DNA of 64,000 nt, taken from NCBI GenBank assembly GCA_030141605.1, contig JAQGDQ010000446.1, forward strand, positions 130,148-194,147. Direction: 5' to 3'. This document shows, piece by piece, positions 1 through 64,000 of this stretch. The notes beneath the pieces are model-generated. The model had not been told where the DNA came from. It saw only the letters and a list, made by a program, of their open reading frames with translations, and searched no databases. Made by a program: the position numbers and the translations under genes. Position 1 is the stretch's first letter, and every line of letters begins with the position of its first letter. This DNA is from Tubiluchus corallicola (lineage: Eukaryota; Animalia; Priapulida).

Positions 1-2
1 CC

Positions 3-1472
3 ACTCGATCACACCTACAAAATCAACTCCACAACAGAGAATTAGAACTACATCGAGTGACGACGAATCACAAAACATTAGAGAAACAACTTGAAGTGGA
101 AAAAGCAGAAAACGCTCGTTTACGTAATCAAACAGAGGCCACTGCACAGAATTTGGGATCCTTGAAATCAAACGAAGAGCTCAGAAAACACGAAACTAAC
201 ATCGGCGATCTAGAAAAGGACAAGCTGAACGAAATTACAGCTAAGAAAAGCAGAGAACTAAATAAGACACGTCATAGACTAGAGGAGCTCGAGTCAAGAT
301 GTGATAGGCTCCTTTCAGAAAAAAGAAACTTGGAAAATGAGCTGAGCACGGTGAAAATGAAATTAGCCAGATTAGAATCAGCTAACTTTTGGGGTGAGAA
401 AACAAACACGAAGTACCCTATTCAGTTGCCAGCAAGTTTGCAAGCAGCAACGACGACGACATCAACTGCCGCAAACGACATTAGCCTCAAACTAGAGAAT
501 GAACGTCTGAAGTGTACCCTTCAGATGACTGAGCAGCAAAAGAACAATGTAGGGCACGAACTATCTGCTTTGCACCGGACGGTGAATGGACTAGAAGAAG
601 AACTGCAAGGTGTAAAAGATCTAGTGAACATTTCGCGTAGAGAGATAGATGATAAGAATATTGAACTGGCTTATCACGAACATGAAAGAGATCGATTGAA
701 ACTGCACGGAGAAGCGGAAATAGATAAGATCAGAGCGAGGCTGCAGGCAAAAAATGTAGAACTGGATCAACTGGCAAACCTATTTCAGATGTCACAGGTA
801 AGACTGCAAGAATCACAATCTCGCATTGAAGCACTGAACGAACAAGGTCAAGCCCAGACAAAGGAGATGACAAGTATGCTAATAAATACAGAAAAACTGA
901 CACAACAACTACAGTTCACCAAGGAGAGGCAAAAGCTGGCAGAAGACTTGTACCAGTCTTTGCGAGGTCAGTTTGACTCATCGCAAGCCAAGATGGCAGA
1001 AATCAGCAAAGAGAACGCAGATTTAAAAAACGAACTGAACCGTTGGCGGTCTACTGCCCAAGAATTACGTATAAATCTGGAAACAAATAATCGTGAAAGA
1101 GCAACCCTAAGCGAACAGCTAGAAACAGTGCAGACCGAAGCACGCAATGTTGAGGAACAAGCGCTGGCAAAATCCTCCCGGAGAAAACACACGTTCCAGA
1201 AGCGGATCTCAGAACTGGAATCCGAGGTCAGCCGTTGGAAAGCCGAGTGTCTCGCAATGAAAACGGCAAAGGAAGAGACAGAGCGGAGCTTGTCGTCGCG
1301 TCTCTCAGACATCCAAGAAAAATACGAGACGCTGAGCTCAAGCAGCAAGGGCATGACAGATTATATTAACTTTGTGAAGTCATCTTATGCCAGTGTGTTC
1401 CAAGACCCTCTGGTTTCCAGTAGCACACCAGTTAAAACTCAAGGAGCAGATTCAGGTGTACATCAATTGTAG
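3..1472 (+). CDS. ODF2: ODF2/cenexin-like long coiled-coil protein, 5'-truncated by the window edge, no intron within the window
   Basis: The frame of the 57..1472 ORF is open from position 3 (TRSHLQNQLHNRELELHRV...). Heptad-rich E/K/L/Q sequence throughout. C-terminal LSDIQEKYETLSSSSKGMTDYINFVKSSYASVFQD resembles the ODF2/cenexin C-terminus as I recall it (..RSMQNYVQFLKSSYANVFGD). TAG stop at 1470-1472, AATAAA at 1511-1516. Confidence 0.75.
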   Translation, partial: TRSHLQNQLHNRELELHRVTTNHKTLEKQLEVEKAENARLRNQTEATAQNLGSLKSNEELRKHETNIGDLEKDKLNEITAKKSRELNKTRHRLEELESRCDRLLSEKRNLENELSTVKMKLARLESANFWGEKTNTKYPIQLPASLQAATTTTSTAANDISLKLENERLKCTLQMTEQQKNNVGHELSALHRTVNGLEEELQGVKDLVNISRREIDDKNIELAYHEHERDRLKLHGEAEIDKIRARLQAKNVELDQLANLFQMSQVRLQESQSRIEALNEQGQAQTKEMTSMLINTEKLTQQLQFTKERQKLAEDLYQSLRGQFDSSQAKMAEISKENADLKNELNRWRSTAQELRINLETNNRERATLSEQLETVQTEARNVEEQALAKSSRRKHTFQKRISELESEVSRWKAECLAMKTAKEETERSLSSRLSDIQEKYETLSSSSKGMTDYINFVKSSYASVFQDPLVSSSTPVKTQGADSGVHQL

Positions 1473-1604
1473 TCCGAGTGATAATTTCTCTGACAGGTAA
1501 GAACAGGTGAAATAAACGACATTCTTTCAGCACTGTTTGAAATACTTGGGTATTTTTCTTCTGGAATTTCAGATGGTAATGTAAGTGTAAGAGTCCTAGT
1601 AAAT

Positions 1605-2096
1605 CAGGGGTGTGCAAATTATCTGACTAGCCGGGCCACATTAAACTTTCCTGCAATTCCTGCGGGCCACAGGCAGTTTGATCGAGGAGCCAAGTACAGA
1701 AAGGCCTAATAACGATTTTTTGCATCCGACCTGCGTACATCATTACTACTGGACTCAAGAAACTATTTTAGAAGTTATTAAAATTTATATTACAAACCAT
1801 ATATTTCTACTTTCAGAACAGATAGTGGTAATTTCATTACAATGCATACTAGTAATGTGTATCGCACAGTCTGTGTAGTACAGTGACATTAAGCTACAAC
1901 CGTCTTGTAAGGGTTAATGGCATCCGATCTAGTAGAAAAAACTACCCGCACTATCTTTGGGATCGTGGCACGGACTTCAGTAGGATACACTCAATTAATC
2001 GCCCAGGCCGCACTTTCATTAGGTTGACAAATCTCTTCGCGGGCCGCACAAATTCTCTCGGCAGGCCGCAAGTGGCCCGCAATTCGCACACCCTTG
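1605..2096 (+). mobile_element. hAT-type MITE family A, copy 1
   Basis: TIR CAGGGGTGTGCAAATT; 8-bp TSD tagtaaat/tagtaaag; six copies in the window. Confidence 0.9.
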
Positions 2097-2847
2097 TAGT
2101 AAAGAGTACGATCCGTCTGTTTTCTGTACAATCTTACCCTGTTTACAGCACAAAATGTACACGACACCAATGAGTACCTTGAGACTAACCCTGAAACCAT
2201 GTTTTAATTTTATCAGCTTGGATAAATACATTGAAATAAGCCTACAAAATAAATTGAAATTTTTGATAAGTACTACAAGACTAAATAAATTCTCATGTGC
2301 CTCTTTTGTGTTTTGAAACCTGTACAAGTTTTGGCAAATCTGATACACAAACAATGGAAAATGTAATTTGGCTTGTCACACAATTTAATTAGTATCTTTC
2401 TCGTGTAGAACACTACTTATCATCTTTTGACTTGTTTGTTCTCTATGCATATTTTCACTTAACACAAACAAATACCTGTATCCACTATAACAGACATTAC
2501 TCTGGCCGGCTTCTGTTACGCTACACACTAATTTAGTGTTGGTAAGATTTTTTTTTAACTACTACGTCTACGAAAGTTAATATTTGTCCACCAAGAAGGA
2601 ACGTTTTTGCAAATTCTAGTAAATCATCAAAGAATGCTGCAGCTTTACCAAAATGGTGACCAACATGGTTCTGACGTCACTGTTTATAAATCAATAATAG
2701 GAAGTTCATGTCTCTGCATTATTGTTCAGGTACAGGTCTGTCTTTGTGAACCTGGCCTATAGATAATGTCCCTCTTCCACGCTGTTCTTGCAAACATAAC
2801 CTGTGGCAATGCTCCCAGTCCACTCTGCCCATGTAAACCTGACCCCC

Positions 2848-2864
2848 CTCTCTCTCTCTTTCTT

Positions 2865-2928
<64 letters not shown>

Positions 2929-2953
2929 ATTCTCTCTCTATCTCTCTATCTCT

Positions 2954-3029
<76 letters not shown>

Positions 3030-3052
3030 ATTCTCTCTCTATCTCTGCTCTC

Positions 3053-3139
<87 letters not shown>

Positions 3140-3150
3140 CTCTCTTCTCA
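2848..3150. repeat. (CT)n microsatellite
   Basis: Directly visible. Confidence 0.97.
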
Positions 3151-4941
3151 CTCTGAGCACGTGCAGCACTTTACATACACCAAAATTATTCTTGCAAACA
3201 ATCAAATTTTTTTATAATAATGGTTGATTTACTAAATAATAGTTCCAAAAATGGCATCACAAATCCTTGGTAACAACGTTAAGTACTTAAGAAAAGTTAT
3301 TGCACAACCTATGAAATGACTCTCTTATTCAGCAATATACAGTGACCATAAGAAACACATTTACTTGGTATCCATTACAGTTCAGCTATTCCAAAGTACC
3401 ATTACAAAATATGTCAGTTAATACAAAAAGGCCAAATTAAGGTACAACATCGAAATTATCCCATATTTATCCCATCGTTTCAAGAAAAGCATTCTGTTAG
3501 GAAATTCAAGAGAAAATATTACATAACTTTTTATGTAAGTGTAATAATAATTATTTTTAAGTTACTCGCTGACGAATAACTCTATATAGCCATTTAAGGG
3601 TCCTAATTTAAAGGTTTTAATTCAGTTTGCCTGGTTTGATTTTCATTCTTGAGGTACATAACTCTGCCATTCACTCATTGAGCATCAAGGCATACTAAAT
3701 TTTCGCAAAAATCTGGTTCCATGACGACTTGTTAACATCATTCCAGGAGCAGTAAGCAAAGACAACGTAGAATGTTTGTGCATTATTGATCATCAATGGA
3801 CACGTTTGTCATTTCATACGTGTAAAATATTTGCGTTGTTGCTGCTGCTTCTTGCATGGTGTGTGTGGGGTCGTTTTTTAAAAATTATTGTGATGACTAT
3901 ACAGCACTATTGCAGAAAAAAGAACTGATGGAAGGACATCATCCAAAACAGTATGTTACTAAAATACGTGTGGTTTTTTTATAAATACGTACAAAGCAAA
4001 GCATATGTGCATGTGCAGCAAGTAAACCAATGCTTCGCATTCCAGAATAATTCTGATGGATGTTGAGATTACGGTTTCTACCACTGTGCCTGTTTCTTCT
4101 AAACAGAACCAACGAAATGCACAACGATAGTAACAGCTGATACAAATTATTTTTTGCAAACTTTTTGGTACATTTCAAAATTCGCTAGTCTCTCCTTAAA
4201 TGTGCGACTAGATCGATGGAAAATATATGAACCATAAAAAACGCACCTAATAACACAATTTAGTATCTCATTCAACAAACTTATATTATTCTTCGGAAAG
4301 TTGAATCTGATTACAAAAACAGCAAACAGACAATCCTGGCATTAAAATCCCTGAGGAAATGACCACAGTGAAACTAAAATCAACTAATAAAATACATAAT
4401 TTTGATTGAAATGCAACAAATAAAAGACTAGACACTTCATACGACTAGTTACGGGTATTACTTTTGGTTCAACGAAGAGCATTACTCAAAGTGGCTTAAT
4501 ACAAAAATGGCATAAACAACAACAAAGTTAAATTTTGCAGTAATGTACTTAACAAAATACATTTATTAATTCACAGTTTGCCGCATAATAATTTGAAATG
4601 CTCATGCTAGCAACACTGCGCTGATCATTGCATCCGCGGCATTTCTTATAGCAAACCAACATACATCACAAACAGACAAACAAAATCTGAAAACTGTTTA
4701 ACTAAAAAGGCTTAATGTCCAACCCCATACTGGTTGATACTGGCTAACAAAAATAAGTAAACAAACTATTCAAGGACAAAAACAAAAAAACAATTTCTAC
4801 GAAGTAAGTAAACAAACTATTCAAGGACAAAACAAAAAAACAATTTCTACGAAGTAAGTAAACAAACTATTTCTACAAATTCTAGAATCAAATATTTAAG
4901 TTCTAAATTAACTACTTTGTCAAACTACCAATTTGCTTAAC

Positions 4942-5722
4942 CAGTGGCGGCTCGTAGGTAAATCTTGCAAGAGCGCTGCTACAGAAAATTTGTATTCATT
5001 GTTTTAATATTGTATAAAACAAAACAAGCATATAAATAGAAAATTTATACATACATTTGTTAAAATACTAAACAATTTTTTTTACTTACTAACAGCCAAA
5101 ATTGTTACAGTTTAAGTTACATTAATCTAATGATGATGATGAGATGATGATGATGTTGAGGAGGATGAGGAGGATGATGATGTGATGATAATGTGATGAT
5201 GATGCGACGATGATGAGTTGATGATGATGAGATGGTGATGATGTGATGATGATGTGATGATGATGCGACGATGAGTTGATGATGATGAAATGGTGATGAT
5301 ATGATGATGATGTGATGATGAGATGATGATGATGAGACGATGATGAGATGATGATGATGAGGGTGAGGATGATGATGAGATGATGATGGTGAAATAAAAT
5401 TTATTCTTCTTGTTTTACTTTGCATTAATAATTTTCTTCTTGGTCATCGCTACATGTTTTCTCTCTATCTGACGTATCTTAACTAAAACATGTGCGGATG
5501 GTCGCATGCGCACAACAGCCAAACACCATGTTGCTGGAGCTGTGAATCGCACAGTGCCGTCACGTGCTCTGGTTCTGTACAAAAATTTACAGTCACGTAC
5601 AAGTATAAAGTATAAATAAAGAATTAAAGAAAAAAGACTCATTATGTTGAAAATAATCGATATTATCAAATGAAAATAGGGGGTGCTGCAGTTCCGCAGT
5701 GCCTATGCACAAGCCGCCACTG
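4942..5722. mobile_element. hAT-like MITE carrying an internal (ATG)n tract
   Basis: TIR CAGTGGCGGCT; 8-bp TSD tgcttaac/ttcttaac. Confidence 0.75.
5129..5390. repeat. (ATG)n microsatellite; similar tracts at 9195-9328 and 10748-11020
   Basis: Directly visible. Confidence 0.95.
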
Positions 5723-5972
5723 TTCTTAACCCTGTTCCCGAAATTTGGTTCAATTTTCACTCGAGTAGTGACACGAGTAACAACCACTTGGATTCGAACA
5801 TATCATGTGTGCACCAACTGAGTTGTGATTACACGAATTTTATTGGTCTAAATCATTACGTGAAATGTCTATGTATCGTCTGAAAAAGTGACATTTTTGC
5901 TTGTCAAAACAACAGACAGCGTCCTCAAAAAATGCAGGCATAATTAAAAAAATCAATTATGCCAAAACAGAT

Positions 5973-7053
5973 GTCCCTAATGCAATACACGATGACCTTT
6001 CCCACTTCTTCAAACTCGGTCAAAATCCCGGTCGTTATGTCACAATAATTGCTAAATAGAAGTCCCTAATGCAATACACGATGACCTTTTCCACTTCTTC
6101 AAATGACTCGGTCCAAATCTCATTTGTTATGTCACAATAATTGCTAAATAGAAGTCCCTAATGCAATACACGATGACCTTTCCCACTTCTTCAAATGACT
6201 CGGTCAAAATCCCGGTCGTTATGTCACAATAATTGCTAAGTCCCTAATGCAATACACGATGACCTTTCCCACTTCTTCAAATGACTCGGTCAAAATCCCG
6301 GTCGTTATGTCACAATAATTGCTAAATAGAAGTCCCTAATGCAATACACGATGACCTTTTCCACTTCTTCAAATGACTCGGTCCAAATCTCATTTGTTAT
6401 GTCACAATAATTGCTAAATAGAAGTCCCTAATGCAATACACGATGACCTTTCCCACTTCTTCAAATGACTCGGTCAAAATCGCGGTCGTTATGTCACAAT
6501 AATTGCTAAACAGAAGTCCCTAATTGCAATACACGATGACCTTTCCCACTTCTTCAAATGACTCGGTCAAAATCCCGGTCGTTATGTCACAATAATTGCT
6601 AAACAGAAGTCCCTAATGCAATACACGATGACCTTTCCCACTTCTTCAAATGACTCGGTCAAAATCCCGGTCGTTATGTCACAATAATTGCTAAACAGAA
6701 GTCCCTAATTGCAATACACGATGACCTTTCCCACTTCTTCAAATGACTCGGTCAAAATCCCGGTCATTGTGTCACAATAATTGCTAAACAGAAGTCCCTA
6801 ATGCAATACACGATGACCTTTCCCACTTCTTCAAATGACTCGGTCAAAATCCCGGTCATTGTGTCACAATAATTGCTAAATAGAAGTCCCTAATGCAATA
6901 CACGATGACCTTTCCCACTTCTTCAGACTCGGTCAAAATCCTGGTCGTTATGTCACAATAATTGCTAAGTCCCTAATGCAATACACGATGACCTTTCCCA
7001 CTTCTTCAAATGACTCGGTCAAAATCCCATTTGTTATGTCACAATAATTGCTA
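5973..7053. repeat. 92-bp minisatellite, ~12 copies
   Basis: Unit gtccctaatgcaatacacgatgacctttcccacttcttcaaatgactcggtcaaaatcccggtcgttatgtcacaataattgctaaatagaa. Confidence 0.95.
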
Positions 7054-7297
7054 ACAGTGCCACTGCCCAAGGACAAATTGAACCAAGATAGTCAAAAAAT
7101 ACTATACTATAATAAACAGCTGTCAATACATCAACTCACTAATAAATACAAATACCTCAATACTAACATCAATAGTACAGTCTAAAAGTAGGACAATTAA
7201 AAAACATCATATATGTAAAATAACAAATTCTAAATAATCGTTGATTGTCAGTAAGACGTATAAAAGACAATGGTCAGCAATCACACCACCATCTCAT

Positions 7298-7411
7298 TTA
7301 ATTGCCAATAGACTGTTCCACCTCCTTCATAACTCGGAGGCACAACTCCTCTCTCCAAGGCAGAGTTACGCACTGCACTCCAATGGGTAAACCAACTGCA
7401 CCTTTCGTAGC
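7298..7411 (-). CDS. FAAH: FAAH-like exon 16 (terminal)
   Basis: ttgcag|ATKGAVGLPIGVQCVTLPWREELCLRVMKEVEQSIGN-TAA. Confidence 0.95.
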   Translation of the reverse strand, partial: ATKGAVGLPIGVQCVTLPWREELCLRVMKEVEQSIGN

Positions 7412-9252
7412 CTGCAAACACAGTGATAACTTCTGCATAAGATTTACACGGAATATCAAGCGACAGTATGCATACCAAAAGACAATGTTAAGTTTCTTAA
7501 ACGGGTTCTACAGGTTTTACACATCAAATGTAGATTTAGGCAATTCAAATGTGTCTTGGTAACTCAAAGGTAGACTTAGGTAGTTCAAATGTGTCTTGGT
7601 AACTCAAATGTAGACTTAGGTAGTTCAAATGTGTTAACAATGGTTTTCAACAAATCTTAAGCGCTTTTGGTAAATCAAATGTAGACACATGTCAAGTCAA
7701 ATGTCACATTGGTATCTCAAATGTGGATAGGTGGTAACGCTTAAAGATGTTAAATTTAATCTCCTTTAATTCCTATGTCTACATTTGACTTACCTAAGTC
7801 ACATTTGAACTTTCCTATGTCTACATTTGACTTAGCTAAGTCACATTTGAACTTTCCTGTGTCTACATTTGACTTACCTAAGTCACATTTGAACTTTCCT
7901 ATGTCTACATTTGACTTACCTAAGTCACATTTGAACTTTCCTATGTCTACATTTGACTTACCTAAGTCACATTTGAACTTTCCTGTGTCTACATTTGACT
8001 TACCTAAGTCACATTTGAACTTTCCTATGTCTACATTTGACTTACCTAAGTCACATTTGAACTTTCCTATATCTACATTTGACTTACCTAAGTCACATTT
8101 GAACTTTCCTATGTCTACATTTGACTTACCTAAGTCACATTTGAACTTTCCTGTGTCTACATTTGACTTACCTAAGTCACATTTGAACTTTCCTATGTCT
8201 ACATTTGACTTACCTAAGTCACATTTGAACTTTCCTGTGTCTACATTTGACTTACCTAAGTCACATTTGAAGTTTACTGTGTCTACATTTGACTTACCTA
8301 AGTCACATTTGAACTTTCCTATGTCTACATTTGACTTACCTAAGTCACATTTGAACTTTCCTGTGTCTACATTTGACGTGTAAAACCTATAAACTGGTCA
8401 ACAGGTAAATGGAATCAATTAGTAAAGGAACAATTTTAATGTTTCCTGGCAATTTCATTAGAACAAAGATTTGAAAGCTGTTCTGAACTGTGCGAGAGAA
8501 ACTGAAAAAATTTCAGTGCTTCTTGGGTAATCTAAAACAGCTTTCAAACTTTTGTTCTAGTGAAAGTATCACGGAACTTTATTCCAGAGGCGTAGCAAAA
8601 GGGAGGCGACAGGGGGCAATAATCCCCGGGTGCAACGGTGAGGGGGACGAAATTCTTCTAGAGTTTAATAACTGTAAATTATTAATTATTAATCCGACAT
8701 TAGCAATTAACAAATTTTAAAGTTTTCAAACTACAACAAAACTGCCTAGCCAGAAATCATCGTAGCTAACTTAATTAAATACTGCGTACAGCCTAGAAAA
8801 AAGTTAATGTTGTTACTTAACAGCGTATATAGAGGGCTGCACTTGGCTTAGCAGACTGTTAAACGACTTGTGTTAGAGCAATTCCAACACATAGAAACGA
8901 GCAGTACCACAAATCAAACTCGAGTTGGTTGTTAGGAAAAATTTGTTTGTCCCATCATGTCGAAAGGGAAGTGCTCAGGGATACAAAAAGTGTGCACAAT
9001 TCATGGCTTCACCCACGAAACAAGTGATCAAAACATTAAAAGGGTACGGCACCCGAGGTTTTTCCACCAGCAGGCACCACAAGCACTTGCTACGCCACTG
9101 GATTGTTCCTCCTTTAATTGTTATTGAGATTATACAAAAGTGAGTATTAATGTAACTTAACTGTACCTGCAAATAAAGGAAAATAAGGAATTATAATGAT
9201 GATGATGATGACATGATGATGATGTGATGATGATGAGATGATGATGATGATG

Positions 9253-9295
<43 letters not shown>

Positions 9296-12200
9296 GATGA
9301 TGATGAGGAGGAAGAGGGTGAGGATGGTGTAAAAAACAGTATCTGGAATTCGGTACATGCTATAGTTTTCTAGGGTAAGAGAGAAATTACTTTTCTGTCA
9401 TAATGCAAATAGGTACACTACACTCTCTACTCGCATTCGCGGCTCTACAGGATTTAATAGAAACACGTTTGCATAATAGACTGCATTTCTTTACTGAAAT
9501 CGACATAATCATGTCAACCGATAGCTTTACAAACAAAACAGTAAAAACAGCACATGCCATTAGATAGTTTTCAATGTGACATGAATGCTTAATGTGACAG
9601 ATAATGAAATATTTTTAGTGAAATATACGACCATCTCTGAAAGCCACTCATCAATGAAGTTGTTCTCATAAAACAACCGAACATTCACCAATAATTACCT
9701 AAACACTTCAGAAATCTGCAAGCCACTATCCAACATACACCTACTTAATGGAGATAATTGACACAGGGCCAAAACACAGTTAACTATCTCGACTCTAAGT
9801 ACGTAAGTAAGTAAGTACGTATGTAAGTATATTTGCACTGAACTGGCAAAGTTGTTTTAGTCATTTTTAAACGTCTACACAACCTTCCTACGTAAATAAA
9901 TACAGTCAACCCTCGTTAAACCGGACTAATTGGGGGGGGGGGGTGACCCGGTTTGGCCGATTGTCTGATTTATCGGATATGCCTATATATGGTCTATATT
10001 AAACAGGAATAATCACCTTAATAAGCCCTATATACATTGCACTATATACTGTGCACTATATACTATACTGTATATTACTTGAAAATAGTTAACCTGTGAG
10101 GATAAAGAAATTATTGTACAGTTGCTAGGCCGCGTTGTGTTTAGCGCTCCGGCTCGGGCGGAAATCGGTCAGTTTCCTTTACCACGGATGACGTCCGTCT
10201 TATCCGATATCAGGGTTAACGGGGTCCGGTTTAACGAGGGTCGACTGTAGCCTCAAGAAATAGTTTACTCTGTCGTCACCCATCCATTGACTGACCAGGC
10301 TTGGTGTTGAATAATTGACTTCACCGCAATGTAGAGCTAACATCACAGTCACTAAAATCACAGTCACTAACATCACAGTCACTAACATCACAGTCACTAA
10401 CATCACAGTCACTAACATCACAGTCACTAACATCACAGTCACTAAAATCACAGTCACTAACATCACAGTCACTAACATCACAGTCACTAGCACAACTTGA
10501 ATGAAACAAGCAAAGCAACAAGAGCTTACCATTTTAATTTTCCAATCAATCGGATCTTTCTGCGGATAAGACTTCAAGTTCTCTTGATCTTTTGCCGTCT
10601 CCACGGTGACCGGCACTACTCCGGCCGGAAAATCGAGCAGGTTGTACAAAATCGTGTAGGCGGCAGCAGCTGAGTGAGAAAATAAAGAAATGAACATTAC
10701 TAAGTTGCTGCTGCTAGGAAAAGCTGGGAACTTTTAAAGAAACTCTCATGATGATGATGATGATGTGATGATGATGATGTGGAGGATGATGATGATGGTG
10801 ATGATGATAATGATGTGATGATGATGTGATGATGATGTGATGATGATGATGTGGAGGAGGATGAGGATGAGGATGATGATGTGATGATGATGATGTGGAG
10901 GAGGATGAGGATGAGGATGATGATGGTGATGATGATGATGTGATGATGATGAGATGACGAGATGATGATGAGATGATGATGAGATGATGATGATGATGAG
11001 GATGATGATGATGATGATGGTGCAAGAGCACAAAATGTAAGAAGAAAATAGCAACAGAAGTAAGTAAACTTAATCTTCAGTTTTGTTTCAAAACCCAGAA
11101 TTAGTTGAATTGTTAAGTAATTTCAAAGCTATGCTCAAGACAGTCAATTTTTAAATTCACAGTTAAATAATAATTTATTTACATAATCCTAATAGCTTAA
11201 AGGAAAACCAGACCAAATCTTAAACTGTAGGTCTAAACAACTCTTTAAAATATTGGGAACACATTTTTTTTCAAGGACTTGTGAAATAATTCTGCAAGAA
11301 TCCAATTTTGCATTTCTTGCTACTAGTTCTTTGCTGTTGCATGCAGTTCGCCATTTGTTAGTTAGACAGGCACTAGCGCCTGCATTTCGGAAAGAGGTTA
11401 CACAAAAAACAGGTGCTGTACCGCTAAGGTCTGGGGTATTCATTTGTGACGCAGTGCACACTTGCCCAGTTTTAGCATAACACACTGAATATCTTAAACG
11501 GTAGCACTTTGCTTCAATTTTCGCATTTGCAAACACGTGCAACAAGCTCGTGGAATATTTTTGCGGATGAAAATGATGGTAGTTTGTGATGTCATCAATA
11601 GTTGGGCTCGCCTGCTGTTAATTAAGTTTTTAATCCATATTCAATTATCAGAAATGCTTTGCAGTATTACTGGCATTAAAACGTATAGTTTAAAAATGAT
11701 CCTGTTTCCCTTTAAATGAAGTGGTTGGATCTATGACAGAACACATGTGGTAATACAATTACAAAGCGGAATGTTATCTCTCAGGCTAGCTTGGGTACAG
11801 TGAAGCCACGTGTGTTGATTCTAGAGCGTCATTATTCATTTTTGCATTACCTGTAGAGTTTGTTTGACATGTTTGGCCGCTCTTGTATGAGAGGTTAGGT
11901 AACCTTAGAATAGGATCAAATCCTGTTTTAGTGGTATAGAGGTCAGTAGATGTGTGGTCAGTTTGCCACTGTTGTAAAATCAGTATGTCTCTGTTGATTT
12001 TTGAAAACTAGCTTAAAGTTTTTTCTACGGATCCTCAAACGTTTGTAAGTTCATATGTTTCTTCATTTTTATGCAAAGCTTTGCAGTAATTTATTTGTCA
12101 GTTTAATAGTTTCTGATAGTGTTACAGTGATGCCTAATTATTGATTTTTGCAACTGCATATGCATATGTGTGTTTTTGTGTAGGCGTGCATGTTGATTTG

Positions 12201-13768
12201 GGATATGTCAGGAAGTTTATTTATTAGTAAATTCTGCTTCAGTGTGCTTGTTAAGCTTTTTAATTTGCTAATGCTTGTTCCTTTTTTATTTTTTGCACGT
12301 CTGTTATTGATTTATTTTTGTTTGATGTTCTTTTTTCTTCTTTCTATTGCAGTTTCACTTTTTACAAAGAGTGGAAAATAAAATCTGTAAAACAAATAAC
12401 CAGTTTTCCACACGGAATATTCACTGTACATTGCATCATCAATTCAGCATCCCCACAATGACATGTAATTGTGTCGACAAACATCTTGAAAGGTCCAAAC
12501 TGTTACCAACCCCATGGCCTTGAACAGCTTAGTTATACAATGTAGGATGATAAACGCTAGCCGGTCACAAAACAAGCATGTAATAAGCTTAATACTCACA
12601 CGACAAATGCTGCGGATATTCAGGAGGCGGTGCTGGAAACACACACGGCGGGCAGATAAGAGCATCCAAATTTGCGGCTTTCCAGGCTTTGATAAACTCT
12701 GATTTGTAGCTCTAACAATAAACCATGGAACAAAAATTCACAGCCAGAATCATTTTAATTAACAATTTCATAACTGATTACAAATCTGCGTAACGTCTAA
12801 TAATTACATCATAAAACATCAAACATTGTGCAGTACATTGGACATAACTGTGAGAGAATGTATAGACAAATTCAAGTTAAATTTTATCTTGTAAATGTTG
12901 TTTTTCTGAACATTAAAACATTCTCTTTTCTCTTTTGTGTTTTGAACCATATATAATTATGTTTAATGTTTGACTATACAGTCGACTCTCGTTAAACCGG
13001 ACCCCGTTAGCCCGGATATCGGATAAGACGGACGTCATCCGTGGTAAAGGAAACTGACCGATTTCCGTCCGAGCCGGAGCGCTAAACACAACACGGCCTA
13101 CCAACTGTACAATAATTTCTTTATCCTCACAGGTTAACTATTTTAAAGTAATATACAGTATAGAATATAGTGCAATGTATATAGGCCTTATTAAGGTGAT
13201 TATTCCTGTATAATATAGACCATATATAGGCATATCGGATAAATCGGACAATCGGCTAAACCGGATCCCCCCCAATTAGTCCGGTTTAACGAGGGTTGAC
13301 TGTAATTAAGAACGACTGGTTTTTGGTTTTTGGTTTTTTTGCTGTTGTAGTATTTTTGTTTTTTGCATTTATGGACGTTTATGTATTTTTTAATAGTTGT
13401 GTTTTGTTGCCATTGGCGTCGTTTTGTTTACTATTTTTTCTGAGTAGGGTGGTTGAATCGCTAGCCTTTGGTTCTTCGCCACCATTTCTCCCATGTTCAT
13501 TTGTATTTTTGTGTATTTTATTGTTAAACTATTGTAAGTTTATGGAGAAAAATAAATTACTTTACTTATTCACTCAGTCACTCACTCACTCACTCACTTA
13601 CTAATTTACTCACTTACTTACTCACTCACTCACTCACTCACTCACTCACTCACTAACTTACTAATTTACTCACTTACTTACTTACTCACTCACTCACTTA
13701 CTTACTTACTCACTCACTTATCACTCACTCACTCTCACTCACTCACTCACTCACTCACTAATTTACTC

Positions 13769-13861
<93 letters not shown>

Positions 13862-16800
13862 GAATTTCCTGGCCTTAAGAAATCTTAATCAAGGTTATAT
13901 TTAAATTAAAAAACTTAGATGAAACTTCATAATTCATCCAAAAATCACCTTAAACTTCATCTACAGATAAGTTGGTTATTTCAACACGCATCATTGTGCA
14001 TTTTTAAAAATAAAGAAATTTGTCAATATTCTTTTGTGTTATTACGATAATATCATGAATAAAGAAACAGCAGAAAAAAAATTATTATTACATGTACTTT
14101 AAAAACATAACCAAAGTGTAACTAGTAACTGCCTGAACTCAGTGTAACTAGTATACTAACTAGTAACTGCCTGAACTCAGTGTAACTGGAATACTAACTT
14201 GTAACTGCCTGAACTCACTGAAATCACTAATATTCAACCTTACTCACATATAGACATATAGTGGCTCACACTCATTACATTAAATATGTATATATTTGTT
14301 TGAGCTAGCTTTTACTGACTTGTACTTACTTATATTCAATTGTACTTACTTACACTCACTTGTACTCACACTTGTACTTACACTCACCTATACTCACTTA
14401 TGCTTACTTATACTCACTTGTACTTACACTCATCTATACTCACTTATGCTTACTTTTAGTCACCTGTACTAACACTCACCTATACTCACTTATGCTTACT
14501 TATAGTCACCTGTACTAACACTCACCTATACTCACTTATGCTTACTTATACTCACTTGTACTCACACTCGCCTATACTCTCTTACGCTTACTTATACTCA
14601 CTTGTACTCACATTCACCAAACTCATGCTTGCTTATACTCACTTGTACTGACACTCACCTATACTCACTTGTGCTTACTTGTACTCGCACTCACCTATAC
14701 TCACTCACACTTGCTTACACTTCATTGTAGTCACTTACAATCACTTGTCTTGTCTCAATTGTACACACTCTTTGTTTTACACATCAAACTAGAAAAACCC
14801 TGAACAAAAACACACAAAATGTTTACTAACTTCACATTCACTGTATATGAGACGCAAGTGACAGTTGTCATTGGGGCCCCTGAAGCACGCTAACAGCTCT
14901 CCAACTCTTGGCCACTGGAAGAAATAAGAAAAAAAATTAAATTAGCAATCTTACATCACTGAATCTGGTAGCACCTGCAGACTAGCGCATTTTTTTGCCA
15001 AGTAAACTTACAAAGTGATCAAAACTTGCTGTGAGTTACTCTCAACACTTGACAGTAACCCACAAAGTAGTTCACACTTGACAGTGACCCACAAAGTAGT
15101 TCACACTTGACAGTAACCCACAAAGTAGTTCACACTTGACAGTAACCCACAAAGTAGTTTACACTTGACAGTAACCCGCAAAGTACTTCACACTTGACAG
15201 TAACCCGCAAAGTAGTTCACACTTGACAGTAACCCGCAAAGTAGTTCACACTTGCGAGTAACCCACAAAGTAGTTCACACTTGACAGTAACCCACAAAGT
15301 AGTTCACACTTGACAGTAACCCACAAAGTAGTTCACACTTGACAGTAACCCACAAAGTAGTTCACACTTGACAGTAACCCGCAAAGTAGTTCACACTTGA
15401 CAGTAACCCGCAAAGTAGTTCACACTTGACAGTAACCCGCAAAGTAGTTCACACTTGCGAGTAACCCACAAAGTAGTTCACACTTGACAGTAACCCGCAA
15501 AGTAGTTCACACTTGACAGAAACCCGCAAAGTAGTTCACACTTGACAGTAACCCACAAAGTAGTTCACACTTGACAGTAACCCACAAAGTAGTTCACACT
15601 TGACAGTAACCCACAAAGTAGTTCACACTTGACAGTAACCCGCAAAGTAGTTCACACTTGACAGTAACCCGCAAAGTAGTTCACACTTGCGAGTAACCCA
15701 CAAAGTAGTTCACACTTGACAGTAACCCGCAAAGTAGTTCACACTTGACAGTAACCCACAAAGTAGTTCACACTTGACAGTAACCCACAAAGTAGTTCAC
15801 ACTTGACAGTAACCCACAAAGTAGTTCACACTTGCGAGTAACCCACAAAGTAGTTCACACTTGCGAGTAACCCACAAAGTAGTTCACACTTGCGAGTTTA
15901 CTGTAAGAAAGGAAATTTGTGCAAGAAAACTAGCTAAACTGAGCACACCGTAAGACGAAACTCCGCCATCGGTCAGGATATAAACTGACACTGCACGCGA
16001 AACCAATAGACAATAAGAAAGCAATATTATTATGTAAACGTGCCACACGTGCAATTCAAGAAGCAGGATATAGAAAATAAATGGTGGCGCTACCAACCTG
16101 TTAGCTCAGGGGTGTGCAAATTATCTGACTAGCCGGGCCACATTAAACTTTCCCGCAATTCCTGCGGGCCACATGCAGTTTAATCAGGGAGCCAAGTACA
16201 GAAAGGCCTAATAACAATTTTTAAGTACATAATTACTACTACACTCAAGAAACTATTTTAGAAGTTATTAAAATTTATATTACAAACCATATATTTCTAC
16301 TTTCAGGGCAGATAGTGGTAATTTCATTACTATGCATATTAGTAATGTGTATCACACAGTCTGTGTAGTACAGTGACATTACGCTACAACCGTCTTGTAA
16401 CGGTTAATGGCGTCCGATCTAGTAGAAAAAACTACCCGCACTATCTTTGGGATCGTGGCACGGACTTCAGCTGGATACACTCAATTAATCGCCCGGGCCA
16501 CACTTTCATTAGGTTGACAAATCTCTTTGGGCCGCACAAATTCTCTCGGCGGGCTGCAATTTGCACACCCCTGTGTTAGCTAACAAGAAACATCTATGAG
16601 GCATAAAACTATGTTTTCATTGGCTGTAAGGTTCATTATTATTATGGTATTATTATTATTATTATACACGCCTGTCTGTGTATTGTTTTATTGCTTCCTC
16701 TTGAGTGCTGCAAATGCATGACTCTTAGACTGACACTAGTACCAGCCACTTAATACAGGCTATTAATCTAAAACTGGGAAAAATTTTGCAGCTCATATTC

Positions 16801-19800
16801 CAGCGATAACCTAACACCGCAGCCGATGTTGGATTCTTCATTTCTGCAAAGTCTGAGAGGCACACGAAAAAATTCCTGCAGTTGCAAAAATTGCGTAAGA
16901 CAGTGACGTCCTAGCCAGATGTGCTCTGAATCATTAATTAAGTTTCAGATCCAATATTTACTTATCAAAAGCATCAGAATTATTATACGTGCAGTTACAA
17001 ACATAAAGGAATTTTGGAAAAAATAAAGTATAGTCTTCTTCTTCTTCTTCTTCCCAGCTTTTCCCTATGCGGGGTCGCCGTTGTGAATAAGTCTTCTTCA
17101 TGCATTCCTGTTTTTGACCATCTCTTCATTTATGTTCTTCTCTCTAAGGTCTCCGTTTATGCATTCAAACCATCTCAGCTTGGGTCGTCCTCTTCTTCTA
17201 TTTCCCAGCACTTCCATTTCCAGGACCTCCCTTCCCACGTGATCTTCACCGACTCTTCTTTTCAGGTGTCCATACCATCGCAATCTTGCCTCTTGTATCT
17301 TTTTCGAGGCTTCCACTACTTTCACTGTTCCTCTAATATTACTATTCCTGATTTTATCCCTTCTTGTTATTCCCACCATCCATCTCAACATCATCCCATC
17401 ATCATCAAAAAATAAAGCATAGTCTAAAACTGTACTCTTTTCCTTTAACTTCACAGCAACAGCTATTTGAAACACATAAATGCAAAGCTAGTAAACTTAC
17501 CACTAAGCCAATTAGTCGACTCATAGCTTTCTTAACAGGAAAGGGAAGAGAAACCAGCTTATGAAATACCTTCAAGGTAGGATCTACCTCTTCATTTAAC
17601 CTGCAAGAAAGAGTTACGCATTAGTAACAAGCAATGACTGTATCTAAAATGGCGACACAAAATTTTGAGAAGCTGTACAGACTATTAAAAAATTAGGTTA
17701 AGATAAAAAATTTGGAATATTGTATGCATTATAGCAATAAAACTAGCTGAAATAGGTAAGTTTTTTAACTCTATAAAAATTGTTCCCATACAAAAATAAA
17801 ATCAAAATATGAAGCACATAATGGTGAGTTCAAACTAGCAAGTTATCTTGCGAGTAACTCACAAGTGTGTTCAAATTAGAAAGCAAAGCCTGCAGTGAAT
17901 TACTCTCTGACAGTATGGATGAACTGGCACTGCCTGCTCTATTTGCTGAGAAATGTTGAGAGTAACTCATAATAGCATTCACACTAGACAGTAAATCAAC
18001 TTGCGGCAACTTCGGGAGAGTTTGCAATGACTTGCCAATAGGTACTGCTAGATTGCTACAGACAGAAAACTCGCGACAGTAACTCTCTATGTACAATTTA
18101 ATTTCAGAACTGAAATTTGTTGTCTGCATCAAAAACATTACTCAAAGCTAGGAATACGATCAAGTGTAGTTTCCTAGTTTTTCCCAAACCATCCATTGAT
18201 CTGTTAATCCTGTCAAACTTCTCCTATGGAAACACACACTTAATCAGTAAGTATAGTGATTCTCTTAAGTGCGGCCATATCACGTTGAAAACACCGGGTC
18301 TCGTCTGATCACCGAAGTTAAGCAACGTAGAGCCTGGTTAGTACTTGTGTGGGTGACCGCCTAGGAATACCAGGTGCTGTAGGCTTGCGGGATTGCCCAC
18401 AATGTACCTCGACACTAGGCGGAGGACTGCACAAGCAGTCAACGGCTAGAGGGCGGAGGAGGCCAAGTAACCCAATGACCCAATAGAGGAGTAAACCTTC
18501 CAAATCAGGAGTGGAGCCCCGAAGGCGGACCAGTGCAGCATGCTCACTGACTCCGGCAGCTCCTGCAGCCCACGTGGTGCCAAATGTATCGCTCCGCTTT
18601 CCTTTGGACTACACCAGGGAGGAAGAAAAGGGGTTCCTGTTGTCTGGGAAATTCAGGATTTCCATACACCTTGCCCAGGCGTGCGCCCTGGAGAGGCCAT
18701 TCTAGTGGTTCAAGGATCAGATTGCTCAGCCACAGTCGACGCTGCAGCTCCATCAATGTGATCAATAACTGACTCTCGTGACGCACACTCCATTGTCTTC
18801 CGAGATAGAAGGATGCCAACAACAACAATAGCGATTCTCTTGCCTAATCAATGACTTTCTTCCATGAATTTATCATCAAAAGAGCTAATCGCATGGCTCT
18901 TCTACATTAGATAACACATTTTTCAAAATTTAACTACAGACAGACAGAACTCGATAATCCTGACTGCAATTTTTAAACATATGATAAAAATACAAAAAAC
19001 ACAGACCTAAGTACTGTTATAAATTGGCATAGTAATCCAATTATATTTGAGTACAATTTTTTAAAAAAGCAGTAAATTTGAATTTTCTACCGACCATCCA
19101 TCACTCAATGCTCTTCCTCCATCGAGAGCTATACAGCTTGCAGCTAAAGAGAAAGCGCGGCAACCTTGAGGCACTGTGAATGGTACTAACTGAAACAAAA
19201 ATCACGTTTCAAAACACTAGAAAGTTTAAGCTACAGGAAAACAGCGAAATATTCTGATTCTCAACCGACGTCACTACAGTCACAGCCAGAATCATCCATG
19301 GGATATTTCGGTACAGTCGCTACGTTTCGGTACAGTCGCTACGTTTCGGTACAGTCGCTACGTTTCGGTACAGTCGCTATGTTTCGGTACAGTAGCTACG
19401 TTTCGATACAGTCGCTATGTTTCGATACAGTCGCTGAGTCTAGGAATGAATTTTTGAAAAACTGAAATGATTTATTTTCAAGTGATTTAAATATTTAGAC
19501 ATCACGAGACGAGAGAAAATGCACAATTACAAACTAAAATGCACGTGTTGGTGCTACCTAGCTCGTGCAGACTTATACTCACTTGTACTTGCACTCACCT
19601 AGACTCACTTATGCTTACTTATACTCACTTGTACTTGCACTCACCTAGACTCACTTATGCTTACTTATACTCACTTGTACTCACACTCACCTAGACTCAC
19701 TTATGCTTACTTATACTCACTTGTACTTGCACTCACCCATACTCACTTATGCTTACTTATACTCACTTGTACTCACACTCGCCTATACTCTCTTACGCTT

Positions 19801-22800
19801 ACTTATACTCACTTGTACTCACATTCACCTAAGCTCACTTATGCTTACTTACACTCACTTGTACTCACACTCAACTATACTCACTTATGCTTACTTATAC
19901 TCACTTGTACTAACACTCACATAGACTCACTTATGCTTAATTATACTCGCACTCACCAATACTCACTTATGCTTACTATGACTGTTTACGACTATCGTGA
20001 CTGTAGGATGATGTCCGTTTTGCTGCTAAAATCAGCAGAAAGCACTTAAAACAGGGTGGTGCAAATTATCTGACTAGCCGGGCCACATTAAAATTTCCAG
20101 CAATTCCTGCAGGCCACAGGCAGTTTGGTCAAGGAGCCAAGTACAGAAAGGCCTAATAACGATTTTTTTGCATCCGATCTGCGTACATCATTACTACTAC
20201 ACTCAAGAAACTATTTTAGAAGTTATTAAAATTTATATTACAAACCACATATTTCTACTTTCAGGACAGATAGTGGTAATTTCACTACAATGCATATTAG
20301 TAATGTTTATCACGCAGTTTGTGTAGTACAGTGACTTTAAGCTACGATTGTCTTGTAAGGGTTAATGGCATCCGATCTAGTAGAAAAAACTACCTGCACT
20401 ATCTTTGGGATCATGGCACGGATTTCAGCTGGATACACTCAATTAATCGCCCGGGCCGCACTTTCATTAGGTTGACAAATCTCTTTGCGGGCCGCACGAA
20501 TTTTCTCGGCGGGCCGCAAGTGGCCCGCGGGCCTCAACTTGCACACCCCTGACTTAAAATAAGCGGTGCAGTCATTAAACATGCTAAAAAGCATGTACTA
20601 ACCTGGTGTCCTTGGCTTTCCAACGCTTCCTTTGTTAAGCGTACAGCACGTTTCAATCCCGGAGTGACCGTTATGTAGTCATTGTAGTCATAGTAACCAA
20701 TTGTCAATTTCTCCTTACTGTTGTACACCTGAAAAACAACTGGATTAGCAGAGTTGTTAGTGAATGTTAAAGCAGAGGGTCTGGAGCACTCACTTCCTTT
20801 TGCATATCAACCTTCAACAAAGAAATGTTGCGGTATCCTAGGAAGCCGTTGATAGCACAGAAATGATGCAGTATTCAAGGAAGCCGTTGCTAGCACAGAA
20901 ATGATGTGGTATCCGAGGAAGCCGTTGCTAGCACAGAAATGATGCGGTATCCAAGGAAGCCATCCATTGCTAGCACAGAAATGATGCGGTATCCAAGGAA
21001 GCCGTTGCTAGCACAGAAATGATGCGGTATCCAAGGAAGCCGCTACTAGCACAGAAATGTTGCGGTATCCAAGGAAGCCATTGCTAGCACAGAAATGATG
21101 CAGTATGCAAGGAAGCCGTTGATAGCACAGAAATGATGCAGTATTCAAGGAAGCCGTTGCTAGCACAGAAATGATGTGGTATCCGAGGAAGCCGTTGCTA
21201 GCACAGAAATGATGCGGTATCCAAGGAAGCCGCCATTGCTAGCACAGAAATGATGCGGTATCCAAGGAAGCCGTTGCTAGCACAGAAATGATGCGGTATC
21301 CAAGGAAGCCGCTACTAGCACAGAAATGTTGCGGTATCCAAGGAAGCCATGCTAGCACAGAAATGATGCGTATCAAGGAACCGTTAGCACAGAAATGATG
21401 CGGTATCCAAGGAAGCCGTTGCTAGCACAGAAATGATGCGGTATCCAAGGAAGCCGTTGCTAGCACAGAAATGATGCGGTATCCAAGGAAGCCGTTGCTA
21501 GCACAGAAATGATGCGGTATCCAAGGAAGCCGTTGCTAGCACAGAAATGATGCAGTATCCAACGAAGTCGTGCACACAATAGCTGAAACGTTATTAAATG
21601 TAGATAAACCAAAGCTAAGCAACACTGTGCCTAACTAGGAATAAAATGAGCAACCGGGTAAGTTCATCTGCCACGCTGCCACCAAAAAAGCTTCTCTCTA
21701 TGAAATAAGACATACATGCGTTCAAATATGACAAAAAGCTTTCTGTCAGTTTCTCATATTGAAAAGTTAGCCTACAAGGATCCTGCTCAAACCGTTAACA
21801 CAATAAATGCAGAGGCTGCGCAGCATAACTTTTGCAGAAACATGGTACTTCTAAACGAAGTGATATAATATTACAGAGATGCTTAAAGGACAAATTTAAA
21901 GTAAAAACAAATTAAAGAGCTAACGGTAACTTAAAGTTTGACAGTAATCTTATAAAATTTTATAGCTTTCTTCCTAATGAAATTTTTTCCAAAACGTTTT
22001 CTTAGGTTGTGCATGCGAAGCTTTGGAAAATCGCAGGTTAAACAAATAAGTTACCAACGACTTCCTTGGATACCGCATCATTTCTGCGCTAGCAACGGCT
22101 TCCTTGGATACCGCAACATTTCTGTGCTAGCAACGGCTTCCTTGGATACCGCATCATTTCTGTGCTAGCAACGGTTTCTTGGATACCGCATCATTTCTGT
22201 GCTAGCAACGGCTTCCTTGCATACTGCATCATTTCTGAGCTAGCAACGACTTCCTTGGATACCGCATCATTTCTGTGCTAGCAACGACTTCCTTGGATAC
22301 CGCATCATTTCTGTGCTAGCAACGGCTTCCTTGCATACTGCATCATTTCTGTGCTAGCAATGGCTTCCTTGGATACCGCATCATTTCTGTGCTAGCAACG
22401 GCTTCCTTGGATACTGCATCATTTCTGTGCTAGCAACGGCTTCCTTGGATACCACATCATTTCTGTGCTAGCAACGACTTCCTTGGATACTGCATCATTT
22501 CTGTGCTAGCAACGACTTCCTTGGATACTGCATCATTTCTGTGCTAGCAACGGCTTCCTTGTATACCGCATCATTTCTGTGCTAGCAACGGCTTCCTTGG
22601 ATACCGCATCGTTTCTGTGTAAGCAACAGCTTCCTTGGATACCGCATCATTTCTGTGCTAGCAACGGCTTCCTTGGATACCGCATCATTTCTGTGCTAGC
22701 ATCGGCTTCCTTGGATACCACATCATTTCTGTGCTAGCAACGGCTTCCTTGGATACCGCATCATTTCTATGCTAGCAACGGCTTCCTTGGATACCACATC

Positions 22801-25800
22801 ATTTCTGTGCTAGCAACGGCTTTCTTGGATACCGCATCATTTCTATGCTAGCAACGGCTTTCTTGGATACCGCAACATTTCTCTGCTAGCAACGGCTTTC
22901 TTGGATACCGCAACATTTCTGTGCTAGCAACGGCTTATTTGGATACCGCAACATTTCTGTGCTAGCAACGGCTTCCTTGGATACCGCAACACTTCTGTGC
23001 TAGCAATGGCTTCCTTGGATACCGCATCATTTCTGTGCTAGCAATGGCTTCCTTGGATACTGCATCATTTCTGAGCTAGCAACGGTTTCCTTGAATACCG
23101 CATCATTTCTGTGACGCCTATATTTGTAAACAATACTGTACAGTGAAATACGACAAGTGATAATCAAAACGTGGCGTTGCCTAACCAAGGAGTAAGGATT
23201 GAATGAGGAACAGAGATTCTGATGGCATCACCTAACGAGTAAAACACAACAAGTGAAGTGTCAGGCTTTCCTCGGAAATTACACCTTCGCACCAGCTTTT
23301 CTCTTATATGAACCATCAAGAAAAAGTTGAAAGTATCACAAAATCTTGGAGCATTTTCTTTCTGTTTTTGCATAAAGTAAAACTTTGCAATGTACGTTGT
23401 ATTTGACCTTTCGGGTGCTTCTGTGCCCAATTTGGTAAACGAACTAAAAAAAGCACAAGTACTCACATCGGATTTGAACTCAATGGGTGCGACTTTTGCA
23501 TCTCTTTCGAACGTTTCATCAGAACAACAGGCCCTCATGCCGAGGGCAATATCCTCAACGTTTGTTGCCATGTAACCGTAGGCTACTTTCACTGAAATTA
23601 AGCATCATAGCACAAATGTATGCAAGAAAAACAACTAATAGCACAAATGTGTATACTTACATGATGTACATACAAGTACACATATTTCTTACGCTATACC
23701 TGCAAGCTACTTTCACTGAAGTTTATCATCGCGATACATTTATCCAAGAAAAACAATCAAAAATTGTCCATTGTCCAATCAAAAATAGCACATGCGCACA
23801 CGTTTAAAAATTATCAAGTGAAAAAGACATTTTCTGATAACATGCTAAACTAATAAAGCATCCAAAATGATTTCAATGCTATTCTCATAGAATAAAATTT
23901 ATTTCAAGTATCATAACAAAAAAACAAACAACTCCATCAAGCATTACAAGATTATCAGGTACGTTGTAAACAATACTTAAAAACATTAAAATTTTAGCAC
24001 TACAAGTATATAAACACAAACATGACGCGCCATCCACAACAGTAAGTACTCCACGCATTTATATTAACCCTTTCAGTCCCAAATTATTTTTTAATAAGAA
24101 AAAAATTTTTTGGCTTGGTACTTTTGTTCGACTTTTTTGAAGACACAACAAAAGCAAAAAATGTGCTTCATTTTGCAACTGCTGATAGTTTTTTAAAGTA
24201 TTTAAGACATTTAGTATGCACGCTATGCTGCTCTGTACAAAGTCATCTCTAAAGTACTGTACCTTGTGCAGTTTTTTATGCTATGTAGATTTTCTAGTTT
24301 GCCATTTCATCACCATTTTTGGTCTATTGTTATTGGCATAAATCAAAATAACTATTAACAGACCAAATAACTGTCATTTTTAAAATTTTATTAATTTTAA
24401 AGGCAGAAAATATTCTCGTATCCCACGGGATACAATGGGTATGAAAGGGTTAACATATAGTCTGTCTTGTTTCTGTTATTTTAATGGCTTATTGAGAACA
24501 AAAATGTATAAATTTGAATTTTTGTCTGGGTTAGCTTGTTACAGTGCTGGGAGCCGAGTTCAGGTGTGCAACTGTCTAGCTTTATTATATGAGCTTGACA
24601 AACATTACACATACACAAACTTTAAACTACTGATATAAAATCATCATTATTCATGATATAAAGTACAATAAAACAAATAAATTTACTTAAGACAGAGGTT
24701 TTAGTGACGGAACAGTAAAAATAGGGCCTATGTCAGGGGTGTGCAAATTATCTGACTAGCCGGGCCACATTAAACTTTCCCGCAATTCCTGCAGGCCACA
24801 GGCAGTTTGATCAAGGAGCCAAGTACAGTAGGACCTAATAACGATTTTTTTTGCATCCGACCTGCGTACATCATTACTACTACACTCAAGAAACTATTTT
24901 AGAAGTTATTAAAATTTATATTAAAAACCATATATATCTACTTTCAGGACAGATAGTGGTAATTTCATTACAATGCATATTAGTAATGTGTATCACACAG
25001 TCTGTGTAGTACAGTGACATTAAGCTACAACTGTCTTGTAAGGGTTAATGGCACCCGATCTAGTAGGAAAAACTACCCGCACTATCTTTGGGATCGTGGC
25101 ACGGACACTCAATTAATCGCCCGGGTCGCACTTTCATTAGGTTGACAAATCTGTGCGGGCTGCACAAATTCTCTTGGCGGGCTGCAAGTGGCCTGCGGGC
25201 CGCAATTTGCACACCCCTGACTTAAGAGATTGAAATTTAGTAAAATCAAAAGCTTATATTCATTGAACCGTTGAGCAAAGCAAGAGACAAAGAAAAGCTA
25301 GACTTAGAAAAACATTCCACATCGAAACAAAGAAACCACATATATGTGGTATAATGGTTCGAATGCAAAAAACACATACAACAGAGCAACGTACCTACAT
25401 ATCATAAACTTAATATTACATATATAACAGTAAGTCAGTCAGTCAGGCTTACACTGAGTTATCTCAGTTGGGCCTGTATTCAATTATTTTATGGACCAAT
25501 TTGGCATTAACCCTTTCATACCCGTTGTATCCCGTGGGATACGTGAATATTTTCTGCCTTTAAAATTAATAAAATTTTAAAACTGACAGTTATTTGATCT
25601 GTTAATAGTTATTTTGATTTAAGCCAATAACAATGGACTAATAATGGTGACGAAATGGCAAACTAGAAAATCTACACAGCATAAAAAACTGCGCAAGGTA
25701 CAGCACTTTAGAGACGACTTTGTACAGATCAGCATAGCATGCATACTAAATGTCTTAAATACTTTAAAAAATTATCAGCAGTTGCAAAATGAAGCACAGT

Positions 25801-28800
25801 TTATGCTTCCACTGAATCCCTATGTATCCCGTGGGATACAGGCTATATTTAGCACGCGGGCACAGGTAGTAAAAAATAATTATTATGTGTAAACAAGATG
25901 GACATACTGAACAAAAGTACTAAACCAAAAAAAATTTTCTTATTAAAAAATAATTTGGGACTGAAAGGGTTAATTTTAACAACTTCTACATCTTGTGACG
26001 CATTTAAAACACAAACTGCTCGTTAGAAGACATATAATGAAAGTTAGGACAGAAATTAGAAAGAATACAAAAACATTCATCTCTTATATGAGTGTACAGG
26101 ACATTCAGTAATTACATGCAATTCATCCTCTACTTCATCCAAACATACTTGTTGTTCTACAGGTATTTCTTCAAATTTTCAAATCTTAAAAGCTTTGTGG
26201 AAGTTGGAATTGTACATTATAATTAGGTGCTGCCATCTATGGGCTAATCCTGTTACATTCTACCAGCTGACTTACCCTCAGTATGGTCTAGTGACTACAT
26301 ACACATTGGTCCTCTCCCTATTTTTAAGTAATGGTTGTTGTGAAGCCTGTGCAAGTCTGCATAGGTCAAGTCCTATACTTATATATACTGACTGTTTTTG
26401 CTTTCTAGTCACTCTCAGTGTTCAGTGCAGCAGTCATGCTACTCATGTGTCTGTAGTTTTAATAAATACTTTTCTGTTGTGTGCAGTGCAAACAAGTATT
26501 ATAGATTTTTTATTCTTGTTCATACTTCTGTGCCTAAACTCAAACATAGCAAAGTGAGTGATCAACAACTTCAAACATGACTTTCACAAGCTTATTAATC
26601 ATTGGTTACATTCAGAATTAGATTGTAAAACTACAAGGGTACCTTATCAAATCTTTTTGTTTTTTTTTCTTCTTTTGCATCCTTTACCTTGTCTAGCTTA
26701 TTAAAAAAACTCATTACACAAATCTTAAAAAAACAAGGTCGTCACATTTCTGGTGCAACTTTGCGATAGAACAGCTCCTTGACTGCAATCCGAAACTCTT
26801 TTAACTTAACAGAGTAAATAACAACATTAACTAGGGTATTAGTAACTAACAAAGCCCAACTAAAAGGCAATACTTTACGCAAGAATTTCTTGTGTTCTGG
26901 GCTCACAACATACAATAGCAACAAAATTACATGAGACAGAGTCATCAAGTAGAAAAAGCCAGTCAAATAAAATACAATTTTTGCAATTCTAAATCTTGTT
27001 CTAACGCTGTTGTGTATGGACACTGATGGCGTGTTGGACTTCGTTGCTTTTTGTTGCCTGATAACTTCCAAAATGACCTTCGTGTTCATGAAAACGACAG
27101 ACGGCATCAAAATTAAGTACAACAACGTCATTATGAGATCAATGGTTCCCGACAGGTCAAAGCAAAAGCTGCCGCCTTCGAAACCGCCATTCGCGGCTTG
27201 AATAGATCGACCGATCAAAAACGGGAGGACGCTAAAAATCCACGTCGCAATCAGGATCACGCGAGTACTTGTGAGTGTCATAATTTTCTCGTAATACAGC
27301 GGACGCATGACTGCTATGTATCTATCTATGGAAACGGCAAGGAATGTGTACATGGATGCACCAATCATCGAATCAGACAATCCTTTCACTATGATGCACC
27401 ACGACACGTAACAGTCGCCTTCCAGCCAAACCATGATGCAGTACACGACACTCGTCCATCCAATCAACATGTCTGCCACTGCCAGGTTACAGATCAGATA
27501 GTAGTAAGTGTGGTGCAGAATCTTGACTTTACAGATAACTGTGATGATGATCATATTGCACACTACAGCCAGCACGCCTACGACAAGCACGTATGAGTAC
27601 AGTACTGTCACTGACATGTCAAGATCACGATGCTCGCAGTGCCGAGGTGCCTGGCTACTATTGAGTTTTGGTGCGGCAGCAGTGCTGAGAGGAGGCATCG
27701 TTACGTAAAATACCACCACAAGACACCACAAACTACAATGTACTTCTACATGAAGAAATGCAAGGTTTCTTTGAAAAATGGAATTATGTGGCTGCAAGAA
27801 ACTTTTTAATACTGATCAATACTAAGTGTCTCACATGAAGGATAACAATTAGAAAGTGAGAATATGTGAAGACATATGAACGCGGGCCTAGAGAAAGAGA
27901 ATTCTCATATCTAGGTTTCTTTTAAGTAAGTCAGATGCATTAAAACAACCTTAGCCATCACAGTATTTTGCTCATTGCATTGAGTTTAAGCCATTAAAGT
28001 AGGAAACTGTTTTGCGTACGTATGTTTCCACACAATAGTTTCTGCCACTACAGTCTGTAAAGCTATTCGTCCACAGGTGTGCACTTTGAACTATTGTAAC
28101 AAATCACAAGGTTAGTCTAGAAAGCAATCGTTCTAAAACAATCCTTCCATCACTGCGTTTACTATCTGACACTTTCCTGTTAGTTCACGATGTAATGACA
28201 GGTCAACAAAACAACCGCTTAACATCACGTAGCAAAAACACTTTCCATTTCTGTACGGCGTTCCTTCCGTGCTTCCTACAGGTATCCCTCGCTACCCACA
28301 GCTTCCTCGTTGCTTCAAGCAGTAGTAGATTGAAGTGACGTCGTCCGATTATTGCAAACACAGTGCAGTGTTTACGCCGGGCAGAAATGTGATTATTAAT
28401 GTGGCATGTGCGCAGTAATTAATGACTGTTTACAAAGCTCTCGTCCACCTCTCTGGTTGCAAAATGCTGGTGAAGCATTGCAATGCATAATCACTTTGCT
28501 AACACAACAATGTTGTAGCTATATTGCATATGACTATATCAAACAGTCAAACTAGTAATTAAAACAGGCTGTGTACCGATGGGATTATAGAGCAGCAAGA
28601 TGAGCATAAGCAGACATGAGCTTAAGTTTTATGCTAACATGGGTTAAGAACGCTCTGACCCAGTTTATCCACAACTTACATGCTACTCTATGAAACAGTT
28701 AAACTAGTAATTAAAACTGGTTGCCAGGCTGTGTACAAATGGAATCATAAAGCAGCAAGATGAGCATAAGCAGACATGAGCTTAAGTTTTATGCTAACAT

Positions 28801-29445
28801 TGGTTAAGAACACTCTGCTGCTCTTTTAACTGACCCAGTTTATGCACAACTTACATGCTACTCTATCAAACAGTACAAACAAAACCAATGACTGATTGAT
28901 AATGGCAAGCAATCAGCAGCAGCTAACGAAGACATGTTAATCATTAATATGCACACAAATTATATGTAAGAGCAAACAAAGTATTTCAGACGGGATTTTG
29001 TCACAAGAGAGCTGGGTATAGGCCTTAAAATTATTGATTTTGATGAGCTGGGCTGGACTTTACCAACCTTTGGCTTCAAATTACAAGCCCGTGCAGACTA
29101 TAATAAGACTGGCTGTCAGATTGCTAAAAATTGTTGGTGTTGAACGCGTTAAAGTCTCCATAACTGACCTAATCTTTTGTAGCATCAAAAAAGCTTATAA
29201 GCATTGAAACGAATTAATATTACATGAGCACTGTGTCAACACGTTACAAACACTTACCCACTTGAACTCCCGGCACAGAATTCATGCATCCTTCATGGCT
29301 GAAAAATGTAATACATGTACGTGTGAATTGCACACAGATCAGAAGAGAAAGAAACGAGAATGAAAAAGCTAGAAAGAAAGAGAAAGGGAAAGAGTCAAAA
29401 CAGAAAGAGAGAGAGCAAAAGAAAGAGAGAGAGAGAGAGAGTGAC

Positions 29446-29479
<34 letters not shown>

Positions 29480-31924
29480 TGACAGAGAGAGAGACAGAGA
29501 GAGAGAGAGAGGAGGGAGAGAAGAGAGAGGGAGGGAGGGAGAGAGAGGGGGAAAGAGAGAGCAAGATGGAGAGAAGAGAGAGGGAGGGAGAGAGAGAAAG
29601 AGAGAGAGGGGGAAAAGAAAGCAAGAGAGAGAGTGAGTGAGTGAGTAAGTGAGAGAGGGAAAGAGGAAGAGAGAGATTACTCTATTCGGCATTTAAGTAC
29701 ATACATACTTAGCAGAAACAACAGAATATTCATCAGTTCACTCATGCCGAGAACTTGCATTGCTAGTCGAGTTTTAACAGTGAAGAGACAAAATAATTCA
29801 ACACTTAACCGACTTGTAAACCTTTCATGATTGAAACCGGAAGTCAAACACAGTCGATACGATAAAAAAAACTGAAACACGTACAACTCAGAAACATGAA
29901 TTTACCTAAACCTTGAGGCACTACACTTCAGACCACAAACGCCACTCATATGTGAAGGAAGCCGTATGCTTCCAGCTATATCTCCTCCGACACCAAGTGG
30001 ACTTCCCTTCCTCTTCAGCAGACACGTTTCCCCTCCAGAAGATCCTCCGGGAACTCGCCCCTTTTGGACCGGGTTCTCCGTTGCACCGAATATTGGGTTA
30101 CTGCAGCCATAGCTAAAATTAAAGCGGACCCAAATTTAAACTGTAGATCAAAACAATCTACTCTCTAAAACATTGAAAAGAAAATATACTATTATGTTCA
30201 AGAATGACTTTTTAGTGCATTTCAAGGTGTTTGTATATAGCAGTTAAAAAACAATAATTTGAAATGAGGAATGATCAGAAAACCTGTATTGTTTTCCTGT
30301 TGAAAAATTCCACAGGAACAATTAGGAGCACTGCAAACAGAATGTAACGTTGTGGCCAATACTGTAATCTGACAAATTATCAAAGCCACATCACTTAAAT
30401 GAGCCAGTGAACTAGTAGAGGTGGCACGCCACATTTGGATCTAAAAACAGCCTCCATTTGTGAGAAAAACGTCCAGAATCAGTAAGACGAATGAAACGGC
30501 GAAAAGCGAGTATCGAACCCAACGACCACCCACCCGTTTATTATACACATTAGCTGTAATCACTCACTTTTTCACCTCACCCTAAATCTACTCGCCAAAG
30601 AAGCGCTGTTTAGCGATACCAGCCATTTACAGAATATATCAATCATACTTTTGTGTAAACTCATCATGCTGATGCCATATCTAAGTACTGAATTATCATT
30701 ACCTGAGTAATGTTTGAGGAACATTCGTCTTACAGAACGGAATCCCACCTTTTGCTTTAATGACTTTAACCACAATGGCGTCTTCGTCTTTTGGTTTGGC
30801 ATACTTTGCCTGTCCCAATGTGCTCGCATAGCCCTGCAACAAACAATAACAACTTTTTATGTTGTCTCTCCAGCCTCTCTACATGTTGTGGAGATCGCTG
30901 TAATCTATTAGAATTCGTAGAACGTTGCAGAATGTTCCGTTGGCATGACCGCCTTATCGTCTGGAATGTTCTGGAACATTAGTTCTGGAAGATTCTTCAG
31001 CGCGCTATATAAGGCAAAGCAGGCCGCCGACACGGAAGCGCATAGAGCACGAAGATCTCGCACGGACGTATACTTACACATTCTCTTGTATACTTGTATT
31101 TTCAGATACACTTTAACGTTTTCCAGATTTTCACGTTTACAGTAATCGTTTCTCGTTCCCTCATACTTTTGTGTTGTAGAATTCCCGCTAAATAAACTAG
31201 TTTTATTTGACGGCGTGTTTTCTGGTTTTCTCTACGAGCCTTCCGAGAGAAACAAAACACAACACTACATTAAACGTCAACGTGAGCTGACTTGATTCTT
31301 ACTTACCAGTTGCTTCACGGCCTTTTGTTGATTATGACTACAGACGTCCTTTTGTGTTGTCTAATGATACAAGGTTAATAATTTAAAGCTTAAAAAGCCT
31401 CAAGTTTGACTCAATGTGCATTTGTACAGTTTTGCATGTCGAGTAAAAAATGTAGCTACCAGTTGAAGTTGTAAATGCTCCTAACTAACTTAACTACTTT
31501 TAAAACTTGCCTTCACAACCATCTCTACCAAAACTCGTAATGTTTTTTTTACAATTTTGTACTTTCTGTTAATTGCTATTGTCATACGTACGTAAAGTTT
31601 AGTACTAACGTTTACACTTACATTACTGTACTGTATGATATTCTGCGGTATCTTGTCCCCTTCGTACTGGGATCACTTTAAGTAATTTAAATTATTGTAT
31701 TTTGTTGTAATTTTGGTTTCCAGTCGAGCTACAATTACCCGTAAATAATAATAAAATAATAATAATAATATCTCATTTTTTAGAGTCATAGATAAAATAA
31801 CATCAGATCAGTGTATATATGTGCATGTATATGCATGTATGTATGTGTCTATGTATATGTGCATAATAAAGCGCATGTATCCAATTAGGTATATAATATA
31901 TGCATATGTATGTATATGTACATG

Positions 31925-31994
<70 letters not shown>

Positions 31995-34900
31995 TGTGTG
32001 TGTAGCCATTAGTACTATTCATTATAATGTAATTTTACAGCAGATAGAGGCCACATGACTATCTAGATGTCTTATTGGAAACGTGCCATTTTCAGTACTA
32101 ACATGTAAATGAAAGTTAAGAGGTAAAGCAATTCTGTCTGCGTAAATCCACACATTGCTTAGAATATCAACATTATATGTATTTATTATGCCTTTGTGTC
32201 CGTGATATTTATGTTCAAATTTAAACTTAATCTCAATAGTTTTACACACCTTATTCTGAAATCTTCGTCAAGATAATTGCGCATATCACTAATAGCAACA
32301 TTACTTACAGGTTGGTTGACTTTGGTAACTTTCAGTTTTTCGCCGCCCTTTCACCAATCACTTGAACATCATTAACTCAGATAATTTACTCATTGAATTA
32401 TATTGTCACTTTTATCATATTATCACTTCATGCTCCGTGGTTTTCTTGTAAAAAAGATGAAAAATAAAGATACTTACTTACTTACATACTTACTTACTGA
32501 CTGACTGACTGACTGACTTACTTACTTACTTATCAATTTATAAAATCTTAGTGAGTGTGATAAGATATATGAGAAACTGATAATGGATCCCTTTTCTACT
32601 TGAGCATGATATAATTACATTACCGTCACAGAAATATTATCCTTGATGCTCACGGGCACTCCAAACAGAATCTCATCTTTACGTGGGCCTCTTGCATCCA
32701 GTTCTTTAGCCCAGTCCTAAACGTGCATACATGACTAAATCAACAACGTAAACAAAGTCAAAGCCATTTACAAACAAAGTGGACAAGAGAGGATAACAAT
32801 AAAATTAGTTTCCCAATTAAAGCAAAACCAGACGTAGTCTTAAACTGTAGGTCAAAAAAATATACTCTTTAAAATATTGAAAGAAAACATCCTATTTTTT
32901 CAAAAATGACTTACTTGAAAGAATTATAACCACACAAACACAATTTCACGTTTGCGTCGCTAGTTCTTCGCTGTTACATGCATTTTGCCATTCTCTAGTA
33001 AGACGGGCACTAGCACCTGCATTTTTAAAATGCATTGCACAAAAACAGGTGCTGTACCTCCCAGTTCAGATGTGGTCATTTCTGGAACTTTTATCAGAAA
33101 CTACACATGTTCTACAGCTTATGCGTGAGCACAACGGTAAATTTCAAATTTGGATTTTTATCTAAAAACCTGCCTAGTTATAGTACAACACACTGAATAT
33201 TTTCCAGTAGCACTGTACTTCAATTTTCGCTTTCGCAAACACGTGCAACACGCTCGTGGAATATTTTTGCTGTTGAAAATTATGTTAGTTTGTGATGTCA
33301 ATAGTTGGCACACCCGTCAGTGATTAAATTCTTAATCTATTATTTAATTATCAGAAATGCTTTTGCAGTATTAACCATGTTAAAATTTATACTTTTTATT
33401 GGACTTGAAAATAGGATAGTATGTGAAAAATCATCATGTTTTCCTATAAGTTTTAACTGATTCTTAAATTACTAAACAAAAGGGACAGATAAGCTGAATG
33501 GAACTATTCACTCTTACACACACTTGTTACATCTGGACTTGGACTTATATAGAAAAACGCATATCATTTTTGTTAACCAGGTAAGCACACTCTAGATCAA
33601 GCAATTTTATTCTAGCCTTGATAAACAATTACGCTAGCAAATCATGATGCAAACATGAAATTTGGATTCATCTCACATTAAGATACAAGGCCAGCAACTT
33701 CGCAAGAACGAAACCACAGGTTTAATGGTAAGGTGATTAAAAAATTGTAAATATCATCTGAAATGCCACGAAGTGTTAAAAATATTTAATAAAGTAGAAA
33801 AATTCAATTTACATCATCAAACTTTCAAAAACATAAAACTACATGAAATTACACAGTTCTCACAGTAAGTTTTTCTTCTAAAAATCAATCCACATTTCGA
33901 AGGTATTTGTAAAACTGTCGTTCACATACACACATACCTCAGCCTCTAGAATAAAATCTGTGATACAGTTTGTATCTTCGTGTACCTCTAGAGCCTGCAA
34001 AACAAATGTTTGAAATTGGTACCAATAAAATGAAAGTAATTTAAAAGAAGAAACATATTAATACATTCCATAGTTTGCTAAATTAAACAAAACAAAGCAT
34101 AACTTTTTGCTAACGGGGTGCAGAAACAAAGAATGGGAGCCTGCACACACCCCCCCCCCCGCCCCCCACCCAATCTACCAACCTGTGTACAGTTGACCCT
34201 CGTTAAACCGGACCCCGTTAGCCCGGATATCGGATAAGACGGACGTCGTCCATGGTAAAGGAAACTGACCGATTTCCGTCCGAGCCGGAGCGCTAAACAC
34301 AACACGGCCTACCAACTGTACAATAATTTCTTTATCCTCACAGGTTAACTATTTTAAAGTAATATACAGTATAGTATATAGTGCACAGTATATAGGCCTT
34401 ATTAAGGTGATTATTCCTGTATAATATAGACCATATATAGGCATATCGGATAAATCGGACAATCGGCTAAACCGGACCACCACCACCCCCCAATTAGTCC
34501 GATTTAACAAGGGTCGACTGTATATTTAATTATATTCAAAATTATTAATTGCATTTTCTCTATCAATCCAGATAAACATTTTTTTGAGAGTCCGAACAAT
34601 CCTCAGAATTCGCAAAGCTGAAAGCAAAATATCAGTTGAGAGAAGCATGTCACTCATGACCTTCTCCTGTGATTGTTGTTGTTGGCATCCTTCTGTCTCG
34701 GAAGACAATGGAGTGTGCGCCAAGAGAGTCAGTTATTGATCACATTGATAGAGCTGCAGCATCGATTGTGGCTGAGCAGTGCGATCCTTGAACGTCTCCA
34801 GGGCGCACGCCTGGGCAAGGTGTATGGAGATCCTGAGTTGCCCAGACAACAGGAACCACCTCTCTTCTTCCCTGGTGTAGTCCAAAGGAAAGCGGAGCGA

Positions 34901-37900
34901 TACGTTTTCGCGTTCAGGGCTCCACTCCTGATTTGGAAGGTTTACTCCTCTACACATGGCCGTTGGTTCACTTGACCTCCTCCGCCCTCTAGTCGTTGGC
35001 TGCTTGTGCAGCTCCTCCGCCTAGTGTCGAGATACAGTGTGGGCATCCGGCAAGCCTACATTGCCTGGTATTCCTAGGTGGTCACCCATCCAAGTACTAA
35101 CCAAGTACTCTCCTGTGATACCCTGTGATAAAGCCTCTAGTTCTACACGTCTGCACAAATGCTGCCTTCATAACGTACCTTAGTCCAATAGGCATACAAG
35201 ACTTCCAGGGCGGTGTATTTGCCACTTCTAATCGCTTCTGCTAACGAGCAAGCGGACAGTTCAACAATTGCTCTGCGTTGTTCCGTCATTCCCTAGAATT
35301 TAAAGGAAAAGGCTAAAAGCAAAAGTAACGTGTTAGTTAGCAGATGAAAAAACAATAAACAAAAGTAATGCATTAGCTAACAGAAGAAACAAAACAAAAG
35401 TAATGCAAAACAAAAGGTATAAACAGCAGTAAGCGACTCATTCTCAAAGTTTTGTTCGATACGCAGGCTAGCAATATCTCTCTGTGCATGTGTGACATTT
35501 AAATGTGCAGCGATTTGACATGCAAAGAATAAGACATCAAAATTGCCAGCAATAGCTACTGGCAGTCACACCTGGAATAAGACAGAAACTTTGAATGAGA
35601 TCCAGACCACAACTTTGAATGTCCACTGACCACTAGATGGCTGTGTAGGACTGAAACCTATCTCGTCGTCAAAGATAGTCTATGAAAAGTGACACTGTAC
35701 CACAGAGAGGTATCAAATGCCTCGACGAGGTAAATATCCATAAAACACAATCTAAAATGACTGCTGAACCAAACCATCACCCACCCATTAACTGACCAGA
35801 CTAAATATTGCTTAATCTCAGATGCTCAGCAATCAGCAAATGGCCATATGTCTTAATCACCTAAAAACTCATCTTGCCCATTTTTCAAAACCGGCTATTA
35901 CTTCAAAGTTGCCACAAACTCTCGCTTTTATTCTGACGCTTTTACTGTTTGTCCCACAATGGAATATTCGTTTCCTGTTTAGTTAACCCTTTCAGTCCCA
36001 AATTATTTTTTTATAAGAAAAACTTTTTTGGCTTGATAATTTTGTTCAGTATGTCCATCTTGTTTACACATAATAATTATTTTTTTCTACCTGTGCCCGC
36101 GTGCTAAATATAGCCTGTATCTCACGGGATACATTGGGATTCAATGGAAGCATAAAATGTGCTTCATTTTGCAACTGCTGATAATTTTTTAAAGTATTTA
36201 AGACATTTAGTACGCACGCTATACTGATCTGTACAAAGTCGTCTCTAAAGTACTGAACCTTGCACAGATTTTTATGCTATGTAGATTTTCTAGTTTGCCA
36301 TTTTATCACCATTCTTATTCTATTGTTATTTGCTTAAGTCAAAATAACTATTAACAGATCAAATAACTGTCAGTTTTAAACTTTTATTAATTTTAAAAGC
36401 AGAAAATATTCTCGTATCCCACGGGATACAACGGGTATGAAAGGGTTAAAATTAGATATTACTTAACAGAAGCCACGAACTTCGTGTTTTTCTTCGCATT
36501 TTCTTCTTATTCTTTTACCGCTTGACGGTGAATGACACGTTTCTTTTCTGTCATAATTTCTGCAAAATGTTTTTACAAATCCATGAAATACTATGACTGA
36601 GAAACAAAAAACTAACTTAAGCACACACCTCGGGAAGTTTCTCTCTTAGTACTTGAATGCTTCTCTCACGCTTCGCTCGGAGTTCTGCTGCAGCTTCCCG
36701 ATGTTGCGCTCTGATCTCCTTATTACGCCTCCACTAAAATAAACCACAATTAATATAATCTTAGTATAAAAAAATTAATACAAACACTAATAGTAAATGC
36801 ATTGTGTGCAGATTTTATTAGAATACTGTTGAAGTTGGAATTGTACATTTTTAATTTGGTGCTGCCATCTATGAACTAATCCTGTAACATTTTACCAGCT
36901 AAACTTACCCCCAGTATAATTGTACGGTCCAGTGAATGCATATTCACTGGTTCTCTCCTTATTTTAAAGTAATGGTTTTTGTGAAGCCTGTGCAAGTCTG
37001 CATAGGTCACCTATACCTATATATACTGACTGGTTTTACTTTCTAGTCACTCTAACTCTCAGTGTTCAGTGCAGGACTCTCTCTCTCACTCACAGTGTTC
37101 AGTGCAGCAGTCATGCTAGTCATGTGTCTTTAGTTTAATAAACACTTTTCTGTTTTGTTCAGGGGAAATATGTATTACAGATTTTTTATTCTTGTGCTAC
37201 AAGTGAGTGATCTACAACTTCAAATATGACTTTCACAAATACGGTTTATTTTCAAACACATCAAGGTTTTAAACAAAAAAATTACAATTTGCCGAAAAGT
37301 TCTATTTTGCTGTGAAGCAAATTAAATTGCACAAATTACCAAGTAGAAGAGACCCGGGTAAAGTGGATCACTTAAGGGTTTTCGCTCATAGAGTTCAAGA
37401 CGTTTGATCTGTAACAATCAATTACATGCCCTATTCTTCCGTAGGAAACTCTGCTATATTCTTGTGGTAAAAACTTATAATTACTATTACTCGTTTAACA
37501 GATAATTCCAAAATACGAAACCAAAATTTCTAGGGCAAAGTGGATCTTTTACGGGCATAGTGGATCATACCGGAGCGGTTGAGCTCAACATAACTAACAA
37601 TATCTTTTAAATGGATTTTGTCTATTTTGCAAAAGTAAATTGATATGAAGCAGCAATGAACCATCCATCATATGTAAAAACAGTAGCGAATAAATCTGCA
37701 CTAAGTGGAATTTATCATTATGATCTATAAAAATGAAAAATCGAAAGAAAGTGGGTGAAAAACTTATTTTTTTGTGTACCGCACTTAGACAAACTTTGCA
37801 AAGGTCGAGGTCGTTCATGCAGAGTACACAGTAGATGATGACGTAACATCACACAGTGCGTAGGCTGCGACGCCTTACGGAAAAAAGAGCAAACACATTT

Positions 37901-40428
37901 GATCCGCTTTGCCCAGTGATCCACTTTACCCGGGGTCTCCCCTAAGTCTTTATCCTGAATGTGATTTCTCATGCAAATTCAGATTCATTTTCAAAAATAA
38001 AATGCCTTTGCTAGTTCATAATGTTGGGGTGCCTACGTATGATGTAATGTTGAATTCCCAGTGCACTCATAGTATGCTGGGCAAAAACTTTAAGTAATTA
38101 CCACAGAAGTTAATTACTTTATTGCAGTTATAAAGTTTTTTGTTTATTTTGATGGCACACTAACACACAGGACATATAGTATTCAATTGTTGCTTGTTAG
38201 CTCTTGATGTGTACAATATTGTTTAATTTCAGTTCATTGCTAGACATTTGTGTACACTGTATGTTGTCATTAAATAGCGCGTTCAGACGTAGAGTTTTCT
38301 CGTAACTACTCTCTGAGAGCAAACTCGCAGGTGTGAACGGCTTGGCAACTTCTCTTGCAACAAGTTGCGAGAGAACTCTCTATGTCTGAATGCGCCATTT
38401 AATGACAACATACAGTGTACACAAGGGGTGTGCAAATTGCAGCCCGCAGACCACTTGCGGCCCGCCGAGAGAATTTGTCAGCCTAATGAAAGTGCGGCCC
38501 GGGCGATTAATTGAGTGTATCCAGTTGAAGTCCGTGCCACGATCCCAAAGATAGTGTGGGTAGTTTTTTCTACTAGATCGGATGGCATTAACCCTTACAA
38601 GACGGTTGTAGCTTAATGTCACTGTACTACACAGACTGTGTGATACACATTACTAATATGCATTATAATGAAATTACCACTATCTGTCCTGAAAGTAGAA
38701 TTATATGGTTTGTAATATAAATTCTAATAACTTCTAAAATAGTTTCTTGAGTGTAGTAGTAATGATGTACGCAGGTCGGATGCAAAAAAAATCATTATTA
38801 GGCCTTTCTGTACTTGGCTTCTTGATCAAACTGCCTGTGGCCCGCAGGAATTGCGGGAAAGTTTAATGTGGCCTGCCTAGTCAGATAATTTGCACACCCC
38901 TGGTGTACACAGATGTCTAACAATAAACTGAAATTTAACATTAAAAGCTAACAAGCAACTATATGTTTGTGGGAATTACTACAGTGCCTACATATCTTAA
39001 GCAAGCATAAGAACAGCCAGAAGAATGTCAGCTTGGAATAAATAAAAATGTAAAAAATAGTAATAATATTAAATTTAGATAAGTGATTTGTAAACAAACA
39101 ATTTAATGAAATCGTACAAACTATAATTTTACTAAATAACCTTACATTTCTCATACTGCACAGCTAAAGAAGAATTAGATCAAGTCAAATAACCCTTAAT
39201 TTTAGTAGAAATATTAGCTGAATAAATGCCAAATTTTATAAACTCAAAATAAGGTTTAAGTTAAACTGTGATAATCACACTAATTACAATGATAACTATA
39301 TAGTAACCGATTATGCCTATTAAAAAACAGGAGGCAACGAATATTACGAATTTTGATTATTGCAGCGATATAGAAGATGCCAAAATTGCAACACTTAATG
39401 TACCAGGACTTAAACAAGTACTATGTGAAATCATTTTGAAATACTTTATTTTCAATTCAATTTAATTCATTTTTTTTCAATTTTTCAATTTATTTATCTC
39501 TTTATAGTATTACAATAAAACATGATTTTTAAAAGAATCTTTAATAAGTTTTGAAAAATGGTTAAAATGTATAGATAGATCTAGAACTAGAGAAAGGATA
39601 GCGAAAAGACTATAAAGTCACCTAGTCTGCTATCCTTTACCGAATATAGATAAAAAGATTTTTTAGACACTGGTGGGCATTGATGTTATCAGTTTAATTT
39701 AGGAAACATTAGTAATTTTTAAAAGTATGACATTTTCTATGTAATCCAGAGAAAAGAATATACATCTAGTTTAATTAGCGGGCAACAAAATAAGGTCAAC
39801 CTTGATTAAACTAAAAATTGCATTTAGATTTTATGTGAAATACAGGTCAAAATTGTTATGAAATGATAAAAACACTTTGGGTTAATAATGCAATTAATTA
39901 ACAACAGGAGTTAAATACATTTTGATTTGAGTTCAACTTCATTATTTCTAGGCTTATTGATTAAGAACAAATCTACTGACTTGGACAATAATACTAAATA
40001 ATATAATTCTCAATATACTGATAAGACAAACATTTAGCTATACTGGTTTTTTAGTAATTTTATAAAGGAGAAGTAAAACTTGTGCAATCTGTGAACAACA
40101 CCTAAATCATTACTCATAAAATAGTACTGCAGTATGACTTTAATAATTACTCTACTGTAAAGAAGAGATGAAAGACAGAGTATTTCCTGATATTTAGGAT
40201 AATATCTGTAATGGATTAATTAATTTGTAGAGTTATAAGTATAAAAATATGTATCATTTTTGAGAGCTATAGAAAGTATTTTCAGCTATTTCTAAAAACC
40301 AAACTGGCAATACTTTTCATGTGATGTTAAAGAAAACCTACCTTTATAAGGAAAACAGTAAAAAGAATAATCATTCCACTCCCAGCTGCAGACTGCAGAA
40401 AGAACCAAGACGGAAGCTGATTCAACAT
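7298..40428 (-). CDS. FAAH: Fatty-acid amide hydrolase-like amidase (amidase signature family), 16 coding exons, 576 aa
   Basis: GT-AG exon chain with all phases compatible, 1731 nt including stop: 40428-40342, 36733-36629, 35292-35179, 33994-33938, 32716-32624, 30833-30703, 30112-29906, 29298-29258, 23591-23467, 20728-20603, 19189-19095, 17600-17501, 14914-14831, 12711-12600, 10669-10530, 7411-7298. Motifs: N-terminal TM helix, GVPVSIKD (catalytic Lys), KTNVPQ, PGGSSGGE, GDIAGSIRLP (nucleophile Ser), YNLLDFPAGVVPVT, GLPIGVQ..WREELCLRVMKEVE. Confidence 0.93.
7503..8397. mobile_element. Foldback-type element with subterminal 21/42-bp tandem repeats
   Basis: Ends ggttctacaggttttacacatcaaatgtaga / tctacatttgacgtgtaaaacctataaac are inverted. 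A 42-bp array (7771-8377, ~14 copies) is mirrored by inverted copies at 7520-7730. Confidence 0.65.
8585..9100. mobile_element. hAT-like MITE
   Basis: TIR CAG[A/T]GGCGTAGC at both ends; degenerate 8-bp flanks. Confidence 0.6.
9903..10247 (-). mobile_element. Tc1/mariner (Tigger-like) MITE family B, copy 1
   Basis: TIR CAGTCRACCCTCGTTAAACCGGA; TA TSD. Confidence 0.9.
10336..10489. repeat. 15-bp minisatellite, ~10 copies
   Basis: (actaacatcacagtc)n. Confidence 0.95.
10530..10669 (-). CDS. FAAH: FAAH-like exon 15
   Basis: actcag|(S)AAAYTILYNLLDFPAGVVPVTVETAKDQENLKSYPQKDPIDWKIKM|GTAAGC. Confidence 0.95.
11201..11711 (+). mobile_element. Old dispersed family E, possibly Kolobok-like; related copies near 30120-30200, 32820-33370, 41748-42120 and 59560-60140
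   Basis: TTAA|AGGAAAAC...GTTTCCCT|TTAA; shared motif cttaaactgtaggtc..ctctttaaaatattg in all copies. Confidence 0.55.
12600..12711 (-). CDS. FAAH: FAAH-like exon 14
   Basis: tgttag|SYKSEFIKAWKAANLDALICPPCVFPAPPPEYPQHLS|GTGAGT, ends in phase 1. Confidence 0.92.
12979..13302 (+). mobile_element. Tigger-like MITE family B, copy 2
   Basis: Same TIR and body; TA TSD. Confidence 0.9.
13560..13861. repeat. (ACTC)n/(ACTT)n microsatellite
   Basis: Directly visible. Confidence 0.95.
14335..14720. repeat. ~46-bp minisatellite, same family as 19571-19977
   Basis: cttatactcacttgtactcacactcacctatactcacttatgctta units. Confidence 0.85.
14831..14914 (-). CDS. FAAH: FAAH-like exon 13
   Basis: ttccag|WPRVGELLACFRGPNDNCHLRLIYSECE|GTTAGT. 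Confidence 0.85.
15045..15897. repeat. 29-bp minisatellite, ~29 copies
   Basis: (cacttgacagtaacccacaaagtagttca)n. Confidence 0.95.
16107..16573 (+). mobile_element. hAT-type MITE family A, copy 2
   Basis: Same TIR; perfect 8-bp TSD tgttagct. Confidence 0.92.
17037..17406 (-). mobile_element. 5'-truncated RTE-clade LINE fragment
   Basis: MLRWMVGITRRDKIRN..RLRWYGHLKRR..GNRRRGRPKLRW is the typical RTE ORF C-terminus; (GAA)n tail; 19-bp TSD aaaaaataaag[t/c]atagtct (17018-17036 / 17407-17425). Confidence 0.9.
17501..17600 (-). CDS. FAAH: FAAH-like exon 12
   Basis: ttgcag|LNEEVDPTLKVFHKLVSLPFPVKKAMSRLIGLV|GTAAGT. Confidence 0.9.
18267..18827 (+). mobile_element. 5S rRNA-derived SINE (SINE3), near full length
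   Basis: Near-complete 5S rRNA head ~18271-18386 (GCGGCCATATCACGTTGAAAACACC...GGTGCTGTAGGCTT) with no T-run terminator, ~430-bp body, (AAC)n tail. 14-bp TSD atagtgattctctt (18253-18266) / atagcgattctctt (18828-18841). Confidence 0.9.
19095..19189 (-). CDS. FAAH: FAAH-like exon 11
   Basis: tttcag|LVPFTVPQGCRAFSLAASCIALDGGRALSDG(W)|GTCGGT; weak donor, but required by the phase of exon 12. Confidence 0.88.
19305..19435. repeat. 19-bp minisatellite, ~6-7 copies
   Basis: (tttcggtacagtcgctacg)n. Confidence 0.9.
19571..19977. repeat. ~46-bp minisatellite
   Basis: Same unit as 14335-14720. Confidence 0.9.
20052..20551 (+). mobile_element. hAT-type MITE family A, copy 3
   Basis: Same body; 8-bp TSD acttaaaa. 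Confidence 0.92.
20603..20728 (-). CDS. FAAH: FAAH-like exon 10
   Basis: tttcag|VYNSKEKLTIGYYDYNDYITVTPGLKRAVRLTKEALESQGHQ|GTTAGT. Confidence 0.94.
20820..21568 (+). repeat. 38-bp minisatellite, left arm of an inverted pair (~19 copies)
   Basis: (gctagcacagaaatgatgcggtatccaaggaagccgtt)n. Confidence 0.95.
22054..23113 (-). repeat. 38-bp minisatellite, right arm of an inverted pair (~28 copies)
   Basis: Reverse-complement unit aacggcttccttggataccgcatcatttctgtgctagc. Confidence 0.95.
23467..23591 (-). CDS. FAAH: FAAH-like exon 9
   Basis: tttcag|(V)KVAYGYMATNVEDIALGMRACCSDETFERDAKVAPIEFKSD|GTGAGT. Confidence 0.92.
24068..24449 (+). mobile_element. piggyBac-type MITE family C, copy 1
   Basis: TTAA|CCCTTTCA...TGAAAGGG|TTAA. 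Confidence 0.88.
24734..25219 (+). mobile_element. hAT-type MITE family A, copy 4
   Basis: Intact TIRs, but the flanks gcctatgt / acttaaga do not match. Confidence 0.9.
25511..25969 (-). mobile_element. piggyBac-type MITE family C, copy 2
   Basis: TTAA TSD, CCCTTTCA termini; inverted relative to copy 1. Confidence 0.88.
26196..26588 (+). mobile_element. Solo LTR family D, copy 1
   Basis: TG...CA termini, 5-bp TSD agctt, internal AATAAA. Confidence 0.8.
26742..27698 (-). CDS. Intronless class A (rhodopsin-like) orphan GPCR, ~318 aa, nested in FAAH intron 8
   Basis: Seven hydrophobic segments; TM1 CN, TM2 NLAVAD, TM3 IDRYIAV..PLYY, TM4 W, ECL2 Cys, TM7 NTLVNVVIY plus helix 8 KEFRIAV. First in-frame ATG at 27698. 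The ORF-track start (27797) is a TTG overlapping an acceptor-like tttcttgcag| at 27792. Confidence 0.9.
   Translation of the reverse strand: MPPLSTAAAPKLNSSQAPRHCEHRDLDMSVTVLYSYVLVVGVLAVVCNMIIITVICKVKILHHTYYYLICNLAVADMLIGWTSVVYCIMVWLEGDCYVSWCIIVKGLSDSMIGASMYTFLAVSIDRYIAVMRPLYYEKIMTLTSTRVILIATWIFSVLPFLIGRSIQAANGGFEGGSFCFDLSGTIDLIMTLLYLILMPSVVFMNTKVILEVIRQQKATKSNTPSVSIHNSVRTRFRIAKIVFYLTGFFYLMTLSHVILLLLYVVSPEHKKFLRKVLPFSWALLVTNTLVNVVIYSVKLKEFRIAVKELFYRKVAPEM
28537..28873. repeat. Tandem duplication, two copies of ~150-180 bp
   Basis: aaactagtaattaaaac..gcagcaagatgagcataagcagacatgagcttaag..acaacttacatgctactcta occurs twice. Confidence 0.85.
29258..29298 (-). CDS. FAAH: FAAH-like exon 8
   Basis: tttcag|HEGCMNSVPGVQV|GTAAGT; 41 nt, phase 2 to 1, restores the frame between exons 7 and 9. 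Confidence 0.88.
29400..29660. repeat. (GA)n-rich microsatellite
   Basis: Directly visible. Confidence 0.93.
29906..30112 (-). CDS. FAAH: FAAH-like exon 7 (amidase signature, both catalytic Ser)
   Basis: YGCSNPIFGATENPVQKGRVPGGSSGGETCLLKRKGSPLGVGGDIAGSIRLPSHMSGVCGLKCSASRF(S)|GTAAAT. Confidence 0.96.
30703..30833 (-). CDS. FAAH: FAAH-like exon 6
   Basis: ttgcag|GYASTLGQAKYAKPKDEDAIVVKVIKAKGGIPFCKTNVPQTLL(S)|GTAATG, ends in phase 2. Confidence 0.95.
30908..31585 (-). CDS. Putative small spliced gene or pseudogene in FAAH intron 5, with an F-box-like segment
   Basis: Phase-0 chain 31585-31511 (ATG..AAG|GCAAGT), 31360-31307 (attag|..CTG|GTAAGT), 31231-30908 (cgtag|..TAA) gives 150 aa, including LKIQVYKRMCKYTSVRDLRALCASVSAACFAL. 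Confidence 0.3.
32624..32716 (-). CDS. FAAH: FAAH-like exon 5 (catalytic Lys)
   Basis: tttag|DWAKELDARGPRKDEILFGVPVSIKDNISVT|GTAATG. Confidence 0.95.
33938..33994 (-). CDS. FAAH: FAAH-like exon 4
   Basis: ttgcag|ALEVHEDTNCITDFILEAE|GTATGT. Confidence 0.92.
34190..34520 (+). mobile_element. Tigger-like MITE family B, copy 3
   Basis: Same TIR and body; TA TSD. Confidence 0.9.
34674..35108 (-). mobile_element. Second copy of the 5S-derived SINE, 5'-truncated
   Basis: Reverse complement carries the 3' half of 5S (GGTTAGTACTTGGATGGGTGACC..GTAGGCTT), the same body with internal deletions, and an (AAC)n tail. 11-bp TSD tctcctgtgat (34663-34673 / 35109-35119). Confidence 0.9.
35179..35292 (-). CDS. 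FAAH: FAAH-like exon 3
   Basis: ttctag|GMTEQRRAIVELSACSLAEAIRSGKYTALEVLYAYWTK|GTACGT. Confidence 0.92.
35987..36445 (+). mobile_element. piggyBac-type MITE family C, copy 3
   Basis: TTAA TSD, same body. Confidence 0.88.
36629..36733 (-). CDS. FAAH: FAAH-like exon 2
   Basis: ttttag|WRRNKEIRAQHREAAAELRAKRERSIQVLREKLPE|GTGTGT, phase 0-0. Confidence 0.85.
36827..37237 (+). mobile_element. Solo LTR family D, copy 2
   Basis: TG...CA termini, 5-bp TSD aatac. Confidence 0.8.
37346..37942. mobile_element. TIR element (pogo/Tc1-like MITE)
   Basis: GAGACCCGGGTAAAGTGGATCACT and its reverse complement at the other end; TA flanks. Confidence 0.75.
38423..38902 (-). mobile_element. hAT-type MITE family A, copy 5
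   Basis: Reverse orientation; 8-bp TSD gtgtacac. Confidence 0.92.
40342..40428 (-). CDS. FAAH: FAAH-like exon 1 (start codon, N-terminal membrane anchor)
   Basis: ATG; MLNQLPSWFFLQSAAGSGMIILFTVFLIK; donor AAG|GTAGGT, phase 0. Confidence 0.75.
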
Positions 40429-43400
40429 GATGCAAGTTTTAGCGTATCCAAGCAATTAATGAGCGGCAAATTCTAAAATTAGCAAAAAACTTTGCAAAGA
40501 GCTTGCATTAAACTCAGCAACAGATTATTAATTTCATTTCTATGCAGTTCTGAATTAGCATGCCGGAACCCTCAAAAGCGGGAAAATTCTTAATGCGAAG
40601 AGTTTAGTAGGACTAGGATCAATTTGTGTAATCTCTAAGATAAGACACTAAACAAGCACATACAGTACACCACCCCTCAAGAAAGAGAGTAACCAAGGGT
40701 TTCACAGCAAATGAAACCATATATACAGACACAATTTTCAAGATGGTCGCTCGTCCACTTACTGATCAGACTCAATGTTGCATTTATGATACGTTTTACA
40801 TATTAAAATACTAATTACAGAAGTAATAAGCTTCTTTTATGCAAGCACGCAAAACTGCGGTAACAATGAGATTGAGACAGTGTCCACAAATTTTTTTTAA
40901 CATTTAATGCTCTTTCCACAAATGAAGTTAAACAATGCTGAGGCTGGTTAATAACTGGATAAGCGGCTGCTAGAGAAAAATCGCTTCTGTTCAGCATCGT
41001 TACACTGCTCCTGGCCATGTCTCTCTCTGAGGGAAGATGCAATCTTAGCTAAGACACCTCTACCAGCTCAGGATATTGGTTCCAAAGATTTTTTTACATC
41101 TCATTAAAAACACTAATAAATTTATTATGCACATAAATTTTTCGTAAAAAGCATAAGAGATGTACACTAATCTTAAAAATATCATTGTTCAACTCTCATG
41201 AAGGTAGTTACTATCAGATGATAACATGATCTTTTATAAATAGAAGACAAGACGAATCTGACAGTGTCCACAATATCATGCTGCTGTGGTTTACAGTGTC
41301 TCTATGCACTTTCTACAAAAATCATGGGCCGTGAACAGGCTCAGCGACTATTTATTTTACGGGTTTCCTGTTCAAAAGTAAACAATACAATGGGCAGTTC
41401 CTCGCCTTCTGCGAGATGTGGAGAACCCACAATTCATTTTCTGAAAGGGACTTCGCGGGATCCAGAGGACGGCTATCAGACGGGGTATTAATGCACAGCG
41501 TAACGTTTTGTAATGACCACGCCCCTACAACAACTCTGAAATTGTATTCATATTTTCACTGAAGTTCCTAAAAATTGTTCCATAAATACTTAAGATAACT
41601 TAACAACAACCTTCGAACTTTGCACCAAGCGGTCAGTCACTATTTAGTGGTGGCAATACGGGAATGCTTATTTTTTTCTTTTTTACAGATCGCCCCAAAT
41701 AAGACCAACTTCCACTCTTGGTAAGCCGGGTCGCCGAACTCGTTTAAAGCAAAACCGGGTACAATCTTAATAAGGTAAGTCAAAACAACCTACTCTTTAA
41801 AATATTGAAAGGAAACGTGCTATTTTTTTCAAAAATGACCACACAAACACAATTTCATGTTCACGCCACTAGTTCTTCACTGTTACATGAATTTCGGCAC
41901 TGGCAGCTGCATTTCAGAAGCGCATTTACCTCTCAATTCAGATATGTTAGTTTGTGATGAACTGCACACATTCGACAGCTCATGTGTGAGCACAGTTGTA
42001 ACATGTGCAAAATACTCATAGAATATTTTTGGTGTTGGAAATTAAATTATATTAGTTGGTGGTGTCATCAATTGCTGGGCTCACCCGCCCGTTAAATACG
42101 ATTTTAATCCATTATTTAATTATGTTGTCGGTGACGCGCAACAACTCGTTTAGACAATATTTTAAATATTGCAAACGATTAATGTCAATTTCTATCCTTT
42201 ATTTGAACAGGAAACCGTGGAGTGCTCTAATAAGGATAAAGGCTCTGTGTCTACAATAGATGTTTAGAGATACGGAGGAAGGAGAAGAAGGTAGTACATG
42301 CAAACTCATCCTGTCTTCCTTTAAGATTTAATTAATCTATTGTCCAGAAAAATGGAAATCAAATATTTAATTTGCCAAAGTATGCCTTATTTTTTCGCTC
42401 GTAAATTCGACGAATTTTTCAACGGTGTTAAGTATAGGCCTACCTCAGAAAGCAAGGAAAAATACTTTCAATAACAGTTCATTTCAATAAACTTTGCATC
42501 AGGCTATCTCAAGACTTTTAACAAGAAAAACAAAACATTACGCATCACTTTTAGCATTGGCAAACTGTTACCCTGATGGTGACATAAACTAATATGACTA
42601 CGTTTGTTCTGTACGTAATAACAGAGCTTAATATAACACCACAGACTATATAAATAATTATGCTGATGATGGTTCCATTATGCAACGGCCAAGGCAAGTC
42701 TTTGGTACAAGCACAGATTTAGATGCGCGTGCGCAGAGGGAGTATGCTAACCCAACAATACTGTCAATACAAGTCATTTTCATCAAATTTAAATGATAAG
42801 ACGATTACTGGAATAACCAACGGCCAAAGATCTTATACGATAAAATTTGTGACGCTATTATTGGGAATTTGAATTCTTATCTGGCATTCTCACTGAATCG
42901 CCAATTAAAGTAGGACCTGACCATATAAATTTTGTTGTCGCCATCCAAGACACAGTGACACAATTGTTTCTCTCCTTTTCGTTACATTAGTTTTGTTCCC
43001 TTATTGAATCGTGGGATCCATGCTTGTAGCTGTTTTTGCATGCACTTGATAATTATACTATGCTCTATTCTGCACGGGTTCTTTATTTTACATTGTGTGC
43101 ATTCCCTTTGTGATTATGTATGTTATATATAATTATAATAATCGAAAGACAAATATATAATCGTTATTAACCAATGAAATCGATATTTATAAGTATAACG
43201 CAACATGCGAATAAAATTCACAACGATTATTAGAGGCAAAAGCAGACAGTGCAGCCTAAAATCTGCTGTGCACCGATTTTGAATTCAACAAAAAAAAACG
43301 CAACCTGTAATTCAAACTGTACACAATATGCACATGCAATTAAGAACACGTACAGGTAAGTAAAATTTGTGCTGGAATATATGATGTTATATATAAATTT

Positions 43401-44185
43401 ATGTAGGTGTGCCGATAATAAGCCAAAATATTATGCAACTAAAATTCCCAGACGTATGTTGACATTAATTTTGTGGCCTACGTATTAAAGCAATTTAACT
43501 TGTAACTCATATTAATTACCATAGTCTATAAGCTTTCTACATGAGAAACATTCAAAGAAACGTGTTACATATTAGAATAGTGGATTAGTACAATGGTTAT
43601 ATACGTTGCAGAATGTGGAGTATTAAATTTAATTAAAATTTATTCATTCTGTTAATGTGCTAACAAAAACGAGAAATCTTCACTTGAATAAATGCCTTCG
43701 GGTTTTATTGAAAGAGTGTCATTTTTCAAGGAACTTAAACATTAATGATCATCTTTTCCTCACTCCCTCGATTTCCTTTGATGTGTTCTCCTTCGTTTTC
43801 TCCTTTTTTCTTTCTACTTTCTTTTCACTTTCCTTCCTCTCCAGCGATCTTTCAGTGACAATTTTTATTCTTGCGGACACGTACGACACCGTGCGTGGTA
43901 CAGGCCATAGTAATTACATTCCTCGTGTGGTAACCCAGATTAAATTTGATAAGCTTACACGTATTATTATTATAATTTTACTTGTAATCGCTACATCGAA
44001 TTTTTAAATTAGCATAATTAGTCGTAGGTTTTCACACATCGCATTTTTTAATGGTTTTACTCTTATGTATGTCAAATACAAAAGAATTTTTATTTACCAG
44101 ATTTAGTTAGTGCTAGACAACTTATAGGCCTTATGTATAGGTCTTGAACGTGCAGCGTCATTAGATCAAATTTTCATGCATAACT

Positions 44186-44570
<385 letters not shown>

Positions 44571-44914
44571 ATTATTATTATGTCTGCGTTCTTAATACAA
44601 TGCCACTTGAAGACGATAACGACGATTTATCTGAAAAGTAAGTCGTAAAAATGACAAGATAAGGTAGTAAAACCAGAATGTCAAAATTAAACTAGGCCGC
44701 TTTTGTATTACAAAGAACCGTCATATTACTTCAGTTTCGACCGTCGTATTACAAGTCGGTCAAGCGTTAAATAATCTAATAAAATTGAAATCATTTCACT
44801 GTCGAGACGCGACTTTCACTGCAAGTTGTTGACATGGGCGAACTAACGAAAACCCTGCTGCTTTTTGCTACGGTAACTATGAAACTTTATGTATATACGC
44901 TTGTATTTTGAAAC

Positions 44915-44990
44915 TTCTCTCTCTTTCTCTCTCGCTTTCCCTCTCTTTCTCTCTCTCTGAACTTTCTCTTTCTCTTTCTCTCTCTCTCTA

Positions 44991-45028
<38 letters not shown>

Positions 45029-45062
45029 TCTCTCAACTTTCTCTCTCTCTCTCTCCTCTCTG

Positions 45063-45132
<70 letters not shown>
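44915..45132. repeat. (CT)n microsatellite upstream of the six-repeat gene
   Basis: Directly visible. Confidence 0.97.
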
Positions 45133-45136
<4 letters not shown>

Positions 45137-45303
45137 AAACATGAATATTTGTAAAAATTTGAATGGTAATTGTTAGATTGAAAATTGACATTGTATAATA
45201 ATCATTTTAAAAAATTCATTTTTATTTCGTAATTATAATAATCAAAATAAGAAATTCAACGTGGAAAGTACAACAGAGCAGGAAAAAAGAACACTCAGAG
45301 AAA

Positions 45304-45342
45304 GATAACTATCCAGCAGTTTTGTTCTTGACTGCCCTTTTG
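45304..45342 (+). CDS. Probable signal-peptide exon of the six-repeat protein (no ATG; GC donor)
   Basis: GAT AAC TAT CCA GCA GTT TTG TTC TTG ACT GCC CTT TTG reads (D)NYPAVLFLTALL. It joins ALIGIVTG across a 60-nt GC..AG interval that contains in-frame stops. Confidence 0.5.
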
Positions 45343-45402
45343 GCAATAATATAGCTATAGCCCTCGTTTGTAGAGCTGCAAATTTCCTCATAATTTTTCC
45401 AG

Positions 45403-45945
45403 GCGTTAATTGGCATTGTGACGGGAGAAGGTTACGGATTTGTTGATGGCTACGGCATAGGAAACAACGGGCCACCAGCTAGAGATTTTTCCAAAGGCTT
45501 ATATGCAGAACGGGGCGGATATTCGCGTGACGGTTACGGAATTGGGAACAACGGGCCGCCTACTAAGGACTTTTCTAAAACGCTCCGGTTTCGTTCGGGA
45601 CGTGGGCGTGATCAGGGATACGGCATAGGCATCAACGGGCCACCCACCCAAAACTTTTCCAAAAATCTCTTCGTTTCCCAAGGCGGTTTCCGGGGAGATG
45701 GCTACGGTATTGGCACCAATGGACCACCTACAAAAAACTTCTCCAAAAAGCTGGGATTTCGATCTGGAAGTGGTTATGGTAATGACGGCTACGGATTAGG
45801 AAACAATGGGCCTCCCAATAAAAATTTTAACAAAAACCTGTTCGTTTCGCAAGGTGGATTTCAAAGAGACGGATACGGCCTGGGTACCAATGGGCCTCCC
45901 AATAAAGGCTTTGCAAACAAGTTGGGGCCCAATAGGCGAATATAG
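45403..45945 (+). CDS. Main exon of a Gly/Tyr/Arg-rich, probably secreted protein with six ~28-aa repeats (DGYG[IL]GxNGPP)
   Basis: Acceptor tttttccag|45403, in frame with the ORF, gives ALIGIVTG-EGYGFV followed by six repeats. Amino acids are conserved between repeats while third codon positions differ extensively. TAG at 45943-45945, AATAAA near 46073. Confidence 0.85.
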   Translation, partial: ALIGIVTGEGYGFVDGYGIGNNGPPARDFSKGLYAERGGYSRDGYGIGNNGPPTKDFSKTLRFRSGRGRDQGYGIGINGPPTQNFSKNLFVSQGGFRGDGYGIGTNGPPTKNFSKKLGFRSGSGYGNDGYGLGNNGPPNKNFNKNLFVSQGGFQRDGYGLGTNGPPNKGFANKLGPNRRI

Positions 45946-47432
45946 GTAATTATAATAGATAAGTTATACAAACGCCTTACTTAAGCCAATGCCATGACTG
46001 CAGTTACATGTTTCTGAAATGTGTATTATATGTCCCTACAGGAGCACAGCAGCATAATTATTGTAAATTCTAAATAAACTTTCTTCTATTTAACTTCTTT
46101 TGTTTCTAGCTTTAATTAGGTCCCAAATGTCAATTGTGTCATAGTGACAGTGTGCATTGTCTAGCTGTTAATGGAACGTAACTGCTAGTTTTTATGGTTA
46201 TGACAGGCTGTCTAATGCTTATACGTGTATCATAAAGGTCAATGTATTCTTTGTTTATGATCTGATCAGGTCACCTTCTTAATAGTTACTTCAACGTTTC
46301 ACAAAACTCTTGTTTGTAGTTTCCGAAATGCTAGAAAACGAAACCCGGGGTGAGTCTTCAGCGACCAAACATGCAAAAGAGTCAACTTCCGGGAATGAAA
46401 ATGTTTTTGTTAACAGTAGCGACGGTGGGTTCGGTTTACAATCATTATCAGGCTGAATATAAAAGCAAATCTTCACTAACATTATCACAAAATATTAACA
46501 AAAGTCTTAAAGAAGGACAGGATGATATTTCATATACTACCCCATTTTCAAGCCCGTTAAAAAGTACGCATTTTAACACAACTGATACTGCAAAAGCGTT
46601 TCTGATTATTAGATAATAGACTAAAAACTTTAGCATTAAATAATTTTTAGCAGCAGAAATATTCCACGAGCGTGTTGCACATGTTTGTGAAACAGAATAT
46701 TGAAACACAGTGCTACTGTAAGATATTCAGTGTGTTGTACTTGAAACTAGGCAAGTTTCAAGATAAAAATTCAAATTTCAAATTTACCGCCGTGCTCACG
46801 CATTAGCTGTCGAACGTGTGTAAGCTTGGGTTGGGTTTTGCTTTAAAAAACTCTGGAGAAATAACGAAGTCAGTGCTAGATACAATGGTAGATTAAATCA
46901 GGTACAGCAGGTATAGCTGTTAAGCAAAGAAATCGTGTAAAACATGGAAAAATTGATTTCTCTATTTAATAGTTACTGTGCTATACCGAATTTCATGCAG
47001 TACTGATATACTTATTTCTGTAATGTTTTAGGCATTTTGTAACTTAACTTTTTGTCATAATGTTACTGAAGATTGCCTTTCGCTCTTATTTTCAAAATTG
47101 CAACCAAAACGAATGACGCCGCTGTTAATGTCGTCAATAATTGTTAATGACGATAATGTTAATTGATAATGTTTTGTATGGTGATTTCATGATTTTATGT
47201 AAAACTAGTGACAGGAGTGAACTATAAGCATTGTTGAGCCTGACGAGTAGCAGGATGGATGATTGCTGGGAAGTTTTGAGAAATTTCGTTTGTCATACTC
47301 ATCGAAACGTGGTTAAGACACCTCGACGGGTTTTTAATATAATCCTAGAGGATTTTCATTTAATAATGGGATAATTATTGAGTGCTAAAACCCTGTTTGC
47401 AGATTGCTACATTGTATAAAGTACGTACTGAC

Positions 47433-47797
47433 TAGGGGTGAGCATTCTCTACCAAAAAGCGAATTAGAATCGAACCGGATTTGTGACTTTCGAATTCGAA
47501 TTGAGATTGAACGATTTTCGAACAAGTTTTCGAACCACCAGTAAAAATTAGTCTTACAAAGATCATGTGTATCACTAGATTTTGTTCTGCAATAAAACGA
47601 CTAGTAATTTGTTTAAAATTGTGCACAGAAATCACTGCTAAATTACGCTAATTGCATGATGTTTCAATCGTTATAGTGATCAGGAACATATGTGATTGAA
47701 GTGCTGAATTATTCGAATCTATAGTTTTGGATTCGAATCGAGTTCGAACTATAAAAACTCGTTCGAATCGAACTCGAACGTTCGATGCTCACCCCTA
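47433..47797. mobile_element. hAT MITE with TTCGAA subterminal repeats
   Basis: TIR TAGGGGTGAGCAT; perfect 8-bp TSD gtactgac. Confidence 0.88.
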
Positions 47798-48451
47798 GTA
47801 CTGACACGTTATAGATAATTATGACATATTTATAAGAATGCCTACCATGACAGAATTCCGCTTTGTAAATAGTGTAAAAATGTAAATTAATAAGTTTGTG
47901 TTAAATTCACGATTCAGATTGTTGTCGTATGCTTGTTATACGTTATTTGAAGGTTTTGTTCAAATATTTTTACTTTTTATCAGTTACAATTTATCCGGTT
48001 GTTTTGTCTTTTTCGTTCCCGACTGAAATTTGTTTGTACGTCTTGCGGGTACATATTGCTTTTAGGATGGGCAAAAAAAACACTGGCCCAGAAAAATATT
48101 GCGTATTATGGTGAACAGAAATATCAGGGCAAAGACAATGTTTAATGGCATTCATCGGTCCAATTTAACACAATCTCTTTGAAGCTGCTTCGTTTTTGTT
48201 ACTATACTTAATTTAGATTGACGTTTCGTGCACTTTGCCTGAGGCTATTCTTGCTTTTAGTTTTGAATAACATTTTCAACAAAAACCAGTGGCTGTACAA
48301 TATAATTATAATGGGGTAATGATAGGATTTACTTACACCAGTTTTAACATTTTGCTTCCAAGTAGTAACATGTATTGTAGACACATTGCAGGCAATGTAG
48401 TCTAAACAATTTATTTTCATCAGCACCGGTCAGCTAGAAATGTCCCCTGTA

Positions 48452-49534
48452 AAGCTCATTTCACACTGAGAACACGCGGCAAATTGCCTCGAGGAGAAAT
48501 TCCTTGCGGCATTCTTCACGAAAATGGAACACATTGTTTTCTATGGTGCAATCCTTCGTGAGCAATTCTGTTGCCTGATAGAAGCTATGCGTCCTCCTCG
48601 TGAGGAATTTTGCCGCATGGCAGAAACACTGCATGTTCCAGTTTCGTGAGGAATCCTCGCAGTAAACAGTCTTATTAAATTTAACTACTCTGTTACTTGT
48701 TTATTATTTAACGAACAACAATTAACACATTTCAGCATAAAATCATAAGATTCAATCTTTCTTTTAACAGACTAACGATAAAAGTTTTATAACTGTAACA
48801 TCGGTGGCAATATTCGTGAAAAAGGAAAAATGACGCCCGCATAGTGGTTAGCACAGCTTTACTAAAAACAAACCGGTCTAACAGTACACTGACTAGCTTC
48901 ATTAAATGTACTTTGTATATGAGAAATAGGGCAAATATGACTTGATATAGACAAGGTTGTAAAGTATAAAACACACAAAGAGTAAAATTAATTTGGTTGT
49001 ATAGTGGATATTGCGTTGTATTGGTTGTGTATAGCTGCTTATTGAAGCTTGAGGAATGGCAAAGCTATGAAAAGTCTGATTATAAAATGACACGTTCATT
49101 AAACATCAACATAATAGATATAATAGATAGCAATGCCAACAGCCCCTGATCTGTACGCTCCGGCACCCAGACTCAATCTGAGACTAATTTTCCCAGCTGG
49201 AGGCCTCGCACACTTTATATATCGTGCGCGGTGTCCCGACACCTCAATTCCTAGATCACGTAATCACGTGACACCACTCCTCCTTAACTGGCTTCATCAT
49301 ACCAGCATCTATCGACATAATTATTTATCATAATCTACTGCTTTTAACATAATTTAACAGGTTCTCTTTACTCAAAGCAGCTGCAGCTAACTGGACACGC
49401 GGAAAAAACGCGCAGTTTTTCTATGAAATGAACTTCCTTGCTGCATCGAATATCGAAAAAAGGTTTTTCTGATTCTCTGACAGCAATTTCGTGCGTCATT
49501 TTCCCCCTTTCTGTCCTCCCTGTGAAATGGGCCT
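48452..49534. mobile_element. PIF/Harbinger-like non-autonomous element
   Basis: Imperfect TIR AGCTCATTTCACA / TGTGAAATGGGCCT. Confidence 0.5.
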
Positions 49535-50110
49535 TAGGATCAACGAGGGTCTAAAAAACGTTGAGCTGCGAAATGCAAGATTAGCTAGCAACCTGAAGCG
49601 AGCAACGAGTCATAAAAAGCTCTAGGGTATATGAACTAATGTCATTAACGTGAATAAACGTAACATAAATAAAAGCGAAATCATAACTATGATATCAATA
49701 TCCAATATCCAGGTCAGTAAGTGCAGTTCTGAGAAAGTGTGTCAAGCTCTGACGACTCATAAAATTTTGTAATTTATATTCAACGCCATTGTAAATATAG
49801 TGTGAGTTGTCTGCATGCACACGTACAGTCAAAGGGGAGGAACATCGGATTTTACAGTAGACGCCAAAAAACTTTGAATATAAGTTATATTACTAAGTTA
49901 TATTACACTTACTTGTTTGAAAGACATACGTAAGTAAAAAAAGAAAATTCTCAATGTTTGCACCAACTGGTAAAACGTCTGTGTTCCGCTATCCCAAGTT
50001 GCACAAAGAAAAACGTGACTGGTTCACCAAAGATTATGTGTTAGGCCTACATGTACTAATCTTATTGACAAAACAAAGTAATTGATGCTTTTATTTAGTT
50101 AGTGGAGTGT

Positions 50111-52090
50111 GGATCTACACTGTGATCAAAGGAATAGGATCTACACTGTGATCAAAGGAATAGGATCTGCACTGTGATCAAAGGAATAGGATCTACACTG
50201 TGATCAAAGGAATAGGACCTACACTGTGATCAAAGGAATAGGATCTGCACTGTGAACAAAGGAATAGGATCTACACTGTGATCAAAGGAATAGCATCTGC
50301 ACTGTGATCAAAGGAATAGGATCTACACTGTGATCAAAGGAATAGGATCTACACTGTGGTGAAAGGAATAGGATCTGCACTGTGATCAAAGGAAAAGGAT
50401 CTACACTGTGAACAAAGGAATAGGATCTACACTGTGATCAAAGGAATAGGGTCTACACTGTGATCAAAGGAATAGGATCTACACTGTGATCAAAGGAATA
50501 GGACCTACACTGTGATCAAAGGAATAGGATCTACACTGTGATCAAGAGAATAGGACCTACACCGTGATCAAAGGCATAGGATCTACACTGTGATCAAAGG
50601 CATAGGACCTACACTGTGATCAAAGGAATGGGATCTACACTGTGAACAAAGGAATAGGATCTACACTGTGATCAAAGGAAAAGGATCTACACTGTGAACA
50701 AAGGAATAGGATCTACACTGTGATCAAAGACATAGGACCTACACTGTGAACAAAGGAGTAGGACCTACACTGTGATCAAAGGAATAGGATCTACACTGTG
50801 ATCAAAGGAATAGGATCTACACTGTGATCAAAGGAATAGGATCTACACTGTGATCAAAGGAATAGGATCTACACTGTGATCAAAGGAATAGGACCTATAT
50901 TGCGATCAAAGGAATAGGATCTACACTGTGATCAAAGGAATAGGACCTACACTGTGAACAAAGGAATAGGACCTACACTGTGATCAAAGGAATAGGACCT
51001 ATATTGCGATCAAAGGAATAGGACCTATATTGCGATCAAAGGAATAGGACCTACACTGTGATCAAAGGAATAGGACCTACACTGTGATCAAGAGAATAGG
51101 ATCTACACTGTGATCAAAGGAATAGGACCTATATTGCGATCAAAGGAATAGGATCTACACTGTGATCAAAGGAATAGGACCTATATTGCGATCAAAGGAA
51201 TAGGACCTACACTGTGAACAAAGGAATAGGATCTACACTGTGATCAAAGGAATAGGATCTACACTGTGATCAAAGGAATAGGACCTACACTGTGAACAAA
51301 GGAATAGGACCTACACTGTGATCAAAGGAATAGGACCTACACTGTGATCAAAGGAATAGGACCTACACTGTGATCAAAGGAATAGGATCTACACTGTGAT
51401 CAAAGGAATAGGACCTACACTGTGATCAAAGGAATAGGACCTACACTGTGAACAAAGGCATAGGATCTACACTGTGATCAAAGGAATAAGACCTACACTG
51501 TGATCAAAGGAATAGGATCTACACTGTGAACAAAGGAATAGGACCTACACTGTGATCAAAGGAATAGGATCTACACTGTGATCAAAGGAATAGGACCTAT
51601 ATTGCGATCAAAGGAATAGGACCTACACTGTGATCAAGAGAAAAGGACCTACACTGTGATCAAAGGAATAGGACCTACACTGTGATCAAAGGAATAGGAC
51701 CTATATTGCGATCAAAGGAATAGGACCTATATTGCGATCAAAGGAATAGGACCTACACTGTGATCAAAGGAATAGGACCTACACTGTGATCAAGAGAATA
51801 GGATCTACACTGTGATCAAAGGAATAGGACCTATATTGCGATCAAAGGAATAGGATCTACACTGTGATCAAAGGAATAGGACCTATATTGCGATCAAAGG
51901 AATAGGACCTACACTGTGAACAAAGGAATAGGATCTACACTGTGATCAAAGGAATAGGACCTACACTGTGATCAAAGGAATAGGACCTACACTGTGAACA
52001 AAGGAATAGGACCTACACTGTGATCAAAGGAATAGGACCTACACTGTGATCAAAGGAATAGGACCTACACTGTGATCAAAGGAATAGGAC
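50111..52090. repeat. 26-bp minisatellite, ~76 copies
   Basis: (ggatctacactgtgatcaaaggaata)n with a recurrent variant ggacctatattgcgatc. Confidence 0.96.
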
Positions 52091-52624
52091 ATGCATTGAT
52101 GAAAAGAACAGGTCTCTGGATTAAATTCTCTGTCAGATAATGTTCAATTAACCAGCTTTCAATCACTTTTGTTTAAAAATAAACTCCCAAAAAGTCTCCT
52201 TATACAGTTCAGCAATCTGCGCTCACTGGCTGGCCATACTTAATGTGGATGGTTGTGGCTGGACAGGAATCTTGCACATGATCACAGCTGCTCTTCTAAG
52301 ATGTCTGAAATCCTGAACCAGCAAAGGATGTCTCGACTACAGGTTCTGATGTAAATACATACTCACTCAATGAGGAAACCCGCCAAACTTAGTGTTGTGA
52401 AAGAAACAACGTAGAGTGAATACTGAACTCAGCAGTCACCCAGTTTTTTACCAGCCAGTCTCAGTTTGCCTTAACTTTGTATGCTAAACACGAACTGACC
52501 ACTATCCTCTCCACCATGATACATTCAGTTTTCATGGTTTCCTTTCTTGATTACATGTATAATAAAAGTAGAACTGTCGTTTTGAGACAAAGGTGAAAAA
52601 TACCAACACAGAGTACAGCTTTAA

Positions 52625-53114
52625 CCCGTTCAGTCCAAATTATTTTTTAATAAGAAAAAATTTTTTGGCTTGGTACTTTTGTTCAGTGTGTCCATCTTGT
52701 TTACACATAATAATTATTTTTTTCTACCTGTGCCCGTGTGCTAAATATAGCCTGTATCCCACGGTATACATTGCGATTCAAAGGTTGCTAAACATGACTT
52801 TTTTAAAAACACAACAAAAGTACAAAATGTGCTTCATTTTGCAACTGCTGATAATTTTTTAAAGTATTTAAGACATTTAGTATGCACGCTATGCTGATCT
52901 GTACAAAGTCGTCTCTAAAGTACTGTACCTTGCGCAGTTTTTTATGCTATGTAGATTTTCTAGTTTGCCATTTTATCACCATTTTAGTTTCTTGTTATTG
53001 GCTTAAATCAAAATAACTATTAACAGATCAAATAACTGTCAGTTTTAAAATTTTACTAATTTTAAAGGCAGAAAATATTCTCGTATCCCACGGGATACAA
53101 CGGGTATGAAAGGG
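52625..53114 (+). mobile_element. piggyBac-type MITE family C, copy 4
   Basis: TTAA TSD, same body. Confidence 0.88.
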
Positions 53115-53258
53115 TTAATGAAATTACCAGCTAAGTGGTGCTTTTTGTGGTGCTTAACACATTGCATTAGTTTCCAAACTCCACATTAGAAGACGGACAC
53201 CCAATAAGACGCATTGAGACTAAAAGAAATAAGTAAAACTCGAATTTCATACTGCTTC

Positions 53259-53690
53259 TTACATGTGTTCTATGTTGTTTGTTAACTACATTAACTTACA
53301 CGTGTTCTATGTTGTTTGTTAACTACATTAACTTACACGTGTTCTATGTTGTTTGTTAACTACATTAACTTACATGTGTTCTATGTTGTTTGTTAACTAC
53401 ATTAACTCACATGTGTTCTATGTTGTTTGTTAACTACATTAACTTACATGTGTTCTATGTTGTTTGTTAACTACATTAACTTACATGTGTTCTATGTTGT
53501 TTGTTAACTACATTAACTTACATGTGTTCTATGTTGTTTGTTAACTACATTAACTCACATGTGTTCTATGTTGCTTGTTAACTACATTAACTTACATGTG
53601 TTCTATGTTGTTTGTTAACTACATTAACTTACATGTGTTCTATGTTGTTTGTTAACTACATTAACTACACATGTGTTCTATGTTGTTAAC
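53259..53690. repeat. 37-bp minisatellite, ~11 copies
   Basis: (ttacatgtgttctatgttgtttgttaactacattaac)n. Confidence 0.95.
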
Positions 53691-56600
53691 ACCTATGTTA
53701 ACTACATAAGTTTTTCCACCTCTTCTAATGCTTGAATAAGTTGTACGATCTTCCTGCCAGCAGAAAGATCCACTCACACAAATTACAAGCGATTGATTTA
53801 AAAACAAAAACAAAAGAATAAAATCAATAAATATTATCGTTTTCTGTTAAAGTTAAAATCTCAAACATAACCATCACGTTCATAAAACCAGACAGACATC
53901 AGCTGTAGAGTAACAGACATAGTAAAAATGTTGGTCATTGTAATAGATAACTAAGCAACCAATCACCGCGAGGTTACAAACAAAATAACAACTGCATAAA
54001 AAAAACTTGATCCACATTACAGATAAATGGGTAAATCAACCTTTTAGGCAGTGAATAAATAGGCCTATATTTCTAGATCAAGTACAGGAATCTTCAACCA
54101 AATGGGCCTATACTGCAAGGCCAAATATAACCTAAATTCTAACACAATGTAAATACCAACTTTCGCCATAGTTGCGTGAAACGTTCAGACGTGGAAACAC
54201 AAAAGATTTCAAAGCAAGATTTACTTACTAAAATTGTGATGAAGTTTAGAAATGCAGTCAGGGGAGTACTGCCTATCTCACAACAGAAAGTAAGTGTGAG
54301 CATGTCTAGCTGTAAACAGACATGTTTGAACAGGTTGGGACGGGAAAACACTTGGTCCAGACTGCAACCTCAATGTGCATCGTATAGGCTACAACAGGGT
54401 ACATCAGCAATAGATAAATTAGAAACATTGAACACTTAGTCGCTTACATTACCATTATCAATCAAATTATAGTTATTATACAGTATACATTATATACAGT
54501 ATACGTTATAGTGACCCCCTCTTGCACTCTCATAGACCTGCCGTCAAATACAAAATACAAGTAAGCATCCAAGGACACAAAACACCTAACTACATAACAA
54601 CAAGCTTGGAAAAGTATAATATAACACAAAAAATTGACCAAACAATATTTATAAAAAAATGAAAAATTAACGATTTAAATGGTAAATCATTACTAGTAAA
54701 AAGTTGGTGTCTAGCACGTTGGAACAGTATTGTGCGAATTCAAATTTCTGGAACAGTATTGTGCGAATTCAAATTTCTGATTGTCACAGGATGCCTAATG
54801 ATTATTTTATCGCAAACCTTAATGCATTAATAAAATATTATTATTATCGGGAAGTTAATAGTCAGTGGTACAAAGGTCTTTGTGATATAACTGGCTATAT
54901 CGCTAAAAACATTACACAGCACTAAGCAATTTGTGACAGTTTTAAACATACTGTTAAGCAAAATAACATCACAATAAATAAGCGAGACAACAACTTAGGT
55001 AATGAAAATCTGTGGTTTAAACCATACAGTCACCTATAAATAAATCACAGATTTATACGAGTTCATCTTTAGCCGACAAGAAGACAATTTTGCAAATTAG
55101 TAATTCACTTAAATGAAAATCTATGACTCGGACCATATACCATGTAAACTAGTATAAATCACAGACTTAGTTATCAAGAAAGTTAATGGATCAGAGGAAA
55201 CGTTCAAAAAATCAATAAATGAATGAATGATGTCACAAAAGATACCACTTGAGATCAGTCGGCTCTACCTAACAGAAACAAAAAGTCAAAGGAGGTCATA
55301 GGTCAATTTTCACAACAAATACGAGAATAACTACCACTAGCATCAGCAAATGTGATGAGGCCATTCACTTTCTGGTCATCTTTATCTGACCAGACTATAG
55401 AAGCCAAGATCCAGTGAAGCCAAAGTTCACAAAGACTGAAAGTCATAATATTAACACAACCAAATCCGGAAGCGCCTCAGGTCGCCTCAACATGAAATAG
55501 ACATGAAAAGGAAAGACGAAAGTACAAGATTATCAATTAATTTAGAAATGGTTAGCAATTGCATCCTGAGAAGCTGATTGGCGTAAACGAGGGGCTGAAA
55601 GGTCAAAATTCAGAGGTCTTCGTGATCAATGCTTGCATCATCAAACTTGGTGAAGATGTCCATCTTGAGAGGACCTCCACTCGACATGTGCATGAAATAT
55701 ATGAAGCCAAGGTTCATAATAAAACAGAATTGGGCTCGATACCATCAAAGCATTTTCCTTTGAAGTGATATCTACTAGAAAAGCACAACATGGAGATGAA
55801 AGGGGAAGGGCAAATGTCAACGCTCAGACAACGCTAACCTGATATATCACCAAATCTGCAGAGGCTACTAAACTTGAAGTTCACCTTTCAGCAGAGTAAA
55901 TTAAAATTAAACCAGTTAATGTTTTAATATCTCACTTAGCTAATCAAAATCTCTAGACATATTAAGATACAGAGCACCACAATTTTGCCAAGCAAACTTA
56001 GAAAACTGCAAACACAGAGCATAAGAAACAAACACACAACAAAGCAATGAATTAAGCTAAAAATATTAATTACAAATCTTTGGCTTTTAGAACTTTTCAG
56101 GAGATTAACACGGGTCACCAGCAACATAAAACATTCTAACATCACCAGCAGCATCACCCGAAGGGCACTCCAGTAAAAGTTTTTCATAAGTTCTATTACA
56201 CTTTTGCATGTTAAAAACTCTTAATATTTACAAAATTTAATCACAGTTAATTCAAGGACACAACTGTGCGATGTGCAACATTTACTGCCTGACACAAGTT
56301 CCGGCTGGCATCGTTATTTTCAGTGAATGAAAATACAGTAAGTCCTCGCTTAACAACTTCCCATTTAGGGATGTTTCGTTGTAACGACAGCGAACATTTG
56401 ACACCTTTTCCTCACTTAACAACCCATGTTTCATTTTAATGACAATTTTTTACTTCGCTCAGTCATTTTTATTTGATCAAGAAATTTTTTTATCATATTT
56501 CAAGCACTAAAACTGTACAAACCGCGTTATTGTATTCTAAAAATGCACTAGTAATGTAAAATGTCAAGGATTTTTGTTTGTTAAATTTAATATAGCCATA

Positions 56601-57527
56601 CAGTTACAAGTGGCGACATCTGGCCTCAATATTTGCATCCTAGTGAATTTCCGGTCATTTAAGTTTCAATGTGTTCAAGTGATGACGTGTTTCTGTGAAC
56701 TCACGATTTAATGCCAACGATGTATGTAAATTTTATTTAGTCATTTATTTTATTTACTGTAAGTCTCTCATTAATTTCACGTAATCGTTATCAACCTTTT
56801 GAGAGAAATGAGTTAGTTTATTAAAGAATTTATATATCTTGTTTCAGATAAAATGTAATATTTTGGGTAATGGCGTCACAGTGTCAGATATGATGAAGTA
56901 AATGACAAAGGGGCATATGACGTGAAAATGGTACATAAACAATAAACTGTTATGCTGAGCAAAATGATGACTTTGTTTGTCACCGTAAAACCCAAACATA
57001 AAACAATACATTTATTGCATATTATTGCTTCCCGACTGACCAAATACATTTACTTGCGATTTATATACCCAACGCACCTTTACAAAAGCGCAAATTTATA
57101 TGAAAGAATTTTCTCCATAACCTATTCCTACGTAACATCCAAACTGGGTATCTAGATGAAATTGTCTCAAAGTCACTCCGGAGCTTGGCTTTCAACATAC
57201 AGTGTTTAACTGCTAAGGGCGTAACATTTATGAAAAAGAAACAGCCAGCTCTAGGTACTGGTAAGAAAGATCAGTGGTTTCAAGCAAGCAGAAAAAGTTA
57301 ATTGATAGAATTGTGAATAAAACTCATCTAGAACATGTCTCAATTCTTTTACATAACTTTCTATGGAAGTCTTGGCTTCGTTTAACAACATTTATAGTTA
57401 AAAACACCACAACTTTATAAAAACTTTTAATTTACGTAGTTAAAAACCGTGTCAAACATTACGACAGAGCTATTGCTGTCATCATCAGTGGTGCACAGTG
57501 TTCTATACTGTAGGCTCTGCCTATATA

Positions 57528-57870
57528 CAGTCGACCCTCGTTAAACCGGACCCTGTTAGCCCGGATATCGGATAAGACGGACGTCATCCGTGGTAAAGGA
57601 AACTGACCGATTTCCGTCCGAGCCGGAGCGCTAAACACAACACGGCCTACCAACTGTACAATAATTTCTTTATCCTCACAGGTTAACTATTTTAAAGTAA
57701 TATACAGTATAGTATATAGTGCACAGTATATAGTGCAATGTATATAGGCCTTATTAAGGTGATTATTCCTGTATAATATAGACCATATATAGGCATATCG
57801 GATAAATCGGACAATCGGCTAAACCGGACTATCCCCCCCCCAATTAGTCCGGTTTAACGAGGGTTGACTG
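57528..57870 (+). mobile_element. Tigger-like MITE family B, copy 4 (nested)
   Basis: Same TIR and body; TA TSD. Confidence 0.9.
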
Positions 57871-57887
57871 TAAACTGTGTGTAAAAG

Positions 57888-57936
57888 TTACCACTGACGA
57901 TGACAACAGTAGCTCTGTCGAAACGTTTGACATGGT
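57888..57936 (+). ncRNA. Penelope-type minimal hammerhead ribozyme-like motif
   Basis: CTGACGA (57894-57900), stem II GACA/TGTC, GAAA (57920-57923), then palindromic ACGT; stem I is weak. Confidence 0.4.
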
Positions 57937-58166
57937 TTTTAACTATGTTATTTAAAAGCTTTAATAACGTTGTGGTATTTTAACTATAAAGCATTAGCGT
58001 TGTTAAGAGAGGACTTACTGTATTATTAAATACTGTTGTTATTATTAGCTGCAGTAGCAAATCAAATCAATTACGCAAGCAACTAAAACTGCTGAAATCA
58101 AATTGGAACAACCCAACTGCTATCCTCTTCGAAAACCACGCTTCCTAATTCGTTTGCCAGAGATCT

Positions 58167-58759
58167 TCACGTTTCCTCTAGTGATCTTTGCTTTGTCGGA
58201 GTCTCTGTGCTCTTCACCTTCGGTTCCTTTGTCGGCATTCCGTACAGAAATATGGAAATTATCACAAACGTGGTGCCCAGAAGAAACACGAAGCTGATTC
58301 TAAAATCGAATAAATAAACGGACGCGACGCAGGAGATGACGATGGCGACCGTCGAGGCAAACCCCTTCACGATGTTGTCGGCATATTTGATCACCACGGC
58401 AACGAGCAGGCCTCCCAGAGCCTGCGCAAAAACGACGAACCACACGACAAAATTGTAGCCGAAAAACACGCCGTGTTCCCGGACGACTTCCCCGTCTTTT
58501 AGGTACATTGCTATAGCACCGAATGGTATAGAAAGGACGGACAGCTGGACGTTCCGGACCCATATGGACACATCGCTGCCCTTGAGGATCTTTTCGAAAT
58601 AGACGCCCGCGAAACCTGACATTATACATGCGCAGATGACAGCAAACAGGCCAAGTAAAGGATTTTGATGCGGTGCAGTGTCTACTGTACCCGTTTCCTT
58701 GGAGGGGTCGACATCGGATGCCTGATGCCTTTGGTCAGGTAATTGAACCAATGAAACAC
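58167..58759 (-). CDS. SLC35A2: SLC35A-type transporter terminal exon
   Basis: ctatag|(G)VSLVQLP...[14 protein letters not shown]...[11 protein letters not shown]...RSLEET-TGA. Confidence 0.93.
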
Positions 58760-58940
58760 CTATAGAAAATCAATCAACAAAAAATTACAAAAAATAGTAA
58801 TTTGTGGCAAAATTTCTATGAAGAATTTCTGAAAGTAACTGCTAAGACATTAGAATACAGGTAGAATTCAAGTAAAATACAGGTGAGCTTTATTTATATA
58901 AATCATTAATAACACTATACATTCTCTCTCTCTCTCTCTC

Positions 58941-59005
<65 letters not shown>

Positions 59006-62000
59006 GAAGAAGTTCTGAAGGTAATTGCTAAGACACTAGAATACAGGTAGAATTCAAGTAAAATACAGGTGAGCTTTATTTTTATAAATCATTAATAACA
59101 CTATACATTCTCTCTCTCTCCCTCCCTCTCTCTCGCCCTCTCCCTCTCCCTCTCCCTCTCCCTCTCTCTCTCTCTCTCTATGAAGAAGTTCTGAAGGTAA
59201 TTGCTAAGACACTAGAATACAGGTAGAATTCAAGTAGAATACAGGTGAGCTTTCTTTATATAAATCATTAATAACACTATACATTGCTCTCTCAGTTTAA
59301 GTCACATGCTTACTCAATGATCTCTGAAAGCCAACTGCCCAGGTAAGTTTTTTCCATGAAGCAAGGAAGCCAGCAATTCAATGAAGGTAAATGTTATGCA
59401 TACTAGTTCAAGGATGAAAGTTTAGACTGTATATAAAGAAATAGACTTATTTTATAGCTGAAATTTCTTGTGTGGGATTTTTAATGTTTTAACAAGAGAA
59501 TGTAATAATATGACTAATGATCATAATTAAGAACTAATAAAAAATAAGATAAAAAAAGACCCAACCTTAAACTGTAGGTCAAGACAATCTACTTTTTTAA
59601 AATATTTAAAGGAAACATGCTATTTTTTTCAAAAATGCCTTACGTGAAAGAATTATTGCCACACAACACAATTTAGTGTTCGTGCCACTAGTTCTTCGCT
59701 GTTAGATGCATTTCGCCATTCGCTGGTTAGACGGGGCACTAGCGCCTGCATTTTGAAAATGCAATGCACAAAAAACAGGTGCTGTACCTCTCAATTCAGA
59801 TGTGTTTATTTGTGACGAACTACACACATTCGACGGCTCGTGCGTGAACACAGCAGAATTTGAATTTTTACCTCAAAACTTTCCTAGTTTTAGCACAACA
59901 CCTGTAAACCGAGAAGTACAGCACCTGTTTTTATGCAACGTGTTTCCAAGATGCAGGTGCCCGTGCCCTGCATCTAACTAGCGAATAGCAAAATGCACGT
60001 AACAGCAAAATAGCCACACGAATGCGAAATTACCACTCATAATACTTCTTTCATGCAAGTCATTCTAGCATGTTTCCTTTCAATATTTTATTGAAATATC
60101 GGATGATTTTTAGCTATAGTTTAAGATTGAGTCCCGCTTTTCTTTGAAACATTACTTGTATATAATATAGCATAAAATACGTGACAATTAGGGAATATAG
60201 CTCCATAATATATATCAGGGGTGTGCAAATTATCTGACTAGCCGGGCCACATTAAGCTTTCTCGCAATTCCTGTGGGCCACATGCAGTTTGGTCAAGGAG
60301 CCAATACAGTAGGACCTAATAACGATTTTTTTGCATCCGATTTGCGCACACCATTACTACTGCACTACTACACTCAAGAAACTATTTTAGAAGTTATTAA
60401 AATTTATATTAAAACCATATATTTCGTCATATCCGACACTGACATTAAGTGACAACGGTCTTGTAAGGGTTAATGCCATCCGATCTAGAGGAATAAACTA
60501 TCCGCACTATCTTTGCAATATTGGCGCAGACTTTAGCTGGATCGCGTGGTCCGCACTTTCATTATGTTGACAAGCCTCTTCGCGGGCCGCACAAGATCTC
60601 TCGGCGGGCCGCAAGTGGCCAGCGGGCCGCAGTTTGCACATCCCTGATATATATCATGGAAGCAGCACAGTGCCGATTCTTCTGTCTTCATGAACCGGAT
60701 GCATTTATACCCACTGTCAATGTTCCTGTGACGACGAAATATTTCTGGTGGTGGAGGGGGGCGGGGGCGGGTTAAGTGAAAAGTGGATTACGGATTATTT
60801 ATTTACACAGAAAAATCGATCACAATTTCAGGTTTGATAAATTTATATATCATTCATATTGCATATCTGGAGAGCAAACAATTACCTACAAATTAAGCGA
60901 AAATTATTGGACTACGGTTTATTTACACACACACGGTCCATCGGGCTTTCAGGTTTGACAGATTTATTGAGCAATCGAAATAGTGAGAAGTGGTTTGAGA
61001 ATATTCATTGTACACATAATTACCTATAAATAAAATAACCAGAGCTGCCCACTGGGCAGCAGAGAGTGCTCGTCGTAGCATTATCACAGAAAATAGAGCC
61101 GTCGTTAAAATTTTCAACTGGTAGGATACCTGGAAAATAAAAAAGGTATTGTGAAATTCATTTTTGAAGTTGTTGTTCAATCACTTTGTTATGATTGAGT
61201 TTAGGTACAGAGAAGTATGAATAGGAACCAAATATCTATAATAAATATTTGCACTGCACACAACAGAAAAGTGTTTATTGAACTACAGAAAACATGAGTA
61301 GCAAAACTGCTGCACTGAACATTGAGCAAAAACTAGAAAGCAAAAACAGTCAGTAAAACCTGTTTCACAGCCTACAGGTATAGAACTTGATCTATGCAGA
61401 GTTGCACAGGCTTCACAACAACCATTAATTTTAGATAGGGAGAGGACCAGTGTGTATGTATTCACTGGACCATACAATTATACTGAAGGTAAGTCAGCTG
61501 GTAGAATGTAACAGGATTAGCACATAGATGGCAGCACCTAATTACAATGTACAATTTCAACTTTCACAGGTACCTTGTAAATATAACACATATATTTTCA
61601 CACGTATATATATATATACATATATATAATGTAATATAATAAGAATGTTATTATATAAGTGCTTGCACAGCAAAATCGTCCATAAGTCGGCAGTTAAGCT
61701 GTCCTAGTTATTCACGTATCTTGAATCTCCATTTCATGAGGACAATTTTGATACCAATCTCATCGCTCTATGTTATTTCTAAGCTGAGGTAATCCACGTT
61801 GAAGCTGAAAAGTGCACACTACGAACTGAGAAACTTAGCTTTTAGAAAATCTCAATTAAAGTTGGCCCTCGTTTTTACAAAACACTTAGCAACCGTACAA
61901 ATGTCGGTTACTATGGACATTGCAAGAGCACATTGAAGTTATGTTCAAATCCACTGATGAAGGTCTGAGCTTGGCAAGAGAAAAAACCCGAAGAAAAATG

Positions 62001-62028
62001 ACTGTTTCCACAAGCTAGTAAGTAAGTC

Positions 62029-62067
<39 letters not shown>

Positions 62068-63361
62068 CGGTCGGTCGGTCGGTCGGTCGGTCAGTAAGTA
62101 AGTAAGTAGTAAGTAAGTAAGTAGTAAGTAAGCAAGCAAGCAAGCAAGTAAGTAAGTCAGTAAGTAAGTCAGTAAGTAAGTTTATTAGTTTATCACCATT
62201 TTTAAATTAGCAAAATACATAACTAACAGATTTAGAAATCTGTACAACATACAATAATATCACAAAGTGCGAAAGTAATTATAGATTATTGGTGAAAGGG
62301 TGGCGAAAGAACTATAAGTTATCGAGGTCAGCCACCCTCTCAGAATTGTTACTAATATAATTAATTAGTTAAATTGCATTAGTAGTTTCCTGCTAGAAAA
62401 GTGGGGTCATAAAATTAAATTTTTAGTATTTCTAAACATTTTCTTCATAATTTAATGCTAATATATAAAAGTTCAATATATTTAGCAATTATTTAGTGTT
62501 TATAAAATGACAACAAGCAATATGATCAGGGTGCATAAGATTATGGATATGTATAAAATAAATAAAATAGCTTATTTTATGGATTTTTGAAATTTTATTT
62601 TATGCATATCAATAAAATAAGAAATAGACTATATCTGGAATGAGATGCCCAGGGGGAAATCAATTAAAAAGTAAAAACAGGAGTGTTTGAAACGTGTTTT
62701 AAAACAAGCAGGACTTAGTTTTAATTTTATTAGTCTACAGAGAGTACGTCTCTGGTGGCTGGGTCTCTCTCGGTTGTTTTCAGACTGAACTCCAGCTCAT
62801 GCTTTGGTTGAAACTTCGCCATCTTGACAACAAAAAGACAATGAGAAAAAACAATGTAAAATAGCAAATCCGGAAATGCGCTTTTGTTGGTTTGTTTTCT
62901 TTCTCTTTCTCTCCTTCTAACGTTTGTTTTCAGTGTTGCCAATGCTTACAACTCCTTACTTTGTACAAAAAATCACAAAAAAAAATATTTTTTATGGATT
63001 TTTCAAATTTTATTTTATGGATTTTTGGTCTTATTTTGTGGATATCCATAATCTTATGCAGCCTGACCATGACTGATTCAGAAATTCAGATATTATTATA
63101 TGACAGTAGCTATTTGAACACGGTAAATATCACTATCAAATACTAAAAACCTCAACGCCATACCTGAAATGTGGCAGCATCTAAATTGGATATTGCCAAA
63201 TATAGCAGGTTGTTCTGCACAAAATATATACAGGAAGGCACCGTGACTTTCAAAGTGTCGAATGGATTCTGGATGATCTTTTCGTGAAGATGAGACGCCC
63301 ATCCACCGATGCTCTTCACCTCCACCAAGATTAGAACCAGACATGTTATCAATTTAACGAC
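58167..63361 (-). CDS. SLC35A2: Nucleotide-sugar transporter SLC35A2/A3 family (UDP-galactose translocator-like), last three exons; 5' part outside the window
   Basis: Exons 63361-63164, 61129-61024, 58759-58167 with compatible phases. Motifs [29 protein letters not shown]|[56 protein letters not shown]. The A2 versus A3 assignment is tentative. Confidence 0.9.
58817..59293. repeat. Three tandem ~105-bp units separated by (CT)n tracts
   Basis: ctatgaagaag..gctaagacactagaatacaggtagaattcaagt..cactatacatt occurs three times. Confidence 0.9.
60216..60646 (+). mobile_element. hAT-type MITE family A, copy 6 (more diverged)
   Basis: Same TIRs; 8-bp TSD atatatat. Confidence 0.9.
61024..61129 (-). 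CDS. SLC35A2: SLC35A-type transporter exon
   Basis: ttccag|[35 protein letters not shown](G)|GTAATT. Confidence 0.93.
61150..61568 (-). mobile_element. Solo LTR family D, copy 3
   Basis: Reverse copy; TSD ggtat/ggtac. Confidence 0.78.
62527..63065. mobile_element. TIR element (MITE)
   Basis: 24-bp TIR CAGG[G/C]TGCATAAGATTATGGATAT at both ends. Confidence 0.75.
63164..63361 (-). CDS. SLC35A2: SLC35A-type transporter exon
   Basis: tttcag|[66 protein letters not shown]|GTATGG. Confidence 0.92.
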
Positions 63362-64000
63362 CTGAAATATAGTAAAGCATTTAGAAACAAGTCCTTTGAG
63401 AATTTGTCTAGAATGACTGCTGTCTAATTATATCATTTGAACATTTGCTTTTTAATTGTACTTTGGTCGACGAAAGTAAAAGATTAGCGCTCGCAAATAG
63501 CTTACAATTTCAAAACATTAGTAAAATTTATACCTCTCGAGACAAAAACCTGCTAGTTGCTTTCTCTGAGTTAGTTTGTGATTCGTTTTTACAAACTTTA
63601 GTATAAAATATTGAACTTTTATATTATATCTGTCACTTTTATATTATACAGGTCGTTTTGTGTAAACTGGTACTATTTGATTTTAGTTGTTCTTTTATTG
63701 GTATATTGATTTATTGGTATTTAAAAGTCTTACGTATATAACAGCTATTTTATTTACAAAGTTTTTTTAACCATACCCTGCAAATAGAGGGTCCCTGTAT
63801 GTATTTTATGTAAATATTTGTATATGCATTCAATCTTAAATTTTAAATAAAGAATAATAATAATTATATCCTATGTCAATTTTAAGATCTCTACTAAATT
63901 TAGCTTTATATTTGTATATAGTAGATTTTCATTGAGTCTAATTACATAAGTCTCATATCTAAAATTGGCTGTGCATCAAATATAAAAAATTTTACTAATG

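What the first reader, a model, noticed from the sequence alone, without database searches (positions are those of the whole stretch)
45304..45945. Unrecognised secreted protein or multi-core peptide precursor with six DGYG[IL]GxNGPP repeats
Seen: after a signal-peptide-like N-terminus (NYPAVLFLTALL|ALIGIVTG) come six units: DGYGIGNNGPPARDFSKGLYAERGGYSR / DGYGIGNNGPPTKDFSKTLRFRSGRGRD / QGYGIGINGPPTQNFSKNLFVSQGGFRG / DGYGIGTNGPPTKNFSKKLGFRSGSGYGN / DGYGLGNNGPPNKNFNKNLFVSQGGFQR / DGYGLGTNGPPNKGFANKLGPNRRI. Each has a near-invariant 11-mer, a semi-conserved FxKxL, and a variable linker alternating between an A type (..GGF/Y) and a B type (FRSG.G), i.e. a duplicated ~56-aa dimer. Third codon positions differ extensively between units (GATGGCTACGGCATAGGA vs GACGGTTACGGAATTGGG vs GACGGATACGGCCTGGGT) while the residues stay fixed, so this is selected protein sequence, not a DNA satellite. 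It is ~25% Gly, has 23 K+R versus 10 D+E, and no Cys, His or Trp. No regular KR/RR or G-K/R amidation sites separate the units, so it is not a classical neuropeptide precursor. Inference, three options: (a) a multi-core ribosomal peptide precursor releasing GYG[IL]GxNGPP-type linear or cyclic peptides; (b) a Tyr/DOPA-crosslinked or coacervating adhesive, cuticle or egg-case protein; (c) a cationic Gly-rich defence protein. I do not recognise the family.
Basis: partly seen in the sequence, partly recalled or inferred. Interest (0 to 1): 0.85.

Follow-up and report, generated by a model that had tools for sequence, protein, structure and literature searches.

The report
Orphan secreted 28-residue repeat protein
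An animal gene encodes six tandem 28-amino-acid repeats rich in glycine and tyrosine, with no relative found in the databases searched; the protein is predicted to be secreted and floppy, and it likely stays uncut as a cross-linked building block of the cuticle or another outer coat rather than being chopped into peptides.

Summary
The repeats are real and coding. Six units lie at a 28/28/28/29/28-residue period. Silent sites are near saturation while the core stays fixed (dN/dS about 0.07).

A likely first exon at 44834-44872 gives a 193-aa product with a predicted 21-residue signal. No RNA confirms this.

I found no relative in protein, Pfam, PDB or metagenome searches, and this scan had not seen the sequence before. 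A neighbouring gene places the host loosely among moulting animals; unchecked notes say priapulid.

The peptide-precursor idea is weak. No dibasic or amidation site lies at any unit boundary, cores are neutral or acidic, and linkers are conserved too. The chain is predicted disordered, basic, with evenly spaced Tyr/Phe.

Best reading (0.55): an uncut matrix protein that condenses and is tyrosine-cross-linked. It works like nematode epicuticlins (same gene plan) but is not one (no GYR or YGD motif). One low-confidence model suggests a beta-solenoid. New sequence, familiar design, function untested.

The parts
44767..44796 (+). Possible core promoter: TATA-like TTAAATA at 44767 and initiator-like TCATTT at 44791 (inferred, weak)
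   Evidence: Motif scan; consensus recalled; no transcript
44834..44872 (+). Likely coding exon 1: 13 codons, first part of the predicted signal peptide, purine at -3 and G at +4, GT donor at 44873, phase 0
   Evidence: One of 2 among 143 ATG..GT phase-0 candidates in 35401-45402 with both a fair donor and a signal-like join; the other lies in an interspersed repeat; donor at 97th percentile of 3532 GT sites; GC 0.49 like exon 2. Caveat: a 69% copy lies at 29710-29819
44873..45402 (+).
   Evidence: Acceptor at 45402 at 99.3rd percentile of AG sites; repeat; not shown by RNA
45403..45426 (+). Start of exon 2: end of the predicted signal peptide, with small residues at -3 and -1 before the predicted cut
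   Evidence: Translation, hydropathy; SignalP not available
45427..45444 (+). Six-residue mature leader with a degenerate GYG
45445..45528 (+). Repeat unit 1 (28 aa, A-type linker)
45529..45612 (+). Repeat unit 2 (28 aa, B-type linker)
45613..45696 (+). Repeat unit 3 (28 aa, A-type; begins with Q, carries an NFS sequon)
45697..45783 (+). Repeat unit 4 (29 aa, B-type; NFS sequon, internal KK)
45784..45867 (+). Repeat unit 5 (28 aa, A-type)
45868..45945 (+). Repeat unit 6 (25 aa, truncated linker) and stop codon
46073..46078 (+). Polyadenylation signal AATAAA, the only one in 45946-46400, followed by a T-rich tract

Best explanation
The gene encodes six 28-residue Gly/Asn/aromatic/Lys-Arg repeats kept under purifying selection; the product is predicted to be secreted and disordered, and it likely works uncut as a matrix protein of the cuticle or another outer secretion (adhesive, egg coat), where it would first condense and then be locked by tyrosine cross-links. 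Shown: the open frame, the repeat, selection on cores and linkers, the composition, and an intact frame in a second DNA data set. Predicted: two exons, a 21-residue signal peptide, an 18-kDa mature chain, disorder. Inferred from known matrix proteins: the evenly spaced Tyr/Phe and the Lys/Arg act as pi and cation-pi stickers that drive salt- or pH-triggered condensation after secretion. The one invariant Tyr per unit, exposed between two Gly, is the likely site for peroxidase dityrosine or DOPA/quinone cross-linking. NGPP is likely a turn that limits beta aggregation. The tissue is not known.
For: Selection covers the whole unit: dN/dS is about 0.07 for codons 1-11 and 0.11 for codons 1-19, and the linker of units 3 vs 5 has pN 0.10 at pS 0.74. 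The period stays 28-29 although A and B linkers have diverged. There is no regular convertase site. Charge-hydropathy falls on the disordered side (0.39 against a boundary of 0.44), and both AlphaFold2 jobs have mean pLDDT 41-44. There are 23 Tyr/Phe in 172 aa, none adjacent, and only 9 of 20000 shuffles are as evenly spaced (partly a by-product of the repeat). Tyr3 is invariant in 6 of 6 units. The gene plan matches Ascaris epicuticlin Asu-epic-1: 55-bp exon 1, one repeat exon, 20-aa signal, seven disordered Tyr-motif repeats, dityrosine in the epicuticle (PMC9612446, abstract, passages and section 7). Lys/Tyr cation-pi self-coacervation in seawater-strength salt is described for mussel foot protein-1 (PMC9999432, passage). 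The neighbouring transporter falls outside the supported mollusc/annelid/deuterostome/cnidarian branch, which fits a cuticle-bearing animal. Run X1 keeps the frame intact, and 2 of 2 coding differences are silent (small n).
Against: There is no expression, localisation or biochemical evidence, and no homologue to compare. No chitin-binding or other cuticle domain was found, and none of the motifs GYR, YGDE, GGYGG, AAP[AV] or YG[AG]P is present. Gly+Pro is 32%, below the 45-60% of elastomers (PMC9999432 section 25). There is no His, so it is unlike the hard bulk materials reviewed there. It is basic (pI 10.1), whereas Asu-EPIC-1 is acidic (pI 4.28). It appears single-copy in the window, whereas matrix proteins often form families (own knowledge). 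Exon 1 has a diverged copy with no second exon, so the exact start is unsure. A near-invariant 11-mer with two prolines is also what a bioactive peptide looks like.
Confidence: 0.55

Rival explanations
1. A cationic Gly/Tyr-rich defence protein, acting whole or as basic fragments cut at single Arg/Lys, that binds and permeabilises or agglutinates microbes.
For: Net charge +13, pI 10.1, 24% Gly, Cys-free, short and likely secreted. Each unit outside the core carries +2 to +4. Orphan status is common for defence peptides (own knowledge).
Against: No amphipathic helix above background. The most conserved part, the core, is neutral or -1. Strong purifying selection, no paralogue in the window, and only one X1 contig laid on the gene at 85% likeness; defence genes often expand and diversify (own knowledge).
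Confidence: 0.15
2. A multi-core precursor cut at single basic residues to release about six DGYG[IL]GxNGPP-type signalling or modified (cyclic, DOPA, hydroxyproline) peptides.
For: The core is the most conserved part (8 of 11 positions invariant). An Arg lies within two residues before the core at 4 of 5 junctions, and a Lys/Arg two residues after it in 5 of 6 units. The Pro-Pro end would resist exopeptidases (own knowledge).
Against: No dibasic or amidation site at any unit boundary. Only 2 of 5 junctions meet the recalled monobasic rule (basic at P4/P6/P8), the unit 4-5 junction has no Arg nearby, and unit 3 lacks the basic residue after the core. Linkers are conserved and of constant length. 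They are basic rather than acidic. No modifying enzyme lies next to the gene; Pfam found only an amidase, a GPCR and a nucleotide-sugar transporter among 150 frames.
Confidence: 0.13
3. A folded or templated beta-solenoid with one coil of two strands per 28-residue unit, stacking end to end into curli-like functional amyloid fibres in an extracellular layer.
For: The best single-sequence AlphaFold2 model places two strands per unit in regular order. That model aligns to beta-helices and curli (top 9h78_B Z 9.2, rmsd 3.5, 160 aligned; CsgA 8enq_A Z 7.2, rmsd 9.4, 111 aligned). The fixed period, an invariant Asn in each unit and GxGxG strands would suit ladders.
Against: That model has mean pLDDT 40.7, with 0 of 172 residues above 70, and the other four models score 27.8-35.3. 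A second job on units 3-6 gave no strands. Foldseek found 0 matches at E <= 0.001. Z 7-9 is the tool's stated background for repeats. Pro-Pro in every unit and a low hydropathy disfavour a stable core.
Confidence: 0.12
4. A recently silenced relic, or a gene with a different, non-secretory 5' end.
For: The candidate exon 1 has a copy elsewhere that leads nowhere. Chance ATG..GT signal-like exons occur at about 10 donor sites per 128 kb of the window's two strands.
Against: The frame is intact over 181 codons, with a strong acceptor and a polyadenylation signal. A second DNA data set has no frameshift and two silent changes. Exon 2 itself begins with the tail of a signal peptide.
Confidence: 0.05

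Closest known systems
Nematode epicuticlins (Asu-EPIC-1; C. elegans EPIC-1 to -3). PMC9612446: abstract, passages, section 7. PMC10802564: abstract only
   Same: Short signal-peptide exon plus one exon of tandem repeats; 6-7 repeats; predicted disorder; conserved Tyr motifs per repeat; no folded domain; moulting-animal host
   Different: Repeat 28 aa instead of 49-51; no GYR or YGD motif; basic (pI 10.1) instead of acidic (4.28); repeats old and silent-site saturated rather than nearly identical; no sequence similarity found
Squid suckerins (PMC9999432, passages)
   Same: Modular Gly/Tyr/Leu-rich chain punctuated by Pro
   Different: No Ala/Thr/His beta-sheet module, no His, only one GGY and one GGF type tripeptide per A linker; strongly basic
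Resilin and other elastomeric proteins (PMC9999432, passages and section 25)
   Same: Disordered Gly/Pro/Tyr repeats, one conserved Tyr per repeat suited to dityrosine
   Different: No Rebers-Riddiford domain; no YG[AG]P motif; Gly+Pro 32% against 45-60%
Mussel foot proteins MFP-1 and MFP-3 (PMC9999432, passages; MFP-3 composition recalled)
   Same: Small to medium, basic, Tyr- and Lys/Arg-rich, disordered secreted chains able to self-coacervate
   Different: Tyr only 5.8% and Phe more frequent than Tyr; different repeat; no evidence of DOPA
Multi-copy neuropeptide and antimicrobial precursors (FMRFamide type, apidaecin type, nematode NLP-29 type; all recalled)
   Same: Signal peptide followed by several copies of a conserved short motif
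   Different: No dibasic or amidation signals at unit ends; basic, conserved, constant-length linkers

Membership tests
Nematode epicuticlins | Signal peptide followed by tandem repeats in a single exon | tested here: met
   Predicted gene model; signal by hydropathy only, splice not shown by RNA
Nematode epicuticlins | GYR and YGD tyrosine motifs in each repeat (PMC9612446) | tested here: not met
   0 GYR and 0 YGDE in the mature chain; YGD absent from the translation; PF02756 not hit
Nematode epicuticlins | Predicted intrinsic disorder | tested here: met
   Charge-hydropathy; pLDDT 41-44
Nematode epicuticlins | Located in the insoluble epicuticle, dityrosine-linked | not testable with these tools
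   Needs localisation and biochemistry
Arthropod CPR cuticle proteins / resilin | Rebers-Riddiford chitin-binding domain | tested here: not met
   Only a sub-threshold DUF6053 hit in Pfam at E <= 10
Elastomeric proteins (resilin, elastin, abductin) | Gly+Pro 45-60 mol% | tested here: not met
   32% against PMC9999432 section 25
Glycine-rich cuticle proteins (CPG type; motif recalled) | GGYGG / GGxGG repeats | tested here: not met
   0 of either
Suckerins | Alternating Ala/Thr/His module and Gly/Tyr/Leu module separated by Pro | tested here: not met
   0 His and 3 Ala in 172 aa; definition
Classical neuropeptide precursors | Di- or monobasic convertase sites on both sides of each copy, often with an amidation Gly | tested here: not met
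   One internal KK, one terminal RR, no G-K/R-K/R; 2 of 5 junctions fit the recalled monobasic rule
Multi-core ribosomal (RiPP-like) precursors | Dedicated protease or modifying enzyme, and detected products | tested here: inconclusive
   None among the 150 frames scanned in the window; no whole genome held; animal enzymes need not be linked
Cationic amphipathic antimicrobial peptides | Amphipathic helix | tested here: not met
   Moment 0.21-0.49 in 6 of 6 segments, below the 95th percentile 0.61 of shuffles
Cationic amphipathic antimicrobial peptides | Antimicrobial activity | not testable with these tools
   Needs assay
Curli-like beta-solenoid amyloids | Strand-turn-strand coil per repeat | tested here: inconclusive
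   Seen only in one model of pLDDT 40.7, not in a second job; no curlin Pfam hit

The most novel reading that the evidence does not exclude
The protein is an animal curli analogue. Each 28-residue unit folds on secretion into one two-strand beta-solenoid coil, chains stack into amyloid fibres, and the invariant tyrosines then cross-link the fibres into the cuticle or glue of a little-studied moulting-animal phylum (priapulids, if the unchecked notes are right). It would be a sequence-defined amyloid cuticle protein independent of chitin binding.
Probability: 0.12. Interest if true: 0.7.

Novelty: new variant of a known kind. Interest (0 to 1): 0.32.

Why it matters
My paper searches found no description of priapulid cuticle or adhesive proteins (the library lacks most subscription journals). 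If the host is a priapulid, a tandem-repeat tyrosine protein with the epicuticlin gene plan but unrelated sequence would suggest that moulting animals repeatedly invent this design. It is also a small, Cys-free, easily expressed candidate for underwater condensation and cross-linking tests. Against that, lineage-specific low-complexity secreted proteins are common in invertebrates, so a specialist would not be very surprised unless it proves to be a fibre-forming solenoid or a source of processed peptides.

Tried and rejected
Whole genome: none is held, so paralogues could be sought only in the window (none).

RNA: no RNA holder listed. Run X2 (RNA is only a guess) laid nothing on either exon. 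Neither result bears on expression. Contig depths in X1 differ between the gene and its flanks but cannot rank copy number, so I did not use them.

Homologue searches, all without a relative:
- word search, 100-321 aa only: 0 of 1396 candidates at E <= 0.01; longer and shorter lengths were not run for this protein
- phmmer on 1.84 billion representatives: 2 hits. P0124 is a 29-aa near-perfect repeat inside a bacterial-type permease that matches by period and Gly content, and lacks GYG and NGPP. P0125 is an unrelated low-complexity repeat.
- Pfam: one sub-threshold DUF6053 hit; NCBIfam 0; PDB sequences 0
- ESM Atlas: best 0.81 and 0.79, arthropod low-complexity clusters, at chance level; no usable named hit
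- metagenomes: 233 pattern matches, 0 confirmed
- core DNA pattern: 1 match in metagenomes, 1 in prokaryote genomes, 0 in viruses, each a single non-tandem motif

Structure: Foldseek 0 of 22 rows at E <= 0.001. The complex job with three copies returned no answer.

The candidate at 37170-37202 has better splice scores but lies in an interspersed repeat; the copy at 26196-26589 lacks the ATG and the copy near 61230 is broken there too. The signal-like frame at 46395-46424 has an ATG changed in X1, in a stretch with 10 listed differences, so I treat it as chance.

A link to a secreted TTLL4-like ligase noted elsewhere in this genome (e1-10608269) was considered and dropped: the mature chain has only 2 Glu and nothing ties the two genes.

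Papers: 0 hold both GYGIG and NGPP; 0 hold priapulid + cuticle protein + glycine-rich. Other searches gave context only. For the priapulid neuropeptide preprint 10.1101/2024.07.20.604414 I saw passages only; its sequences are in figures and supplements that I could not see. No supplements were searched.

Full report
Setting. The window is AT-rich animal DNA with many microsatellites. Pfam on 150 selected open frames found an amidase (FAAH-like) gene on the minus strand with exons from about 7.3 to 30.9 kb, a rhodopsin-type GPCR frame nested in it (26742-27815) and a nucleotide-sugar transporter at 58-63 kb. The finding lies alone between them. The transporter's listed relatives are about 43-63% identical and come from many animal phyla; no priapulid is named among the 240 rows shown. 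In a quick tree of 52 rows it falls outside the supported branch (99) of molluscs, annelids, deuterostomes and a coral, among but inside none of the arthropod and nematode groups (careful search unfinished, rows hand-picked). That fits a moulting animal of its own lineage. Earlier scan notes on this genome say priapulid; these are unchecked AI notes that I could not confirm.

The observation. The six units are present as quoted, in one open frame 45394-45945; the other five frames hold 3-12 stops. The GYG motifs are 28, 28, 28, 29 and 28 residues apart. Eight of 11 core positions, F15 and L19 are invariant, while most of these columns use 2-4 different codons. Pooled over the 15 (non-independent) pairs, the core has pS 0.63 and pN 0.089, or dN/dS about 0.07; codons 1-19 give about 0.11. 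Counting minimum changes per column gives 3/2/17 by codon position (p 3e-5), and 0 of 10000 shuffles produce the motif. The core was chosen for its conservation, so low pN is partly circular. The near-saturation of silent sites is the real evidence that the repeats are old and held at the protein level.

The gene model. The acceptor at 45402 is strong (99.3rd percentile). Of 143 ATG..GT phase-0 candidates in the 10 kb upstream, 5 had a fair donor, 18 gave a signal-like join, and 2 had both (my own approximate matrices and thresholds, not SignalP). The one at 37170-37202 lies in an interspersed repeat. The one at 44834-44872 has a good start context, GC content like exon 2 (0.49 against 0.29-0.30 in the flanks), and TATA-like and initiator-like motifs 40-65 bases upstream. 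It gives a 193-aa product with a predicted 21-residue signal, and AATAAA follows at 46073. The same filter passes 12 ATGs at 10 donor sites in the window's 128 kb of both strands, so a hit this close by chance is about 1 in 20. One result cuts against it. The stretch 44749-44870 has a 69% identical copy at 29819-29710 in an amidase intron, also with ATG, hydrophobic codons, GT and a CT microsatellite, but with a shifted phase and no repeat exon behind it. Only one X1 contig laid on the exon-1 region at 80% likeness, so this looks like a local duplication rather than a young high-copy element. I put exon 1 at about 70% likely. Secretion itself is more likely than that, because exon 2 begins with the tail of a signal peptide.

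Is it alive? Run X1 appears to be genomic DNA. One 963-base contig covers 45140-46093 without gaps and with 7 differences: 2 in the coding exon, both silent, 5 in the 3' flank and 0 in the intron part. This is consistent with a living gene but is weak by number, and X1 may be related to the source sample.

Relatives. I found none (details under Tried and rejected). The tools hold no eukaryote genome collection, so unannotated orthologues in related animals could not be sought. This scan had no look-alike stretch on record. No paper in the library holds both GYGIG and NGPP.

How it likely works. Three features point to a whole-chain role. First, the linkers are conserved: units 3 and 5 differ at pN 0.10 while pS is 0.74, and A and B linkers share an aromatic-x-x-x-x-Gly-aromatic pattern when B is shifted by one residue (read by eye, MAFFT left them unshifted). 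Second, the period is nearly constant. Third, there is no uniform cleavage code: one KK inside unit 4, one terminal RR, no amidation signal, and 2 of 5 junctions that fit the recalled monobasic rule. The chain is predicted disordered (AlphaFold2 pLDDT 40.7 and 43.8), basic (+13), and carries 23 evenly spaced Tyr/Phe. By analogy with Lys/Tyr self-coacervation of mussel foot protein-1 and dityrosine cross-linking in resilin (PMC9999432, passages and section 25) and in nematode epicuticle (PMC9612446), I infer secretion, condensation through aromatic and cation-pi contacts, and locking through the invariant GYG tyrosine. All of these steps are inferred. C. elegans epicuticlins also act in wound scars (PMC10802564, abstract), so matrix and defence roles need not exclude each other.

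Rivals. A defence role stays open on charge alone, but there is no amphipathic helix and the conserved core is not cationic. A peptide precursor stays open because the core is the best-conserved part and single basic residues lie near most cores. A beta-solenoid fibre is suggested by one low-confidence model with two strands per unit, which aligns to beta-helices and curli at background-level Z. A second fold job did not reproduce it.

Comparison and verdict. It works most like an epicuticlin: same gene plan, disorder and tyrosine motifs. It fails membership there (no GYR or YGD, different period and charge), and also in CPR/resilin, elastomer, suckerin and classical neuropeptide classes. The sequence is new, the design is familiar, and the function is untested. 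New variant of a known kind; interest 0.32.

Noticed in passing
window 29710-29819 (-), with CT microsatellite to about 29400: A 69% identical copy of the target gene's presumed promoter, 5' leader and first exon sits in an intron of the amidase gene, in the amidase's sense. It keeps an ATG, hydrophobic codons and a GT but has a shifted phase and no matching second exon. It may be a stranded duplicate or an old low-copy element.
   Followed up: partly
window 26742-27815 (-): An intronless rhodopsin-family GPCR frame (357 aa stop to stop; 7tm_1 E 1.3e-26) is nested inside the amidase gene on the same strand.
   Followed up: no
window 3-1469 (+): A 489-aa open frame of coiled-coil appearance runs off the window start and has no Pfam hit.
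   Followed up: no
window 50111-52090 and 53258-53687: Tandem arrays: a 26-base unit in 76 copies and a 37-base unit in 11.6 copies. A further array near 7760-8397 gives open frames on both strands.
   Followed up: no
window 38217-38943: An interspersed element of about 480-730 bases with terminal inverted matches (38217-38257 against 38903-38943) and five further copies in the window at 72-94% identity, MITE-like.
   Followed up: no
window 46483-46877: A very high-copy genomic repeat begins about 400 bases downstream of the gene; most of the roughly 1900 X1 contigs laid on 45140-47500 fall here or on a second repeat at 47431.
   Followed up: no
protein P0124 residues 673-875 (unnamed source): A bacterial-type permease carries about seven near-perfect 29-residue repeats inserted in frame; probably a DNA repeat inside a gene, unrelated to this finding.
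   Followed up: no
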